From Stegostoma tigrinum (lineage: Eukaryota): a stretch of DNA of 64,000 nucleotides. A program made the translations under genes and the position numbers. The DNA lies in contig NC_081365.1 of the NCBI RefSeq assembly GCF_030684315.1, forward strand, positions 17,112,001 to 17,176,000, in the 5' to 3' direction. Below, in pieces: positions 1 to 64,000 of the stretch. Below the pieces are notes generated by a model. The model did not search any database, was not told the DNA's origin, and worked only from the letters and a program-made list of their open reading frames with translations. Numbering within the stretch: the stretch's first letter is position 1; every line of letters starts with the position of its first letter.

Positions 1-550
1 CCAATGGGATCTTTCCAGAAACTAAGGATTCTTGGAAGATTACAACCAGTACATCCATTATCTCTGCAGCTGCCTCTCGCTATCCTAAGATATATCCAAT
101 CAGGATTAGGGCTTTATTGATCTTTAGCCTAATTAGTTTCCTTAGTATTTCTTCTCTAGCAATAATTATTGTAAGTAATTCTTCTCCTCCTTATGTCCCT
201 TGATAATTTAATAATTTTGCAATGTCATTCATATCTTCCACTGTGAAAACCAATGAAAAGTTTTTATTCAACCCTTTTGTCATTTCGTGGTTCCTTATTA
301 TTATTCCTTGAACTCTAACCTTGTTCTCTAAAGGTTATGTTTACTTTGTCTTCTCTTTTCCTTTTTAAGTCTTTGAAGAAGCTCTCGTTGTCAAGTGCAA
401 GTTTACGTGCAAGTTTACCCTCAAAGTTTATTTTCTCAATTTTTTTTTGAGAATCTTCTACGGGCTTTTAAAACTCTCCCAATCTTTTGGTTCACCACTA
501 ATCTTGGTTTCTTTGCATATATTTTCCTTCTTGCAGTTTGATGCCTTTGT
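1..550 (-). mobile_element. Old degenerate CR1 LINE ORF2 fragment
   Basis: Reverse complement resembles the CR1 RT linker (..atggatgtactggttgtaatcttccaagaatcc..), homologous to 58900-59600. Ends approximate. Confidence 0.6.
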
Positions 551-1581
551 TAACAATGTCTGCCTTTTCATCTCATCTTGAGCTCTCTACCATAGCTGTC
601 ACACTAGCCCCTCCAAGTTGCTAACTCAACAGCACATACCACTTGTCATCTGCCCACTTTTCTCTACTAGCTGTTCTGGATTCAATCCAACATTCACTCA
701 GTTGAAGTTTCCTCCCTGAAGCCAAGGAACTGAATTTATGCTTTTGTTCTCTCTCTTTGCATGATGTTCTCTCCATTGGATTAAAGCAAACTTGGATCAA
801 ATAGTTAAGGTTATCTCCCTCTAACCTCCACTACAAGTCAGGGGGATGTAGTTCAAAATTGTAGTTCAACTGTAGAAAAGGTTGAGAGTAGGGTGGTCCA
901 AAATAAAGTTTCAGGGAAGCAAGATGGCACCGGCAAGCAAGAAGTTGGATTGAAGTGTGTCTACTTCAATGCCAGGAGCGTCGGGAATAAGGTGGGTGAA
1001 CTTGCAGCATGGCTTGGTACCTGGGACTTCAATGTTATGTCCATTTCGGAGACATGGATAGAGCAGGGACAGGAATGGTTGTTGCAGGTTCCAGGATTTA
1101 GATGTTTCAGTAAGAACAGAGAAGACGGTAAAAGGGGGGGAGGTGTGGCATTGTTGGTCAAGGACAGTATTACAGTTGCAGAAAGGATGCTTGGGGACTC
1201 GTCAACTGAGGTAGTATGGGCTGAGGTTAGAAACAGGAAAGGAGAGGTCACCCTGTTGGGAGTTTTCTATAGGCCTCCGAATAGTTCCAGAGATGTAGAG
1301 GAAAGGATAGCAAAGGTGATTCTCGACAGGAGTGAGAGAGACAGGGTAGTTGTCATGGGGGACTTCAACTTTCCAGATATTGGCTGGGAACACTATAGTT
1401 CAAGTACTATAGATGGATCAGTTTTTGTCCAGAGTGTGCAGGTGGGCTTCCTGACACAGTATGTAGATAGGCCTACAAGGGGCGAAGCCACATTAGATTT
1501 GGTACTGGGTAATGAGCTCGGCCAGGAGTTAGATTTGGAAGTAGGTGAGCACTTTGGTGATAGCGATCACAATTCTGTTAT

Positions 1582-1964
1582 CAGTGATAATGGGAACTGC
1601 AGATGCTGGAGAATCCAAGATAATAAAATGTGAGGCTGGATGAACACAGCAGGCCCAGCAGCATCTCAGGAGCACAAAAGCTGACGTTTCGGGCCTAGAC
1701 CCTTCATCAGAGAGGGGGATGGGGTGAGGGTTCCGTCTTCCCTGGACTGACCTATCCCCTCCCTACCTCCCCACCTATACTCTCCTCTCCACCTATCTTC
1801 TTTTCTCTCCATCTTCGGTCCACCTCCCCCTCTCTCCCTATTTATTCCAGAACCCTCACCCCATCCCCCTCTCTGATGAAGGGTCTAGGCCCGAAACGTC
1901 AGCTTTTGTGCTCCTGAGATGCTGCTGGGCCTGCTGTGTTCATCCAGCCTCACACTTTATTATC
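1582..1964. mobile_element. Penelope family A fold-back 3' fragment inserted in CR1
   Basis: 14-bp TSD cacaattctgttat (1568-1581, 1965-1978); inverted arms 1619-1733 / 1850-1964; same terminus as the GIY-YIG element at 30552-32826. Confidence 0.9.
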
Positions 1965-3504
1965 CACAATTCTGTTATGTTTACTTTAGTGATGGAAAGG
2001 GATAGGTGTATACCACTGGGCAAGAGTTATAGCTGGGGGAAAGGCAATTACGATGAGATTAGGCAAGATTTAGGGAGCATAGAATGGGGAAGGAAGCTGC
2101 AGGGGAAGGGCACATTAGAAATGTGAAGCTTATTCAAGGAAAAGCTCCTGTGTGTCCTAGATAAGTATGTACCTGTCAGGCAGGGAGGAAGCTGTAGGGC
2201 GCGGGAGCCGTGGTTTACGAAGGAGGTGGAATCTCTAGTCAAGAGGAAGAAGAAGGCTTACGTTAGGATGAGATGTGAAGGCTCAGTCAAGGCACTTGAG
2301 GGCTACGAGGTAGCCTGGAAAGACCTAAAGAGAGAGCTCAGAAGAGCCAGGAGGAGACATGAGAAGTTGTCGGCGGATAGGATCAGGGTAAACCCTAAGG
2401 CTTTCTATAGGTATTTAAGGAATAAAAGAATGACGAAAGTAAGATTAGGCCCAATCAAGGATAGTAGTGGTAAGTTGTGTGTGGAGTCAGATGAGATGGG
2501 GAAGCGCTAAATGAATATTTTTCAACAGTATTGACTCTAGAAAACGACAATGTTGTCAAGGAGAATACTGAGATACAGGCTACTAGATTAGGTGGGATTG
2601 AGTTTCACACAGAAGAGGTATTAGAAATCCTTCAGAAGGTGAAGATAGATAAGGCCCCTGGGCCGGATGGGATTTATCCTTGGATCCTCTGGGAAGCCAG
2701 GGAGGAGATTGCCGAGCCTTTGGCATTGATCTTTAACTCGTCATTGTCTACAGGAATAGTGCCAGATGACTGGAGGATAGCAAATGTGGTTCCCCTGTTC
2801 AAGAAGGGGAGTAGAGACAACCCTGGTAATTATAGACCAGTGAGCCTTACCTCAGTTGTTGGTAAAGTGTTGGAAAGGTTATAAGGGATAGGATTTATAA
2901 ACATCTAGAAAAGAATAAATTGATTAGGGATAGTCAGCACGGTTTTGTGAAGGGGAGGCCGTGCCTCACAAACTTTATTGAGTTCTTTGAGAAGGTGACC
3001 AAACAGGTAGATGAGAGTAAACCGGTTGATGTGGTGTATATGGATTTCAGCAAGGCGTTCGATAAGGTTCCCCACAATAGGCTATTTTACAAAATGCGGA
3101 GGAATGGAATTGTGGGAGATATCGCAGTTTGGATCGGAAATTGGCTGGCTGAAAGAAGGCAGAGGGTGGTAGTTGATGGGAAATGTTCATCCTGGAGAGC
3201 AGTTACTAGTGGTGTACCGCAAGGGTCGGTGTTGGGTCCACTGCTATTTGTCATTTTTATAAATGACCTGGATGAGGGTGTAGAAGGATGGGTTAGTAAA
3301 TTTGTAGACGACACTAAGGTCGGTGGAGTTGTGGATAGTGACGAAGGATGCTGTACGTTGTAGAGAGACATAGATAAGCTGCAGAGCTGGGCTGAGAGGT
3401 GGCAAATGGAGTTTAATGCGGACAAGTGTGAGGTGATGCACTTTGGTAGGTGTAACCGGAAGGCAAAGTACAGGGCTAATGGTAAGATTCTTAGCAGTGT
3501 AGAT

Positions 3505-3843
3505 AGAACATAGAACATAGAACAGTACAGCACAGAACAGGCCCTTCAGCCCACAATGTTGTGCTGACCATTGATCCTCATGTATGCACCCTCAAATTTC
3601 TGTGACCATATGCATGTCCAGCAGTCTCTTAAATGACCCCAATGACCTTGCTTCCACAACTGCTGCTGGCAACGCATTCCATGCTCTCACAACTCTCTGT
3701 GTAAAGAACCCGCCTCTGACATCCTGTCTATACTTTCCTCCAACCAGCTTAAAACTATGACCCCTCGTGTTAGCCATTTCTGCCCTGGGAAATAGTCTCT
3801 GGCTATCAACTCTATCTATTTCTCTCATTATCTTGTATATCTC
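3505..3843 (-). mobile_element. CR1 3' fragment nested antisense in CR1
   Basis: ORF2 C-terminus (TRGHSFKL..FFTQRVVRAWNALP) plus (AGAACAT)n tail; host reads gtagat|gagcag across it. Confidence 0.9.
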
Positions 3844-4580
3844 ATGAGCAGAGAGATCTCAGTGTCCATGTACACAGATCCTTGAAAGTTGCCATCCAGG
3901 TTGACAGGGCTGTTAAGAAGGAATACAGTGTTTTAGCTTTTATTAATAGAGGGATCGAGTTCCGGAACCAAGAGGTTATGGTGAAGCTGTACAAAACTCT
4001 TGTGCGGTTGCACTTGGAGTATTGTGTACAGTTCTGGCCACCGCGTTATAAGAAGGATGTGGAAGCTTTGGAAAGGGTGCAGAGGAGATTTACTAGGATG
4101 TTGCCTGGTATGGAGGGAAGGTCTTACGAGGATAGGCCGAGGGACTTGAGGCTGTTTTCATTAGAGAGAAGAAGGTTGAGAGGTGACTTAATTGAAACAT
4201 ATAAAATAATCAGAGGGTTAGATAGGGTGGATAGGGAGAGCCTTTTTCCTAGGATGGTGACAGCGACCACGAGGGGGCATAGCTTTAAATTGAGGGGTGA
4301 AAGATATAGGACAGATGTCAGAGGTAGTTTCTTTACTCAGAGAGTAGTAAGGGAATGGAACGCTTTGCCTGCAATGGTAGTAGATCCGCCAATTTTAGGT
4401 ACATTTAAGTCGTCATTGGACAAGCAAATGGACATACATGGAATAGTGTAGGTTAGATGGGCTTGAGATCGGTATGACAGGTCGTCACAACATCGAGGGC
4501 CGAAGGGCCTGTACTGTGCTCTAATGTTCTATGTTCTATGTTCTATGTACAAGTCATTGTCCAAGGTCCCATCTATTTTA

Positions 4581-4800
4581 GATAACAAGGTGTAGAGCTG
4601 GATGAACGCAGCAAGCCAAGCAGCATAAGAGGAGCAGGAAAGCTGGTGTTTCAGGTCTAGACTCTTCGTGACTCTTTCTGAAGAAGGACCTAGGCCCAAA
4701 ATATCAGCTTCCCTGCTCGGCTGATGCTGTTTGGCCTGCTGTGTTCATCCAGCTCTGCACCTTGGTATCTCAGATTCTCCAGCATCGGCAGTTCCTATTA
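4581..4800. mobile_element. Older Penelope-A-related hairpin fragment
   Basis: Inverted arms gataacaaggtgtagagctggatgaa / ttcatccagctctgcaccttggtatc; degenerate ctgaagaagg..cccaaaa motif. Confidence 0.75.
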
Positions 4801-4825
4801 GGTATGTCCCATTATTTTGTCTTGT

Positions 4826-5158
4826 TTAGATTAGGTTAGATTCCCTACAGTGTGGAAACAGGCCCTTCGGCCTAACAAGTCCACGCCGCCCCTTGAAACA
4901 TCCCACCCAGACCCAGACCCAGACCCATCCCCCTATAACCCACACACCCCAGAACACTACAGATAATTTAACAAGGCCGATCCACCTAGCCTGCACATCT
5001 TTGGACTGTGGGAGGAAACCGGAGCACACAGAGGAAACCCATGCAGACACGGGGAGAATGTGCAAACTCCACACAGACAGTTGCCTGAGGCTGGAATCGA
5101 ACCCGGGTCCCTGGAGCTGTGAGGCTGCAGTGCTAACCACTGAGCCACTGTGCCACCC
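4826..5158 (-). mobile_element. HE1-like V-SINE
   Basis: tRNA-like head with A box (tggctcagtgg) and B box (ggttcgattcc), V-domain tgtgtggagtttgcacattctcccc, CR1-like 3' end. Confidence 0.88.
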
Positions 5159-6218
5159 TGATCAAAGCCTGTTTGTCTGCTGTTCCACACAAGCCCACCC
5201 ATGGCTCCTGCTGCTATGTTCCCACTTCTTTCCATATAATTCAGTATTAGGATAGTAACAGGAGTAGGCCTTTCAGCGTCTTAAGCTGGTTCCATCATTT
5301 AATGCGATCATTGCTGATCTGTAGCCTAACTCGATAACAAAGAACAAAGAAAATTACAGCACAGAAACAGGCCCTTCGACCCTCCAAGCCTGCGCCAGTC
5401 CAGATCCTCTATCTAAACCCGTCACTTATTTTCGAAGGATCTGTATCCCTGTGCTCCCTGCCCATTCATGTATCTGTCTATCATCCTTAATGTATAGGAT
5501 AACATAAAAAACTCTGGCATCCTTTGTGTATAGAAGTGCTTCCAAGTCTCCAATTCAATTGCCTCCTGTACTGTACCATTCCTGTCATCTATCATTCCTC
5601 TTACCTATACTACTACAATTGTACTATTTTGGTTTTATCCAATATCTACTGTTCTAAGTAAAGCTTGTCCAACATTCAGGAACATTCAGTTTAATGCTTT
5701 AGCAATAAACATGAACAGACTGCATTTATGTGGCAATTACAAGCAGAGAGAATGCCATAAGGTGCTTCATAGAGGCAGGTCGCTTAAAGAAAAATTACAT
5801 CAAACCAAAGGAGATATTGGAAACGGCAACAATAAACATGATCAAAGAAGTGAATTTTAAGGAAATTTCTGAATTAAGATGGGAAGCTGACAGTTTTTTA
5901 AAACTCTTTCTCTGGAATTGAGTGTCACTATAAAGGCAGGTAATTTATTACCTACTACCATTCAACTGCATGCTTGGTGAGGCATTTCAGAGGGCGGTTA
6001 AGAGACAGCATCTTTGTTGGCCTGGAGTCACATGTAGGCCAGAACTGGGTAAGGATGGCAGATTTCCTTTCCTCAACAATACCAGTGAAGCATGTGTTTC
6101 TTCTCACACAACAATCAATGTAAGCTGTAATGGCTGACATTATGGAGGCCAGCTTTAAATTCCAGATTTCTTAATTGGCTGAGTACAAACTTCAGGGTGA
6201 GATTTCAATCCATGCTTT

Positions 6219-6593
6219 CTTTTGTTTATTCATGGGACTTGGGAGTCGCTGGCTGACCAGCATTTATTACCCGCTCCAAGCTGCCCTTGAACTGCATGGC
6301 TTGCTGGGCCATTTCAGAGGGCAGTTGAGAGTCTAACACACTGCTGGGGGTCAGGAGTCAAGTGAAGGCCAGACAAGGTGAGGATGGCAGTTTCTTTCCC
6401 AGAAGGACATTAGTGAGCCAAACGGGTTTTTGCAACGATCAGCAATGGTTTCAGGGTCATCTGTAGATTCTTAATTCTAGATTTTTGTTCTTAAAAATTG
6501 AATCCCAATTCTACAATGGCAGGATTCAAACCCAGATCTCCAGAGCATTAGCTGGATTAATAGTCTAGTGATAGCACCACTAGGCTATCACCC
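6219..6593 (-). mobile_element. tRNA-derived SINE (second family)
   Basis: A/B-box head and LINE-like 3' end ccagcgactcccaagtcccatgaataaa; homologous copies near 5925-6200, 37336-37660, 40885-41240, 41950-42470 and 55555-55940. Confidence 0.7.
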
Positions 6594-9405
6594 GCTCTAC
6601 AGAAGTGCCCAGACTTTGAACATGGGCCTCAGAGCTGTAAGACCAGTGACAGCACCACTACTCTACCATTCACCCCCTGAAGTAATGGGTTGGAAGGAAG
6701 GAATTCAACACATGAAGCCTGACTGGCTGAAAACATTGTTAGTTTGCTGTGATGGAGAAGGAATGCCCACAGCTGGTGAGCATTGGAGAACTGGAAGAAG
6801 GAGGTAGGAATTTAAATGCCAGGGTGATCATTTTAGATTTGTGTCTTTTGGGGACCCAATAAGGACAATAAAGGAGAGCTGTCCCGAGTGACACTGAATT
6901 TAGTGCAGGATAGGAGATGAGCCGCAGAACTTTGAAGAAGTTGAAATTTATAGATGGTTAAAGATGAGACGCCAGCAGGAGATCACTGGAGTTGTGAATT
7001 CTGACAAAAACATGGATGACACAAAATGTCTTCAATGCTAAAATAATTTCAAGTAAAGGCTCAGGAGTATATCAGCCATCTGTTTTAAATGGTATTACAT
7101 TTAATAGGCAGCTCAGTGCAAACACAGGCTGTCCGAGTGGAAAATAACATATCAGCTTATTAAAGCAATTTTGATAACATACGACAAATTAGTTAATTAA
7201 TCAAACTCATGTTCAACCAAATAACATTAATGAACTAACAGACAACAGCATTTAGCAATGGTATAAAAATTGTTTATTAACCGTGCAATCATTCAGGAGA
7301 AAATATGGACGCAGCAGCAATAATAACAATGGCCATACGTAGCCAAACTATCAGAAGTACAGGCCATCAACAAGGCGTGAAATCTTTTAGCTCAGAACCC
7401 CTGGGATAAATGTTCATCACAGTCCATAGCGACAGGGTAATTTGATAGAGCTGACTGTCTGCTTTTAAGAACAGAGCAGATTGCCTCAGTGTCCTGAAAA
7501 TATTTACCTCTCAATCGACATTATTCATCATTTCAGATTGCTGGCCGTGGGGCAGCTTGAGTTGGCAAATTACCTGTTGTGTTTCCTACATTTCAACAGA
7601 GACTTGGCTTCAAAGGTACTCTGGGATGCCCTGGATTGTGAAGGTACTATATAAATGCAAGTTCCTTCTCTCTTTGTGAATGTGGGCTTAATAGAATGAG
7701 AGTCTTACAGAAAGGATAATGTTCTGTTCACCCAGGTTACAGCCCTGGGAGATGCTGAAGGCAGACAGTGTTACAGGGTTGGCTATCAGTTTAAATAATG
7801 ACCAATATGATTTTAGGACAGAGGTATGAAACTCAGCAGTAGGTCACGCAGAGCTGTGGTTGTTGACGATAGAGTGTAGGGGCTCATAAATTAGGAACAC
7901 AAACAAGATTGTGAACGTTTTCAGCCAAACAGAATAAGACGCCTTTAATTACTCAATGCTTCCCTGAAACTAGGGCCAGCTCACCCGTGACCTGGTATTA
8001 AATAAGCTCCATGGTAACAGAGAGGGGACAGCGGAATTAAAGGTGGGAGTGGAAGTGTGAAAACTGATGACAATCCCTTTTACTGGCACTGGCACATTGT
8101 GACTCAGGGGCAATTTAAATAAGTGATACTCCAAAGAGCACAAGGTAATAGGAAACAGCTTTTCCGTCATTTGGAAAAAATGCCCTGTGGGAGAAAATAG
8201 AAGTCTCCAACCCTGAGTTTAATTTCATTTGTATCAAATTGCCTCAGTCCACGCCGCTTTGATCAATCACGATCTGCGTGCAACTCAACCCCCCTTCCGA
8301 CAATCAATCTTTTTTTCCCATTAATGAATGAGTCTTGCTGTCAAAGACTCTGCCCATTCAAAATGCTTGCCAGTAGCCATGATTTCTAATGGAAGAAAGT
8401 AGTGTGCACAAAATGTAGGTAGAGCCATAAAGCAATCAAAGTCCTCGAAGGCACCGTCAATCTGGTCAAACTGCAGTCACATGTCTCGTTTTCTGTGGGT
8501 ATATAGCAACATTGGCCATGTATTGATTTACTGTTTGCTCCAGGCTTCCAAGATTACTGGCTGGAACCACTGGCATCTGTTCAAAGCAGAGAAAAGACAG
8601 GTAAATCCGAGTTAAGCTTCATACAGGCTGATTACATTCAAAGGCTAATTTTCACAAGACGTAAGAGAAGGTGTGGTGAAGGTTCACAGAATTTATTCCT
8701 GCAATGAAAGGGATGCCCTATCTTATGGACCACGTCCCCCTCAAACGTAACCTAGAACCTAACTTTTCCTATTTTAAGAATGAGTGTAATGTGCTATATT
8801 CCAGATGCAATTCAACTGGGCAAACTACTCAACATCGAGCAAAACACCATTTATTCAACACTACGGTTAAAATACAACAAAAGAAAGAAGAACATAAAAT
8901 AATAACTCTATTGGAAAACATACCGCTTAGATACGGTAACTATTACTAATTATGTGTTCCAATATAGTAACATCCCATAAACACCCACTTGGTCAGATTT
9001 TCTCACATGCCACACCCATGCTAGAAAGAGAAATTCAAGTTTTAAGAAGATTTGTAGCTCAGGTCGAGGTTCTGGATGTGAGTTTGCTCGCTGAGGTGGA
9101 AGGTTCGTTTTCAGACGTTTCGTCACCTTTTTTTTATTTGAAAAAATATACTTTATTCATAGAATGTACAAAAAATAAAACATTTATACACCTATCCAGT
9201 CATGCAAGCCACTCCGGGTTACCCGGGGGTACGTACACCAACTAATGGAAAAAAAAACAAAACAGAGAAAAAAAACAAAGCAAAGAAACCGCCCCGGCAG
9301 TCGTCACCCCGCACAGTCCCAGTTGGCCCCCTGACCAGTTGGGGAAGGTGCCAGCTGGGCCCAGTTACCAGATAGGATTCTTTTCCCTTTTCTGGACGAG
9401 GGGGC

Positions 9406-12400
9406 TCATACGGTGGTCTTTCCCCACCGCGCCTTGGCGGCGGCTGCCCCAAGCTTTAGCGCGTCCCTCAGCACGTAGCCCTGGACCTTGGAGTGCGCCA
9501 GTCTGCAACACTCGGTCGGGGTCAGTTCTTTCAGCTGGCAGACCAGCAAGTTGCGGGCAGACCAAAGAGCATCTTTCACCGCATTGATGGTCCTCCAGGC
9601 GCAGTTGATGTTGGTCTCTGTGTGCGTCCCCGGAAACAGCCTGTAGAGCACGGAGTCCCGCGTCACGGAGCTGCTCGGGACGAACCTCGACAAATACCAC
9701 TGCATCCCCCTCCAGACCTCCTGTGCATAGGCACACTCCAGAAGGAGGTGATCAACAGTCTCGTCCCCCCCGCAGCCACCTCGAGGGCAGCGTGCGGTGG
9801 TGCAGAGATTCCGGGCGTGCATAAAGGATCTCACTGGCAGAGCCCCTCTCACCGCCAGCCAAGCAATGTCCTTGTGCTTGTTTGAAAGTTCTGGCGATGA
9901 GACATTCTGCCAAACGACTTTGGCAGTCTGCGTGGGGAACCACACGATGGGATCCACCCTCTCCTTTTCCCGAAGGGTCCTGAGGATACTACATGCTGAC
10001 CACTGCCTGACGGCCTTGTGGTCAAAGGTGTTTCCTTTCAAAAATTTCTCCACGAAGGACAGGTGGTACGGAACGGTCCAACTACTCGGAGCGTTCCGCG
10101 GCAACGAGGCCAGGCCCATCCTTCGCAACACCGGGGACAGGTAGAACCTCAGTAAGTAGTGACACTTGGTGTTTGCATACTGAGGATCTATGCACAGCTT
10201 GATGCAGCCACACACAAAGGTAGCCGTCAGGGCGAGGGTGGCGTTCGGTACGCCCCTTCCCCCATTTCCCAGGTCTTTGTACATGGTGTCTCTGCGGACC
10301 CGGTCCATCCTCGACCCCCAAATGAAGTGGAAGATGGCCCGGGTGACCGCAGCAGCGCGGGTCCAGGTAATAGGCCAGGCCTGCGCCACATACAACAGCA
10401 CCGAAAGCCCCTCGCACCTGACAACCAGGTTCTTACCCGCGATGGAGAGGGACCGGAGCGTCCACCTGTCCAGCTTCTGCTTAAATTTGGCGATACATTC
10501 CTCCCAAGTCTTAGTGCATGCCCCAGCTCCACCAAACAAAACACCCAGCACCTTCAGGTAGTCTGTCCTGACGGTGAAGGGGATGAAGGAGCGGTCGTCC
10601 CAGTTTCCGAAGAACATGACCTCGCTCTTAACCCTATTGACTTTGGCACCCGAGGCCAGTTCAAACTGTTCCAACAGTCTACTCACCGACCGACGTTCGG
10701 TGCAGAAGACGGTGACATCGTCCATGTACAGGGAGGTCTTGACCTGAAGGCCTCCGCTGCCTGGGATAGTCACGCCCTTCAGGCTCACGTCCTTCCTGAT
10801 GGAGGCGGCGAAGGGCTCCACACAGCACACGAACAAGGCAGGAGAGAGCGGGCAGCCCTGCCTGGCTCCAGATCTAACAGGAAAACTGTCTGATTCCCAC
10901 CCGTTGATCAAGACTGCGTTAACGATGTTGGCGTAGAGCAGCCGGATCCAATTGCGGATGCCCTCCCCGAACCCCAATTTGGAGAGGACGTCCCTCATGT
11001 AAGCATGAAAGACCCTGTCGAAGGCCTTCTCCTGGTCCAGGCTGACGAGGCAGGTGTCAACCCGCCTGTCCTGTACGCAGGCGATCGTATCCCTGATGAG
11101 CGCGAGGCTCTCAGCGATCTTCCTGCCCGGCACAGCACAGGTTTGGTCAGGGTGAATCACTGACTCCAGGACAGACCTGACCCGGTTGGCAATGACCTTG
11201 GCCAGGATTTTGTAGTCCACATTCAAAAGTGAGATGGGACGCCAATTCTTAATTTCTTCCCTCTCCCCCTTCCTCTTGTAAATGAGGGTGATGATGCCCT
11301 TCCTCATGGACTTGCACATTTCCCCTGCCCGAAGTGCACTATTGTACACCTCCAGCAGGTCCTGGCCGACCAGGCCCCACAGAGCGGAATACAGCTCGAC
11401 CGGTAAGCCGTCGCTTCTGGGAGTCCTATTCCTCTGCAAGGACATGTGGGCTCTGGCCAGCTCGTCCAGGGATATCGGCCGGTCCAGCCACTCCCTCGTG
11501 CCGTCGTCTAAGACCTCCGTGATAGACGACAGGAACGACTCGGAGGCCGTGCTGTCCATGGGCTTCGTGTCGTACAGTCCGGCATAGAAGGATCTGCTGA
11601 TCCTCAAAACGTCGGGCCGAGACGACGTCACCGAGCCGTCGTCCTCCTTCAGCCGGCTAAGCACAGAACTCTCTTTGTGCACCTTCTAAAAGAAGAAACG
11701 CGAGCACGTCTCGTCCTGCTCCACGGAGCGGACCCTGGACCAGAAGATTATCCAGGAGGCCTCCGCGGCGAAGAGCGAGGCTTGCTGGCCCCTCACCTCG
11801 CGGAGGTCCTCCGTGACATCGACCCCCATCAACTGCAGAAGGAGCAGGTTCTGCACCCTTTTCTGGAGTCGCGACAGCTTTTCCCGCCTCTCTCTTGCCT
11901 TCTGAACACCCTTGAGGACAAAGAACCTCTTGATGTTCTCCTTCACCGTCTCCCACCAGTCGACTGGAGACTCAAAGAGGGGTTTCACGGTTCTCCAACC
12001 GGCGTACTCCCTCTTAAGCTCCTCGACGTTCTCTGGGGTCAACAGAGTCGTGTTGAGCTTCCACGTCCCCTTGCCGGCCGGCTGGTCGTCCTGTAAGTGA
12101 CAGTCGGCCAACAGGAGGCAGTGGTCAGAGAAGAACACCGGCTCGACACCGGTGGACCTGACCGAGAACGTCCGTGACACAAACAGGAAGTCTATCCTTG
12201 AGTGGATAGACCCATCTGGCCGCGACCAGGTGTACCTCCGCTGTGCTCTGTCTGCAGGGGTGCTGAAGACGTCGAGCAGCTTGGCATCCTTCACCGTACC
12301 CATCAGGAATCTGGACGTGACGTCCAGTTGAATCCCCCCACCCGCTGTCCCCACGCCGGATCTTCCATCTGCATCAATGATGCAGTTGAAGTCCCCGCCT

Positions 12401-12817
12401 AGGATGACCGGCCTGGACGTAGCCAGCAGGGGTGGAAGCCGCTGCAGGACGGCCAACCGCTCACTCCGTACCGCTGGGGCGTACACGTTGATCAGCCTCA
12501 GGGGAGCGTTCCTGTAGGTGATGTCTGCCACTTGGAGGCGCCCCCCCCACCACCTCCTGAACTTGAGAGATGGTGAAGTTGCACCCCCACAGCAGAATAG
12601 CCAGGCCCGAAGAGCGACAGTCGTTACCCCCCGACCAGATCGAAGGCCCACAGGTCCAGGCGCCGGACCATTTCCCGTACCTGCCGAGGTGCGGTATCCC
12701 GCACTCCTGCAGAAACAGGAGGTCCGCCTTGATGGTGGTCAGGTAGGCCAACGTGGACACACATCTCGCGGTTGACTTGACGCTGCGTACATTAATGCTC
12801 GCAATTCATGCCCCCAT
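9406..12817 (-). pseudogene. Tx1 ORF2 (APE endonuclease - RT - C-terminal Cys motif) with three evident lesions
   Basis: MGA*IASINVRS (TGA 12806-12808), FLQE, frameshift in the G-run 12541-12548, NVYAP, GGDFN, SRIDF, SDH, TAG at 11686-11688, NWRPISLLNVDYKI, DQEKAFD, RQGCPLSP, YMDD, CPRGGC..ETVDHLLLEC. Confidence 0.93.
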
Positions 12818-14237
12818 TGTGGGCAGTGACCGCAGTACCCTCCCCAAGTCCAAGGTCCAGCCCCTCCATCTGTCCCTTCATGCCCATTGCCCGGGCTAAC
12901 TGCTGGACGCGCTTCGGGCTCAGGAAACCATCCGTGCTGCCTTCCGGGTGGCATCCCCCCGTCAGGGGTGCGGAGGCAGGAGGATCCGGCTCCGGGTCAG
13001 GCTGGGGACGTGCTGTTTCCTCCTTCCCGCCTGGAAGTTCCGGGGGGCCCTCCAGTGCTCCAGCGGCACTTGACTGGGTGTCGGAGTGAGCCTCAGGACG
13101 CCTCCCGTCACCTGGAAGCGGGGTGCTGCTTTCCTTCCCCCTCGAGACCTTTAACTTCTGCTTCGGGTGGGCCCTCTCCAAATCCCCCTCGTCAGATGAG
13201 CTCTTATAGCCCCCCTGTAGCTGCCTCTTCCCGCCTGATTGTTGCGGTTCCTGGGCCCATCGACGCACCTTCCTCCTCGCTTTCCGGACTGTTGTCCACT
13301 CCCCTGGGTCGTCTGTCGCCGCCTCCATTGGCTCCGGGTTGTCGGGGGGGATCGGAGCCTGCAGGGGTGCTTTGCTGGCCTCGGGCCCATCCTGCATGGC
13401 CTGGCCCTCCTGCACATTAGTGGGGTCCTTGCTGGGCCCTGGTGCCTTCCTCTCCTCCGGGGGGGCTGGCCCCGCATTGCCCCTGCCGGCGACCTGGGCG
13501 TAGGTAGTACCCCGCCACGGGCATGCCCTATAGAAGTGGCCCGCTTCCCCGCAAAGGTTGCAGCTTCTCTCTCGTGGGCAATCCTTTGCAAGGTGTCCCT
13601 CCTCCCTGCAGTTCCTGCAGATGGTGGCTTTGCAGTCGGCCGCCATGTGACCTGACCTACCACAGGCATGGCAGACTTTAGGTTGCCCTGCATAGGTCAG
13701 GTAGCCCCTGCTCCTGCCGATCGCGAAGCTGGACGGTGGGTGTGCGACATTCCCGTCTGCGCCCATCCTCAGCATCACCTTGACCTGCCTCTTACTCGTC
13801 CAGATGCCAAAGGGGTCCACGATGTCAGTTAGGTCCCCTTCCACCTTCACATACCTTCCGAGGAAGGTCAGGACATCAACTCCTGGCACATGCGGGTTGT
13901 ACATGTGTACAGTCACCATACGGCTCCTCTGTGCTGGCATCACGAACAGCGGGACAGCGGTCAATACAGAGAGGGGGCCCTCACCTCCTTTCTCCTTGAA
14001 AACCTCCAGGAAGCGCTCGCAAAGCTTGGCACTCCGGAAGGTCACATTGTAAAAACCTCCTCCGGGGAAATCCTGCAGGCAGTAAATGTCCGCAGAAGCA
14101 AACCCACAACAGTCCAACAGGACCCTCTTCACGAAGAAGGTGCGGTCCACAGGTGCACCTTCATCCACCTTCTTTACAGAAACACGGATGGTGTTCCGGA
14201 CCCCCTGACCTGGGGCACGAGCACTTGCCGCAGCCAT
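12792..14237 (-). CDS. Tx1 ORF1, gag-like nucleic-acid-binding protein with three CCHC zinc knuckles (481 aa, intact)
   Basis: ATG at 14237 (MAAASARA); CHACGRSGHMAADC, CRNCREEGHLAKDC, CNLCGEAGHFYRAC; low-complexity C-terminus. Confidence 0.9.
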   Translation of the reverse strand: MAAASARAPGQGVRNTIRVSVKKVDEGAPVDRTFFVKRVLLDCCGFASADIYCLQDFPGGGFYNVTFRSAKLCERFLEVFKEKGGEGPLSVLTAVPLFVMPAQRSRMVTVHMYNPHVPGVDVLTFLGRYVKVEGDLTDIVDPFGIWTSKRQVKVMLRMGADGNVAHPPSSFAIGRSRGYLTYAGQPKVCHACGRSGHMAADCKATICRNCREEGHLAKDCPRERSCNLCGEAGHFYRACPWRGTTYAQVAGRGNAGPAPPEERKAPGPSKDPTNVQEGQAMQDGPEASKAPLQAPIPPDNPEPMEAATDDPGEWTTVRKARRKVRRWAQEPQQSGGKRQLQGGYKSSSDEGDLERAHPKQKLKVSRGKESSTPLPGDGRRPEAHSDTQSSAAGALEGPPELPGGKEETARPQPDPEPDPPASAPLTGGCHPEGSTDGFLSPKRVQQLARAMGMKGQMEGLDLGLGEGTAVTAHNGGMNCEH

Positions 14238-14434
14238 CGTTGCAGGTTGGCTGCTCCCCTGAACCAGCGTTAGGCCGAAGCCAGCATTAAGATCCACTGG
14301 TCGCAAGGGTGCACAGCCAACCCGACGTCCTCCTTTCACCTCCAAGACAGCACTCTCCTCCTCTCGGTCCACAAGAGAGTGGGTCTTTATTGTGTTCGAG
14401 ATGTAAGCTAGTTCACTGAGCTTGCCGGTTCGTT

Positions 14435-14476
14435 CCCAAACGTTTCGTCACCATTCTAGGTAACGTCATCAGTGAG
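14435..14476 (-). ncRNA. Minimal hammerhead ribozyme motif at the Penelope/Tx1 5' junction
   Basis: CUCA-CUGAUGA-C-GUUACC-uagaau-GGUGAC-GAAAC-GUU-UGGG; activity untested. Confidence 0.75.
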
Positions 14477-16705
14477 CCTCTGACGAAGCGCTGGTGTTAT
14501 GTCCCACTTTCTGTTTATCTGGTTAGGTTTCCTTGGGCTGGTGATGTCATTTCCTGCATTGGTGATGTCATTTCCAGTTCATTTTCTCAGGGGATGGTAG
14601 ATTGGCTCCAAATCAATGTGTTTGTTGATGGAGTTCCGGTTGGAATGCCATACTTCTAGGAATTCTCGTGCATGTCCCTGTTTGGCTTGTCCTAGGATGG
14701 ATGTGTTGTCCCAATCAAAGTGGTGTCCTTCCTCATCTGTATGTAAGGATACGAGTGATAGTGGGTCATGTTGTTTTGTGGCTAGTTGATGTTCATGTAT
14801 CCTGGTGGCTAGCTTTCTGCCTGTTTGTCCAATGTAGTGTTTGTCACAGTTCTTGCAAGGTATTTTGTAAATGATGTTCGTTTTGCTTGTTGTCTGTATA
14901 GGGTCTTTTAAGTTCATTAGCTGCTATTTTAGTGTGTTGGTGGGTTTGTGGGCTACCCTGATCCGAGGTCCGAGTAGTCTGGCAGTCATTTCGGAAATGT
15001 CTTTGATGTAGGGGAGAGTGGTTATGGTTTCTGAGCCCGTTTTGTCTGTTTGTTTGGGTTTATTGCTGAGGAATCGGCGGACTGTGTTCATTGGGTACCC
15101 ATTCTTTTTGGATACGCTGTATAGGTGATTTTCCTGTGCTCTGTGTAGTTCCTCTGTGCTGCAGTGTGTGGTGGCTCGTTGGAATAATGTTCTAATGCAG
15201 CTTCGTTTGTGGGTGTTGGGATGGTTGCTCCTGTAGTTCAGTATTTGGTCCGTATGTGTTGTTTTCCTGTAGACGCTGGTTTGAAGTTCCCCATTGGCTG
15301 TTCGCTCTAGTGATAGTGGGTCATGTCTAGCTCTACTAGAAACGTCTGAAAACGAACCTTCCACCTCAGCGAGCAAACTCACATCCAGAAATTCAAGCTT
15401 CTAGCTGTGACAGAGAGAGGGGAAAAATAGCTTTTACTTCTTCAAAACTCCATCAGCTTCTACTGAACCTAAAAGCTAAAAACAAACTAGACACCCTGGT
15501 CTGTCACAGGCCAACCATCCAGGAAGCTGCTTTGTTCCAACTTTTTAAAAAATCCCAAGGTTTCACAGCCTGTTTATGTTACCACAGACAGCTCGTTACC
15601 TCTCTTTCAATCTTGCTCTTCAAAGAAACCAGGACAAAATACACCTCTTAAAGCCATGGCATCATCACACCAGTGAGGATAAATTGAGTAGAATAGACTC
15701 ATATTTTCAGCGTATTAGAGGGATGAGAGGCCATTCCATTGAAACATGTACAATTCCTAGAGAGCTTAACAGATATGGAGAGGTTGTTCCCCATTGCTCA
15801 AGAGTCTAGATGTAAAGGTCAGGATAAGGGATACCCATGTAGCACTGAGATAATGACACATTTCTTCACTCAGTGGGTTGTGAATCTTCAGAATTCTTTG
15901 CCCCAGAAATCTGTGGATGTCCAATAGCTGAATATATTTAAGATTGGGATAAAAGCTATTTTCAGCAACCAAGGTATAGAGAGAGTAGCTTACCAATGTA
16001 ACAGTTCAACTCTGATCTTGCTGAATGCTAGCGCAGACTCAAGGAGTCAAGTTTCCTGCTCTCTCTCTGACTTCTGATGATCTGCGCTGGGAACCCTCAC
16101 CTGAAGTTGCAATTGACAGGGATATTCATGGCCAGCTTGACTAAGAGATTCTCAATTTGATGGAAGCATTTGATGCTCCTTGTCAACACCACTCACTTGG
16201 AAAAGAAGCCCTTAAACAATCTGAATTTTAGATGTTTTATTTATTAACAGGGCTTTGACATCACTAGAATGGATATAATTTATTGCTGATAGTTACACTG
16301 GGAAAATTGGGGTGAATCTTCAATACCTCTGTAATTACATGCAACCCACATTTTATGTCCCCCAGGTGCCTGTGTAGCCCCTCTCCCAGCAACCTTCACT
16401 CGGTTGCAGAGCTTTCAATTCTCGTGGTCCCACCTTCTAGAATATTCTCTTTCCGTCTCTTCACGTTGCCAAATTTTACTCATTAAACCAGCACATTTCA
16501 TGTTCCATTTCACACTTCTCTACCATTCAATCCATTTCTTTTCAATGAAATGCCATGGAATATTTCATTACAGCGGACAGGAGATTGTGATAATGGTGAA
16601 AATAATTATGATGATAAAATGAGCTTCATGCAGACCACAGTGATATAATTGATCTCATGACTCTGACATTAGTAAGAGAGGTGTCCAGTCTAGAATGCGC
16701 ATTTC

Positions 16706-16997
16706 ATAGAATCATAGAAACCCTGTGGAAAGAGGCCCCTCGGCCCAACAAGTCCACGCCGACCCTAAGAGCATCCCACCAAGACCCACCACCCTATAAC
16801 CCACTTAATCTACACACCCCTGAGCACTACCGGTAACTTAGCATGGCCAATCCACCTAGCCTGCACATCTTTGGACTGCAGGAGGAAACCGGAGCACCCA
16901 CACAGACACGGGGAGAACTTGCAAACTCCACACAGACAGTTGCCTGAGGATGGAATCGAACCCAGGCCCCTGGCGCTGTGAGGCAGCATGCTAACCG
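16706..16997 (-). mobile_element. HE1-like V-SINE
   Basis: Homologous to 4826-5158. Confidence 0.85.
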
Positions 16998-17146
16998 AAG
17001 ACAGTTCTTAGACATGACACTAGAAACTAACATTTTATAACTTACTGTGTACAGAAATGAATAAAGAAGTATGACAGCATATATGCAGTTGAAGAGGTTT
17101 ATTTAGTGATGACGAGCACGAAGCCTCAGGGACAAGACAGAACAAT

Positions 17147-17484
17147 GTCTCAGTAGGTAGCACTGCTGCCTCACAACACCAGTGACCCAGGTTTGATTCC
17201 TCCCCTGGGTGACTGTCTGTGTGGAGTTTGCACATTCTCCCCATGTCAGCGTGGGTTTCCTCCGGGTGCTCCAGTTTCCTCCCACAGTCCAAAGATGTGC
17301 TGGTGGATTGGCCATGCTAAATTACCCACGGCATGCAGGTTAGGCGGATTAGCTATGGGAAATGCTCAGTTACAGTGATAGGGGTGGGTGGGGGGTGGTC
17401 TGGGTGAGATGCTCTTCAGAGGATCAGTGTGGACTTAATGGGCCCAAATGGCCTGCTTCCACACTGTAGGATTCTAAGACTCTA
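17147..17484 (+). mobile_element. HE1-like V-SINE
   Basis: Homologous to 4826-5158; opposite orientation to the copy 150 bp upstream. Confidence 0.85.
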
Positions 17485-18074
17485 TAACAGGTATGTGCAG
17501 ACATCCACAGCCAGTAATACTCCAGAACAGTAACTCAATTTGCAGGTAGCAGTACTGGCTTAAAGCTCAATATGACACACCAACTACACACATCAGCTTT
17601 TGCATTGACAATTGACTTTAGCAGCAGGGGTTCCAATTAAGATGCAGGGATAAGTGGTGTTGCAAGTGGCATATGTTTCCAACAGTGAGTTAAAATGGCA
17701 CCAACATGAAGACCAAGAGGGATGTTGGTCACAATGATAAGCTGATACAAATAGGAGATCGCTGGGAAGAGATTGGCAAGCTAAACAAACATTCAATACT
17801 TTATACTTAAGTGGGTAATTAGCTGATTGAAATTGTGTAAAGGAAAAGACAATGGGTGCATTGTGACAGGTCAATTTGAGGTCAGTCTGACTGCGAATAT
17901 CTTCTGCAAGAAATTTATTAATATTACTATTTTAGTTTTTTTTAATGGGGCCACTGATACCCGCAATAATTATTAGATGTAGCATTTTTATGTTTACTTG
18001 GAAAATATATTCTCCAACAATTTGAATTCACAGATTTCAAGAAAAATGAGAAGTCACTGTTTCATTTATTTTCT

Positions 18075-19450
18075 TTTTATTCATGGGGTTTGAGCATCTC
18101 TGGCTAAGCCAACATGTACAGACCTAAACTGTTCCTGAGAAGATGCTGAGCACTGTAGCCCAGGAGATGTAGGTACACTCAACAGTGCTGTTCCAGGGTT
18201 TTGACACAGTGACAGTGAAGCAACAAAGACATAATTGCAGGCCAGGGTGGTGAATAGCTTGGAAGAGAGCTCACCCGGTGTAATTTTCCCATGCACCTGC
18301 AAACCTTGTCATTTTAAATCACTTTGGAAGGCGCGATCCAAGGAAACAAGGACAAGTTGCATGTTGTGGCTGTTGCTGCTGTTGCAGGGCCATCAGTGTT
18401 GGAGAGGTGGAAGTTTGAAGGCAGTGGATGGGGTACTAATCAAGCAGGCTGATTTTTCCTGAATAGTATTGAGTATTGTATCACACTCCTGATGAGCACC
18501 TTATAAATGGTGGACCCAACCATCTTCAGTTGCCTCATCAACGGTCTTCCCTCCCTCATAAGGTCAGAAATGGGGATGTTCACCGATGCTTGCACAATGC
18601 ACAGCACCATTTGTGACTCTTCAAATACTGAAGCAGTCCATGTTCACATGCAACAGGATCTGGACAATGTCCAGGCTTGGGCTGATAAGTAACAAGTGAC
18701 ATTCATGCCACACAAATGCCAAGCTATGACCATCACCAATAAGAGACAATCTAACCATTGTCCCTTGACATTCAATGGTGTTATCATCACTGAATCCCTC
18801 ACTATCAACATCCTTGGGGGTTACCATTGACCAGAAGGTCAACTGGACTCACCACACTAGCACAGTGGCTACAAGAACAGGCCAGAATACCGTAGCAAAT
18901 AACTCAACTTCTGACTCCTCAAAGCCTGTCCCTTATCTACAAGGTACAAGTCAGAAATATGTTGGAAAACACCCCACTTGCCTGGATGAGAGTAGCCCCA
19001 ACAACATTCCAGAAGCTCGACACCATCCAGGACAAAGCAGCCCGCTTGACTGGCAACACATCTACAAGCATTCACTCCCTCCACCACCGATGCTCAGTAG
19101 TAGCAGTGTGTACTAACTACAAGATGCACTGCCGAAATTCACCAAATATCCTCAGACAACTCCTTGCAAACCCACGATAAGGACATGAGCATCAGACATT
19201 TGGAAATACCACCACCTCCAAGTTCACTTCCAAGTCACTCACTCCATCCTGACTTGGAAATATATCACTGTTCCTTCATTGTCGCTAGGTCAAAATCCTG
19301 GAATTCCCTCCCTCAGAGCATTGTGGGTCAACTCACAGCAGGTGGGCTGCAGCAGTTCAAAAATCAGCTCACCACCACCTTCTCAAGGGCAACTAGGGAC
19401 AGACAAGAAATAGTGGCCCAGCTAGCAACGCCTACATCCCACAAATGAAT
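18075..19450. mobile_element. Old CR1-group LINE fragments in inverted arrangement (about 18075-18500 minus, 18505-19450 plus)
   Basis: Degenerate RT (GPTIFSC.IN.LP..MFTD..QQDLDNVQAWADK); both outer ends are the same 3' terminus shared with the second SINE family. Confidence 0.7.
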
Positions 19451-19532
19451 AGGGAAAAAAGATACCTACAGGCCAGGGTTTAAGGAAATGCACTGGTATT
19501 GATTTTTTGCACTGCACGAATGCCAGGCAATG

Positions 19533-20280
19533 ACATAGAAACATAGAAAATAAGAGCAGGAGGAGGCCATTCAGCCCTTCGTGCCTGCATTGCCATTCAT
19601 CACTATCATGGCTGACCATCCAACCTAATCGACTGATCCTGCTTCCTCCCCATAACTTTTGATCCCATTCGCTCCAAGTGCTATATCAAGTCGTCTCTTG
19701 AATACATTCAATGTTTTGGCAACAACTACTTCCTGTGGTAATGAATTCCACAGGCTCACCACACTTTGGGTGAAGAAATGTCTTCTCATCTCCATCCTAA
19801 GTAGCCTACCCAAAATCCTCAGACTGTAACCCCTGGTTTTGGGCACATCCACCATTGGGAATATCATCCCTGTAACTATGCTGTCTAGTCCTGTTAGAAA
19901 TTTATAAGACTCTATGAGATCCCCCTTCATTTGTCTGAACTCCAGCAAAAACAATCCCAACCTAGTCAATCTCTCCTCATATATCAATCCCACCAGCCCC
20001 GAAATCAGCCTGGTAAACCTCCGCAGCACTCCCTCAAGAGCAACAGTATCCTTCCTCAGAAAAGACCAAAACTGCACACAATATTCTCGGTGCGGCCTCA
20101 TCAATGCCCTGTATGACTGCAACGACACATGCCTGCTCCTATACTCGAAACCTCTCACAATGAAGGCCAACATACCATTTGCCTTCATTACCGCCTGCTG
20201 CACCTGCATGCTTACCTTCATGGACTGGTACACAAGGACTCCCAGGTTCCATTGCACACTCCCCTCTCCCAATTTACAGT
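19533..20280 (-). mobile_element. CR1 3' fragment
   Basis: ORF2 C-terminus (RPHREYCVQFWS..FFTQSVVSLWNSLPQ) and tail. Confidence 0.88.
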
Positions 20281-21525
20281 CCAGTACAAGGTATGGTGGA
20301 AGCAGTCCAGGACAGAGCATGGTGGAAGCTGTCCAGTACAGAGCATGGTGGAAGCAGTCCAGTACTGAGCATGGTGAAAGGAGTCCAGAACAGAGCATGG
20401 TGAAAGGAGTCCAGCACAGAGCATGGTGAAAGCAGTCAAATACAGAGCATGGTGAAAGCAGTCCAGAACAGAGCATAGTGAAAGCAGTCCAGAACAGAGC
20501 ACGGTGGAAGCAGTTCAGTACTGAGCATGGTGAAAGGAGTCCAGAACAGAGCATGGTGAAAGGAGTCCAGCACAGAGCATGGTGAAAGCAGTCCAGTGCA
20601 GAGCATGGTGGAAGCAGTCCAGTACAGAGTATGGTGGAAGCAGTCCAGTACAGAGCATGGTGGAAGCTGTCCAGTACAGAGCATGGTGGAAGCAGTCCAT
20701 TACAGAGCATGGTGGAAGCAGTCCAGTACTGAGCATGGTGAAAGGAGTCCAGAACAGAGCATGGTGAAAGCAGTCCAGTGCAGAGCATGGTGGAAGCAGT
20801 CCAGTACAGAGCATGTGGAAGCAGTCCAGTACAGAGTATGGTGAAAGCAGTCCAGTACAGAGCATGGTGGAAGCAGTCCAGTACAGAGCATGGTGGAAGC
20901 AGTCCAGTACAGAGCACGGTGAAAGCAGTCCAGTACAGAGCATGTCAAGCAGCATCTCAGGAGCACAAAAGCTGACGTTTCGGGCCTAGACCCTTCATCA
21001 CAGAGACTCTCTCTGATGAAGGGTCAAGGCCCGTAATGTCAGCTATTGTTCTCCTGAGATGCTGCTTGGCCTGCTGTGTTCATCCAGCTTCACACTTTGT
21101 TATCTTGGATTCTCCAGCATCTGCAGTTCCCATTATCTCCAGTACAGTGCATGGTGGAAGCAGTCCAGTACAGAGTATGGTGGAAGCAGTCCAGTACAGA
21201 GCATGGTGGATGCAGTCCAGGACAGAGCCTGGTGGAAGCAGTCCAGAACAGAGCATGGTGGATGCAGTCCAGAACAGAGCATGATGGAAGCAGTCCAGTG
21301 CAGAGCATGGTGAAAGCAGTCCAGTGCAGAGCATGGTGAAAGCTGTCCAGTACAGAGCATGGTGAAAGCAGTCCAATATCTAGTATGTTAGAAGCAGTCC
21401 TGTACAGAACATGGTGGAAGCAGTCCAGTACAGAGTATGGTGGATGCAGTCCAGTACAGAGCATGATGGAAGCAGTCCAGTGCAGAGCATGGTGGAAGCA
21501 GTCCAGTGCAGAGCATGGTGGAAGC
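20281..21525. repeat. 26-bp minisatellite (CCAGTACAGAGCATGGTGGAAGCAGT)n, about 40 units, interrupted at 20945-21138
   Basis: Direct 26-nt periodicity with variant units (GGAAGC/GAAAGC/GAAAGG). Confidence 0.97.
20945..21138. mobile_element. Penelope-A hairpin fragment inside the minisatellite
   Basis: Inverted arms around 21005; same terminus ...cagttcccattatct. Confidence 0.88.
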
Positions 21526-22101
21526 CAGTGGTTAGTACACAACTAGGCCCCCGGTGCGAGTCTGCTGTGGAGAACCCTTAGAGAGAGACTGTGATGTTTG
21601 TCTTTTTAACTTGCTTCTTGTTTTTCTAACCTATGGTTATACTATGTGTAACCGTAATGTAACTTCTGTTCTTGCTACTGCTATTTTGTAACTAAGATGG
21701 TGCCCTGTTTTGATGATGTTTTTACTGTAACTAATCTTGTAACTGAAGAAGTTGTACTTTTGTACCTAAGATGTAAGTGGCAATTTATAAACTTTTTATT
21801 GAGCCAATTCAATTCAATGTAATCTTGGCTGGTAAAAAGAAGTTAACAGATGTGCTAGTCTAATTGACCTTGTCTTTCTTTCCTGCTACCATCATGTATC
21901 TGTGCACATGCGATCTAATGCCCCTCTGCTCCTCTAAATCTCTTGAGATCTTACTCCTTGTAGGGTTTCAGTTAGCTGTACCCTACCCCTACGCCTCAAA
22001 AGGCGAATGGTTTGGCCTTGGCCAAAGTTAGTAAAAGATAATTACTTAAAGTTCATGATCTTGGATACAGTTACCCATTTGCATTGCATGATGTGATATA
22101 A

Positions 22102-22242
22102 NNNNNNNNNNNNNNNNNNNNNNNNNNNNNNNNNNNNNNNNNNNNNNNNNNNNNNNNNNNNNNNNNNNNNNNNNNNNNNNNNNNNNNNNNNNNNNNNNNN
22201 NNNNNNNNNNNNNNNNNNNNNNNNNNNNNNNNNNNNNNNNNN
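22102..22242. other. Assembly gap (141 N)
   Basis: Run of n. Confidence 1.
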
Positions 22243-22884
22243 GGGTTGTAAATTGTACAGAAAATAAACAGATCATTTATCCTGCAGTGTACATTGAAAC
22301 TCTTTGAACGAGCTATCCAATTTAGTACCAGCTTTGACGTCTTGAAATGCATATTCTATTGCCTTTTGACAAATAGTGGGAATCTATCAGGAAGTGTGAG
22401 GGAATTTCCCTACATCTCCCCTCTTGTTCTTTTGCCAAATAATAACCGGCCTTCTCAGAGGAATTATTTTCTTCCTGATTGCTCTATCAAACTCCCTCTA
22501 AGATTGAAAACCTCTGTCAAGTTTCCACTTAACTTTCCATGCTCCAGCAACGCTGTCACAATCTCTCCAAATATCTGAAGTCACTTATCATTGATATCAA
22601 CCTGTTAAACCTCCTGAATACATCTCCAGAGCCTTGCCATCCACTGAATGAGATGCCAGAACAGCGCATAATGCTGCAGCTGAGGCCTGAGATTTACAGA
22701 AATTTAGCTCGACTTCTTTGGTTTTGCATTCAATTCTTGATTACGAAACCAAGTATCCCCTACACTTTCATAACTGCTTCATAACCAACACATTCAAGGA
22801 TTTGTGAATCAGTCACTCTGGACTAATGTTCTACCTGAAAATAATGTCATTAGGATAAACATGGCCACTCTACATCTGTTCTCA

Positions 22885-23555
22885 GAGATAATGGGAACTG
22901 CAGATGCTGGAGAATTCCAAGATAATACAATGTGAGGCTGGATGAACACAGCAGGCCAAGCAGCATCTCAGGAGCACAAAAGCTGACGTTTCGGGCCTAG
23001 ACCCTTCATCAGAGAGGGGGATGGGGAGAGGGAGCTGGAATAAATAGGGAGAGAGGGGGAGGCGGACCGAAGATGGAGAGTAAAGAAGATAGGTGGAGAG
23101 AGTACAGGTGGGGAGGTAGGGAGGGGGTAGGTCAGTCCAGGGAAGACGGACAGGTCAAGGAGGTGGGATGAGGTTAGTAGGTAGCTGGGGGTGCGGCTTG
23201 GTGTGGGAGGAAGGGATGGGTGAGAGGAAGAACTGGTTCTTCCTCTCACCCATCCCTTCCTCCCACACCAAGCCGCACCCCCAGCTACCTACTAACCTCA
23301 TCCCACCTCCTTGACCTGTCCGTCTTCCCTGGACTGACCTACCCCCTCCCTACCTCCCCACCTGTACTCTCTCCACCTATCTTCTTTACTCTCCATCTTC
23401 GGTCCGCCTCCCCCTCTCTCCCTATTTATTCCAGCTCCCTCTCCCCATCCCCCTCTCTGATGAAGGGTCTAGGCCCGAAACGTCAGCTTTTGTGCTCCTG
23501 AGATGCTGCTTGGCCTGCTGTGTTCATCCAGCCTCACATTTTATTATCTTGGAAT
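22885..23555. mobile_element. Penelope-A near-perfect palindrome (320-bp arms, 2-nt loop)
   Basis: Arms 22914-23233 / 23236-23555; HHR motifs at 22985-23012 (-) and 23457-23484 (+). Confidence 0.92.
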
Positions 23556-26095
23556 AAACCAGTGTGACAATGGTTTCCAATTCCAGTCACCAGAACAATG
23601 GCAAGGCTTTGTGTACGCTTTATGAGAGACTTGTTAGAACTGCTCCAGTGATGTGGGATTACAAATAGGCAAAGGTAACTTTCACAGGAGTCAAGAATCA
23701 GCAGATATTTAATGGATGTGTATTAAATTTTGAAGGGTATTGGGTAGGATAAATAGCGACAGCTGCCAAACAGTTGAAGGATAAACAAACAAATGACTCA
23801 GGTTTAACATCAAATGAGTTGATTGGTGAAAGAATCAGAGGTGACATGAAGGTAAACCTTTGCACAAAGGGTGTTCGGGACTTGGAAATGAAGAAGGGGA
23901 GAAAGCAGAGGTGGGGAGATGTAGTGTAGAGCACTCATAGGACTTACTGGATTGCTTTTCCAAAGTACTGGCACCGATTCAATGGCCTGAATGGCTCCCT
24001 CTGTGCTGCACTGTTCTATTGGACCCTGAAATTTCTGCAGCTTAAGAGGAAGCGAGGGGACAGTGGGTGGAGTCAGGAGGGCGATGATTCAGGGCCCAGA
24101 GTACCAGGGCCCATGGCCTTCCTCCCTGGCTCATGGAGCGGGGGTGGGGGGGGGGGGGGGGGGGGGGGGGCGCTGGTCGTTATAACTCTATCGTCCCTCA
24201 GGCAGCTTCTGAAAGCCTTTGGAAATCCACTTGACCCAGTTATGGTTCAGGCACAGGACGAGGGAAATGGCTACAAACATGATCAGGATTGCCGCCAATT
24301 TAACATACAGGCCAGGCTGGGAATGCAATGTTGGCCAGTCATACAAACCATCTAAGGCCTCTGGACAAACCACTGGCAATGGCATTGAGTTCAGGCTCCT
24401 CTGCTGTGAGCTGCAAACAATCTCAAAAAGGGCTGGAGTAAGACTAAATACATTGCGTTGCCATCCATCATTGGATTCAGGGTCACAGAGACTGACTTCT
24501 ACATTGAGTTTCACTTGTAGCTCTTAATTAGGAATTAAAACGGAGACTGTTTCATTACACTGTCTGATTCAGTGTTAAACATTGCTGCCTAAGAGAGCTT
24601 TCTTTTTACATCTAGTCACATTCTATTGACACTCTTCTTCCCCCACAATTTACCCACCTTCATCACCATCTGCTCCCCATCAAACCCCACCCCTCATCCC
24701 TAGCCTAGGCTGGCCACCTCAGTTGGAATATGTGCATGTCTGAGCATTGTGAGGATCGTAATTGTCTTGGCCAAGCTGGTTATTGTATGCAGCCAAGTAT
24801 TTTCAAAGTCTGGGCTCGCTCCCAATTAGTGATCCCTTGGCTGAGGCAATGGAAGGGTAAGCCACTGGTGTAAACCAATACTTGAGCATGAGTTAGCACT
24901 TTCAGGCAACAAAATAGGCGGAGAACATCACCATTCGGCCCAAAGTGCCTATGGTGACCCATTGAAAGAAATAGCTGATTTGCCTAACCTGATCCTCCAC
25001 TCTGTTTCTAGGTACAGGCAGTCCCTAGCTTGCGAGCAAGTTCTGATCTAGCGTCCATTCACAAGTCAATTGATAGGCAAGTCAGAATACAATGCAGGAT
25101 GATGTAAAGCAGCTGTTCACTAGTCCATGTAAAAGGATATGTTTGTATGCTGAGTCTTTAAAATTACACCCCTGGATAGGACTCCATTGGTAAGTATGAG
25201 TGCTTGTAATTTGGCTGTCTGCAATTGGGGGACCCCCATACTCACATCACATACTGATCATGCTTGCTCTCCCTCATCCCCACTCTACTGACACACTTCT
25301 CATCCCTTGAAAAATCCAGACAGTATCATCACTATGGAAACAGTTTGATACAGAACACTGTGTAATTCAAGGTGCCAAATTTCCTATGAGAATGGATAAG
25401 GGAGATGTTGGCATAACAACTGGGAAAAGCCCTTTGTGACTCTCCTTTGGCACACCAAGTGCAATAAGAAAAGATTCAGCTTTTTGAAGTTGATTCCTTA
25501 AAATATTCTTTCATTTTGGGAACTTTTGCTCCTTTCTGCTGCAATTGTTATGCATTCAATGACATGCAATTAATTGCATGCATTTCTCAAATTGCATTTT
25601 GGATTTAAAATGCCATGTTTTTAAATTTATCAACTATGTATACATTGCTAAGTTACAGATGGGCTAAAGGGGGAAATCTTTCCCAGATCTTACACATCAC
25701 AACTGCCTCACTACCTGGCCACCACTGTACAACACGATGCCCTCCCCCATCGCAAAAAAAACACTATTATCAACACTGTAAATTAAGGTCCCTCCTTCCC
25801 AACTCTGCCCTCTCCTGAGGCATAGTAACCCTCAAGTTAAACCAACACCAGTTGTCTCACTCTCTTTCTCTATTGAGAGAGCAGTGTCTGGGACCATGCT
25901 GAATTTACTTTGTTTGTTCAATAAGGTTTTGGACCCAGAGGATTTCCGCTTTCTTTCACAATTAGGATCACTCTGCCGGGCCGCAATGTTGAGCTCATGC
26001 TACATCCAAAGAAGTGGTGTAAAAAAAACTTTAATTTTCAAACTAGGCCACATTATGGCCTCACCTTACAGAAATTAGCCCCAGTTCAGTCTAGT

Positions 26096-26436
26096 CATAG
26101 ACTCCCTACAGGGTGGAAACAGCCATTCAGCCCAACAAGTCCACACCAACTCTTGAAAGAGTATCCCACCCAGATTCACCGCACACCCCCCCCCCCTCCA
26201 CTATCCCTGTAACCATGCATTTCCCATGGATAATTGTCTCCATATCTCCAGACACTGTGTGTAATTTAGCACAGGCAGTCTACCTAACCTGCACATCTTT
26301 GGATTGTGGGAGAAAATGCACACAGACATGTGAGGGATTGTACAAACTCCACACAGATAGCCACCAGACACTAGAATTGAACCCAGGTCCCTGGGGCTGT
26401 GAGGCAGCAGTGCTATCCGCTGAGCTATCATACCAC
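26096..26436 (-). mobile_element. HE1-like V-SINE, diverged
   Basis: Homologous to 4826-5158. Confidence 0.78.
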
Positions 26437-26658
26437 ATTTAACATGTTTATGGCTGATCTCTTCTCAGCCTCAACTTCACGTTCCAGCCTGCTCTCCATG
26501 ACCCTTCAACTCGTAACTAATGAAATTCTTTACTCCTCCTCAAATTTACTTAATGTCCCAGCATCCACCGCACTCTGGGGAAGTGAATTCCACAGATTCA
26601 CAAACCTTTGAGTGAAGTCATTTCCCCTCATTTCTGTTTTAAATCTGCTTCCCCTTAT

Positions 26659-28112
26659 ATAGAACATAGAACATTACAGCACAGAACAGGCCCTTTGGCT
26701 CTCGATGTTGTGCCGACCTGTCATACTGATCTCAAGCCCGTCTAGCCTACACTATTCCATGTACGTCCATATGCTTGTCCAATGATGACTTAAATGTACT
26801 TAAAGTTGCCGAATCTACGACCGTTGCAGGCAAAACGTTCCATTCCCTTACTACTCTCTGAGTAAAGAAACTACCTCTGACATCTGTCCTATATCTTTCA
26901 CCCCTCAATTTAAAGCTATGCCCCCTCGTGGTCGCTGTCACCATCCTAGGAAAAAGGCTCTCCCTATCCACCCTATCTAACCCTCTGATTATTTTATATA
27001 TCTCAATTAAGTCACCTCTCAACCTTCTTCTCTCTAATGAAAACAGCCTCAAGTCCCTCAGACTTTCCTCGTAAGACCTTCCCTCCAGACCAGGCAACAT
27101 CCTAGTGAATCTCCTCTGCACCCTTTTCAAAGCTTCCACATCCTTCTTATAATGCGGTAGCCAGAACTGTACGCAATACTCCAAGTGCGGCCGCACCAGA
27201 GTTTTGTACAGCTTCACCATAACCTCTTGGTTCCGAAACCCAATCCCTCTATTAATAAAAGCTAAAACACTGTATTCCTTCTTAACAGCCCTGTCAACCT
27301 GGGTGGCAACTTTCAAGGATCTGTGTACATGGACACTGAGATCCCTCTGCTCATCTACACTACTAAGAATCTTACCATTAGCCCTGTACTTTGCCTTCTG
27401 GTTACTCCTACCAAAGTGCATCACCTCACACTTGTCCGCATTAAACTCCATTTGCCACCTCTCAGCCCAGTTCTGCAGCTTATCTATGTCTCTCTGCAAC
27501 CTACATCATCCTTCATCACTATCCACAACTCCACCGACCTTAGTGTCGTCTGCAAATTTACTAACCCATCCTTCTACACCCTCATCCAGGTCATTTATAA
27601 AAATGACAAATAGCAGTGGACCCAACACCGACCCTTGCGGTACACCACTAGTAACTGCTCTTCAGGATGAACATTTCCCATCAACTACCACCCTCGGTCT
27701 TCTTTCAGCAAGCCAATTTCCAATCCAAACTGCTATATCTCCCACAATCCCATTCCTCCACATTTTGTACAATAGCCTACTGTGGGGAACCTTATCGAAC
27801 GCCTTGCTGAAATCCATATACAGCATATCAACCGGTTTACTCTCATCTACCTGTTTGGTCACCTTCTCAAAGAACTCAATAAGGTTTGTGAGGCACGAGC
27901 TACCCTTCACAAAACAGTGCTGACTATCCCTAATCAATTTATTCTTTTCTAGATGATTATAAATCCTATCCCTTATAACCTTTTCCAACACTTTACCAAC
28001 AACTGAGGTAAGGCTCACTGGTCTATAATTACCAGGGTTATCTCTACTCCCCTTCTTGAACAGGAGAACCACATTTGCTATCCTCCAGTCGTCTGGCACT
28101 ATTCCTGTAGAC
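26659..28112 (-). mobile_element. 5'-truncated CR1 LINE, same subfamily as 837-4548, nested in an older CR1
   Basis: Near-identical RT/C-terminal protein (FADD); (AGAACAT)n tail. Confidence 0.93.
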
Positions 28113-28439
28113 GATTACCCTAAAGATGTGACTTCTTATTCCAGATTATACCACATGAGGAAACATCTCTTCTGCATCTACTTTGTCAACCCCTTTACTA
28201 TTTTCTTTCCCTTAATTAAATCTCGCCTCATTCTTCCAAACTCCAGCGAGTATAGGCCTAAACTGCTCAATATCTCTTCACAAGATAAAGCCTTCATCTC
28301 TGAAATGAATCTAGTGAGCATCTTTTGAACAACCTCCAATGCAACTACATCCCTCATCAAATAAAGGGGCTAAAACTGGATGTAATACTCCAGGTGTGAT
28401 CTCACTAACGCTTTATACAGAGATCTGTAGGCCAGAACA

Positions 28440-29184
28440 GCTATTAATGAAGAGATCCAGCATTGCCTCCAGTGTGCCTAAGGAAAAGGGTGTTTGCAAA
28501 CAAAAACATCAGATCCAACTCCAAGATCTTGGTTTACAAGGCTGTGATGGTTTCCACCCACTGTATGACTCTGAGATTTGGACTGGCTACAGCAGACACC
28601 TCAAGGCACTGGAGCAACACCACTGATGCTGCTTGTACAAGATCCAATAAATCCGCTGGGAAGTAAGATGCACCAATACCAGCGCACAGGTCAACATCCT
28701 GAGCATCAAGGTACTGACCACCCTTGATCGGCTACTATGGGGTGGGCACTTTGTCCGCATGACCAACACAAGACTCCCCAAGCAGGTACTGTACTCCCTG
28801 CTCCGAAACAGCAGGTAAGCCCCAGGTGGACAGAGGAAATGCTTCAGGGTTTCCCTCAAGGTCTCACTGGCAAAGTACAGCATTCCCACCAACACCTGGG
28901 AATCACTGCCCAAAGAATGTCCAAAGTGGAGGAGGAGCATCTGGAAAGGCACTGAGCACCTCAGGAACTACCATCAGGAAAAAGCAGAAGCTGGGCAAAA
29001 ACAGAGAAAGGAATGCGCTGTCACACCAACACCCCATCCACTCCTGCCTGCGAACACCTTCTGCCCCAAGTGTAACAGTTCTATAGATGCCCCATTAGTC
29101 TGTACAGCCACCTATGGGCTTACTCTGAGAGTGAAAGCGAGCCATCCTTGTCCTGCAAGGAATTGCCATTGAATGAATGAATGA
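28440..29184 (+). mobile_element. RTE-clade LINE 3' fragment, degenerate
   Basis: SKILVYKAVMV / YDSEIWTGYSRHLKALEQHH match the RTE thumb pattern (TK..VY.A.V...LYG.E.W..Y.RH...LE.FH); (TGAA)n tail. Confidence 0.72.
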
Positions 29185-29749
29185 TACAGTTGCAGCAACT
29201 GTTTCCTACTTTTATATTCTATTCCTTTAGCAATAATGTCAAAGTTCCATTTGACTTGATATTACCTGCTGTACCGACATATTAGTTTTATGCAATTTAT
29301 GCACGATTCCCAGATCCCTCTGTACAGAAGCACTCAGAGGTTTCCCTCTATTTAGATAATAACTTATGTTTCCATTCTAACCAACCAGAATGAATATCCA
29401 CACACTTATCCACATTACATGTCATCTGCTAAGTTTTGGCCCATTCACCCAACCTATTTGTAGCCAATTGTAAATTTATTGCTTCTTCATTGACCAATGG
29501 TCACTTAGATTGGCCACTTTCATTTGGCCACATGTTATTGCTTGCGTGATCCTTAACCAAGTGAAATGTTATCATGTGGCATTCCCCATTGATTAAACAT
29601 TGTTACATTTCCCTTGGTTGAGGGGTATAATATCACCAGTCCCAAATGAAATATTTGATTTTTCTGCTCTATAGCAAATGAATTAGTTAATTGATAAATC
29701 AAAGAGCAAAAGAATAGAGAGATTTAAGGTTAAGCATTAGACAATGAAG

Positions 29750-30500
29750 AAGGTTCTCTCAGAGTGAAACGGGGCCTTGAACAGATGGGCCAATGGGCAG
29801 AGGAGTGGCAGAAGGAGTTTAATTTAGATAAATGCGAGGGGTTGCATTTTGGTAAAGCAAACCAGGCCAGGAGTTATGCAGGTAGTGGTCAGACTCTGGG
29901 GATTGTTGCCAAACAGAAGAGACACAGGGTGCAGGTGCCCAGTCTTTTGAAAGTCAAGTCACAGGTAGACAGGACGGTAAAGGTAGCATTTGGTATGCTT
30001 GTTTTCACTGGTCAGTGCTTGAGTACAGGAGTTGGGACATTGTGTTGCGGCTGTACAGGACATTGGTGAGGCTACTTTTAAAATATTGCATTCAATTCAT
30101 TGTTTCCCAGCAACTGGAAGAATGTTGTTAAACTCAAAAGGGTTCAGAAAACGTTTTCAAGAATATTGCCAACACTGGAGGGTTTAAGTTGCACGGAAAG
30201 GCGAATATGCTCGGGATATTTTCCTCGGAGTGTCAGAACCTGAGGACTGACCTTATTGAGGTTTTCAAAATTGTGAGGAGCATGTATGCAGTGATTAGCT
30301 AAGGCCAGGTAGAGAATTCCAAAACTAGGGGGCATAAGTTTAAGATAAGAGGACAAAGATTTAAAAGGGAACTGATGGGCAACTTTTTCAATGTAGAGGG
30401 TTAGTACATGGATGGAATAAGGTGCCAGAGGAGGTGGTGAAGGCAAGGACAATTACCACATTTAAAAGGGATCTGGGTGGGTACATGAATAGGAAGGTGG
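29750..30500 (+). mobile_element. Old CR1 3' fragment (continues near 33625-33730)
   Basis: WAEEWQKEFNLDKC..HFG degenerate ORF2. Confidence 0.75.
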
Positions 30501-30551
30501 CATAAATCTGCAGATGCTGGTATCCCATCACTAAGTCACCCTTTGTTTATG

Positions 30552-32826
30552 AGAGATAATGGGAACTGCAGATGCTGGAGAATCCAAGATAATAAAGTGT
30601 GAAGCTGGATGAACACAGCAGGCCAAGCAGCATCTCAGGAGCACAAAAGCTGACGTTTCGGTCCTAGACCCTTCATCAGAGAGGGGGATGGGGTGAATGT
30701 TCTGGAATAAATAGGGAGAGAGGGGGAGGCGGACCGAAGATGGAGAGAAAAGAAGATAGGTGGAGAGGAGAGTATAGGTGGGGAGGTAGGGAGGGGATAG
30801 GTCAGTCCAGGGAAGACGGACAGGTCAAGGAGGTGGGATGAGGTTGGTAGGTAGGAGATGGAGGTGCGCTTGGGTTGGGAGGAAGGGATGGATGAGAGGA
30901 AGAACAGGTTAGGGAAGCAGAGACAGGCTGGGCTGGTTTTGGGATGCAGTGGGGGGAGGGGATGAGATGGGCTGGTTGTGTGATGCAGTGGGGGGAGGGG
31001 ACGAACTGGGCTGGTTTTGGGATGCGGTGGAGGAAGGGGAGATTTTGAAACTGGTGAAGTCCACATTGATACCATTGGGCTGCAGGGTTCCCAAGTGGAA
31101 TATGAGTTGCTGTTCCTGCAACCTTCGGGTGGCATCGTTGTGGCACTACAGGAGGCCCATGATGGGCATGTTGTCTAAAGAATGGGAGGGGGAGTTGAAA
31201 TGGTTCACGACTGGGAGGTGCAGATGTTTATTGCGAACCGAGTGGAGGTGTTCTGCAAAGCGGTCCCCAAGCCTGCGCTTGGTTTCCCCAATGTAGATGA
31301 AGCCACGCTGAGTACAATGGATACAGTATACCACATTGGCAGATGTGCAGGTGAACCTCTGCTTAATATGGAAAGTCATCTTGGGGCCTGGGATAGGGAT
31401 GAGGGAGGAGGTGTGGGGGCAAGTGTAGCACTTCCTGCTGTTGCAGGGGAAAGTGCCGGGTGTGGTGGGGTTGGAGGGCAGTGTGGAGCGAACATGGGAG
31501 TCACGGAGAGAGTGGTCTCTCCGGAAAGCAGACAAGGGTGGGGATGGAAAAATGTCTTGGGTGGTGGGGTCGGATTGTAAATGGCAGAAGTGTCGGAGGA
31601 TGATGCGTTGTATCCGAAGGTATCCGGAGCTCGAACAGTTCATTCACTTCAACAACACCTTCCACCCCAATCTCAAGTTCACCTGGGCCATCGCCAACAC
31701 TCCCCTCACCTTCCTGGACCTCTCAGTCTCCATCTCAGGCAACCAGCTTGTAACTGATGTCCATTTCAAGCCCACCGACTCCCACAGCTACCTAGAATAC
31801 ACCTCCTCCCACCCACCCTCCGGCAAAAATTCCATCCCCTATTCCCAATTCCTCCGCCTCCGCCGCGTCTGCTCCCACGATGTGGCATTCCACTCCCGCA
31901 CATCCCAGATGTCCAAGTTCTTCAAGGACCGCAACTTTCCCCCCATAGTGGTCGAGAATGCCCTTGACCACGTCTCCCGCATTTCCTACAAAACATCCCT
32001 TCCCCTGCAACCACAGGAAATGCTACACTTGCCCCCACACCTCCTCCCGCACCCCCATCCCAGGCTCCAAGATGACTTTCCATATTAAGCAGAGGTTCAC
32101 CTGCACATCTGCCAATGTGGTATACTGCATCCACTGTACCCGGTGTGGCTTCCTCTACATTGGGGAAACCAAGTGGAGGCTTGGGGACCGCTTTGCAGAA
32201 CACCCCCGCTCGGTTTGCAATAAACATCTGCACCTCCCAGTCGCAAACCATTTCCACTCCCCCTCCCATTCTTTAGACAACATGTCCATCATGGGCCTCC
32301 TGCAGTGCCACAATGATGCCACCAGAAGGTTGCAGGAACAGCAACTCATATTCCGCTTGGGAACCCTGCAGCCCAATGGTATCAATGTGGACTTCAGCAG
32401 CTTCAAAATCTCCCCTTCCCCCACCGCGTCCCAAAACCAGCCCAGTTCGTCCCCCCCTCCCCCCACTGTATCCCAAAACCAGCCCAGCCTGTCTCTGCCT
32501 CCCTAACCTGTTCTTCCTCTCATCCATCCCTTCCTCCCAACCCAAGCCGCACCTCCATCTCCTACCTACTAACCTCATCCCACCTCCTTGACCTGTCCGT
32601 CTTCCCTGGACTGACCTATCCCCTCCCTACCTCCCCACCTATACTCTCCTCTCCACCTATCTTCTTTTCTCTCCATCTTCGGTCCGCCTCCCCCTCTCTC
32701 CCTATTTATTCCAGAACATTCACCCCATCCCCCTCTCTGATGAAGGGTTTAGGCCCGAAACATCAGCTTTTGTGCTCCTGAGATGCTGCTTGGCCTGCTG
32801 TGTTCATCCAGCTTCATACTTTGTTA
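30552..32826. mobile_element. Penelope-like element family A, two inverted 3' copies (minus 30552-about 31620, plus about 31621-32826)
   Basis: 16-bp TSD tcaccctttgtttatg (30536-30551, 32827-32842); RT C-terminus FHPNLKFT..FLDL..FKPTDSHSYL; GIY-YIG NVVYCIHCTRCGFLYIGETK..RFAEH in both arms; HHR motifs at 30652-30679 (-) and 32737-32764 (+). Confidence 0.93.
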
Positions 32827-33159
32827 TCACCCTTTGTTTATGCCTGCAGCGTCCTTGACACTGATCTAGCTCACTCCAAACCAGGTCTCAGAGTGAACAG
32901 AACCTCGAACACACCTGTTTATACCTGTCAGCCAGGGATGGAGTAACAACTTCAAACATGGGATGCATATCTAGCAAGATAGAGGCAGGGTAATTTGCTC
33001 CATTTGGAGCTCCAATCTTCTCATCTGTTCCCATTCCTTTAACTTTCTGAAATATTCTTTGTCTCCCTCCTCTGCAATAATTCTAACACCCTGTCCTTAT
33101 CTCACCACCATCCCCATCCCCACCCTCCACCACCCACCCACCGCCCCTGCGCAGTGATA

Positions 33160-33320
33160 TGATGAGGCAGTGAAGGGGGGAGTGGGGCAGTGAGGCAGTG
33201 ACAGGGAGAGTGGGATGGTGAGGCAGTGAGGGGGAGAGTGGGACGGTGAGGCAGTGACAGGGTCAGGGGGACGGTGAGGCAGTGACAGGGACAGGGGGTC
33301 AGTGAGGCAGTGACAGTGGC
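33160..33320. repeat. Short G-rich tandem repeat (gtgaggcagtga..ggg, about 27-28 bp period)
   Basis: About six imperfect units. Confidence 0.75.
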
Positions 33321-35139
33321 AGCTTCCTGGGTGTCCTTGCAATTTGGGTGCTGCCTGCGTCATGTGGAGAATGGATTTGAAACTCTGAGATCTGGACTTT
33401 ATTTTTTCTTGCCTCCCCTCCGGCTCCATCGAGATAGTTTAACTGCGATTTTTTGTAGCCAAGTGGGCACCAGTGAATCGTGACTTTGTGCACTTTTCCC
33501 TGTACTTATGTATTCCTGTGCTTAGTGCATGTGACAAACAAAATAATCCAAATCTAAATCTCATATTCTATGATACCCATGTGGTTGATCTCATTACAAT
33601 CACTCCTAAAGGGTTCAAAGGGACATTGGCCAAATGCTGGCAAATAGGAGTAGATTAATTTAGAATATCTGGTTAGCATGGCTGAGTTGGACAGAAGGGT
33701 CTGTTTCCTTGTTATAAAGCTCCATGACTTTAAACTCTTTTAGTGATGTTTAAAAGAAAATGATTTCTGAGATAGTTCTTCAGTAATAATGGCAGATGGA
33801 ATTCCAAGTATTTATTACCGTTCAACAAAATGATCAATGCAAGTATATTTCTAACTAATGTTTCCATACAGCTGTATGAATTTTTTCTTTGCAATTTGCA
33901 GTAAGTTATTAAAACAATAAAGCTGAAGTGAAACCTAAATAATCACTGACTCCCACACATCATTATTGAAACACAGCTTCAGGCCAATGAAGCTGGGTTC
34001 AGAGAGAAGTATCAGAGGTGCCTGACTTGCAGATAAAAGACACAATATACAATAAGAGTATATCACAGGATGATGTGTGATCTCCCTCCCTCCCTGCAAC
34101 TTTTCTCTCTTATGTCCCTACTTTATCTCTCCGAAGTTTGTGTTTCCCCCTCACACTTCTCTTTCCCCAGTTTGTGAATGTTTACCTCTCTCTCTCGCCC
34201 TCCTTTTCCAGTGTTCACCCATCAGGAGATTCCTGCCTTTACTTCTTCAGTAGAAAGCCCATTCTCCCCCATTGGGACACCCTGCCTTCTCTCCCCAGTA
34301 TTTCTAATGGAACTTATTCTATGGGCTGGGTGGGACAATACCATTCTCCCAAAATGGAAAGACTGAAGAGAGATGGATTACAACTTAAAGTCCAGGAAAA
34401 AACCTTCTCTACTTTGGACTGGGCCAGTGTTTCTCAATATCAGTGCCAGTGGTCTCTGTCACTGCAGGCTTTGACAGAGAAAAACATCAAACAGGGTTCC
34501 AACTGGCCTTTTGTTGGATGAGTCTTGTTGGCTGGAAAGCAATATGTTTGACTGTAACATTCTCGCAGTAGTCCAGCTCATAAATACTCTTATCTCACTT
34601 TCCCCCCACTTGAACAAAAGCTAAAACAGAAAGGTGGCCAAACACAAACACACTGAGGAGGCATTGGGCTGGTCCCATTTGAACAGCAGTGGACACCATT
34701 CACTGGCAGCTTTTCATTTTCTGATTCACATGGAGAGTCACCAAAATGCAAGCCACACTGAGCAGGAAAGCTAGCCACAGCTCACACAAGAGTTACTGGC
34801 CAGTTTTGGGAGGCATTGGAGAACATCAAACACGTTGTGAAATTCATCCCCACAAGATGACACTATTACTTTAGATGAGGTGGGGAGATACTTAACAGAA
34901 AGTGAATCAATATTTCCAAAGGATTTTATGCCTGGAGCCATTTCTGAATGGTTTCTGAGCCAAATAGAAACTGCAGGAGCAAAGTAGTAGCCTTCATTAC
35001 ATGAGGCAGGATCAATGCATTGATATTTTTGCAGCTTTGTTGCGTAGTTATAACATCGACTTTGTATAGTCATAATGTGTAAACTTTGCAACATGAACAT
35101 ACACAAACTCTACCACACAAAGCTAAACATCTGTAAACT

Positions 35140-35480
35140 GACAGCATTGGCTCAGTGGTTGTGCTCCCCTCTCTGTCTCTGGCTCTCCAGAGATTTGAAT
35201 GCAACATCCAGGCCAACAGCCCAAAGTGCAGCTGAGGGATTGGTGCACTGTTGGAGGATTTTTGGGTCAGAAGTTAAATAAAGGCCCTTTTTTGCCTTCC
35301 CAGGTGGGGAGAAAGTATTCCAAGGTACGACTTGAAGAAAGGTTGAGGAGTCTCCCCAACATCCAAATCAATATTTACCTCATAATCAACACCACCAAAG
35401 CAGGTGTTCTGATGATTATCACATTGCTGCTTGTGGACGGCTGCTCTTTGCAGATTAATTGCTATTTCCAACGTCACCAT
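35140..35480 (+). mobile_element. DeuSINE-like (SacSINE1/AmnSINE1-type) relic
   Basis: tRNA-like head plus ctgaggga..tgcactgttggagg..aggccc..caggtgg core, recalled from the Deu domain; weaker relics near 7470-7670 and 53950-54440. Confidence 0.55.
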
Positions 35481-37035
35481 AATTGTTGTTGGGATGTAAG
35501 CAAGACCAGCATTTATTGCTCATCCTTAATCGCCCCGGGGATTGGGTCCATTTCAAAAGTGCATCATTGTCCATGGAGCACTCTGGGACAACCTGAGGTG
35601 ATGAATGCGAATCCTTCTCTTACTGAACAGCTGACTGTCTGACTACTCTCCCTGTTAATATCACGAACAATTCTCTCTTTTCCACTACTGTCCCATTATC
35701 CTTCAAATCTGCTGTCATCACTTGTCTCCTTAAAATAAAAACAATTCTTCACTGTTCCATTCTTGAAAGCTACTGCCACATCTAACATATTTCCAGAGGA
35801 ACATACAAATTAGGAGCAGGTGTAGGACATTGGCCCCTTGTGAGATCATGACCGATCTGATTAGGTCCTCAAATCCATTTGTCCAATTATCCCAATAATC
35901 TTTGTCTTCGCATAGCTTCAGCTCATCTTCCACTGAAATCCTCATCCATGGTGTTGTTCCCTCTAGACTTGACTATTCCATCGCCTCCCATATTCTGCCA
36001 TCCAGAAATATAAAGTCATCCAAAGGTGCTACCTATTGTAGCTCACGTCAAATGTTTGAGGGTGTGAACTGGCTCTCAGACAAGAAAAGCTGCTGTTTTA
36101 AAATTCTCATTTTCATTATTAAATCTGTAATCTTCTCCAGCCTTACAGTCCTCTAAGATATCTGTCCTTCTTCAATTCTGGCCTCTTTGATATTAATCTT
36201 GCCCTTTGGAAGCCATGTCTGCAGCTGCCAAGAGACTAAATTCTGGAATTCCCTCCCGAAATCCCTCATTCTGTCTCCTTTTTTAATTCACTTGACACTT
36301 ATCTCTTTGAACCAGCTTTCGGCATCTGTCCTAATACCAGCTTGTGAGACTGATTTGTCAAATATTATTCCATAATACTTGAAGCCCCTTAGAATGTTCT
36401 GCTAAGCACTATAGGTACTATAGAAATGCAATTATTGGTTGTCGAGTTCTGCCTTTCTTTATATAAAAGCTGTACGTGCAGATTCGATGATGTGTTCATA
36501 CAGATACAAAGCAGCAATAGAGGCCAAATCAAAGCAAGCTAATCCGTGTGTCACCGCTGTGTCAGCAGCTAGGATCTATCGTGAATGTTACTGAGGAATT
36601 TTATAATCTACAATGCAAGTCATGGACAGCAGTAGATCTGATGTATTGCTCCATAAGTGAAGCTGCTCCACAACTCTTGGTAATGAATTATCACGTCAGT
36701 TTTCTAAGTGCGAGTATTCATCAGGTCTCACTATAAGTCAGGGAAATATTGCACTCTGAACATTTGTAGGTAGCATGCTTTCAGCTCTATTAAATTTAAT
36801 GCCAGCAATTGAATTTTGCCCGCGTTCGAGGAGACAAACTTTCACCTCAGGAAGCTTAGGTAGAAGACTAATCCCAGTTGAGGGGATTTAAGAATTTGTA
36901 TGAGGTGGAGAGGCCTAGGAAGGGAATTTTAGAGCCGAGGAGCGAGGCCGCTGGAAACTGAGTATTTAAAAACAGAGATACACAAGACAGCAGCGTGGGA
37001 GAAGTGCATATAATTGGAGATCATAAAAATTATCA

Positions 37036-37331
37036 TTTTCCTAGGATGGTGACGGTGAGCACAAGGGGGCATAGCTTTAAATTGAGGGGTGAAAAATATA
37101 CAACAGATGTCAGAGGTAGTTTCTTTACTCAGAGAGTAGTAAGGGAATGGAACGTTTTGCCTGCAACAGTAGTAGATTCGCCAACTTTAGGTACATTTAA
37201 GTCGTCATTGGATAAGCATATGGACGTACATGGAATAATGTAGGTTAGATGGGCTTGAGATCGGTATGACAGGTCGGCACAACATCGAGGGCCGAAGGGC
37301 CTGTACTGTGCTGTTATGTTCTATGTTCTAT
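37036..37331 (+). mobile_element. CR1 3' fragment (young subfamily)
   Basis: Near-identical to 4240-4548. Confidence 0.9.
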
Positions 37332-40300
37332 GGAAGGCGATGGGCTAATGGTATTAATGTTGGACTGTTAATTCAGAGACCCAGATAACCCAGTGTCAAG
37401 TCCTGCCCAGAGCAGATGGTGGAATTTAAATGCAATAAAATATCTGGAATTAAGAATCTAATGATGATCGTGAATCCATTGTCGATTGTTGGAGAAACCC
37501 ACCTGGCTCATAATGTCCTGTAGGGAAGGAAGCTGCCAACCTCACCTGGTCTGGCCGACATGTGACTCCAGACCCACAGCAATGTGGATGACACTGGACA
37601 ATTCGGGACTGGCAATAAAAGCTGTCTAGCCAGTGATGTCCTTATCCCGTTAATGAACAAAGGGGAAAAAAGTAGTTACACGAGTAACTGTTCAGCCCGT
37701 TCAGGCTTATTCAATCTATGTAGTGTATATCCCTCCATAAGTAAGGGGAAAATAGCTAAAAACAGTGTTCCAGGTGTGGTCTCATCAACATCCTGTATAG
37801 TGGTAGCAATAAATCCTTACTTTTGTATTCCATCCACTTCAGAATAGAGTCAACATTCCATTTATCTTCCTAATCTGTACTCACAGGTTGTACCCATATG
37901 CTAGCCATTTGTTTCATATACAAGGGCACCAGATCCCTCTGTACCTTAGCATTCTGCAGTCAATCTCTAATCAATTAGTATTCCATCTTGCTATATTCTA
38001 CCAAAGTGGACAACTTCATTACTTCTCACATTATACCGCATCTGCCAGACTTTTTGCCCACACTTTTAATTATCTATACTCTTTGCAGAATTTGTTTCTT
38101 CTCTACACAATTTGATTTCCTACCTATCTTTGCATCATTGACAAATTTGGCTACAATACTGTTGGTCCATATCAGTCACTCAAGTCAACAATATCGATAG
38201 GAAATAGTTGAAGCCCAAGTATGATCTTTGCAATATCCCATTAATTATAGTTGCCAACCTGAAAATGATTTGCTTATCCTAACCATCTACTTCCTGTTAG
38301 TAAATCAATCCTCTATCCATTATAACATACCACTCCCCAACATCATAAGCTCTCTCCCATTTTATCTTTTCATTTTATTTTCAGATCCACTTTAGCTAAC
38401 TCTGTCTTCATGCCCCTATTTAAATTGAACATACTAGTTCCAGACCTACATTTCTCACCCTCAAAGTGAATGTCATATTCATCATATTGTGATCACTCTT
38501 ACCTAAAGGATCCTTAGAAACTTAGAAAATAGGAGCAAGTGTCAGCCATTCAACCTTTCCGGCCTACTCCACCATTCAATGTGATCATGATTGATCATTC
38601 AACTCAGTATCGTGTTCCACTTTCTCCCTATGCCTTTTGATGCCTTTAGTCCTAAGGATAATACCTAACTCCTTCTTGAAAACATTCAATATTTTGGCTT
38701 CAGCTACTTTTGGTGGTAGAGAATTCCACAGGCTCACCATGGTCAGGGTGAAGTAATATACCATTAGGCCATTAACTAATCCAGTCTCATTACATATTGC
38801 CAACTCTAAAATCGCCTGCTTGCAACCAGAATTTGTTGTTCTAGGAGGCAGTCCCTTATATACTCTATGAACTCATCCTCCAAGCTACTCGTACCAATTT
38901 GATTCATCTAATCTACACGAAGAATAAAATCTCCCAGGTTACTAAAATGTGTTTTTACACATCTAATTTCTTCCTGATATATACTTCATTCAACAGTGTA
39001 GCTCCTGTGAGCAAGGCTATAAACTGAACACACTAACGACTCCCTTTATTTGCTATTTCATACCTCTACCTGAACTGATCTGACTTTTTAATAAAGCTGG
39101 CTAGAGTAATGAAGAAATTTATAGAGAAAGAAAGGAAAGAGGCACTGGTGGAAGGGAGGTTAACGCTTTTACAGTATATTGCAGACTTGGCATCCCAAAT
39201 TGGGCCAGGAATGGAAATCAATCCCATTCTGATTTAATCCTTTCACTTCAACCAGCATAGACTTTGATCTTCCGAACAATTCATTCGATTTTCAAAAACT
39301 TGGCTTCCATCAGTTCAATCAAATGTTTACGCTATCTGTCAGTTAAATTCTTACTTCAGCTGTAAAAATTGATTTGAAACCTAATAAGCAATAGCCCTTC
39401 TATTTATACATGCAGACCTAAAGGTTTTGAAGCACTTCTCACAATTAATTGTATTAAATGGGTTATCTAAACTATATCAGCACTATTCCCATTCAAAGCA
39501 ACAAGACCAAGGAGTACTCATTGAAGGTATATTCCACCGTGCTAAATAAGGCATGCCTCAAGCAGATCTAACAACTCAAAACTGGGCATCCATGAGGTGC
39601 TGTGGATGATCAACAGTGACAGAATTGTACTCCAACAAAATTTACAATCTCATGGCTCAGTATGAGACTATCATCAAATTGGGCATGCCAAGAGTGTTAT
39701 CTAAAAATGACGTGTCACCCAGTGAACGTATAAATCAGGCTGCTTGTATGCCAAACAGTGAAGGCAGTGTACTATATACAAGACTAAGCTATCCTACAAC
39801 CAACAGGTCAGATCCAAGCTCTGCAGTGCTGCCTCATTCATTCATGGACAGAGGTGGACAATAAAATGAGGAGGTGAAGGAGGAGGCTCTACCCAACAAT
39901 ATGGAAAATTGTCCAACTATGTCATGTCCAGACAAACCAGGACAAATTTAACCGGGACAAATATGGCCCAATTGCTCTGCCGTTGATCATCAGCAAAAGG
40001 ACATCAATAGTGTTATTAAGCACAACCTGGAAATGAGTGTCCAGCTCACTGACACTCAGTTTGGGTTTCACTGGAGCAACTCAGCACATCTCACATCTCT
40101 ACCCAGCCTTGCAATTAATTTATATTCATATAACCAATGAATTCCTTCGAAGAAACCATAATTCAGTCTGTCTCCACTACACTCTGACCTGCAGTATGTT
40201 CCAGCCCCTAGCTATTCACATGTATTAAAACATTTAGTTTTTTTCAAGTATTTCATGTATAAGGATGTCACTGGCTCGGTTGTTATCCATCCTCAAGTGC

Positions 40301-41457
40301 ACTGGAGAAGGCGGTAGTGAGATGCCTTCTTGAACCACTGCAGCCCTTGCAGTCCAAGGGGTAGCCACAGTGTCACTAGGAAGATGATTCCAAGATTTTG
40401 ACCCAGTGACGGTAGTGGAATGGTGATATTGCTCCAAATTAGAATGGTATGTGGCTTGGAGGGGAACTTGCAGATGGTGGTACCTCTATGCATTTTCTGC
40501 CCTTGTTGGTCACAGATTTGGAAGGTGCTTTGAAGGAGTCTTGCTGATTGAGCGCAGTGCATCTTGTACTGCTGCCACTGTGCACCGGTGGTAAAAGGAA
40601 GTGAATATTGCAGGTGTTAGATAATGTCCAAGCTACTTTGTCCTGATGGTGTGAAGATTCTTGAGCCTTATTGAAGTTGAACAAATCCTGGCTTGTGCCT
40701 TATAGACAATGGGAAACCACTCAGGATACAAGAATTGAGCTATTAGCAGCAGAAGCACCTGCCTTTGATCTGTTCTTGCAACCACAGTATTTATATGGCT
40801 GGTCTACTTCAGTTACTGATCAATGTTAATCCTATTGCTATTGATCAACAATGTTGTTGATTTATTGAGTAGGAATGTCATAATGCTAAAGTCACTTAAC
40901 AAGTAATCCAAAATCCGCACTAATGTTCTGGAGTCAAGGCTTCAAACTGCACCACTATAGATAATGAAATGTGAATCTGATTTTTAAAAATGCTGGCCTA
41001 ATGGTGACCATGTGATCACTTTTGATAGTTGCAAAGAAAAACCCATTTAGTTTATGAATGCCTTTTAGGAAAGGAAATCTTTTGTCCTTACATGGTTTGG
41101 CCAACATGTGGCTCCAGACCTATAGTAATACCGTTGATGTTTAAGTAACTTCTGAAATGTCCCAGCAAGTCACTCAGTTCAAGAGCAATTAGGGATAAGC
41201 AACAAATGCTGGTTGGGCCAATGATGCCCACATCCCATGAGCTATTGGGAAGAAGCAAGCAATAGTAATGCCATTGAACATTAAGTTTTTTAGGGTACAT
41301 ATACCAAAACTTAGTTTCCTGTTATTTTCCCAAAAGTCAGACAAATTGAATTGAAACTCAGAGTAGCCTGAAGCAATGCCCGTCAAATTTGTTCGTTCTT
41401 CATGTTAGATCTTTGTAAGGTTGGGACACTAATGTTAATGAAATTCATTGTGCTCAC

Positions 41458-41519
41458 CTTCAAGGTATAAATATTTTCTATCCTGGACTGTGAGTCTGCC
41501 TGAATAGTTGCAGGAGCAG
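41458..41519 (-). CDS. IGSF5: IGSF5 cytoplasmic exon (APATIQADSQSRIENIYTLK)
   Basis: Acceptor ttgtttcttgatcag, donor GAAG|gtgagc; open and phase-compatible with the preceding exon. Confidence 0.72.
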
Positions 41520-44500
41520 CTGATCAAGAAACAAATACAACAAGCAACATAAAATTAGATGACGTTACTTTGCATTCAAAATCAATGTAAATAAACTGCA
41601 TTTTATTCACCACATAAGTTAGTTCAAAAATATACTTTGACTGTCATTGAGCATGTCAGCATCCATTAATTTTTATGGACAGTTTTTTTCTAAGCCTTTT
41701 CTTCCTATGATCTGTTTCTATCTAGCATTATGTAGAGAGTGGAGAAATGTTAGACTTGAGCAAATGATAGCTCTGAAAGCAGACTGTTTGTCTGTGGGGC
41801 CAATTCCAATAAAATTGAAAGAAATCTTGGAACCAGATAATGGTGCAACACAGAAGGAGATCATTTGGCTTCTGAACTCAACATCAGTGCTTTCAAACAG
41901 AAATCATTTAGTATTGCACATGGGGAGGCAACGGTACTGTTTCCTAGACTGTTAATTCAGAAATTCTGCTTATGCTGTGGCTGCCCAGGTTTAAATCTTG
42001 CCCTGGCAGGCTGTAGCATTTGAATCCCGAAAAAAGAAAACCTGGAATTAGGAGTTGAATGACCATGAATTGATATAAAACAAAAGAACTGTGGATGCTG
42101 TAAATCAGGAGCAAAAGCAAAGTTGCTGGAAAAGTCCAGCAGGTCTGGCAGCATCTGTGAATAAAAGGGCAGAGTTGTGAGTTCCGAGGAAGGGTCACTG
42201 GACCCGAAATGTTAAATCAGTTTTTCTCCTTCACAGATGCTGCCAGACCTGCTGAGCTTTTCCAGCCACTTTGTTTTTGTTTTTCCTAACCATGAATTGA
42301 TTATTGGGAAAGCCCATGTGGTTTACTAACGTCCTTTCAGAAAGGAAACTGCCGTCTTTATGCCTGGTCTCCAGACCCACAGTAATGTAGGTGATTCTCA
42401 ACTGCCCACTGGGGCAATTAGGGATGGGCAGTAAATGTTGGCCCAGCGCACATGCCCAGATCAATGAATTTAACAAAAAAGCTTTTTGTCCCATGACCCT
42501 GCAATCTTCCTTCCTATTAGTTTTATTACTTTTCTCTACAGTGGAATGTACATACATTACCCTATCAGACTGGGAATTCCAAATCCTACCCAATTGCCAC
42601 GTTAAAAAAGAGTTTTGTCCTTACATGAACATAGTCTGTCCTCTGCTAATTACAAGGATGAAGTTCCTATAGCCTAACTCTCTCATCACACAGAGAGAGA
42701 AAGAGAGAGGGAGATGACAGGTGATGGTCTAACCTAAAGGTCACCATACCTCAGGTGAGGGGAGAATAAAGAAAGAGATTCTTTCATGGTGACTCAACCA
42801 ATGTGGGATCTGAACCCGTGCTGTTGGCATCACCCAATATTGCAAAGCAGCCAACCAATTCGAGCTAACCCATTTCATCCATTGGAAATGGTCTCACTGG
42901 GCTGAATTTTCCCAACCACTGAATGATGTGGGCAATGATATATTGCTTGGGAAAGAACAAAAAAGCAACTCTTCAGATGCCAAGGCAAGCAGAGCAGTTT
43001 TCCACTTGAGATTTGGACAGCAAGATGAGGAGCGAGAAGACTGTTTGCACCCATTAACATCTCACCATTACTTACCCTCACCTCATCCTTATGCATTTTA
43101 GTGTTCCGTCACACAGTAGACAGAAACAAGATGGTGACAGTTCTCAACATGAAAGGCACAGCAAGTACCCGGTGGCTCTGCTTTAAAGCTGAACTTTGGA
43201 GTGTAGTGAAGAAGATTATCTCATAGTTCTGCGAGACCTTGATCAATTGGGCCAATGGGCAGAGAAATGGCAATTGGACTTTAATGTGAGGTGTTACATT
43301 TGGTAATGCAAACCAGGACAGGACTTATACAGCTAATGGTAAAGCCTTGGGGCATGTTGCCAAACTAAGAGACCTAGGGGTACGGATGCACAGTCCCTTG
43401 GAAGTAGAGTTGCAGATAGACATGATAGTGAAAAAGGCATTCGCTTTGCTTGCCTTCACTGGTCAGTACACTGAATATAGGAGTTGGGAGGTCATGTTGC
43501 AGCTGCACAGGACATTGGTGATGCCACTTGCTATAGGAAGGATGTTGTGAAGCTTGAAAAGGTTTAGAAAATATTTATAAGGATGTTGCCGAGATAGGAA
43601 GGATTGAACAGTAGAGAGAGGATGAATAGGCTGGGATTTTATCCCTGGGGCATCAGAGGCTGAGTGGTGACCTTATAGAGGTTTCCAAAATCATGAGGGG
43701 GCATGGATAGGGTGAATAGCCAAGGTTTTTTTTAACCTATGATAGGGGAGTCCAAAACTAGATGGCATAAGTTGAAGGTGAAAGGGGAAAGATTTAAAAG
43801 AGGTGTGTGGGGTACATTTTTATGCAGAGTGTGGTACGTGTGGAATGAGTTGCCAGAAGACATAGTAGAGGCTGGTACAATTACAACATTTAAAAGGCAT
43901 CTCAAAGAGGTACATGAAAAGAAGGGTTTAGAGGGATATGGGCCAAATGCTGGCAAATTGGGATTAGGTTAACTTAAGATATTTGGTTGGTGAGTTGCAC
44001 TGAAGGGTCTGTTTCCATACTGTTCTTGTGTATTAGTGTATGGTCGTCGAAGTGGATTTTAACTTCTTTCTCAAATACTGTTTCTACAAGCCTTCCCACA
44101 CTGGCACTAAACTGACTGGCCTGTAATTTCTAGATTTATTATTCTCCACTTTCTTGAATTTTGCTCATCTCCTTTCCTGATCTTCCAATGCTTTGACACC
44201 AGGCATTTATCTACTGAGAATCAGAAGCTCTTGGCCAGGATCCTGCAATTTCTGTTCTGCCTTCCTTTAGTAAGCTTGAATGGATCCTATCCAGACTTAC
44301 TTATTTCATTCTGTCTGCCTCTCTCATACCTCCTCTTATTTTTGTCGCCATTATTCAGGTATGCATCTTGTTTACCATAATTTAGATAAACTTCCATGCA
44401 AATTACTCATGTCAAATTTCAATCATGCTTGCTACCTCCAGCAGTACATCTCCATGTTAGTTTCTAAATGGCTCCATCAGTCCCTTGACTGGTAATTGGC

Positions 44501-47500
44501 CTTTGAACTGCCTTTACTTTCTCTTTTGCAGCAGTATAAATTGCTACAGCAGAAGAAGAGGCCATTCAACCCATTATGAATTGCTGGTGTTCAAAGACCT
44601 CCAACTATTCCCATTGCCCTGTTCTTTCCCCGCTGAGAATTCTCAGAAAGTCTCCTTTGACAGTGTGATTCAACCTACATCATTTAACCTGCCTGCCACC
44701 TTTTCATGCCATGCATTCTGTAAAAATCAAACCATAAAACAAATTCTCATGCTTTGATAGTCACGTGGTTACCAACCTTCTTCCAATGGAAACAGCTTCA
44801 CCCTATCTAGAGGCATAGAGCCATAGAGATGTCAAGCACAGATGCAGATCATTCTGTCTAACTCGTCCATGCCAACCAAATATCGTAAATAGATCTAGTC
44901 CCATTTGCTGGTATTTGGCCCAAATTCCTCAAAACCCTTCCTATTCATATATCCATCCAGATGCCTTTAAATGCCTCCACCACTTCTTCTAGCAGCACAT
45001 TCAAACATGCACCACTTTCTGTGTGAAAATGTTGCCCCTTACGTCCCTTTTAAATATTTCTCCTCCCACCTTAAACTAATGTGCTCTAGTTTTGGACTCC
45101 CCCACTCCAGGGAAAAAACATTGTCTATTTATCCTATCCATGCCTTTCATGATTTTATAAACCTCAGTCTCCGGCACTCCAGGGAAAATAGCCCCAGTCT
45201 GTTCAACCTCAATGACAGCTCAAACTCCCCAATCCTGGCATCATCCTTGTAAATCTTTTCCGAACCCTTTCAAGTTTCACAACATCCTTCATATAGCTTT
45301 GCTCTATCAAAACCTCTCATGCTTGTCAATATCTGTACTAAGTCCTTTTTAACCTCTGCTCTTCAGAGAACATGCCTACCCTTCTCTATCTTCCCACTGC
45401 ACCGCAGCAACTCACCAAGGCTCCTTCGATAGCATCTTTCACACTCATGACTACTTCCATCCAGAAGGACAAGGGCAGCAGATACATGGGAATCTCAAAC
45501 TCCTATAAGTTACCCTCCAAGGCACTCACTGTCATGACATGGACCTAAATTACCATTACTATACTGATACTAGATCAAGAAAATATAACTGCCTTCAGAA
45601 CTTGACTGCAGGTCACCCCAACACTGTAGCAATTCAAGAAGCCAGCTCCCCACCACATTCTCAAGGGCATTTAGGGATAGGTCATAAACGCTAGCCCAGT
45701 CCATCAAGCCCACATCTCACAAATAAGTAATGAATGAAGAGTTAGTCTAATTTCCTTGCTTTTTCCTTTTATATTGCACCATTTTTCTTTTGTGTTATTA
45801 TTGTCTATTTTCCAACTTGTTGATCCTTTGCCTATTTCCTAATTTGTTGATCCTTTGCCTCCTTAACATTTACTAAATGAAAAGCTGTATTTTCCCCATC
45901 ATTAAGCTCCTTCTGCTGGATACAAGAGGATCATTTTTTAAATACTCTTTCACTCAGTTTACAGTGTCAACCCGTCCTGAGTGAAGAGGTGACACCCAAT
46001 CTTTTGCCCTGCAAATTTTTTTAAGTGATTTGGATATCAGTACAAATTTATCTCAAAATATTTACCTAAATTAAAGTTTGCCGAGAAGACTGATTTAGGG
46101 GCATGTAAAGTCTCTAAGACAAGTTTGCTCAATGATGTCAACAGATTTGTTAATACAGAGAGATGTGCATTTCATCACCTACCAGAAGGGAAGATTAAAT
46201 CATCCACGCTTTCAGAAGACATTCCGAAATTTTCCAGCCCAGAGCTTTTCTCATCAACTACAGTTTTCTCAAGAGTTTTCCTCTTTGATATTTTTCTAAG
46301 AGTGACAAAAAGAGGAGCAGGGTCAAAATGGAATTTGTACAAATGTAAAATCTGATCTAGAAAATTATACGTAGGCTGTTAAATGGCTGAGAGTGAGTAA
46401 CAGGATTGTTTATTTCTCAATAGTGCAACAGGGCAAATAAGCTCTGATCAAAATGACAATGACCAAATGCATTTAAGCACAGGGGGAAGAATTTTTACAA
46501 AACACTAGAAGCAGGAATAAAACAGGGCCCATCCCACTATTTATGCAATTAATTCATTGCACAGTTATATAAGGGATCTGGGATTAACATCAGCTGCATA
46601 CGTGATGATGATACATTAATTATATCTGAGTCAACAGAGTTAGAATGGAGCAGAAGATCTGGGTTAATAAAATGTGGGGCTGGATGAACACAGCAGGCCA
46701 AGCAGCATCTCAGGAGCACAAAAGCTGACGTTTCGGGCCTAGACCCTTCATCAGAGAGGGGGATGGGGGGAGGGAACTGGAACAAATACGGAGAGAGGGG
46801 GAGGCGGACCGAAGATGGAGAGTAAAGAAGATAGGTGGAGAGGGTGTAGGTGGGGAGGTAGGGAGGGGATAGGTCAGTCCAGGGAAGACGGACAGGTCAA
46901 GGAGGTGGGATGAGGTTAGTAGGTAGCTGGGGGTGCGGCTTGGGGTGGGAGGAAGGGATGGGTGAGAGGAAGAACCGGTTAGGGAGGCAGAGACAGGTTG
47001 GACTGGTTTTGGGATGCAGTGGGTGGGGGGGAAGAGCTGGGCTGGTTGTGTGGTGCAGTGGGGGGAGGGGATGAACTGGGCTGGTTTAGGGATGCAGTGG
47101 GGGAAGGGGAGATTTTGAAACCACACAACCAGCCCAGCTCTTCCCCCCCACCCACTGCATCCCAAAACCAGTCCAACCTGTCTCTGCCTCCCTAACCGGT
47201 TCTTCCTCTCACCCATCCCTTCCTCCCACCCCAAGCCGCACCCCCAGCTACCTACTAACCTCATCCCACCTCCTTGACCTGTCCGTCTTCCCTGGACTGA
47301 CCTATCCCCTCCCTACCTCCCCACCTACACCCTCTCCACCTATCTTCTTTACTCTCCATCTTCGGTCCGCCTCCCCCTCTCTCCCTATTTATTCCAGTTC
47401 CCTCCCCCCATCCCCCTCTCTGATGAAGGGTCTAGGCCCGAAACGTCAGCTTTTGTGCTCCTGAGATGCTGCTTGGCCTGCTGTGTTCATCCAGCCCCAC

Positions 47501-50500
47501 ATTTTATTATCTTGGAATCTCCAGCATCTGCAGTTCCCATTATCTCAGAAGATCTGGGTTTCTTATTTACACAGATCAAGCTACAAACTAATGGTTCTTG
47601 CAGAAAGTACTTTGGATTTAAGCAGTAGACGTTTGAATGACTAAACAGTGTGAAACAGAATCCAACTTCAGGACAAAGCAGTAACTTTCGTATTCAACGC
47701 ATAGAGGTGAGGCCAACTGGCCTGGTGAATGAACAAAGGGGCCTGTGCCTGTATAACCTGATAACCCTTCAGCTGTTAATTAACAAGAATCTATCTGCCT
47801 CTGCCTTAAAAAAACATGCATTAGACTCTGCTTTCATCTTTCTTAGAAAGAAAACTCCAATGACTAATGATCGTCTGAGAGAAAAATATTTGCTTCATCT
47901 CTAAATAGGCGATACTTAATTTGTGAACTATCCATGGCCCCTTGTTTTAGTCTCCCCAGAAGTGGTGACGTTTTTCTATGCTGACTTTAACAGAAATGGG
48001 TGGGAATGCGAGTGACTAAAGATGACACAAAGAGTCTGCAGAGGGACATGGGCAGCGAGTAGGCAAAAACTTGGAAGATGCTGAAAAATGTGAGATCATC
48101 ACATTTGGCATGGAGAATAGAGGTGGTGCATTTAGCAGGAAGTATTGAAAGCAAATGGAACACTGGCATGTATCTCGAAGAGAATGGGTTATAAAAAATG
48201 AGGTAGTCTTGCTAAAACCATATAAGGCACGAGAGAGCAACTAGAAGACTGCAAGCAAAATTTTGGTTCCCTTATCTAAGGAAAGATATACTGGCATTGG
48301 TGGCTGTGATGGAATTGTTCACGAGGCTGAGTACAGATTTGCAGGATCTAGAGCCAAAACATCAGCTTTCCTGCTCCTCTGATGCTGCTTGGTCTGCTGT
48401 GTTCATCCAGCTCTACACCTTGTTATCACAGATATGCAGTGATTGTCTTCTGGAGAGAGGCTGAGTAAGTTAGACCTGTACTCACTGGAGTTTGGAGAAT
48501 GAGAGACATCCTTATTGAAGTATAAAAGATTCTCAGGGGACTTGACAGTGTAGGTGTGGAAAGGTCGTTTTCTTTTGTGGGAGACTCTTGCAACCAGAGG
48601 GCATAATCTTAGACAGAATTTAAGACAGAAATGAGAAGGAATCGAAGGAATTATTTACAATAATGGGTTATAAAGGCCGGGTCATTAAGTTTATTCAAGG
48701 CTGAGGTCGGCAGATTTTTAATCAGCAATGGTTGTCTATCACCAGCTTGGCTATGACTGCCCTACCTCGGATTAAATCTGGTCTGCACCATTCAGTATAA
48801 CACTGGGCAATCTGGAATATGACACATTTTCCATTTGCACAACATTCTAAAAGATCCTATCGCTGATGTTTACCTTATTTCATCTTGATAACTTGATTCT
48901 AGGAGGAAAAGAAAAGTACAGCTGTAATTTTAAAATTGTCAATTATTTAATTAAAAGTACTTTGAAGATAACAAAAGAATTTCTCAGGTAGCTCTTGCTG
49001 TTTTCTCAATTGGAATGTTCTTTCTAATGCAAGTTGATATCTTAGCTGGGTCTTTGTGCACCTATATCTTTGTGTGTTAAGCTGGAGGAGCAGGAATTTA
49101 TTTTGTGTCACACATAGATGAAAAGCCAAAGCAGACAGTTCAAGTCATGATTGAAGCTGAATGGATGTGGTAAGTCATAACCTCACGCTTAGAAGATTGC
49201 AGATTTGCATTCTAAAAACCTCTAATAACTGAATTAAAGAAAATAGTAAGGAGCTTCGCTGCTTTAAAGGCAATATGCTGGCATTGAAGATAATGTAATT
49301 AATTTAAAGGGCCAAAGTAATAACTTCAAATAAATCTCTGAGGATGTGCAGTGGACTGAACGCACTGCAGTGATTTTATTTCAATTAATTTTGGTCCAAC
49401 TTAGGTGACAAACTGACCACTGATTAGTTTTCTTTGGCACACTTTGGCCCACAGTATAGTACTTGATTATTGATGAGAAAAGAGGCACTCTTACAGTCAT
49501 CAGAACTGAATTGCAAGAATACGAAATCTTAAATGGAATAACAATTCTTGCACTTCTGTCCTGATGAAGCATAAAATGAAAAACTTTGACTGCATGGCAC
49601 TTTTTCAACAGTAATCTATATTTAACTTGTTTATGTGGATGGCATGAACACACGGCGAATTCCTGAAAAGTAATGAATAGCATTTGCAAATGCAAGAAGT
49701 AAACTTTCTAGTTGTTTGTAGAGGTATCATTTGGGGGCTATTTTTCAAATGGTTCTCAGTGGCCTACTCAAGATCATTGCATTCCTACGTCCCTTTTCTG
49801 TCTCCCTTTAAACTGCAGAATTTAGTTTCTTTGTGGTAAAGCTTTTAGTGCACCCTTTCTACTTGAAATAAATCAAACATCAAAAGCCTTGAGAGCAAAG
49901 ACAAAATCAGATATAGTTACTGAAGTCAGGATTACCTGCAATACATTAAATTCTGCAACAATCAGATGATGAATTTTAGGGACAAGAATGTCCTACTTGT
50001 ATGAAAATTATGATTATACAACATCAAACCAGTATCCACTTTTACCTTGTATAGATCATAGAATCCCCGCAGTGTGGAAACAGGCCCTTCAGCCCAAGCA
50101 GTCCACACATATTCAGGGCATCCCACCCAGGTCCATCCCGCCATAAGCCATCTAATCTACACATCCCTGAACACTACAGGCAATTTAGCATGACCAATCC
50201 ACCTAGCCTGTACATCTTTGGATTGCAAGAGGAAACCGGAGCAAACGCACGCGGACACAGGGAGAATGTGCAAACTCCACACGGTTGCCTGAGGATGGAA
50301 TTGAACCCAAGTCCCTGGTGCTGTGAGGCAACAGTGCCAACCAAGGTGCCACGGTGCTGCCCAAAGATTGGATTCAAATCCCATTATTTGCCGTGGTGGG
50401 ATTCAAGCCGAAGGTCCTCAAATATTACCTGGGTCTTGAAATTAACAGTCCAGAGATAATACCACCAGGCCATCACCTCCTCCTTGTGCATTACGAATTT

Positions 50501-53500
50501 AATGTAATACATGGTAACCAAAGAACAAGTACAATAAAACAAATTGCAAGCATATATAATATCTATCACCACTGAAAGGGTGTATGTAAAAAAGGCACTG
50601 ACCAGAGTGTTTATTCCGTTTCATGCAGAAAGCAATCACAATGGCGAGTATTATAAGCAGGAGGACCACAGCGATAGGCACCACGATAGCAACAATTAAC
50701 CAGGTCTGATCTTGATTGACTGTAGAGTCAAACACTTCAAGGAATTATTTAGTAGCTGATAACCTGAGCACACAATCATTCTTCATAATATACATTACAT
50801 GGACTAATGATAGACAAGTGACAAGGAACTACAAGGTTTGAAGTCAAGGTCATGTCTTACAGTGAAAATCTCGACCCCCCGCGGGGTCTCTCGATACCGC
50901 AATCAGTCAATGAGCACTAGCAATCAGTCTGGCTAGACAAGACTTTACTCTTTATTTCTTCACACAGCCCGGTACAGATCATCCGGAAAACACAGAAATT
51001 AAGCACTTCCGTATTCCTCGGAGGAGCTGCACACACAACTTAATACAAAGACATTTTTATATTTTTCTTAAAGCAGGGTACATGGCGTGATTGCATAGTG
51101 TATTCAAACTATTACCAATCAATACATGATATTGCTTCATTGACACTTAGTTAATCCAGTAACATTAACTGGTAAACAACTTATGTCACAACACGTGGGT
51201 TACTTTTTATCTCGCTACAAAGCACCACAACATTTGCAACCAAAGGTCAGTTAGAACGGTTAGTGCTGCATTATCTTATCATTACTGCATTATTTATGCA
51301 GCTCTAGCAGAATTTACAGTTCCCAGGCTAGGAGTCATTTTGTTGTGCTAACTTGTACTGAGAAGCCATCTTGTGCCTGTATCCAAGTTTCAGATTCTCA
51401 ACAGCACCAGAATGAAGTTGACATTGAAATCAAATTCTCTCTCTTTCTCACCTGAAATGTAAATTGTTTTTTGGCCTTTTTCTGATATAATTGTCACAAA
51501 ACATTACATTTATGAACCTCCAGTGAAGTTCTGGTGTTATGTCCCGCTTTCTATTTATGTGTTTAGGTTTCCTTGGGTTGGTGATGTCATTTCCTGTGTT
51601 GATGTCATTTCGTGTTCTTTTTCTCAGAGGGTGGTAGATGGGCTCCAAATCAATGTGTTTGTTGATGGAGTTCTGGTTGGAATGCCATGCTTCCAAGAAT
51701 TCTCATGCATGTCTCTATTTGGCTTGTCCAAGTATGGATGTGTTGTCCCAATCAAAGTGGTGTCCTTCCTCATCTGTATGTAAGGATACGAGTGATAGTG
51801 GGTCATGTCGTTTTGTGGCTAGTTGATGTTCATGTATCCTGGTGGCTAGCTTTCTGCCAGTTTGTTCAATGTAGTGTTTGTCACAGTTCTTGCAAGGTAT
51901 TTTGTAGATGACATTCGCTTTGCTTGTTGTCTGTATAGGGTCTTTTAAGTTCATTAGCTGCTGTTTTAGTGCGTTGGTGGGTTTGTGGGCTACCCTGATG
52001 CCAAGAGGTCTAAGTAGTCTGGCAGTCATTTCTGAGATGCCTTTGATGTAGAGGAGAGTGGTTATGGTTTCTGGCATGTTTTGTCTGTTTGTTTGGGTTT
52101 GTTGCTGAGAAATCGGTGGACTGTGTTCATTGGGTACCCGTTCTTTGGTGTTCAGGAATTCTTGGGTGGAGAAGAACCTTCTACTAGATGTTTTCGTCTT
52201 TGGTGTAGTTCCTTGGCTAATCTGTACGTTGGTGTTCCAGGCAGCGAGACTATGGGTCTGAGGGGGGCTCGTTTTTTGTGAATTTTGGGTAGTCCGTAGA
52301 AGCATGGTGTGTTGGATCCAACTGGTTTCACTTTTTGGAAGTCTCTCTTGTTTAATTCTCCAGATTTTTGAAGTTGTTTGAGTAAGTTTCCTTACTCAAG
52401 GAGACCATTAAAGACACCAAGATAGAAGAGGATGAAATAATGGTCTCCTTTGCCGTAACAGCCCTGTTCACATCCATCAACATCAACCTGGCCAAAGAAA
52501 CACTGACTACACTATTAGAAGAACAGAAGACACATACACCAGAAACCACCAACCTCATCAGCAAGGACAACATCATCAAGCTAGTGGACCTATGTCTTAC
52601 CACCCACTTCACTTTTAATAACAAAACCTACAGACAAACCAACGGTACACCCATGGGATCTCCGATATCAGGGTTCTTAGCAGAGGCAGTAATGCAGAGA
52701 CTCGAACAAACAGCTCTGCCAATCATCCAACCCACAATTTGGGTCCGCTACATGGATGACACCTTTGACATCACTAAACAAAACAAATTAGAGGAAACCT
52801 TCAAGACCATCAATAATACCCTGACTGGCATAAAATTCACAAAAGAGGAGGAAAGCAACAACAAACTGCCATTCCTAGATGTCACAGTAGAGCGAACAGC
52901 CAATGGGGAACTTCAAACCAGCGTCTACAGGAAAACAGCACATACGGACCAAATACTGAAGTACAGGAGCAACCATCCCAACACCCACAAACGAAGCTGC
53001 ATTAGAACATTATTCCAACGAGCCACCACACACTTCAGCACAAAGGAACTATGAAGAGCAGAAGAAAATCACCTATACAGCGTATTCAAAAAGAACGGGT
53101 ACCCAATGAACACAGTCCACCGATTTCTCAGCAACAAACCCAAACAAACAGACAAAACATGCCCAGAAACCATAAACATTCTCCCCTACATCAAAGACAT
53201 CTCGGAAATGACTGCCAGACTACTCAGGCCTCTTGGCATCAGGGTAGCCCACAAACCCACCAACACACTGAAACAGCAGCTATGAACTTAAAAGACCCTA
53301 TACAGACAACAAGCAAAGCGAACGTCATCTACAAAATACCTTGCAAGAACTGTGACAAACACTACATTGAACAAACAGGCAGAAAGCTAGCCACCAGGAT
53401 ACATGAACATCAACTAGCCACAAAAAGACATGACCCACTATCACTAGTATCCGTACATACAGATGAGGAAGGACACCACTTTGATTGGGACAACACATCC

Positions 53501-56500
53501 ATCCTAGGACAAGCCAAATAGAGACACGCACGAGAATTCTTGGAAGCATGGCATTCCAACCGGAACTCCATCAACAAACACATTGATTTGGAGCCCATCT
53601 ACCACCCTCTGAGAAAAAGAACAGGAAATGACATCACTGATGCAGGAAATGACATCACCAACCCAAGGAAACCTAAACACATAAATAGAAAGCGGGACAT
53701 AACACCAGCACTTCATCGGAGGCTCACTGATGATGTTACCTTGAATGGTGATGAAACGTCTGAAAACTAACCTTCCAGCTCAGCAAGCAAACTCACATCT
53801 AGAACCTCAACCTGAGCTACAAATCTTCTCAAAACCCGCTATTACATTTATGACATTAGTCTCTCAGAACAATGTTGTGCAATATCTTTGTGGCATTGGG
53901 GCAGCCATAATTTAAAGAGATTTGCAAGAACGTCACAAGCATCAATGTATGAGCCATGACTCCATTCGTAATACTTTCATCTCTGAGTTCAAAAGTATGT
54001 AGGTTCAAGCAAAAACCATACTGGTACTTCAGTACAGTTTTGCAGGACTGCTGACCTGTCACAGATGCTGTCCAAATGCTTTCTCAGATGGATATTGAAG
54101 ATCCCACACAATGTACTCCAATCCTCAACCAACAGCGCAAACACAAATCAACTAGTCATGATCATATTACTGTTCAAAAGACAATAGGTGCAGGAGTAGG
54201 CCATTCAGCCCTTCGAGCCAGCACCACCATTCATTATGATCATGGCTGATCATCCACAATCAGTATCCTGTTCCTGCCTTATCCCCATAACCCTTGATTC
54301 CACTATCTTTAAGAGCTCTATCCATCATGCAGCTGTGTACGAATTAGTTGCCATATTTTCTACATTGCAACAGTGACTACACTTCACAAAAGTGTTCAGC
54401 TGTGAGGTGATTTCAGATGTCTTGTGGTTGTGAAGGCTGCTTTTGCACAGTAAAAAGGAGCAGGAGCAGGCCATTTGGCCCTTCAAACTTGCTCCACCAT
54501 TCAAAATGATCATGGCTGATCATCCAACTCAGTTCCTGTATTTTGCCCCTTTCATCATTTTAGCTCTAAAAATATTCAATATTTTGGCCTCAACTCGTTT
54601 CCATGGCAGAGAATTCACTCAACCCACCTTTCTGTGAGTGAAGAAATTCCAATTTATCTCTAGCCTGAATTGCCTACCTGTATGTGCAAACTGTGATTCT
54701 TGGTTCCAGACTCCCTGGTTGTTGGAAACATGCTTCCTGCATTTATCTTCTTTTGCCCTGTCAGAATCTTATCAGTGTTAATGACATCCACATCCCCCCC
54801 ACCTCCGATACTACTAAATCCTTGTGAATATAGTCCTAAACAATCCACTCTCTCTTTATATGTCAGCCCTGCTATCCCAGCGATCTGTCACAGTACCCCA
54901 GGAATGGTCTTACTAAGGCCCTACACAATGGCAGCAAGATATCCCTGCCCCTGAATTCGAAAACCTGCCTAGTGACTCCTGGTGAGAAAATCCACATATA
55001 TACTCGGCTTAATTCAAATTGTGACAGATCAGTAACTCACTGTAAAAGTATAAAGTGTTATATTTACCTGGTTTCACGGTGATGTAAAGTGAAGCATTCT
55101 TAGGCTGAGGAAGTGCTTTTATTGCAGCCAGACATGTAACTTCAGCCTCTGCACTAAGGGTGAGATTTAAAGTGCTGACGACTGTATAGAGATGTCCTGA
55201 AGGTGGAGACTTGATGGTGGTGTATCTCTCTGAATGTACAGTTGTTTGGTTTATTGTCCAGGTGATAGTTGGCTCAGGATTCCATCCTTCTGCCTTACAG
55301 ATGACGTCTGTGCTGCGGTTTGTCACCACAGATGAAATCTTGCTCTCAAAAAATAACGTTCCTTCAACTGTGGCATGATAACAGAGGAGGTTTAGTTTCA
55401 TACAGCGTTTAACCAAACATAAATTTTTCTAAACGATCTAGAATTTATATTCCCAAATTAGCTTAAGTGCTTTACTTATCTTTCACTATAACTCCTTTGC
55501 TATTGAAACTTTTTCCATTCCTTCCTTACACATAGAGTAGTGTATTTTCCATTCCTTCTTCATGGGATATGGCTATCACACATAAAGCCAGTATTTATTA
55601 ACCATTCATAACTAAATGGTGGCAGGTTTTGAATTTAAAACACTGATGATCTTTGGATACAACTGACATCTAAATGTTATCGTTTTGATGTTAGTTAAGT
55701 GCTAACCACATGGATGTCAGACTCAAGTCACATAAAGGCCCAGGCAGGATGTCATTCCCTAAAGGCCTTTACTGATCCAGTTACGTTGTTGGAACAATTC
55801 AACAGCTTTGTGGTCACTTTCTTCGATATCAGAATTTTGCCTCCTGACTTTCTGTCAAGTTATTAACCTGCCATGGTGACTTGTGGGATCATATTGTCTG
55901 CATAGCTATTGGACGTTTAGTCCATTAGCATAATCCCTACAAGATTTTACTTTGAACTAACATGCCGACAGCGCGCTGCTCAAACTGCTCTGAAAACAGG
56001 TCTTCCCAAATTGGTGTGACAAACAAACACACAACAAGAAACAAGAGTAGGCCACTCAGAACTCAAATAAAGTCATGAGCTGATCTAATTTTAAGCTTAA
56101 CTTTACATTCCTATATATCCCTAATAATCTTTCACCCCTTGATAATCAAACATCTGCCTCATTGGTGTCATTAAACACAGAAGATCAAGGCTGTGGCCCT
56201 ATTAAAGTGCGATTGGATTAAGACTTCTTGAAGCAAAGTGTCTGTCCTAATTTAGGTCTGCTGCTGATTTATTCTGTTCTGTAAAACGGCATCGCTGCAG
56301 TGCAGTGAGGTAATAGGGTCAATGGAGATTTGCTGTTGACAGAAAATGTCAATACAGCTCACAGGACAATAGGTTACTCTTTTAAAACAGCAGTATTTAA
56401 AAAATGTCAAGTTAGGATACCAAATAAACATCTTCTCAGATGAATGAAACAAAGTAAAAATACCTCTAATTGATATCTCTTTATATCTTTAATCAAATCT

Positions 56501-59500
56501 TTTGCCAATTTGTCCTGATATTTCCTTATGTGGCTTGATGTTAAACTTTGATTGATGATACTCTTGGGTGACCATGAAGCTGGTTCAGTAATGTCCTTTA
56601 GGGAAGTGTCATGTGCTGTTTTATTATGCTGTTGTTAATTCCAGAGTGAAATATAATTAGGTGCCCTCTTGGGTAATGGGGTTGAGAATGTAGGAGGGTG
56701 TGGGAGCGGAAATTATTCAGAATTGACATAAACAGGGTGGAAATGTTCTGCATGCACCTGAAATGTGTGAAGGACTATATCATAAAAGCAGAGACTACTA
56801 TAAAAGTGGAGAACCAAACAGGGATGGAGGCTCCCTTTACTTCTGTCATTGTGGAGTATGATAGCTAGAGTGGTGCATTTTGTTTGATGGTTCAGGTAAT
56901 CTTCAGACTCCTCTATCTCAATTCCCACATTTTTCATTTGCTCCACACCTTGAAGACTTTATTAGACAGGTCGTAGAATACAAGTGCAATGAAGTCTTGT
57001 TACAACCTTATAAATCATTGGTTCGACTACAGATGGAATACGATGTGCAGTTCTGGTCACCACACTATCGGAAGCATGTGATTGCATTAGAGAGGGTCAG
57101 AGGAGATTCACCAGGATGTTGAAAAGTCTCAGCTATGAGAGAGACAGGATAGGCTAGGTTTGTTTTCCCCAGAGCAGAGGAGGCTGAGGGGGGAATCTGT
57201 TTGAGGTATAAAATGTTATGAGTGGCATTGACAGAGTTGATCATGAGAGACTCTTCCCTTTGGCAGACATATCTAACACCAGACGGCATAAGTTTAAGGT
57301 GTAAAGCAAATGATTTAGAGGGGATCTGGCAAAATATTCTTCACTCAGAGGGTGGTAGAAATATAAAACATGCTGCGTGAGAGGGTAGTGGAGGCAAGTA
57401 CTCTCACAAAATTCAAGCTGCATCTGTACGAATAATTAAAACACCAGGGCATCGTCAGCTATGGACCAAGTGCAGATAAATGTGATCGGTGTAGTTTGGT
57501 GCAATTTCGTCAGATTAGACATTAGGGGCTGAAGAGTTTGTTTCTATGCTGTATGACTCTACGTCTATCACTTTGATCTTATTGGATAGACAATAGACAA
57601 TAGGTGCAGGCGTAGGCCATTCGGCCCTTCGAGCCAGCACCACCATTCGTTATGATCATGGCTGATCATCCACAATCAGTATCCTGTTCCTGCCTTATCC
57701 CCATAACCCTTGATTCCACTATCTTTAAGAGCTCTATCTATCTCTTTCTTGAAAGTATCCAGAGACTTGGCCTCCACTGCTTTCTGGGGCAGAGCATTCC
57801 ATATATCCACCACTCTCTGGGTGAAGAAGTTTTTCCTCAACTCTGTTCTAAATGGCCTAGCTCTTATTTTTAAACTGTGTCCTCTGGTTCTGGACTCCCC
57901 CATCAACAGAAACATGCTTCCTGCCTCCAGAGTGTCCAATCCCTTAATAATCTTATATGTCTCAATCAGATCCCCTCTCATCCTCCTAAACTCAAGTGTA
58001 TACAAGCCCAGTCGCTCCAATCTTTCAACATATGATAGTCCCGCCATTCTGGGAATTGACCTCGTGAACCTACGCTGCACTCCCTCCATAGCAAGAATGT
58101 CCTTCCTTAAATTTGGAGACCAAAACTGCACACAATACTCCAGGTGCGGTCTCACCAGGGCCCTGTACAGCTGCAGAAGGACCTCTTTGCTCCTAAACTC
58201 ATTTCCTCTTGTTAATGAAGGCCAGCATGCCATTAGCCTTCTTCACTGCCTGCTGTACTTGCATGCTTGCTTTCATTGATTAATGTACAAGAACACCCAG
58301 ATCTCGTTGTCCTTCCCCCTTTACCTAACTTGACTCCATTGAGATAGTAATCTGCCTTCCTGTTCTTGCCAGCAAAGTGTATAACCACACATTTATCCAC
58401 ATTAAACTGCATCTGCCATGCATCCATCCACTCACCTAGCCTGTCCAAATCACTCTGTATTCTCATAACATCTTCCTCACATTTCACCCTGCCACCCAGC
58501 TTTGTGTCATCAGCAAATTTGCTAATATTACTTTTAATGCCTTCAGCTATATCATTAATATATATTGTAAATGGCTGCGGTCCCAGCACCGAACCTTGTG
58601 GAACCCCACTGGTCACTGCCTGCCATTCCGAAAGGGACGCGTTTATCACTACTCTTTGCTTCCTGTCAGCCAGCCAATTTTCAGTCCAAGCCAGTATTTT
58701 GCCCCCAATACCATGTGCCCTAATTTTGCTCACTAATCTCCTATGTGGGACTTTATCAAAGGCTTTCTGAAAGTCCCGGTATACTACATCCACTGGCTCT
58801 CCCTTGTCCATCTTCACAGTTACATCCTCAAAAAATTCCAGAAGATTAGTCAAGCACGATTTCCCCTTCATAAATCCATGCTGACTCTGACCTATCCTGT
58901 TACTGCTATCCAAATGATTCGTAATTTCATCTTTTATAATTGACTCCAGCATCTTTCCCACCTCTGACGTCAGGCTAACTGGTCTATAATTCCCTGCTTT
59001 CTCTCTCCCTCCTTTCTTGAAAAGTGGGACAACATTAGCCACCCTCCAATCCACAGGAACTGATCCTGAATCTATAGAACATTGGAAAATAATTACCAAT
59101 GCGTCTACGATTTCTAGACCCACCTCCTTAAGTACCCTGGGATGCAGACCATCAGGTCCTGGGGACTTATCAGCCTTCAGACCTAACAATCTATCCAACA
59201 CCATTTCCTGCCTAATATAATTTCCCTTCAGTTCATCCATTACCCTAGGTCTTTCAGCCACTATAACATCTGGGAGATTGCTTGTGTCTTCCCTAGTGAA
59301 GACAGATCCAAAGTACGTATTCAATTCTTCCGCCATTTCCTCGTTCCCCATAATAAATTCACCCGTTTCTGACTTCAAGGGCCCAATTTTAGTCTTAAGC
59401 ATTTTTTTTTCTTTTCACATACCTAAAGAAGCTTTTACTATCCTCTTTTATATTTTTGGCCAGTTTTCCTTCATAGCTCATTTTTCTGCACGTATTGCCT

Positions 59501-61858
59501 TTTTAGTTATCCGCTGTTGCTCTTTAAAACTTCCCCAGTCCTTCGGCTTCCCTCTCATCTTTGCTATGTTATACTTCTTCTTTTTTATCTTTATACAGTT
59601 CTTAACTTCCCTCGTCAGCCACGGCCGCCCCCGCCTCCCCTTAGGATCTTTCTTCCTCTTTGGTATGAACTGATCCTGCACCTTCTGATTGTATCCAGAA
59701 ATACCTGCCATTGTTGTTCCACTGCCATCCCTCATAGGGTATTGTGCCACTGAACTTTGGCCAGCCCCTCCCTCATAGCTCCATAGTCCCCTTTGTTCAA
59801 CTGCAATGCTGACACTTCCGATTCTCCCTTCTCCCTCTCAAATTGCAGATTAAAACTTATCATATTATGGTCACTACCTCCTAATGGCTCCTTTACTTCA
59901 AGGATGGAAAAGTGTTGCTATTAACTGAAAGAAATCATTGGGAAATGCATCTATAAGGACATTGCATACTTGTGATTTGTCACTGTCATGTGACTTCTGT
60001 TGGAAGTGCTACCCATTCAGAGAGAGAAATCAGGAAACCTACACATGAGATACAGAATCACATGTGAGCCCTGTAATGGCCATGTCAAAATGGAGCCAGT
60101 CATATGAACCCAAACCCAGTGCTAACGTTCCATCCTCCCCTTGATCCTTTTGGGCACAACCATCCTTGGTTTCCATCCACCAACTCCATTATTTGGTGTA
60201 ACATAAGTTCCTGGCTAAAATAAGATTGGGCAGAGGATGATAAAGCAAAAAGGATCAAAGTTGTCTTCGAAATTATTAAATAAAAGCAGAAAATGCCAGC
60301 AATATTCGGCAGGTCTGCTAGCATCTGTGAAAAGAGAATGAGCAGGCTTGTTCAACGACTGATTCCTTTTTAAATTGGTCAGCATCACCCCCCGTGCTCC
60401 ATTATCACTGGCCCTGGCATTATAACTCCGAACCGCTTTGTCACGTTTCTCTCCCTTCTTGCCTCAAGGTCCAGCACATAGGATTGCAGGATTGTTGTAT
60501 TGCCAGCAGTGGCCAGGACTACACAGCCAATTAGGTTAGCCAGCCATTCTCTGAGATGGTCACGATTGAGGGGGTAAGTGTTAAGTGATTGTGTGATTGT
60601 TTCCCTTTAACTTCTTGGACCAACAGAAAGGGACCCACCGTCCCTTATCTTGTTCACCTAGAAAGTGAGAAGTTATCAGGTTTTCATCAGATTCAAGGCT
60701 GGCAAAGAAGGGGGAGTAAAAAGGCGTGTTCTGTTATAGTGTGAAAGGCATCTGTAATAAAATTATGTCAGCGATGATGGTGCAATGTAACTTTTGTGTA
60801 AGTGCTTCAAGGCCCTCGAGCAACCTTTGAATGATATCACAGAGTTGCAACTTCACTGAGTGCAAATAGCACATTCTAGAACATTCTGGATGACTCACAT
60901 AAGAGCATGAACATGAATGCGGAAAGATGATAGATTAATCTTTACCCAATGCAGGTCTAAGTCAGAGCCTGGAATATCTACATTACGATGTACAATAGTA
61001 TTTCATGTTAATGTTTAAGAACTGGGTTACTTTGAAGTCCGAGCCTGAAGTCAGTTCTTAACTTTGCTTTCTCCTGAACCAGTATGTCTCGAACCACATA
61101 ATAAAAGAATAGCATGAAGTGATAATCTCACAATCCGAGAACAGTGAAGGAGGCCATTCAGCCCATCATACCTATGCAATTCCTGAAATGAGCTAACCAT
61201 TAATATAGAAGATACAGCCTTGTCCCCAAACTTTGCACAATATTTGCTTTTCAAGTCTATATCCATTCTCTTTCAGAAGTTAATATTGAATCGACTCACC
61301 CCTCACCACCCCCCCCATTCTTGCTGGGTTTCAAATCACAACAACAAACACTGTGTAAAAAGTAAATCATGTAATTAGTATTTTGTCAATCATATTTAAT
61401 TTGTTGCCTCAATGACCATCCACAATCTTGAATCTCTCCATCAAACCTTCTTTCAACCTTCTCTGCTCTATGGAGAACAATCCCAGCTTCCCTTCTCTCT
61501 CCACATAACAGATCCTCATTTTTAATGGCAGCATTGTACTGACCTTGCACAAACAAATTTGCCTGTTGACTCCCATCAGTCTGGAGACTGCACTTCACGG
61601 TTGCATTGTTTTGCAATGTCACTGCTGAGATGATAAGTTCTGAAGTAAATGTTTGTGAAGTCGTGTAATTGCGCTGTCCAAACTGAGGGCTTGTGATTAT
61701 TGGTCGTTCTGGTGTTACAGTAAGGACAGGTGCGTCATTCATTATCCAGATAAGAATAGCCCAAGGTAAGGACACTGTGCAGTTGAATGCAGCATCAGAG
61801 TCAACCAAAACATAAGCATCTTTTGGACCATCTTCGATTTTAGTCGGCAAACACAACC
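41458..61858 (-). CDS. IGSF5: IGSF5 / JAM4-like immunoglobulin superfamily adhesion gene, partial spliced model: exons 61544-61858, 55068-55367, 50603-50719, 48874-48898, 46183-46295, 41458-41519
   Basis: All six exons have AG/GT boundaries, their phases chain (1-1, 1-1, 1-1, 1-2, 2-1, 1-0) and there are no stops. Ig1 (EDGPKDAYVLVDSDAAFNCTVSLPWAILIW..PIITSPQF..FTSELII..KCSLQ..LFVQ) closely follows recalled vertebrate IGSF5 ([49 protein letters not shown]..LTVQ). First and last exons not located. Confidence 0.88.
42075..42288. mobile_element. Penelope-related hairpin fragment (third variant) inserted in a SINE
   Basis: 13-bp TSD accatgaattgat (42062-42074, 42289-42301); inverted arms; degenerate ccgaggaagggtc..gacccgaaatgtt HHR-like motif. 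Confidence 0.75.
43200..44030 (+). mobile_element. Old CR1 3' fragment
   Basis: Degenerate ORF2 C-terminus (TRWHKLKV..WNELPE). Confidence 0.78.
46183..46295 (-). CDS. IGSF5: IGSF5 cytoplasmic exon (KISKRKTLEKTVVDEKSSGLENFGMSSESVDDLIFPS)
   Basis: Acceptor ctttttgtcactcttag, donor TCTG|gtaggt; GLENFG resembles the GNENSG stretch of IGSF5 tails. Confidence 0.85.
46666..47545. mobile_element. Penelope-A fold-back insertion in an IGSF5 intron (389-bp arms)
   Basis: 15-bp TSD cagaagatctgggtt (46651-46665, 47546-47560); arms 46666-47054 / 47120-47508; HHR motifs at 46727-46754 (-) and 47420-47447 (+). Confidence 0.93.
48874..48898 (-). CDS. IGSF5: IGSF5 25-nt juxtamembrane microexon (ESSYQDEIR)
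   Basis: Strong polypyrimidine acceptor cttttcttttcctcctag and donor AAG|gtaaac; supplies the phase 1 to 2 shift needed between neighbouring exons. Confidence 0.85.
50052..50361 (-). mobile_element. HE1-like V-SINE
   Basis: Homologous to 4826-5158. Confidence 0.82.
50603..50719 (-). CDS. IGSF5: IGSF5 transmembrane exon (117 nt)
   Basis: Acceptor gactctacag|TC, donor TCTG|gtcagt; hydrophobic WLIVAIVVPIAVVLLLIILAIVIAFC followed by basic KRNK. Confidence 0.92.
50863..51400 (-). mobile_element. Solo LTR (ERV or Gypsy type), 538 bp
   Basis: TG...CA ends with inverted termini tgaaaatct / agattctca, perfect 4-bp TSD acag; minus-strand TATAAAAA (51054-51061) and AATAAA (50951-50956). Confidence 0.85.
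51516..53840. mobile_element. Penelope-like element family B, inverted arms (minus 51516-about 52385, plus about 52395-53840)
   Basis: 13-bp TSD attacatttatga (51503-51515, 53841-53853); RT MVSFAVTALFTSI, GTPMGSPISG, WVRYMDDTF, LPFLDV; GIY-YIG; stops and frameshift. Confidence 0.93.
53724..53763 (+). ncRNA. Minimal type I hammerhead ribozyme motif of Penelope B (uninterrupted site)
   Basis: UCA-CUGAUGA-U-GUUACC-uugaau-GGUGAU-GAAAC-GUC-UGA; activity untested. Confidence 0.8.
54179..54324 (-). mobile_element. CR1 3' terminal fragment
   Basis: Near-identical to 57594-57741. Confidence 0.88.
55068..55367 (-). CDS. IGSF5: IGSF5 exon, second Ig domain (300 nt, phase 1-1)
   Basis: Acceptor catgccacag|TT, donor CCAG|gtaaat; VICKAEGWNPEPTITW...VVSTLNL...VTCLA. 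Confidence 0.93.
57586..59903 (-). mobile_element. 5'-truncated CR1 LINE (different subfamily), ORF2 with frameshifts
   Basis: [39 protein letters not shown]; (AGACAAT)n tail. Confidence 0.94.
61544..61858 (-). CDS. IGSF5: IGSF5 exon, first Ig domain (315 nt, phase 1-1)
   Basis: Acceptor tttcccttttag|GG, donor CAAG|gtcagt; Ig cysteines in FNCTV and VKCSL. Confidence 0.93.
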
Positions 61859-62253
61859 CTAAAAGGGAAATAGGTTTACATTAGATTAAAATATCCTACA
61901 GCACTGCAACAAACTGTGCCTTCAAGAAAAATGCAATTAGTAACATGAAGCCTCTTCGCCTTCAAGTGCTACACATTAGCATTTTTAAAATATATATTTG
62001 TATCAAACAGCCCAATAATTTTATTACACATCTCTAGAATAGGTAGGATTTGAGCCCTGGCTTTCTGTCTCAGAGATAGGGACACTACACAAGTCCTAGC
62101 CCTGACATTAATTTTTTTAATATCACCTTGTTTTTCCTAATCAACTTGTTTGGAAATGTTTTATGTATTTCTGGAGCAGGCAGGATTTGAACCCAGGTCT
62201 CCTCACCCAGGGGTAGGAATACTATCACTGCACCACAAGAGGGCCCCCAGTCT

Positions 62254-62870
62254 TAGACCATAAGACCATAAGACATAGGAGTGGAAGTAAGGCCATTCGG
62301 CCCATCAAGCCCACTCTGCCATTTAAATCATGACTGATGGGCATTTCAACTCCACTTCCCTGCACTCTCCCTGTAGTCCTTGATTCCTTCTGAGATCAAG
62401 AATTTGTCGATCTCTGCTTTGAAGGCATCCAATGTCCCGACCTCCACTGCACTTCGTGGCAATGAATTCCACAAGTCCACCACTCTCTGGCTAAAGAAAT
62501 GTCATCTCATTTCAGTTTTAAATTTACCCCCTCTAATTTTAAGGCTGTGCCCACGGGTCCTAGTCTCCCCACCTAACGGAAACAACTTCTTAGCGTCCAC
62601 CCCTTCTAAACCATACATTATCTTGTAAATTTCTATTAGATGTCCCCTCAACCTTCTAAACTCTAATGAATACAATCCCAGGATCCTTAGCCGTTCATCA
62701 TACGTTAAACCTACCATTCCAGGGATCATCTGTATGAATCTCCGCTGGACATGCTCCAGGGTTAGTATGTCCTTCCTGAGGTGTGGGGCCCAAAATTGGA
62801 CACAGTATTCTAAATGGGGCCTAACTAGAGCCTTATAAAGCCTCAGAAGCACATCGCTGATTCTATATTC
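62254..62870 (-). mobile_element. CR1 3' fragment
   Basis: LYKALVRPHLEYCVQFW..TRGHSLKI; (AGACCATA)n tail. Confidence 0.9.
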
Positions 62871-64000
62871 TTGTATATATTAAAGTCTTGATATTAATGC
62901 TAGACTCATGAATTTGTAACACCTGGATTCAGAATGATAAAGACTCTCAATGGGATGTGAGCCGGAGCAGGAGCCTCCCCTGTGATGCAGCATGGTCTAG
63001 GGTCACTGAGAAAGTTGTTTTTAAAACAAAACTGTCTCACAGTGGATTAGAAATACAGCTGTGGACAATTTTCATGAGGTGCAGTAAAGTCAAGAAACTA
63101 CTTTTTAAGACTTCAATGCCTACATCACTTGAATGAAACTCATCAATTTTTGTGGTTAAGAATCATATTCTTCCTCTTTCCTTAGGTCTGCAACACCATC
63201 AGGTAAGAATGGTCTGATATCATAAATCTATAATCCCTGGGTATTACATTGATGTAATCAAAGCTTACTTCATGCAACGCCCTTATGGCCAATATTTATA
63301 ATCTGTTATCCCAGCGATGTAGACAGGTGAGAGGCAAGAGAGGAGTGGTAAGAGGTGAAAGGTTAATGAGAAAACTATTGTAAGTAACTCAGTACTCAGG
63401 GAGAGTGGTGGGTGGTGGGATGTACATGGATGTTCTGCTCATTGGTCATCCCACAATGGATTTCTACTAGTAATACTAGTGTTCCTACTAGTAATAGCCA
63501 CACATCTAGTGCCTGCTAATTATTTTAGGTGGCTCTGCATCGAAAGTCTGCTTGAATGCATCTGGAGGCAGTACCATGAAATCTTTACAGCTTAGCATCT
63601 CCATGAAAGTGTTGACATATGATGAAAGGGAATCAGTTGGACCTCAGGAACAGAGTTTTCCCTTTTGCAGATAAAGTTTTTGAGTGAGTTTCATGGCACC
63701 CGGTCCTACCTTAGCCTAAAAAAACATTTTCTGCTCTTCACCTCATTATTTATGCAACTGGGCTTTTGCCTGTTCTTCATGGGGTGTCACCTAGTGAGCA
63801 AGACAGAAGCACTCCCCCCTGGTGTGGCCTTCCGGTGTACAAGCCTTTGTGTGTGTTGTCTCACAGTCAGTGTGTCAGTTAAGGACATCCTCGTGATATG
63901 ATCACTGTCATAGTATGAGATGTGAGGAACAGTCAGAAAAACTCACTGAATTCATCAGCATTGCTTCCCCAATTAAATCCAAGAGGAGGAAGCTTATGGG

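What the first reader, a model, noticed from the sequence alone, without database searches (positions are those of the whole stretch)
9115..14452. Tx1 retrotransposon inserted inside the catalytic core of a Penelope hammerhead ribozyme: candidate new target-specific family
Seen: the 13-bp TSD (sense GGTGACGAAACGT) is the 3' strand of stem II plus GAAAC-GU of the Penelope-B hammerhead motif. The uninterrupted site is at 53724-53763. The Tx1 is co-oriented with the Penelope, and its 5' junction falls one nucleotide before the predicted cleavage bond. Established: Tx1-clade elements are often sequence-specific (Keno in U2 snRNA, Dewa in tRNA arrays, Xenopus Tx1L in a DNA transposon), and PLEs carry minimal hammerheads. 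Inference: this family targets the most constrained motif of another retroelement as a multicopy safe haven. I know of no described Tx1 family that targets a PLE ribozyme, but I could not search, and only one copy is visible here.
Basis: partly seen in the sequence, partly recalled or inferred. Interest (0 to 1): 0.92.

Follow-up and report, generated by a model that had tools for sequence, protein, structure and literature searches.

The report
LINE that targets a Penelope ribozyme
A dead 5.3-kb L1/Tx1-type jumping gene sits exactly at the self-cleavage site of the small hammerhead ribozyme of another jumping gene (a Penelope-like element). It begins with a copy of the sequence that normally follows that site, and it belongs to a very abundant family that probably aims at this site and may borrow the host element's ribozyme.

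Summary
A minus-strand L1/Tx1-like LINE (9128-14439) has an A8 tail and a perfect 13-bp target-site duplication, GGTGACGAAACGT. It interrupts a Penelope-like element (PLE) inside its minimal, dimer-type hammerhead, one base before the predicted cleavage bond.

New here: the first ~48 nt of the LINE match the PLE sequence just after the cleavage site in 32 of 48 positions, ungapped. The best unrelated placement in the window scores 27/48. The 5' junction therefore keeps every conserved sequence element of the hammerhead instead of destroying it.

Contigs of public runs show that the family is very abundant in this species and present in a second species. They also show many empty PLE sites. One 5'-truncated copy joins the same PLE site two bases further on, so it is an independent insertion. 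No cluster of non-PLE flanks appeared at the LINE ends.

First readers of this scan noted the same arrangement on at least six other pieces of this genome; I could not check those notes.

Best reading:
- A PLE-hammerhead-specific LINE family: about 0.7.
- Its RNA is co-transcribed with the PLE and cut by the PLE ribozyme: about 0.35, inferred only.

I found no published description.

The parts
9039..9114 (-). PLE 3' tail downstream of the hammerhead cleavage site, now separated from the rest of the PLE by the LINE
   Evidence: BLAST against the sister PLE copy: 53744-53835 matches 9130-9039 at 91%. Contigs with unlike flanks start at 9038, which marks the PLE terminus.
9115..9127 (-). 3' copy of the 13-bp target-site duplication (sense GGTGACGAAACGT). 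Together with C at 9114 it forms a GAAACGUC half-site right after the poly(A).
9128..9135 (-). Poly(A) tail of the LINE (A8), preceded by AATAAA
9136..9405 (-). LINE 3' UTR
   Evidence: The stretch lies between the ORF2 stop and the poly(A).
9406..11685 (-). ORF2 C-terminal piece: reverse transcriptase and zf-RVT. There is a short deletion near 10668 relative to most other copies.
   Evidence: Pfam RVT_1 at 2.6e-35 and zf-RVT at 7.9e-11. Human L1 ORF2p in the PDB at 4.9e-57. Loose ends at 10668.
11686..11688 (-). In-frame stop codon that splits ORF2
11689..12817 (-). ORF2 N-terminal part with the APE-type endonuclease. It is broken by a stop at codon 4 (12806-12808) and by a frameshift in a G8 run at about 12541.
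   Evidence: Pfam Exo_endo_phos at 1.1e-09 covers only the C-terminal half of the profile. Frames were read.
12792..14237 (-). ORF1 (from the ATG at about 14237): two ZCCHC3-type RNA-binding domains and CCHC zinc knuckles
   Evidence: Pfam PF23057, PF23058 and PF00098. Translation.
14238..14391 (-). LINE-specific part of the 5' UTR
   Evidence: No similarity to the PLE beyond about 48 nt.
14392..14439 (-). 5' leader of the LINE. It is a diverged copy (32/48, ungapped, in register) of the PLE sequence that follows the hammerhead cleavage site. It supplies U17 and a helix-I 3' strand (UGGG).
   Evidence: (repeat I3 runs to 14394). Next best non-PLE placement is 27/48; binomial P is 1.5e-9.
14440..14452 (-). 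5' copy of the 13-bp target-site duplication
14453..14480 (-). Upstream half of the PLE min-HHR: helix-I 5' strand (CUCA), CUGAUGA box, bulged C, helix-II 5' strand and loop
   Evidence: Motif features as published in PMC4209133.
14481..15312 (-). 5'-truncated body of the host PLE, with the GIY-YIG endonuclease end of its ORF
   Evidence: 92% identical to 52885-53805. GIY-YIG-type ORF at 14579-14917.
53724..53766 (+). Unoccupied sister site: a PLE min-HHR with two CpG-to-TpG changes (GGTGATGAAACGT)

Best explanation
This is a dead copy of a very abundant L1-superfamily, Tx1-like LINE family. The family integrates by target-primed reverse transcription at one defined place in Penelope-like elements: the 3' half of their minimal hammerhead ribozyme.

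The junctions give the nick positions. The bottom strand is nicked at 5'-GTCACC^ATTC-3'. The top strand is cut 13 bp away, at or next to the position that corresponds to the RNA cleavage bond. This produces the TSD GGTGACGAAACGT.

The element's RNA starts with a ~48-nt leader derived from the PLE sequence just after the cleavage site. Each full-length insertion therefore leaves a complete ribozyme at its 5' junction: the PLE core plus the LINE's cleavage-site and helix-I strand.

Inferred mechanism: the LINE has no need of its own promoter. It is transcribed with the PLE terminal repeat; in this PLE the ORF start codon lies inside the ribozyme. The PLE hammerhead then cuts the LINE RNA free at its 5' end. 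The half-site recreated after the poly(A) may also define a 3' end that can anneal to the next nicked target.

Shown: the anatomy, the homology of the leader, the abundance, the empty sites and one independent truncated insertion at the same site.

Inferred: strict site specificity (about 0.7), 5' processing by the ribozyme (about 0.35) and 3' processing with primer annealing (about 0.15).
For: - A perfect 13-bp TSD flanks a complete LINE with a poly(A) tail.
- The min-HHR features match PMC4209133.
- The leader matches the PLE post-cleavage sequence at 32/48, in register. All other non-PLE placements in the window score 27/48 or less. The perfect TSD next to a leader only 67% identical shows that the leader came with the RNA, not from the target.
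- Read laying laid 81,851 and 48,334 contigs from two samples of the species, 928 from a second species and 68 from a third.
- Empty-site contigs appear as loose ends at 9127 and 14440 and as joints 9130>14460, 9127>14466 and 9127>14484.
- One joint, 9870>14440, has 'AG' between its two sides. These are the next two PLE bases, so this is a 5'-truncated copy in the same site with a junction shifted by 2 nt.
- Heterogeneous flanks are listed at the PLE terminus (9038; 117 contigs, agreement 0.43), but no such cluster is listed at the LINE termini.
- The share of contigs that run on into unlike sequence is about 0.
- Targeting of other transposons by Tx1-clade elements is established (PMC4494074).
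- In the anole PLE PAc the ORF also starts inside the HHR, and that HHR cleaves in vitro (PMC11167929).
- Unchecked first-reader notes report the same arrangement on at least six other pieces of this genome.
Against: - Only one copy is in the window, and no other LINE fragment is present.
- Read laying shows only its best-supported rows (2735 loose ends and 475 joints are hidden). Absence of heterogeneous flanks is therefore weak evidence.
- The truncated-copy joint is a single contig of unknown side length.
- PLE min-HHRs cleave poorly in vitro and need a dimer (PMC4209133). For PAc no RNA-seq reads start or end at the HHR site, and cleavage was not needed for insertion in vitro (PMC11167929).
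- The junction has U17 instead of C17 and forms an 8-nt palindrome, AAACGUUU, which could trap it in an inactive pairing.
- MFE and cofold predictions recover only helix II.
- No run on record as RNA holds the stretch.
- The sister site at 53747 is unoccupied.
Confidence: 0.7

Rival explanations
1. Composite amplification. One LINE once landed in a master PLE, and the PLE-LINE-PLE composite was then multiplied by the PLE machinery or by segmental duplication. The recurrent association would then reflect hitch-hiking, not targeting.
For: - PLEs are very abundant here and form inverted or tandem structures.
- An unchecked first-reader note (s1-881644) describes a palindromic PLE with a whole LINE in both arms.
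- LINE and PLE contig depths are of the same order.
Against: - A 5'-truncated LINE joined to the upstream PLE part at the same site, with a junction shifted by 2 nt, is what LINE-driven insertion predicts.
- PLE-driven copying starts from the PLE tail. It would instead leave LINE 3' parts truncated against random genomic DNA.
- The model does not explain the PLE-like leader.
- A palindrome with both arms occupied is also expected if every arm offers a target.
Confidence: 0.1
2. Chance insertion of a non-specific LINE into an abundant repeat. The position in the hammerhead would be coincidental.
For: - The PLE tail is among the most abundant sequences in the runs, so random hits in PLEs are expected.
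- Only one copy is visible in the window.
Against: - The junction coincides within 1 nt with the cleavage bond.
- The LINE begins with 48 nt homologous to the sequence after exactly that bond (P about 1e-9).
- A second, truncated copy is in the same site.
- The bottom-strand nick site GTCACC^ATTC is unlike the TTTT^AA preference of L1 endonuclease (established knowledge).
Confidence: 0.07
3. One-off template switch. During this single insertion the reverse transcriptase jumped from the LINE RNA 5' end onto a hammerhead-cleaved RNA of a diverged PLE subfamily. That jump added the 48-nt 'leader', and its homology then guided the 5' join into a PLE.
For: - 5' template switching onto other RNAs is known for LINE reverse transcriptases (for example U6/L1 chimeras; established knowledge).
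- The leader starts exactly where a cleaved PLE RNA would start.
Against: - The first nick, which gives the 3' junction, already lies in the PLE ribozyme before any switch could act.
- Unchecked notes on other pieces report the same leader in other full-length copies (s1-881515, s1-881537, s1-881674).
- No loose-end cluster is listed at the boundary between leader and 5' UTR, near 14392.
Confidence: 0.05

Closest known systems
Target-specific Tx1-clade LINEs: Tx1L in the piggyBac element Tx1D, Tx1-Mar in Mariner-N4_AMi, Tx1-8_Crp and Tx1-4_AMi in LTR retrotransposons, Keno in U2 snRNA genes, Kibi and Koshi in microsatellites (PMC4494074)
   Same: These are L1-like two-ORF elements with an APE endonuclease. 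They insert precisely at one sequence of a multicopy target, which can be another transposon, and they leave a TSD. Dependence on transcription from the target has been proposed for them.
   Different: The target here is a Penelope-like element, at the cleavage site of its hammerhead. No such target appears in the literature I could search. The element also carries a leader copied from the target's downstream sequence.
R2 and other LINEs processed from co-transcripts by HDV-like ribozymes (R2 in 28S rDNA; also RTE and L1Tc; recalled from established literature, R2 co-transcription is cited in PMC4494074)
   Same: A site-specific LINE without its own promoter is transcribed with its target, and a self-cleaving ribozyme at the 5' junction releases it. 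Some R2 RNAs keep target sequence at the 5' end.
   Different: In R2 the LINE itself encodes the ribozyme, and it is HDV-like. Here the catalytic core would be the host transposon's hammerhead, and the LINE supplies only the substrate and helix-I strand. Cleavage is not shown here.
Minimal hammerhead ribozymes of Penelope-like elements (Cervera and de la Pena 2014, PMC4209133; PAc HHR, PMC11167929)
   Same: The interrupted motif has all published min-HHR features. It lies in the PLE terminal repeat, with the PLE start codon inside it, as in PAc.
   Different: The published work describes the ribozyme as part of PLE biology only. No other element has been reported to insert into it or to use it.
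SINEU and other retroposons whose 5' heads derive from the target or from co-transcribed RNA genes (PMC4494074)
   Same: Sequence from the target locus has become the 5' end of a Tx1-mobilised element.
   Different: There the head is an snRNA. Here it is the post-cleavage segment of a transposon ribozyme, on an autonomous LINE.

Membership tests
L1-superfamily / Tx1-clade non-LTR retrotransposon | ORF2 with an N-terminal APE-type endonuclease, a reverse transcriptase and a C-terminal zinc-binding domain; poly(A) tail; TSD | tested here: met
   Pfam Exo_endo_phos, RVT_1 and zf-RVT. Human L1 ORF2p in the PDB at 4.9e-57. A8 tail and 13-bp TSD.
L1-superfamily / Tx1-clade non-LTR retrotransposon | The reverse transcriptase groups with Tx1 rather than L1 in a phylogeny (RTclass1-type test) | not tested
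   No labelled reference set was available. The best hits are unnamed shark, amphibian and fish proteins (78-36% identity). They include BAD04856.1 (fugu) and BAC82621.1 (zebrafish). I recall these only from memory as coming from a screen for sequence-specific LINEs, and I did not verify that.
L1-superfamily / Tx1-clade non-LTR retrotransposon | ORF1 with RNA-binding domains and CCHC knuckles | tested here: met
   PF23057, PF23058, PF00098 and PF13696.
Target-specific LINE family (criterion of PMC4494074: one kind of sequence in more than 20% of flanks) | The same target sequence flanks independent copies | tested here: inconclusive
   One independent truncated copy lies at the same site, and no cluster of unlike flanks is listed. 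Unchecked notes on at least six other pieces agree.
PLE minimal hammerhead ribozyme (min-HHR) | CUGAUGA and GAAA boxes, an unpaired base between 9 and 10.1, a G10.1-C11.1 pair, long helix II, short helix I, palindromic 15.2-16.2 with no helix III, H at position 17 | tested here: met
   Read directly from the sequence against PMC4209133. Helix II is recovered by folding. Rfam models do not detect it.
PLE minimal hammerhead ribozyme (min-HHR) | Lies in the terminal repeat of an element that encodes a reverse transcriptase and a GIY-YIG endonuclease | tested here: met
   GIY-YIG-type ORF at 14579-14917 (Pfam E 0.001, below the cutoff) and RVT_1 in the sister copy. The motif lies about 100 nt after that ORF and about 75 nt before the PLE end.
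PLE minimal hammerhead ribozyme (min-HHR) | Self-cleavage activity | not testable with these tools
   This needs in vitro transcription and cleavage assays. Published min-HHRs cleave weakly and as dimers (PMC4209133).
Ribozyme-processed LINE co-transcript (R2-like strategy) | The LINE RNA 5' end is made by self-cleavage at the junction between target and LINE | not testable with these tools
   The sequence elements of an intact HHR are present at the junction. No run on record as RNA holds the stretch.

The most novel reading that the evidence does not exclude
A LINE family lives only in the hammerhead of Penelope-like elements and uses that foreign ribozyme to make both ends of its own RNA. 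At the 5' junction the PLE core cuts at the LINE's leader. The half-site recreated by the TSD just after the poly(A) is cut in the dimeric ribozyme geometry. This leaves a 3' end, GGUGACGAAACGUC, that base-pairs with the nicked bottom strand of the next PLE target and primes reverse transcription. One RNA-level site would then dictate the promoter, the processing, the target choice and the TSD length.
Probability: 0.15. Interest if true: 0.9.

Novelty: new variant of a known kind. Interest (0 to 1): 0.72.

Why it matters
Site-specific LINEs are models for how retrotransposons pick harmless targets, and they are being explored as tools for programmable insertion. A family aimed at a ribozyme of another retroelement would be a new kind of target.

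If the junction ribozyme is used, it would be the first case I know of in which a LINE borrows the catalytic RNA of its host transposon instead of encoding its own, as R2 does. It would also give the poorly understood PLE min-HHRs a testable in vivo readout. And it would show a three-level parasitism (genome, PLE, LINE) that shapes a large share of shark repeat content.

Tried and rejected
- Rfam found no hammerhead family, either at gathering threshold on the whole window or at E up to 10 on the two sites. The min-HHR lacks helix III, so I did not take this as evidence against it.
- MFE folding and cofolding of the junction RNAs recover only helix II. They are uninformative for such short helices.
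- BLAST of the LINE against the window finds no second copy.
- An exact-pattern scan for the LINE 3' UTR end in metagenome and viral contigs was blank.
Related LINE copies in Heterodontus, Chiloscyllium, Hemiscyllium and Cetorhinus could therefore not be fetched to see their flanks.
- Naming the fugu and zebrafish relatives through cluster members and papers gave no element names.
- Six literature searches found no paper that links Tx1 or LINE insertion to PLE hammerheads. Repbase Reports and subscription journals are not covered.
- I rejected a long, diverged TSD of about 60 bp. A perfect 13 bp next to 67% identity cannot come from a single duplication.

Full report
**What is there**

On the + strand, ACGTTTCGTCACC occurs at 9115-9127 and again at 14440-14452 without a mismatch. 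A one-mismatch search finds only one more site, at 53747-53759, where about 0.07 matches are expected by chance.

Between the two copies lies a complete minus-strand LINE, 9128-14439:
- an A8 tail preceded by AATAAA;
- a 270-nt 3' UTR;
- ORF2 with an APE endonuclease, a reverse transcriptase and zf-RVT;
- ORF1 with two ZCCHC3-type RNA-binding domains and CCHC knuckles;
- a ~200-nt 5' UTR.

The reverse transcriptase matches human L1 ORF2p in the PDB at 4.9e-57. It matches shark, amphibian and fish proteins much better, at 78% to 36% identity. The element therefore belongs to the L1 superfamily. The 'Tx1' label is plausible, but I did not test it by phylogeny.

This copy is dead. It has a stop at ORF2 codon 4 (12806-12808), a frameshift in a G8 run near 12541 and an in-frame stop at 11686-11688. 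It also has a short deletion near 10668 relative to most other copies.

**The host**

The flanks belong to a co-oriented, 5'-truncated Penelope-like element. A GIY-YIG-type ORF lies at 14579-14917 on the minus strand. The flanks are 91-92% identical to a sister copy at 52885-53835 (+), which also carries a reverse transcriptase piece.

In sense, the interrupted motif reads CUCA CUGAUGA C GUUACC UAGAAU GGUGAC GAAA CGU C. It shows every feature that Cervera and de la Pena list for PLE minimal hammerheads (PMC4209133):
- both catalytic boxes;
- an unpaired base between A9 and G10.1;
- the G10.1-C11.1 pair;
- a long helix II and a 3-4 bp helix I;
- a palindromic ACGU in place of helix III, which is the dimer-type design.

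A second, unrelated PLE family in the window has the same design with a different helix II. Rfam's hammerhead models do not see either motif, as expected for motifs without helix III.

The TSD is the 3' strand of helix II plus GAAACGU. The LINE's first base lies one position before the C17 cleavage bond.

The first 48 nt of the LINE (14439 down to 14392) are identical to the PLE sequence that follows the cleavage site at 32 of 48 positions, ungapped and in exact register. After that, identity falls to chance, 8 of the next 32.

Among all roughly 128,000 placements of that PLE 48-mer in the window, true PLE copies score 44-48, the leader scores 32 and everything else scores 27 or less. The binomial P is 1.5e-9.

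The 13-bp TSD is perfect while the adjoining leader is only 67% identical. The leader therefore cannot be part of the duplication. It arrived with the LINE RNA.

As a result the 5' junction reads ...CUCA-CUGAUGA-C-helix II-GAAA-CGU-U|UGGG.... This is a complete hammerhead with an allowed U17. Its helix I (CUCA/UGGG, 4 bp) is slightly better than that of the native PLE (UCA/UGA). A first-reader note on this window (s1-881485) says the same, and I confirm it.

**Is it a family, and does it target this site?**

The window holds only this copy. Contigs of four public runs laid on 8950-14650 show the following:
- 81,851 and 48,334 contigs from two samples of the species, 928 from a second species and 68 from a third.
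- Many empty PLE sites. These appear as loose ends at 9127 and 14440 whose consensus is the uninterrupted PLE, and as joints 9130>14460, 9127>14466 and 9127>14484.
- One joint from LINE position 9870 directly to 14440 with 'AG' between. These are the next two PLE bases. This is a 5'-truncated copy in the same site whose 5' junction lies 2 nt further on, so it is a separate insertion event.
- A cluster of unlike flanks at the PLE terminus (9038; 117 contigs, agreement 0.43), but none among the listed rows at either LINE terminus. The share of contigs that run on into unlike sequence is about 0.

Limits: only the best-supported rows are printed, the contigs are short and repeat-collapsed, and the truncated-copy joint is a single contig.

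First readers of this scan noted the same arrangement on at least six other pieces of this genome: s1-881488, s1-881515, s1-881637, s1-881644, s1-881711 and s1-881825. Some notes also report the same leader (s1-881537, s1-881674). I could not read those pieces, so these notes are leads, not support.

I put site specificity at about 0.7.

**How it most likely works**

The junctions give the nick positions directly. The bottom strand is nicked at 5'-GTCACC^ATTC-3', which is unlike the TTTT^AA preference of L1 endonuclease (established knowledge). The top strand is cut 13 bp downstream.

The following is inferred. In this PLE the ORF start codon lies in loop II/helix II of the ribozyme (ATG at 53745). 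The same is true of the anole element PAc, whose HHR does cleave in vitro (PMC11167929). The target therefore sits directly behind whatever drives PLE transcription. Every 5'-truncated PLE copy still carries this terminal repeat.

A LINE inserted there can be transcribed with the PLE, and the rebuilt hammerhead can cut it free. This is the R2 strategy, except that the catalytic core belongs to the host transposon.

In the dimeric geometry of min-HHRs, the core of one motif cuts the site of its partner. The half-site GGUGACGAAACGUC that the TSD places right after the poly(A) (note s1-881603) could then be cut by the 5'-junction core. That would leave an RNA 3' end complementary to the nicked bottom strand of a new target. 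This last step is speculative (about 0.15).

Points against ribozyme use:
- min-HHRs cleave weakly in vitro (PMC4209133).
- For PAc no RNA-seq reads end at the HHR site, and cleavage was dispensable for insertion in vitro (PMC11167929).
- The junction forms an 8-nt palindrome, AAACGUUU, that might trap it in an inactive pairing.
- Folding recovers only helix II.
- No run on record as RNA holds the stretch.

**Rivals**

- Composite amplification of a PLE that carries the LINE (0.1). It is suggested by note s1-881644. The truncated copy abutting the upstream PLE part argues against it, and it does not explain the leader.
- Chance insertion (0.07). The leader and the second copy argue against it.
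- A one-off template switch onto a cleaved PLE RNA (0.05). The first nick already lies in the ribozyme, which argues against it.

**Comparison and novelty**

Tx1-clade LINEs are known to target snRNA genes, 5S rDNA, microsatellites, satellites, DNA transposons and some LTR retrotransposons (PMC4494074). That paper does not mention Penelope. Six full-text searches found no paper that links LINE insertion to PLE hammerheads. Repbase Reports and subscription journals were not searchable.

I rate this as a new variant of a known kind: a target-specific LINE with a new target, a target-derived leader and a rebuilt ribozyme.

**Not done**

Noticed in passing
1683-1710(-), 1873-1900(+), 22985-23012(-), 23457-23484(+), 30652-30679(-), 32737-32764(+), 46727-46754(-), 47420-47447(+): A second PLE-type repeat family has a different minimal hammerhead, CTGATGAAGGGTCTAGGCCCGAAACGTC (4-bp helix II, tetraloop). 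Its copies lie in tight inverted pairs, for example 22907-23233/23236-23562, which are 99% complementary with 2 nt between them. None is interrupted by the LINE, although they share CGAAACGT with the target.
   Followed up: partly
15339-15393 (+): A short inverted copy of the PLE post-cleavage tail starts inside GAAACGUC. It abuts the 5' truncation point of the minus-strand PLE and is 46/48 identical to 9067-9114. This looks like the head-to-head fragment made in a single PLE insertion event.
   Followed up: partly
51513-52146 (-) and 52000-53835 (+): A head-to-head inverted pair of the same PLE family. The minus-strand arm ends just before its CTGATGA box, so it offers no target.
   Followed up: partly
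53745-53915 (+): The PLE ORF appears to start at an ATG inside the hammerhead (loop II/helix II), 16 nt before the cleavage bond. This resembles the anole PLE PAc (PMC11167929). In the LINE-occupied copy the same reading frame runs into the leader and stops after 13 codons.
   Followed up: partly
14436-14443 (-): U17 at the junction turns the 4-nt palindrome ACGU of the PLE into the 8-nt palindrome AAACGUUU. This could strengthen pairing in trans, or it could sequester core bases A13 and A14.
   Followed up: no
20176-20917 and 21034-21619; 33153-33341: Tandem arrays with a 26-nt unit (two blocks) and with a 28-nt G-rich unit.
   Followed up: no
5037-5129, 16896-16988, 26317-26409, 50241-50333: A dispersed repeat contains a tRNA-like GGAATCGAACCC segment. 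It is probably a SINE family.
   Followed up: no
22102-22242: A run of 141 N (gap or masked). I left it as it is.
   Followed up: no
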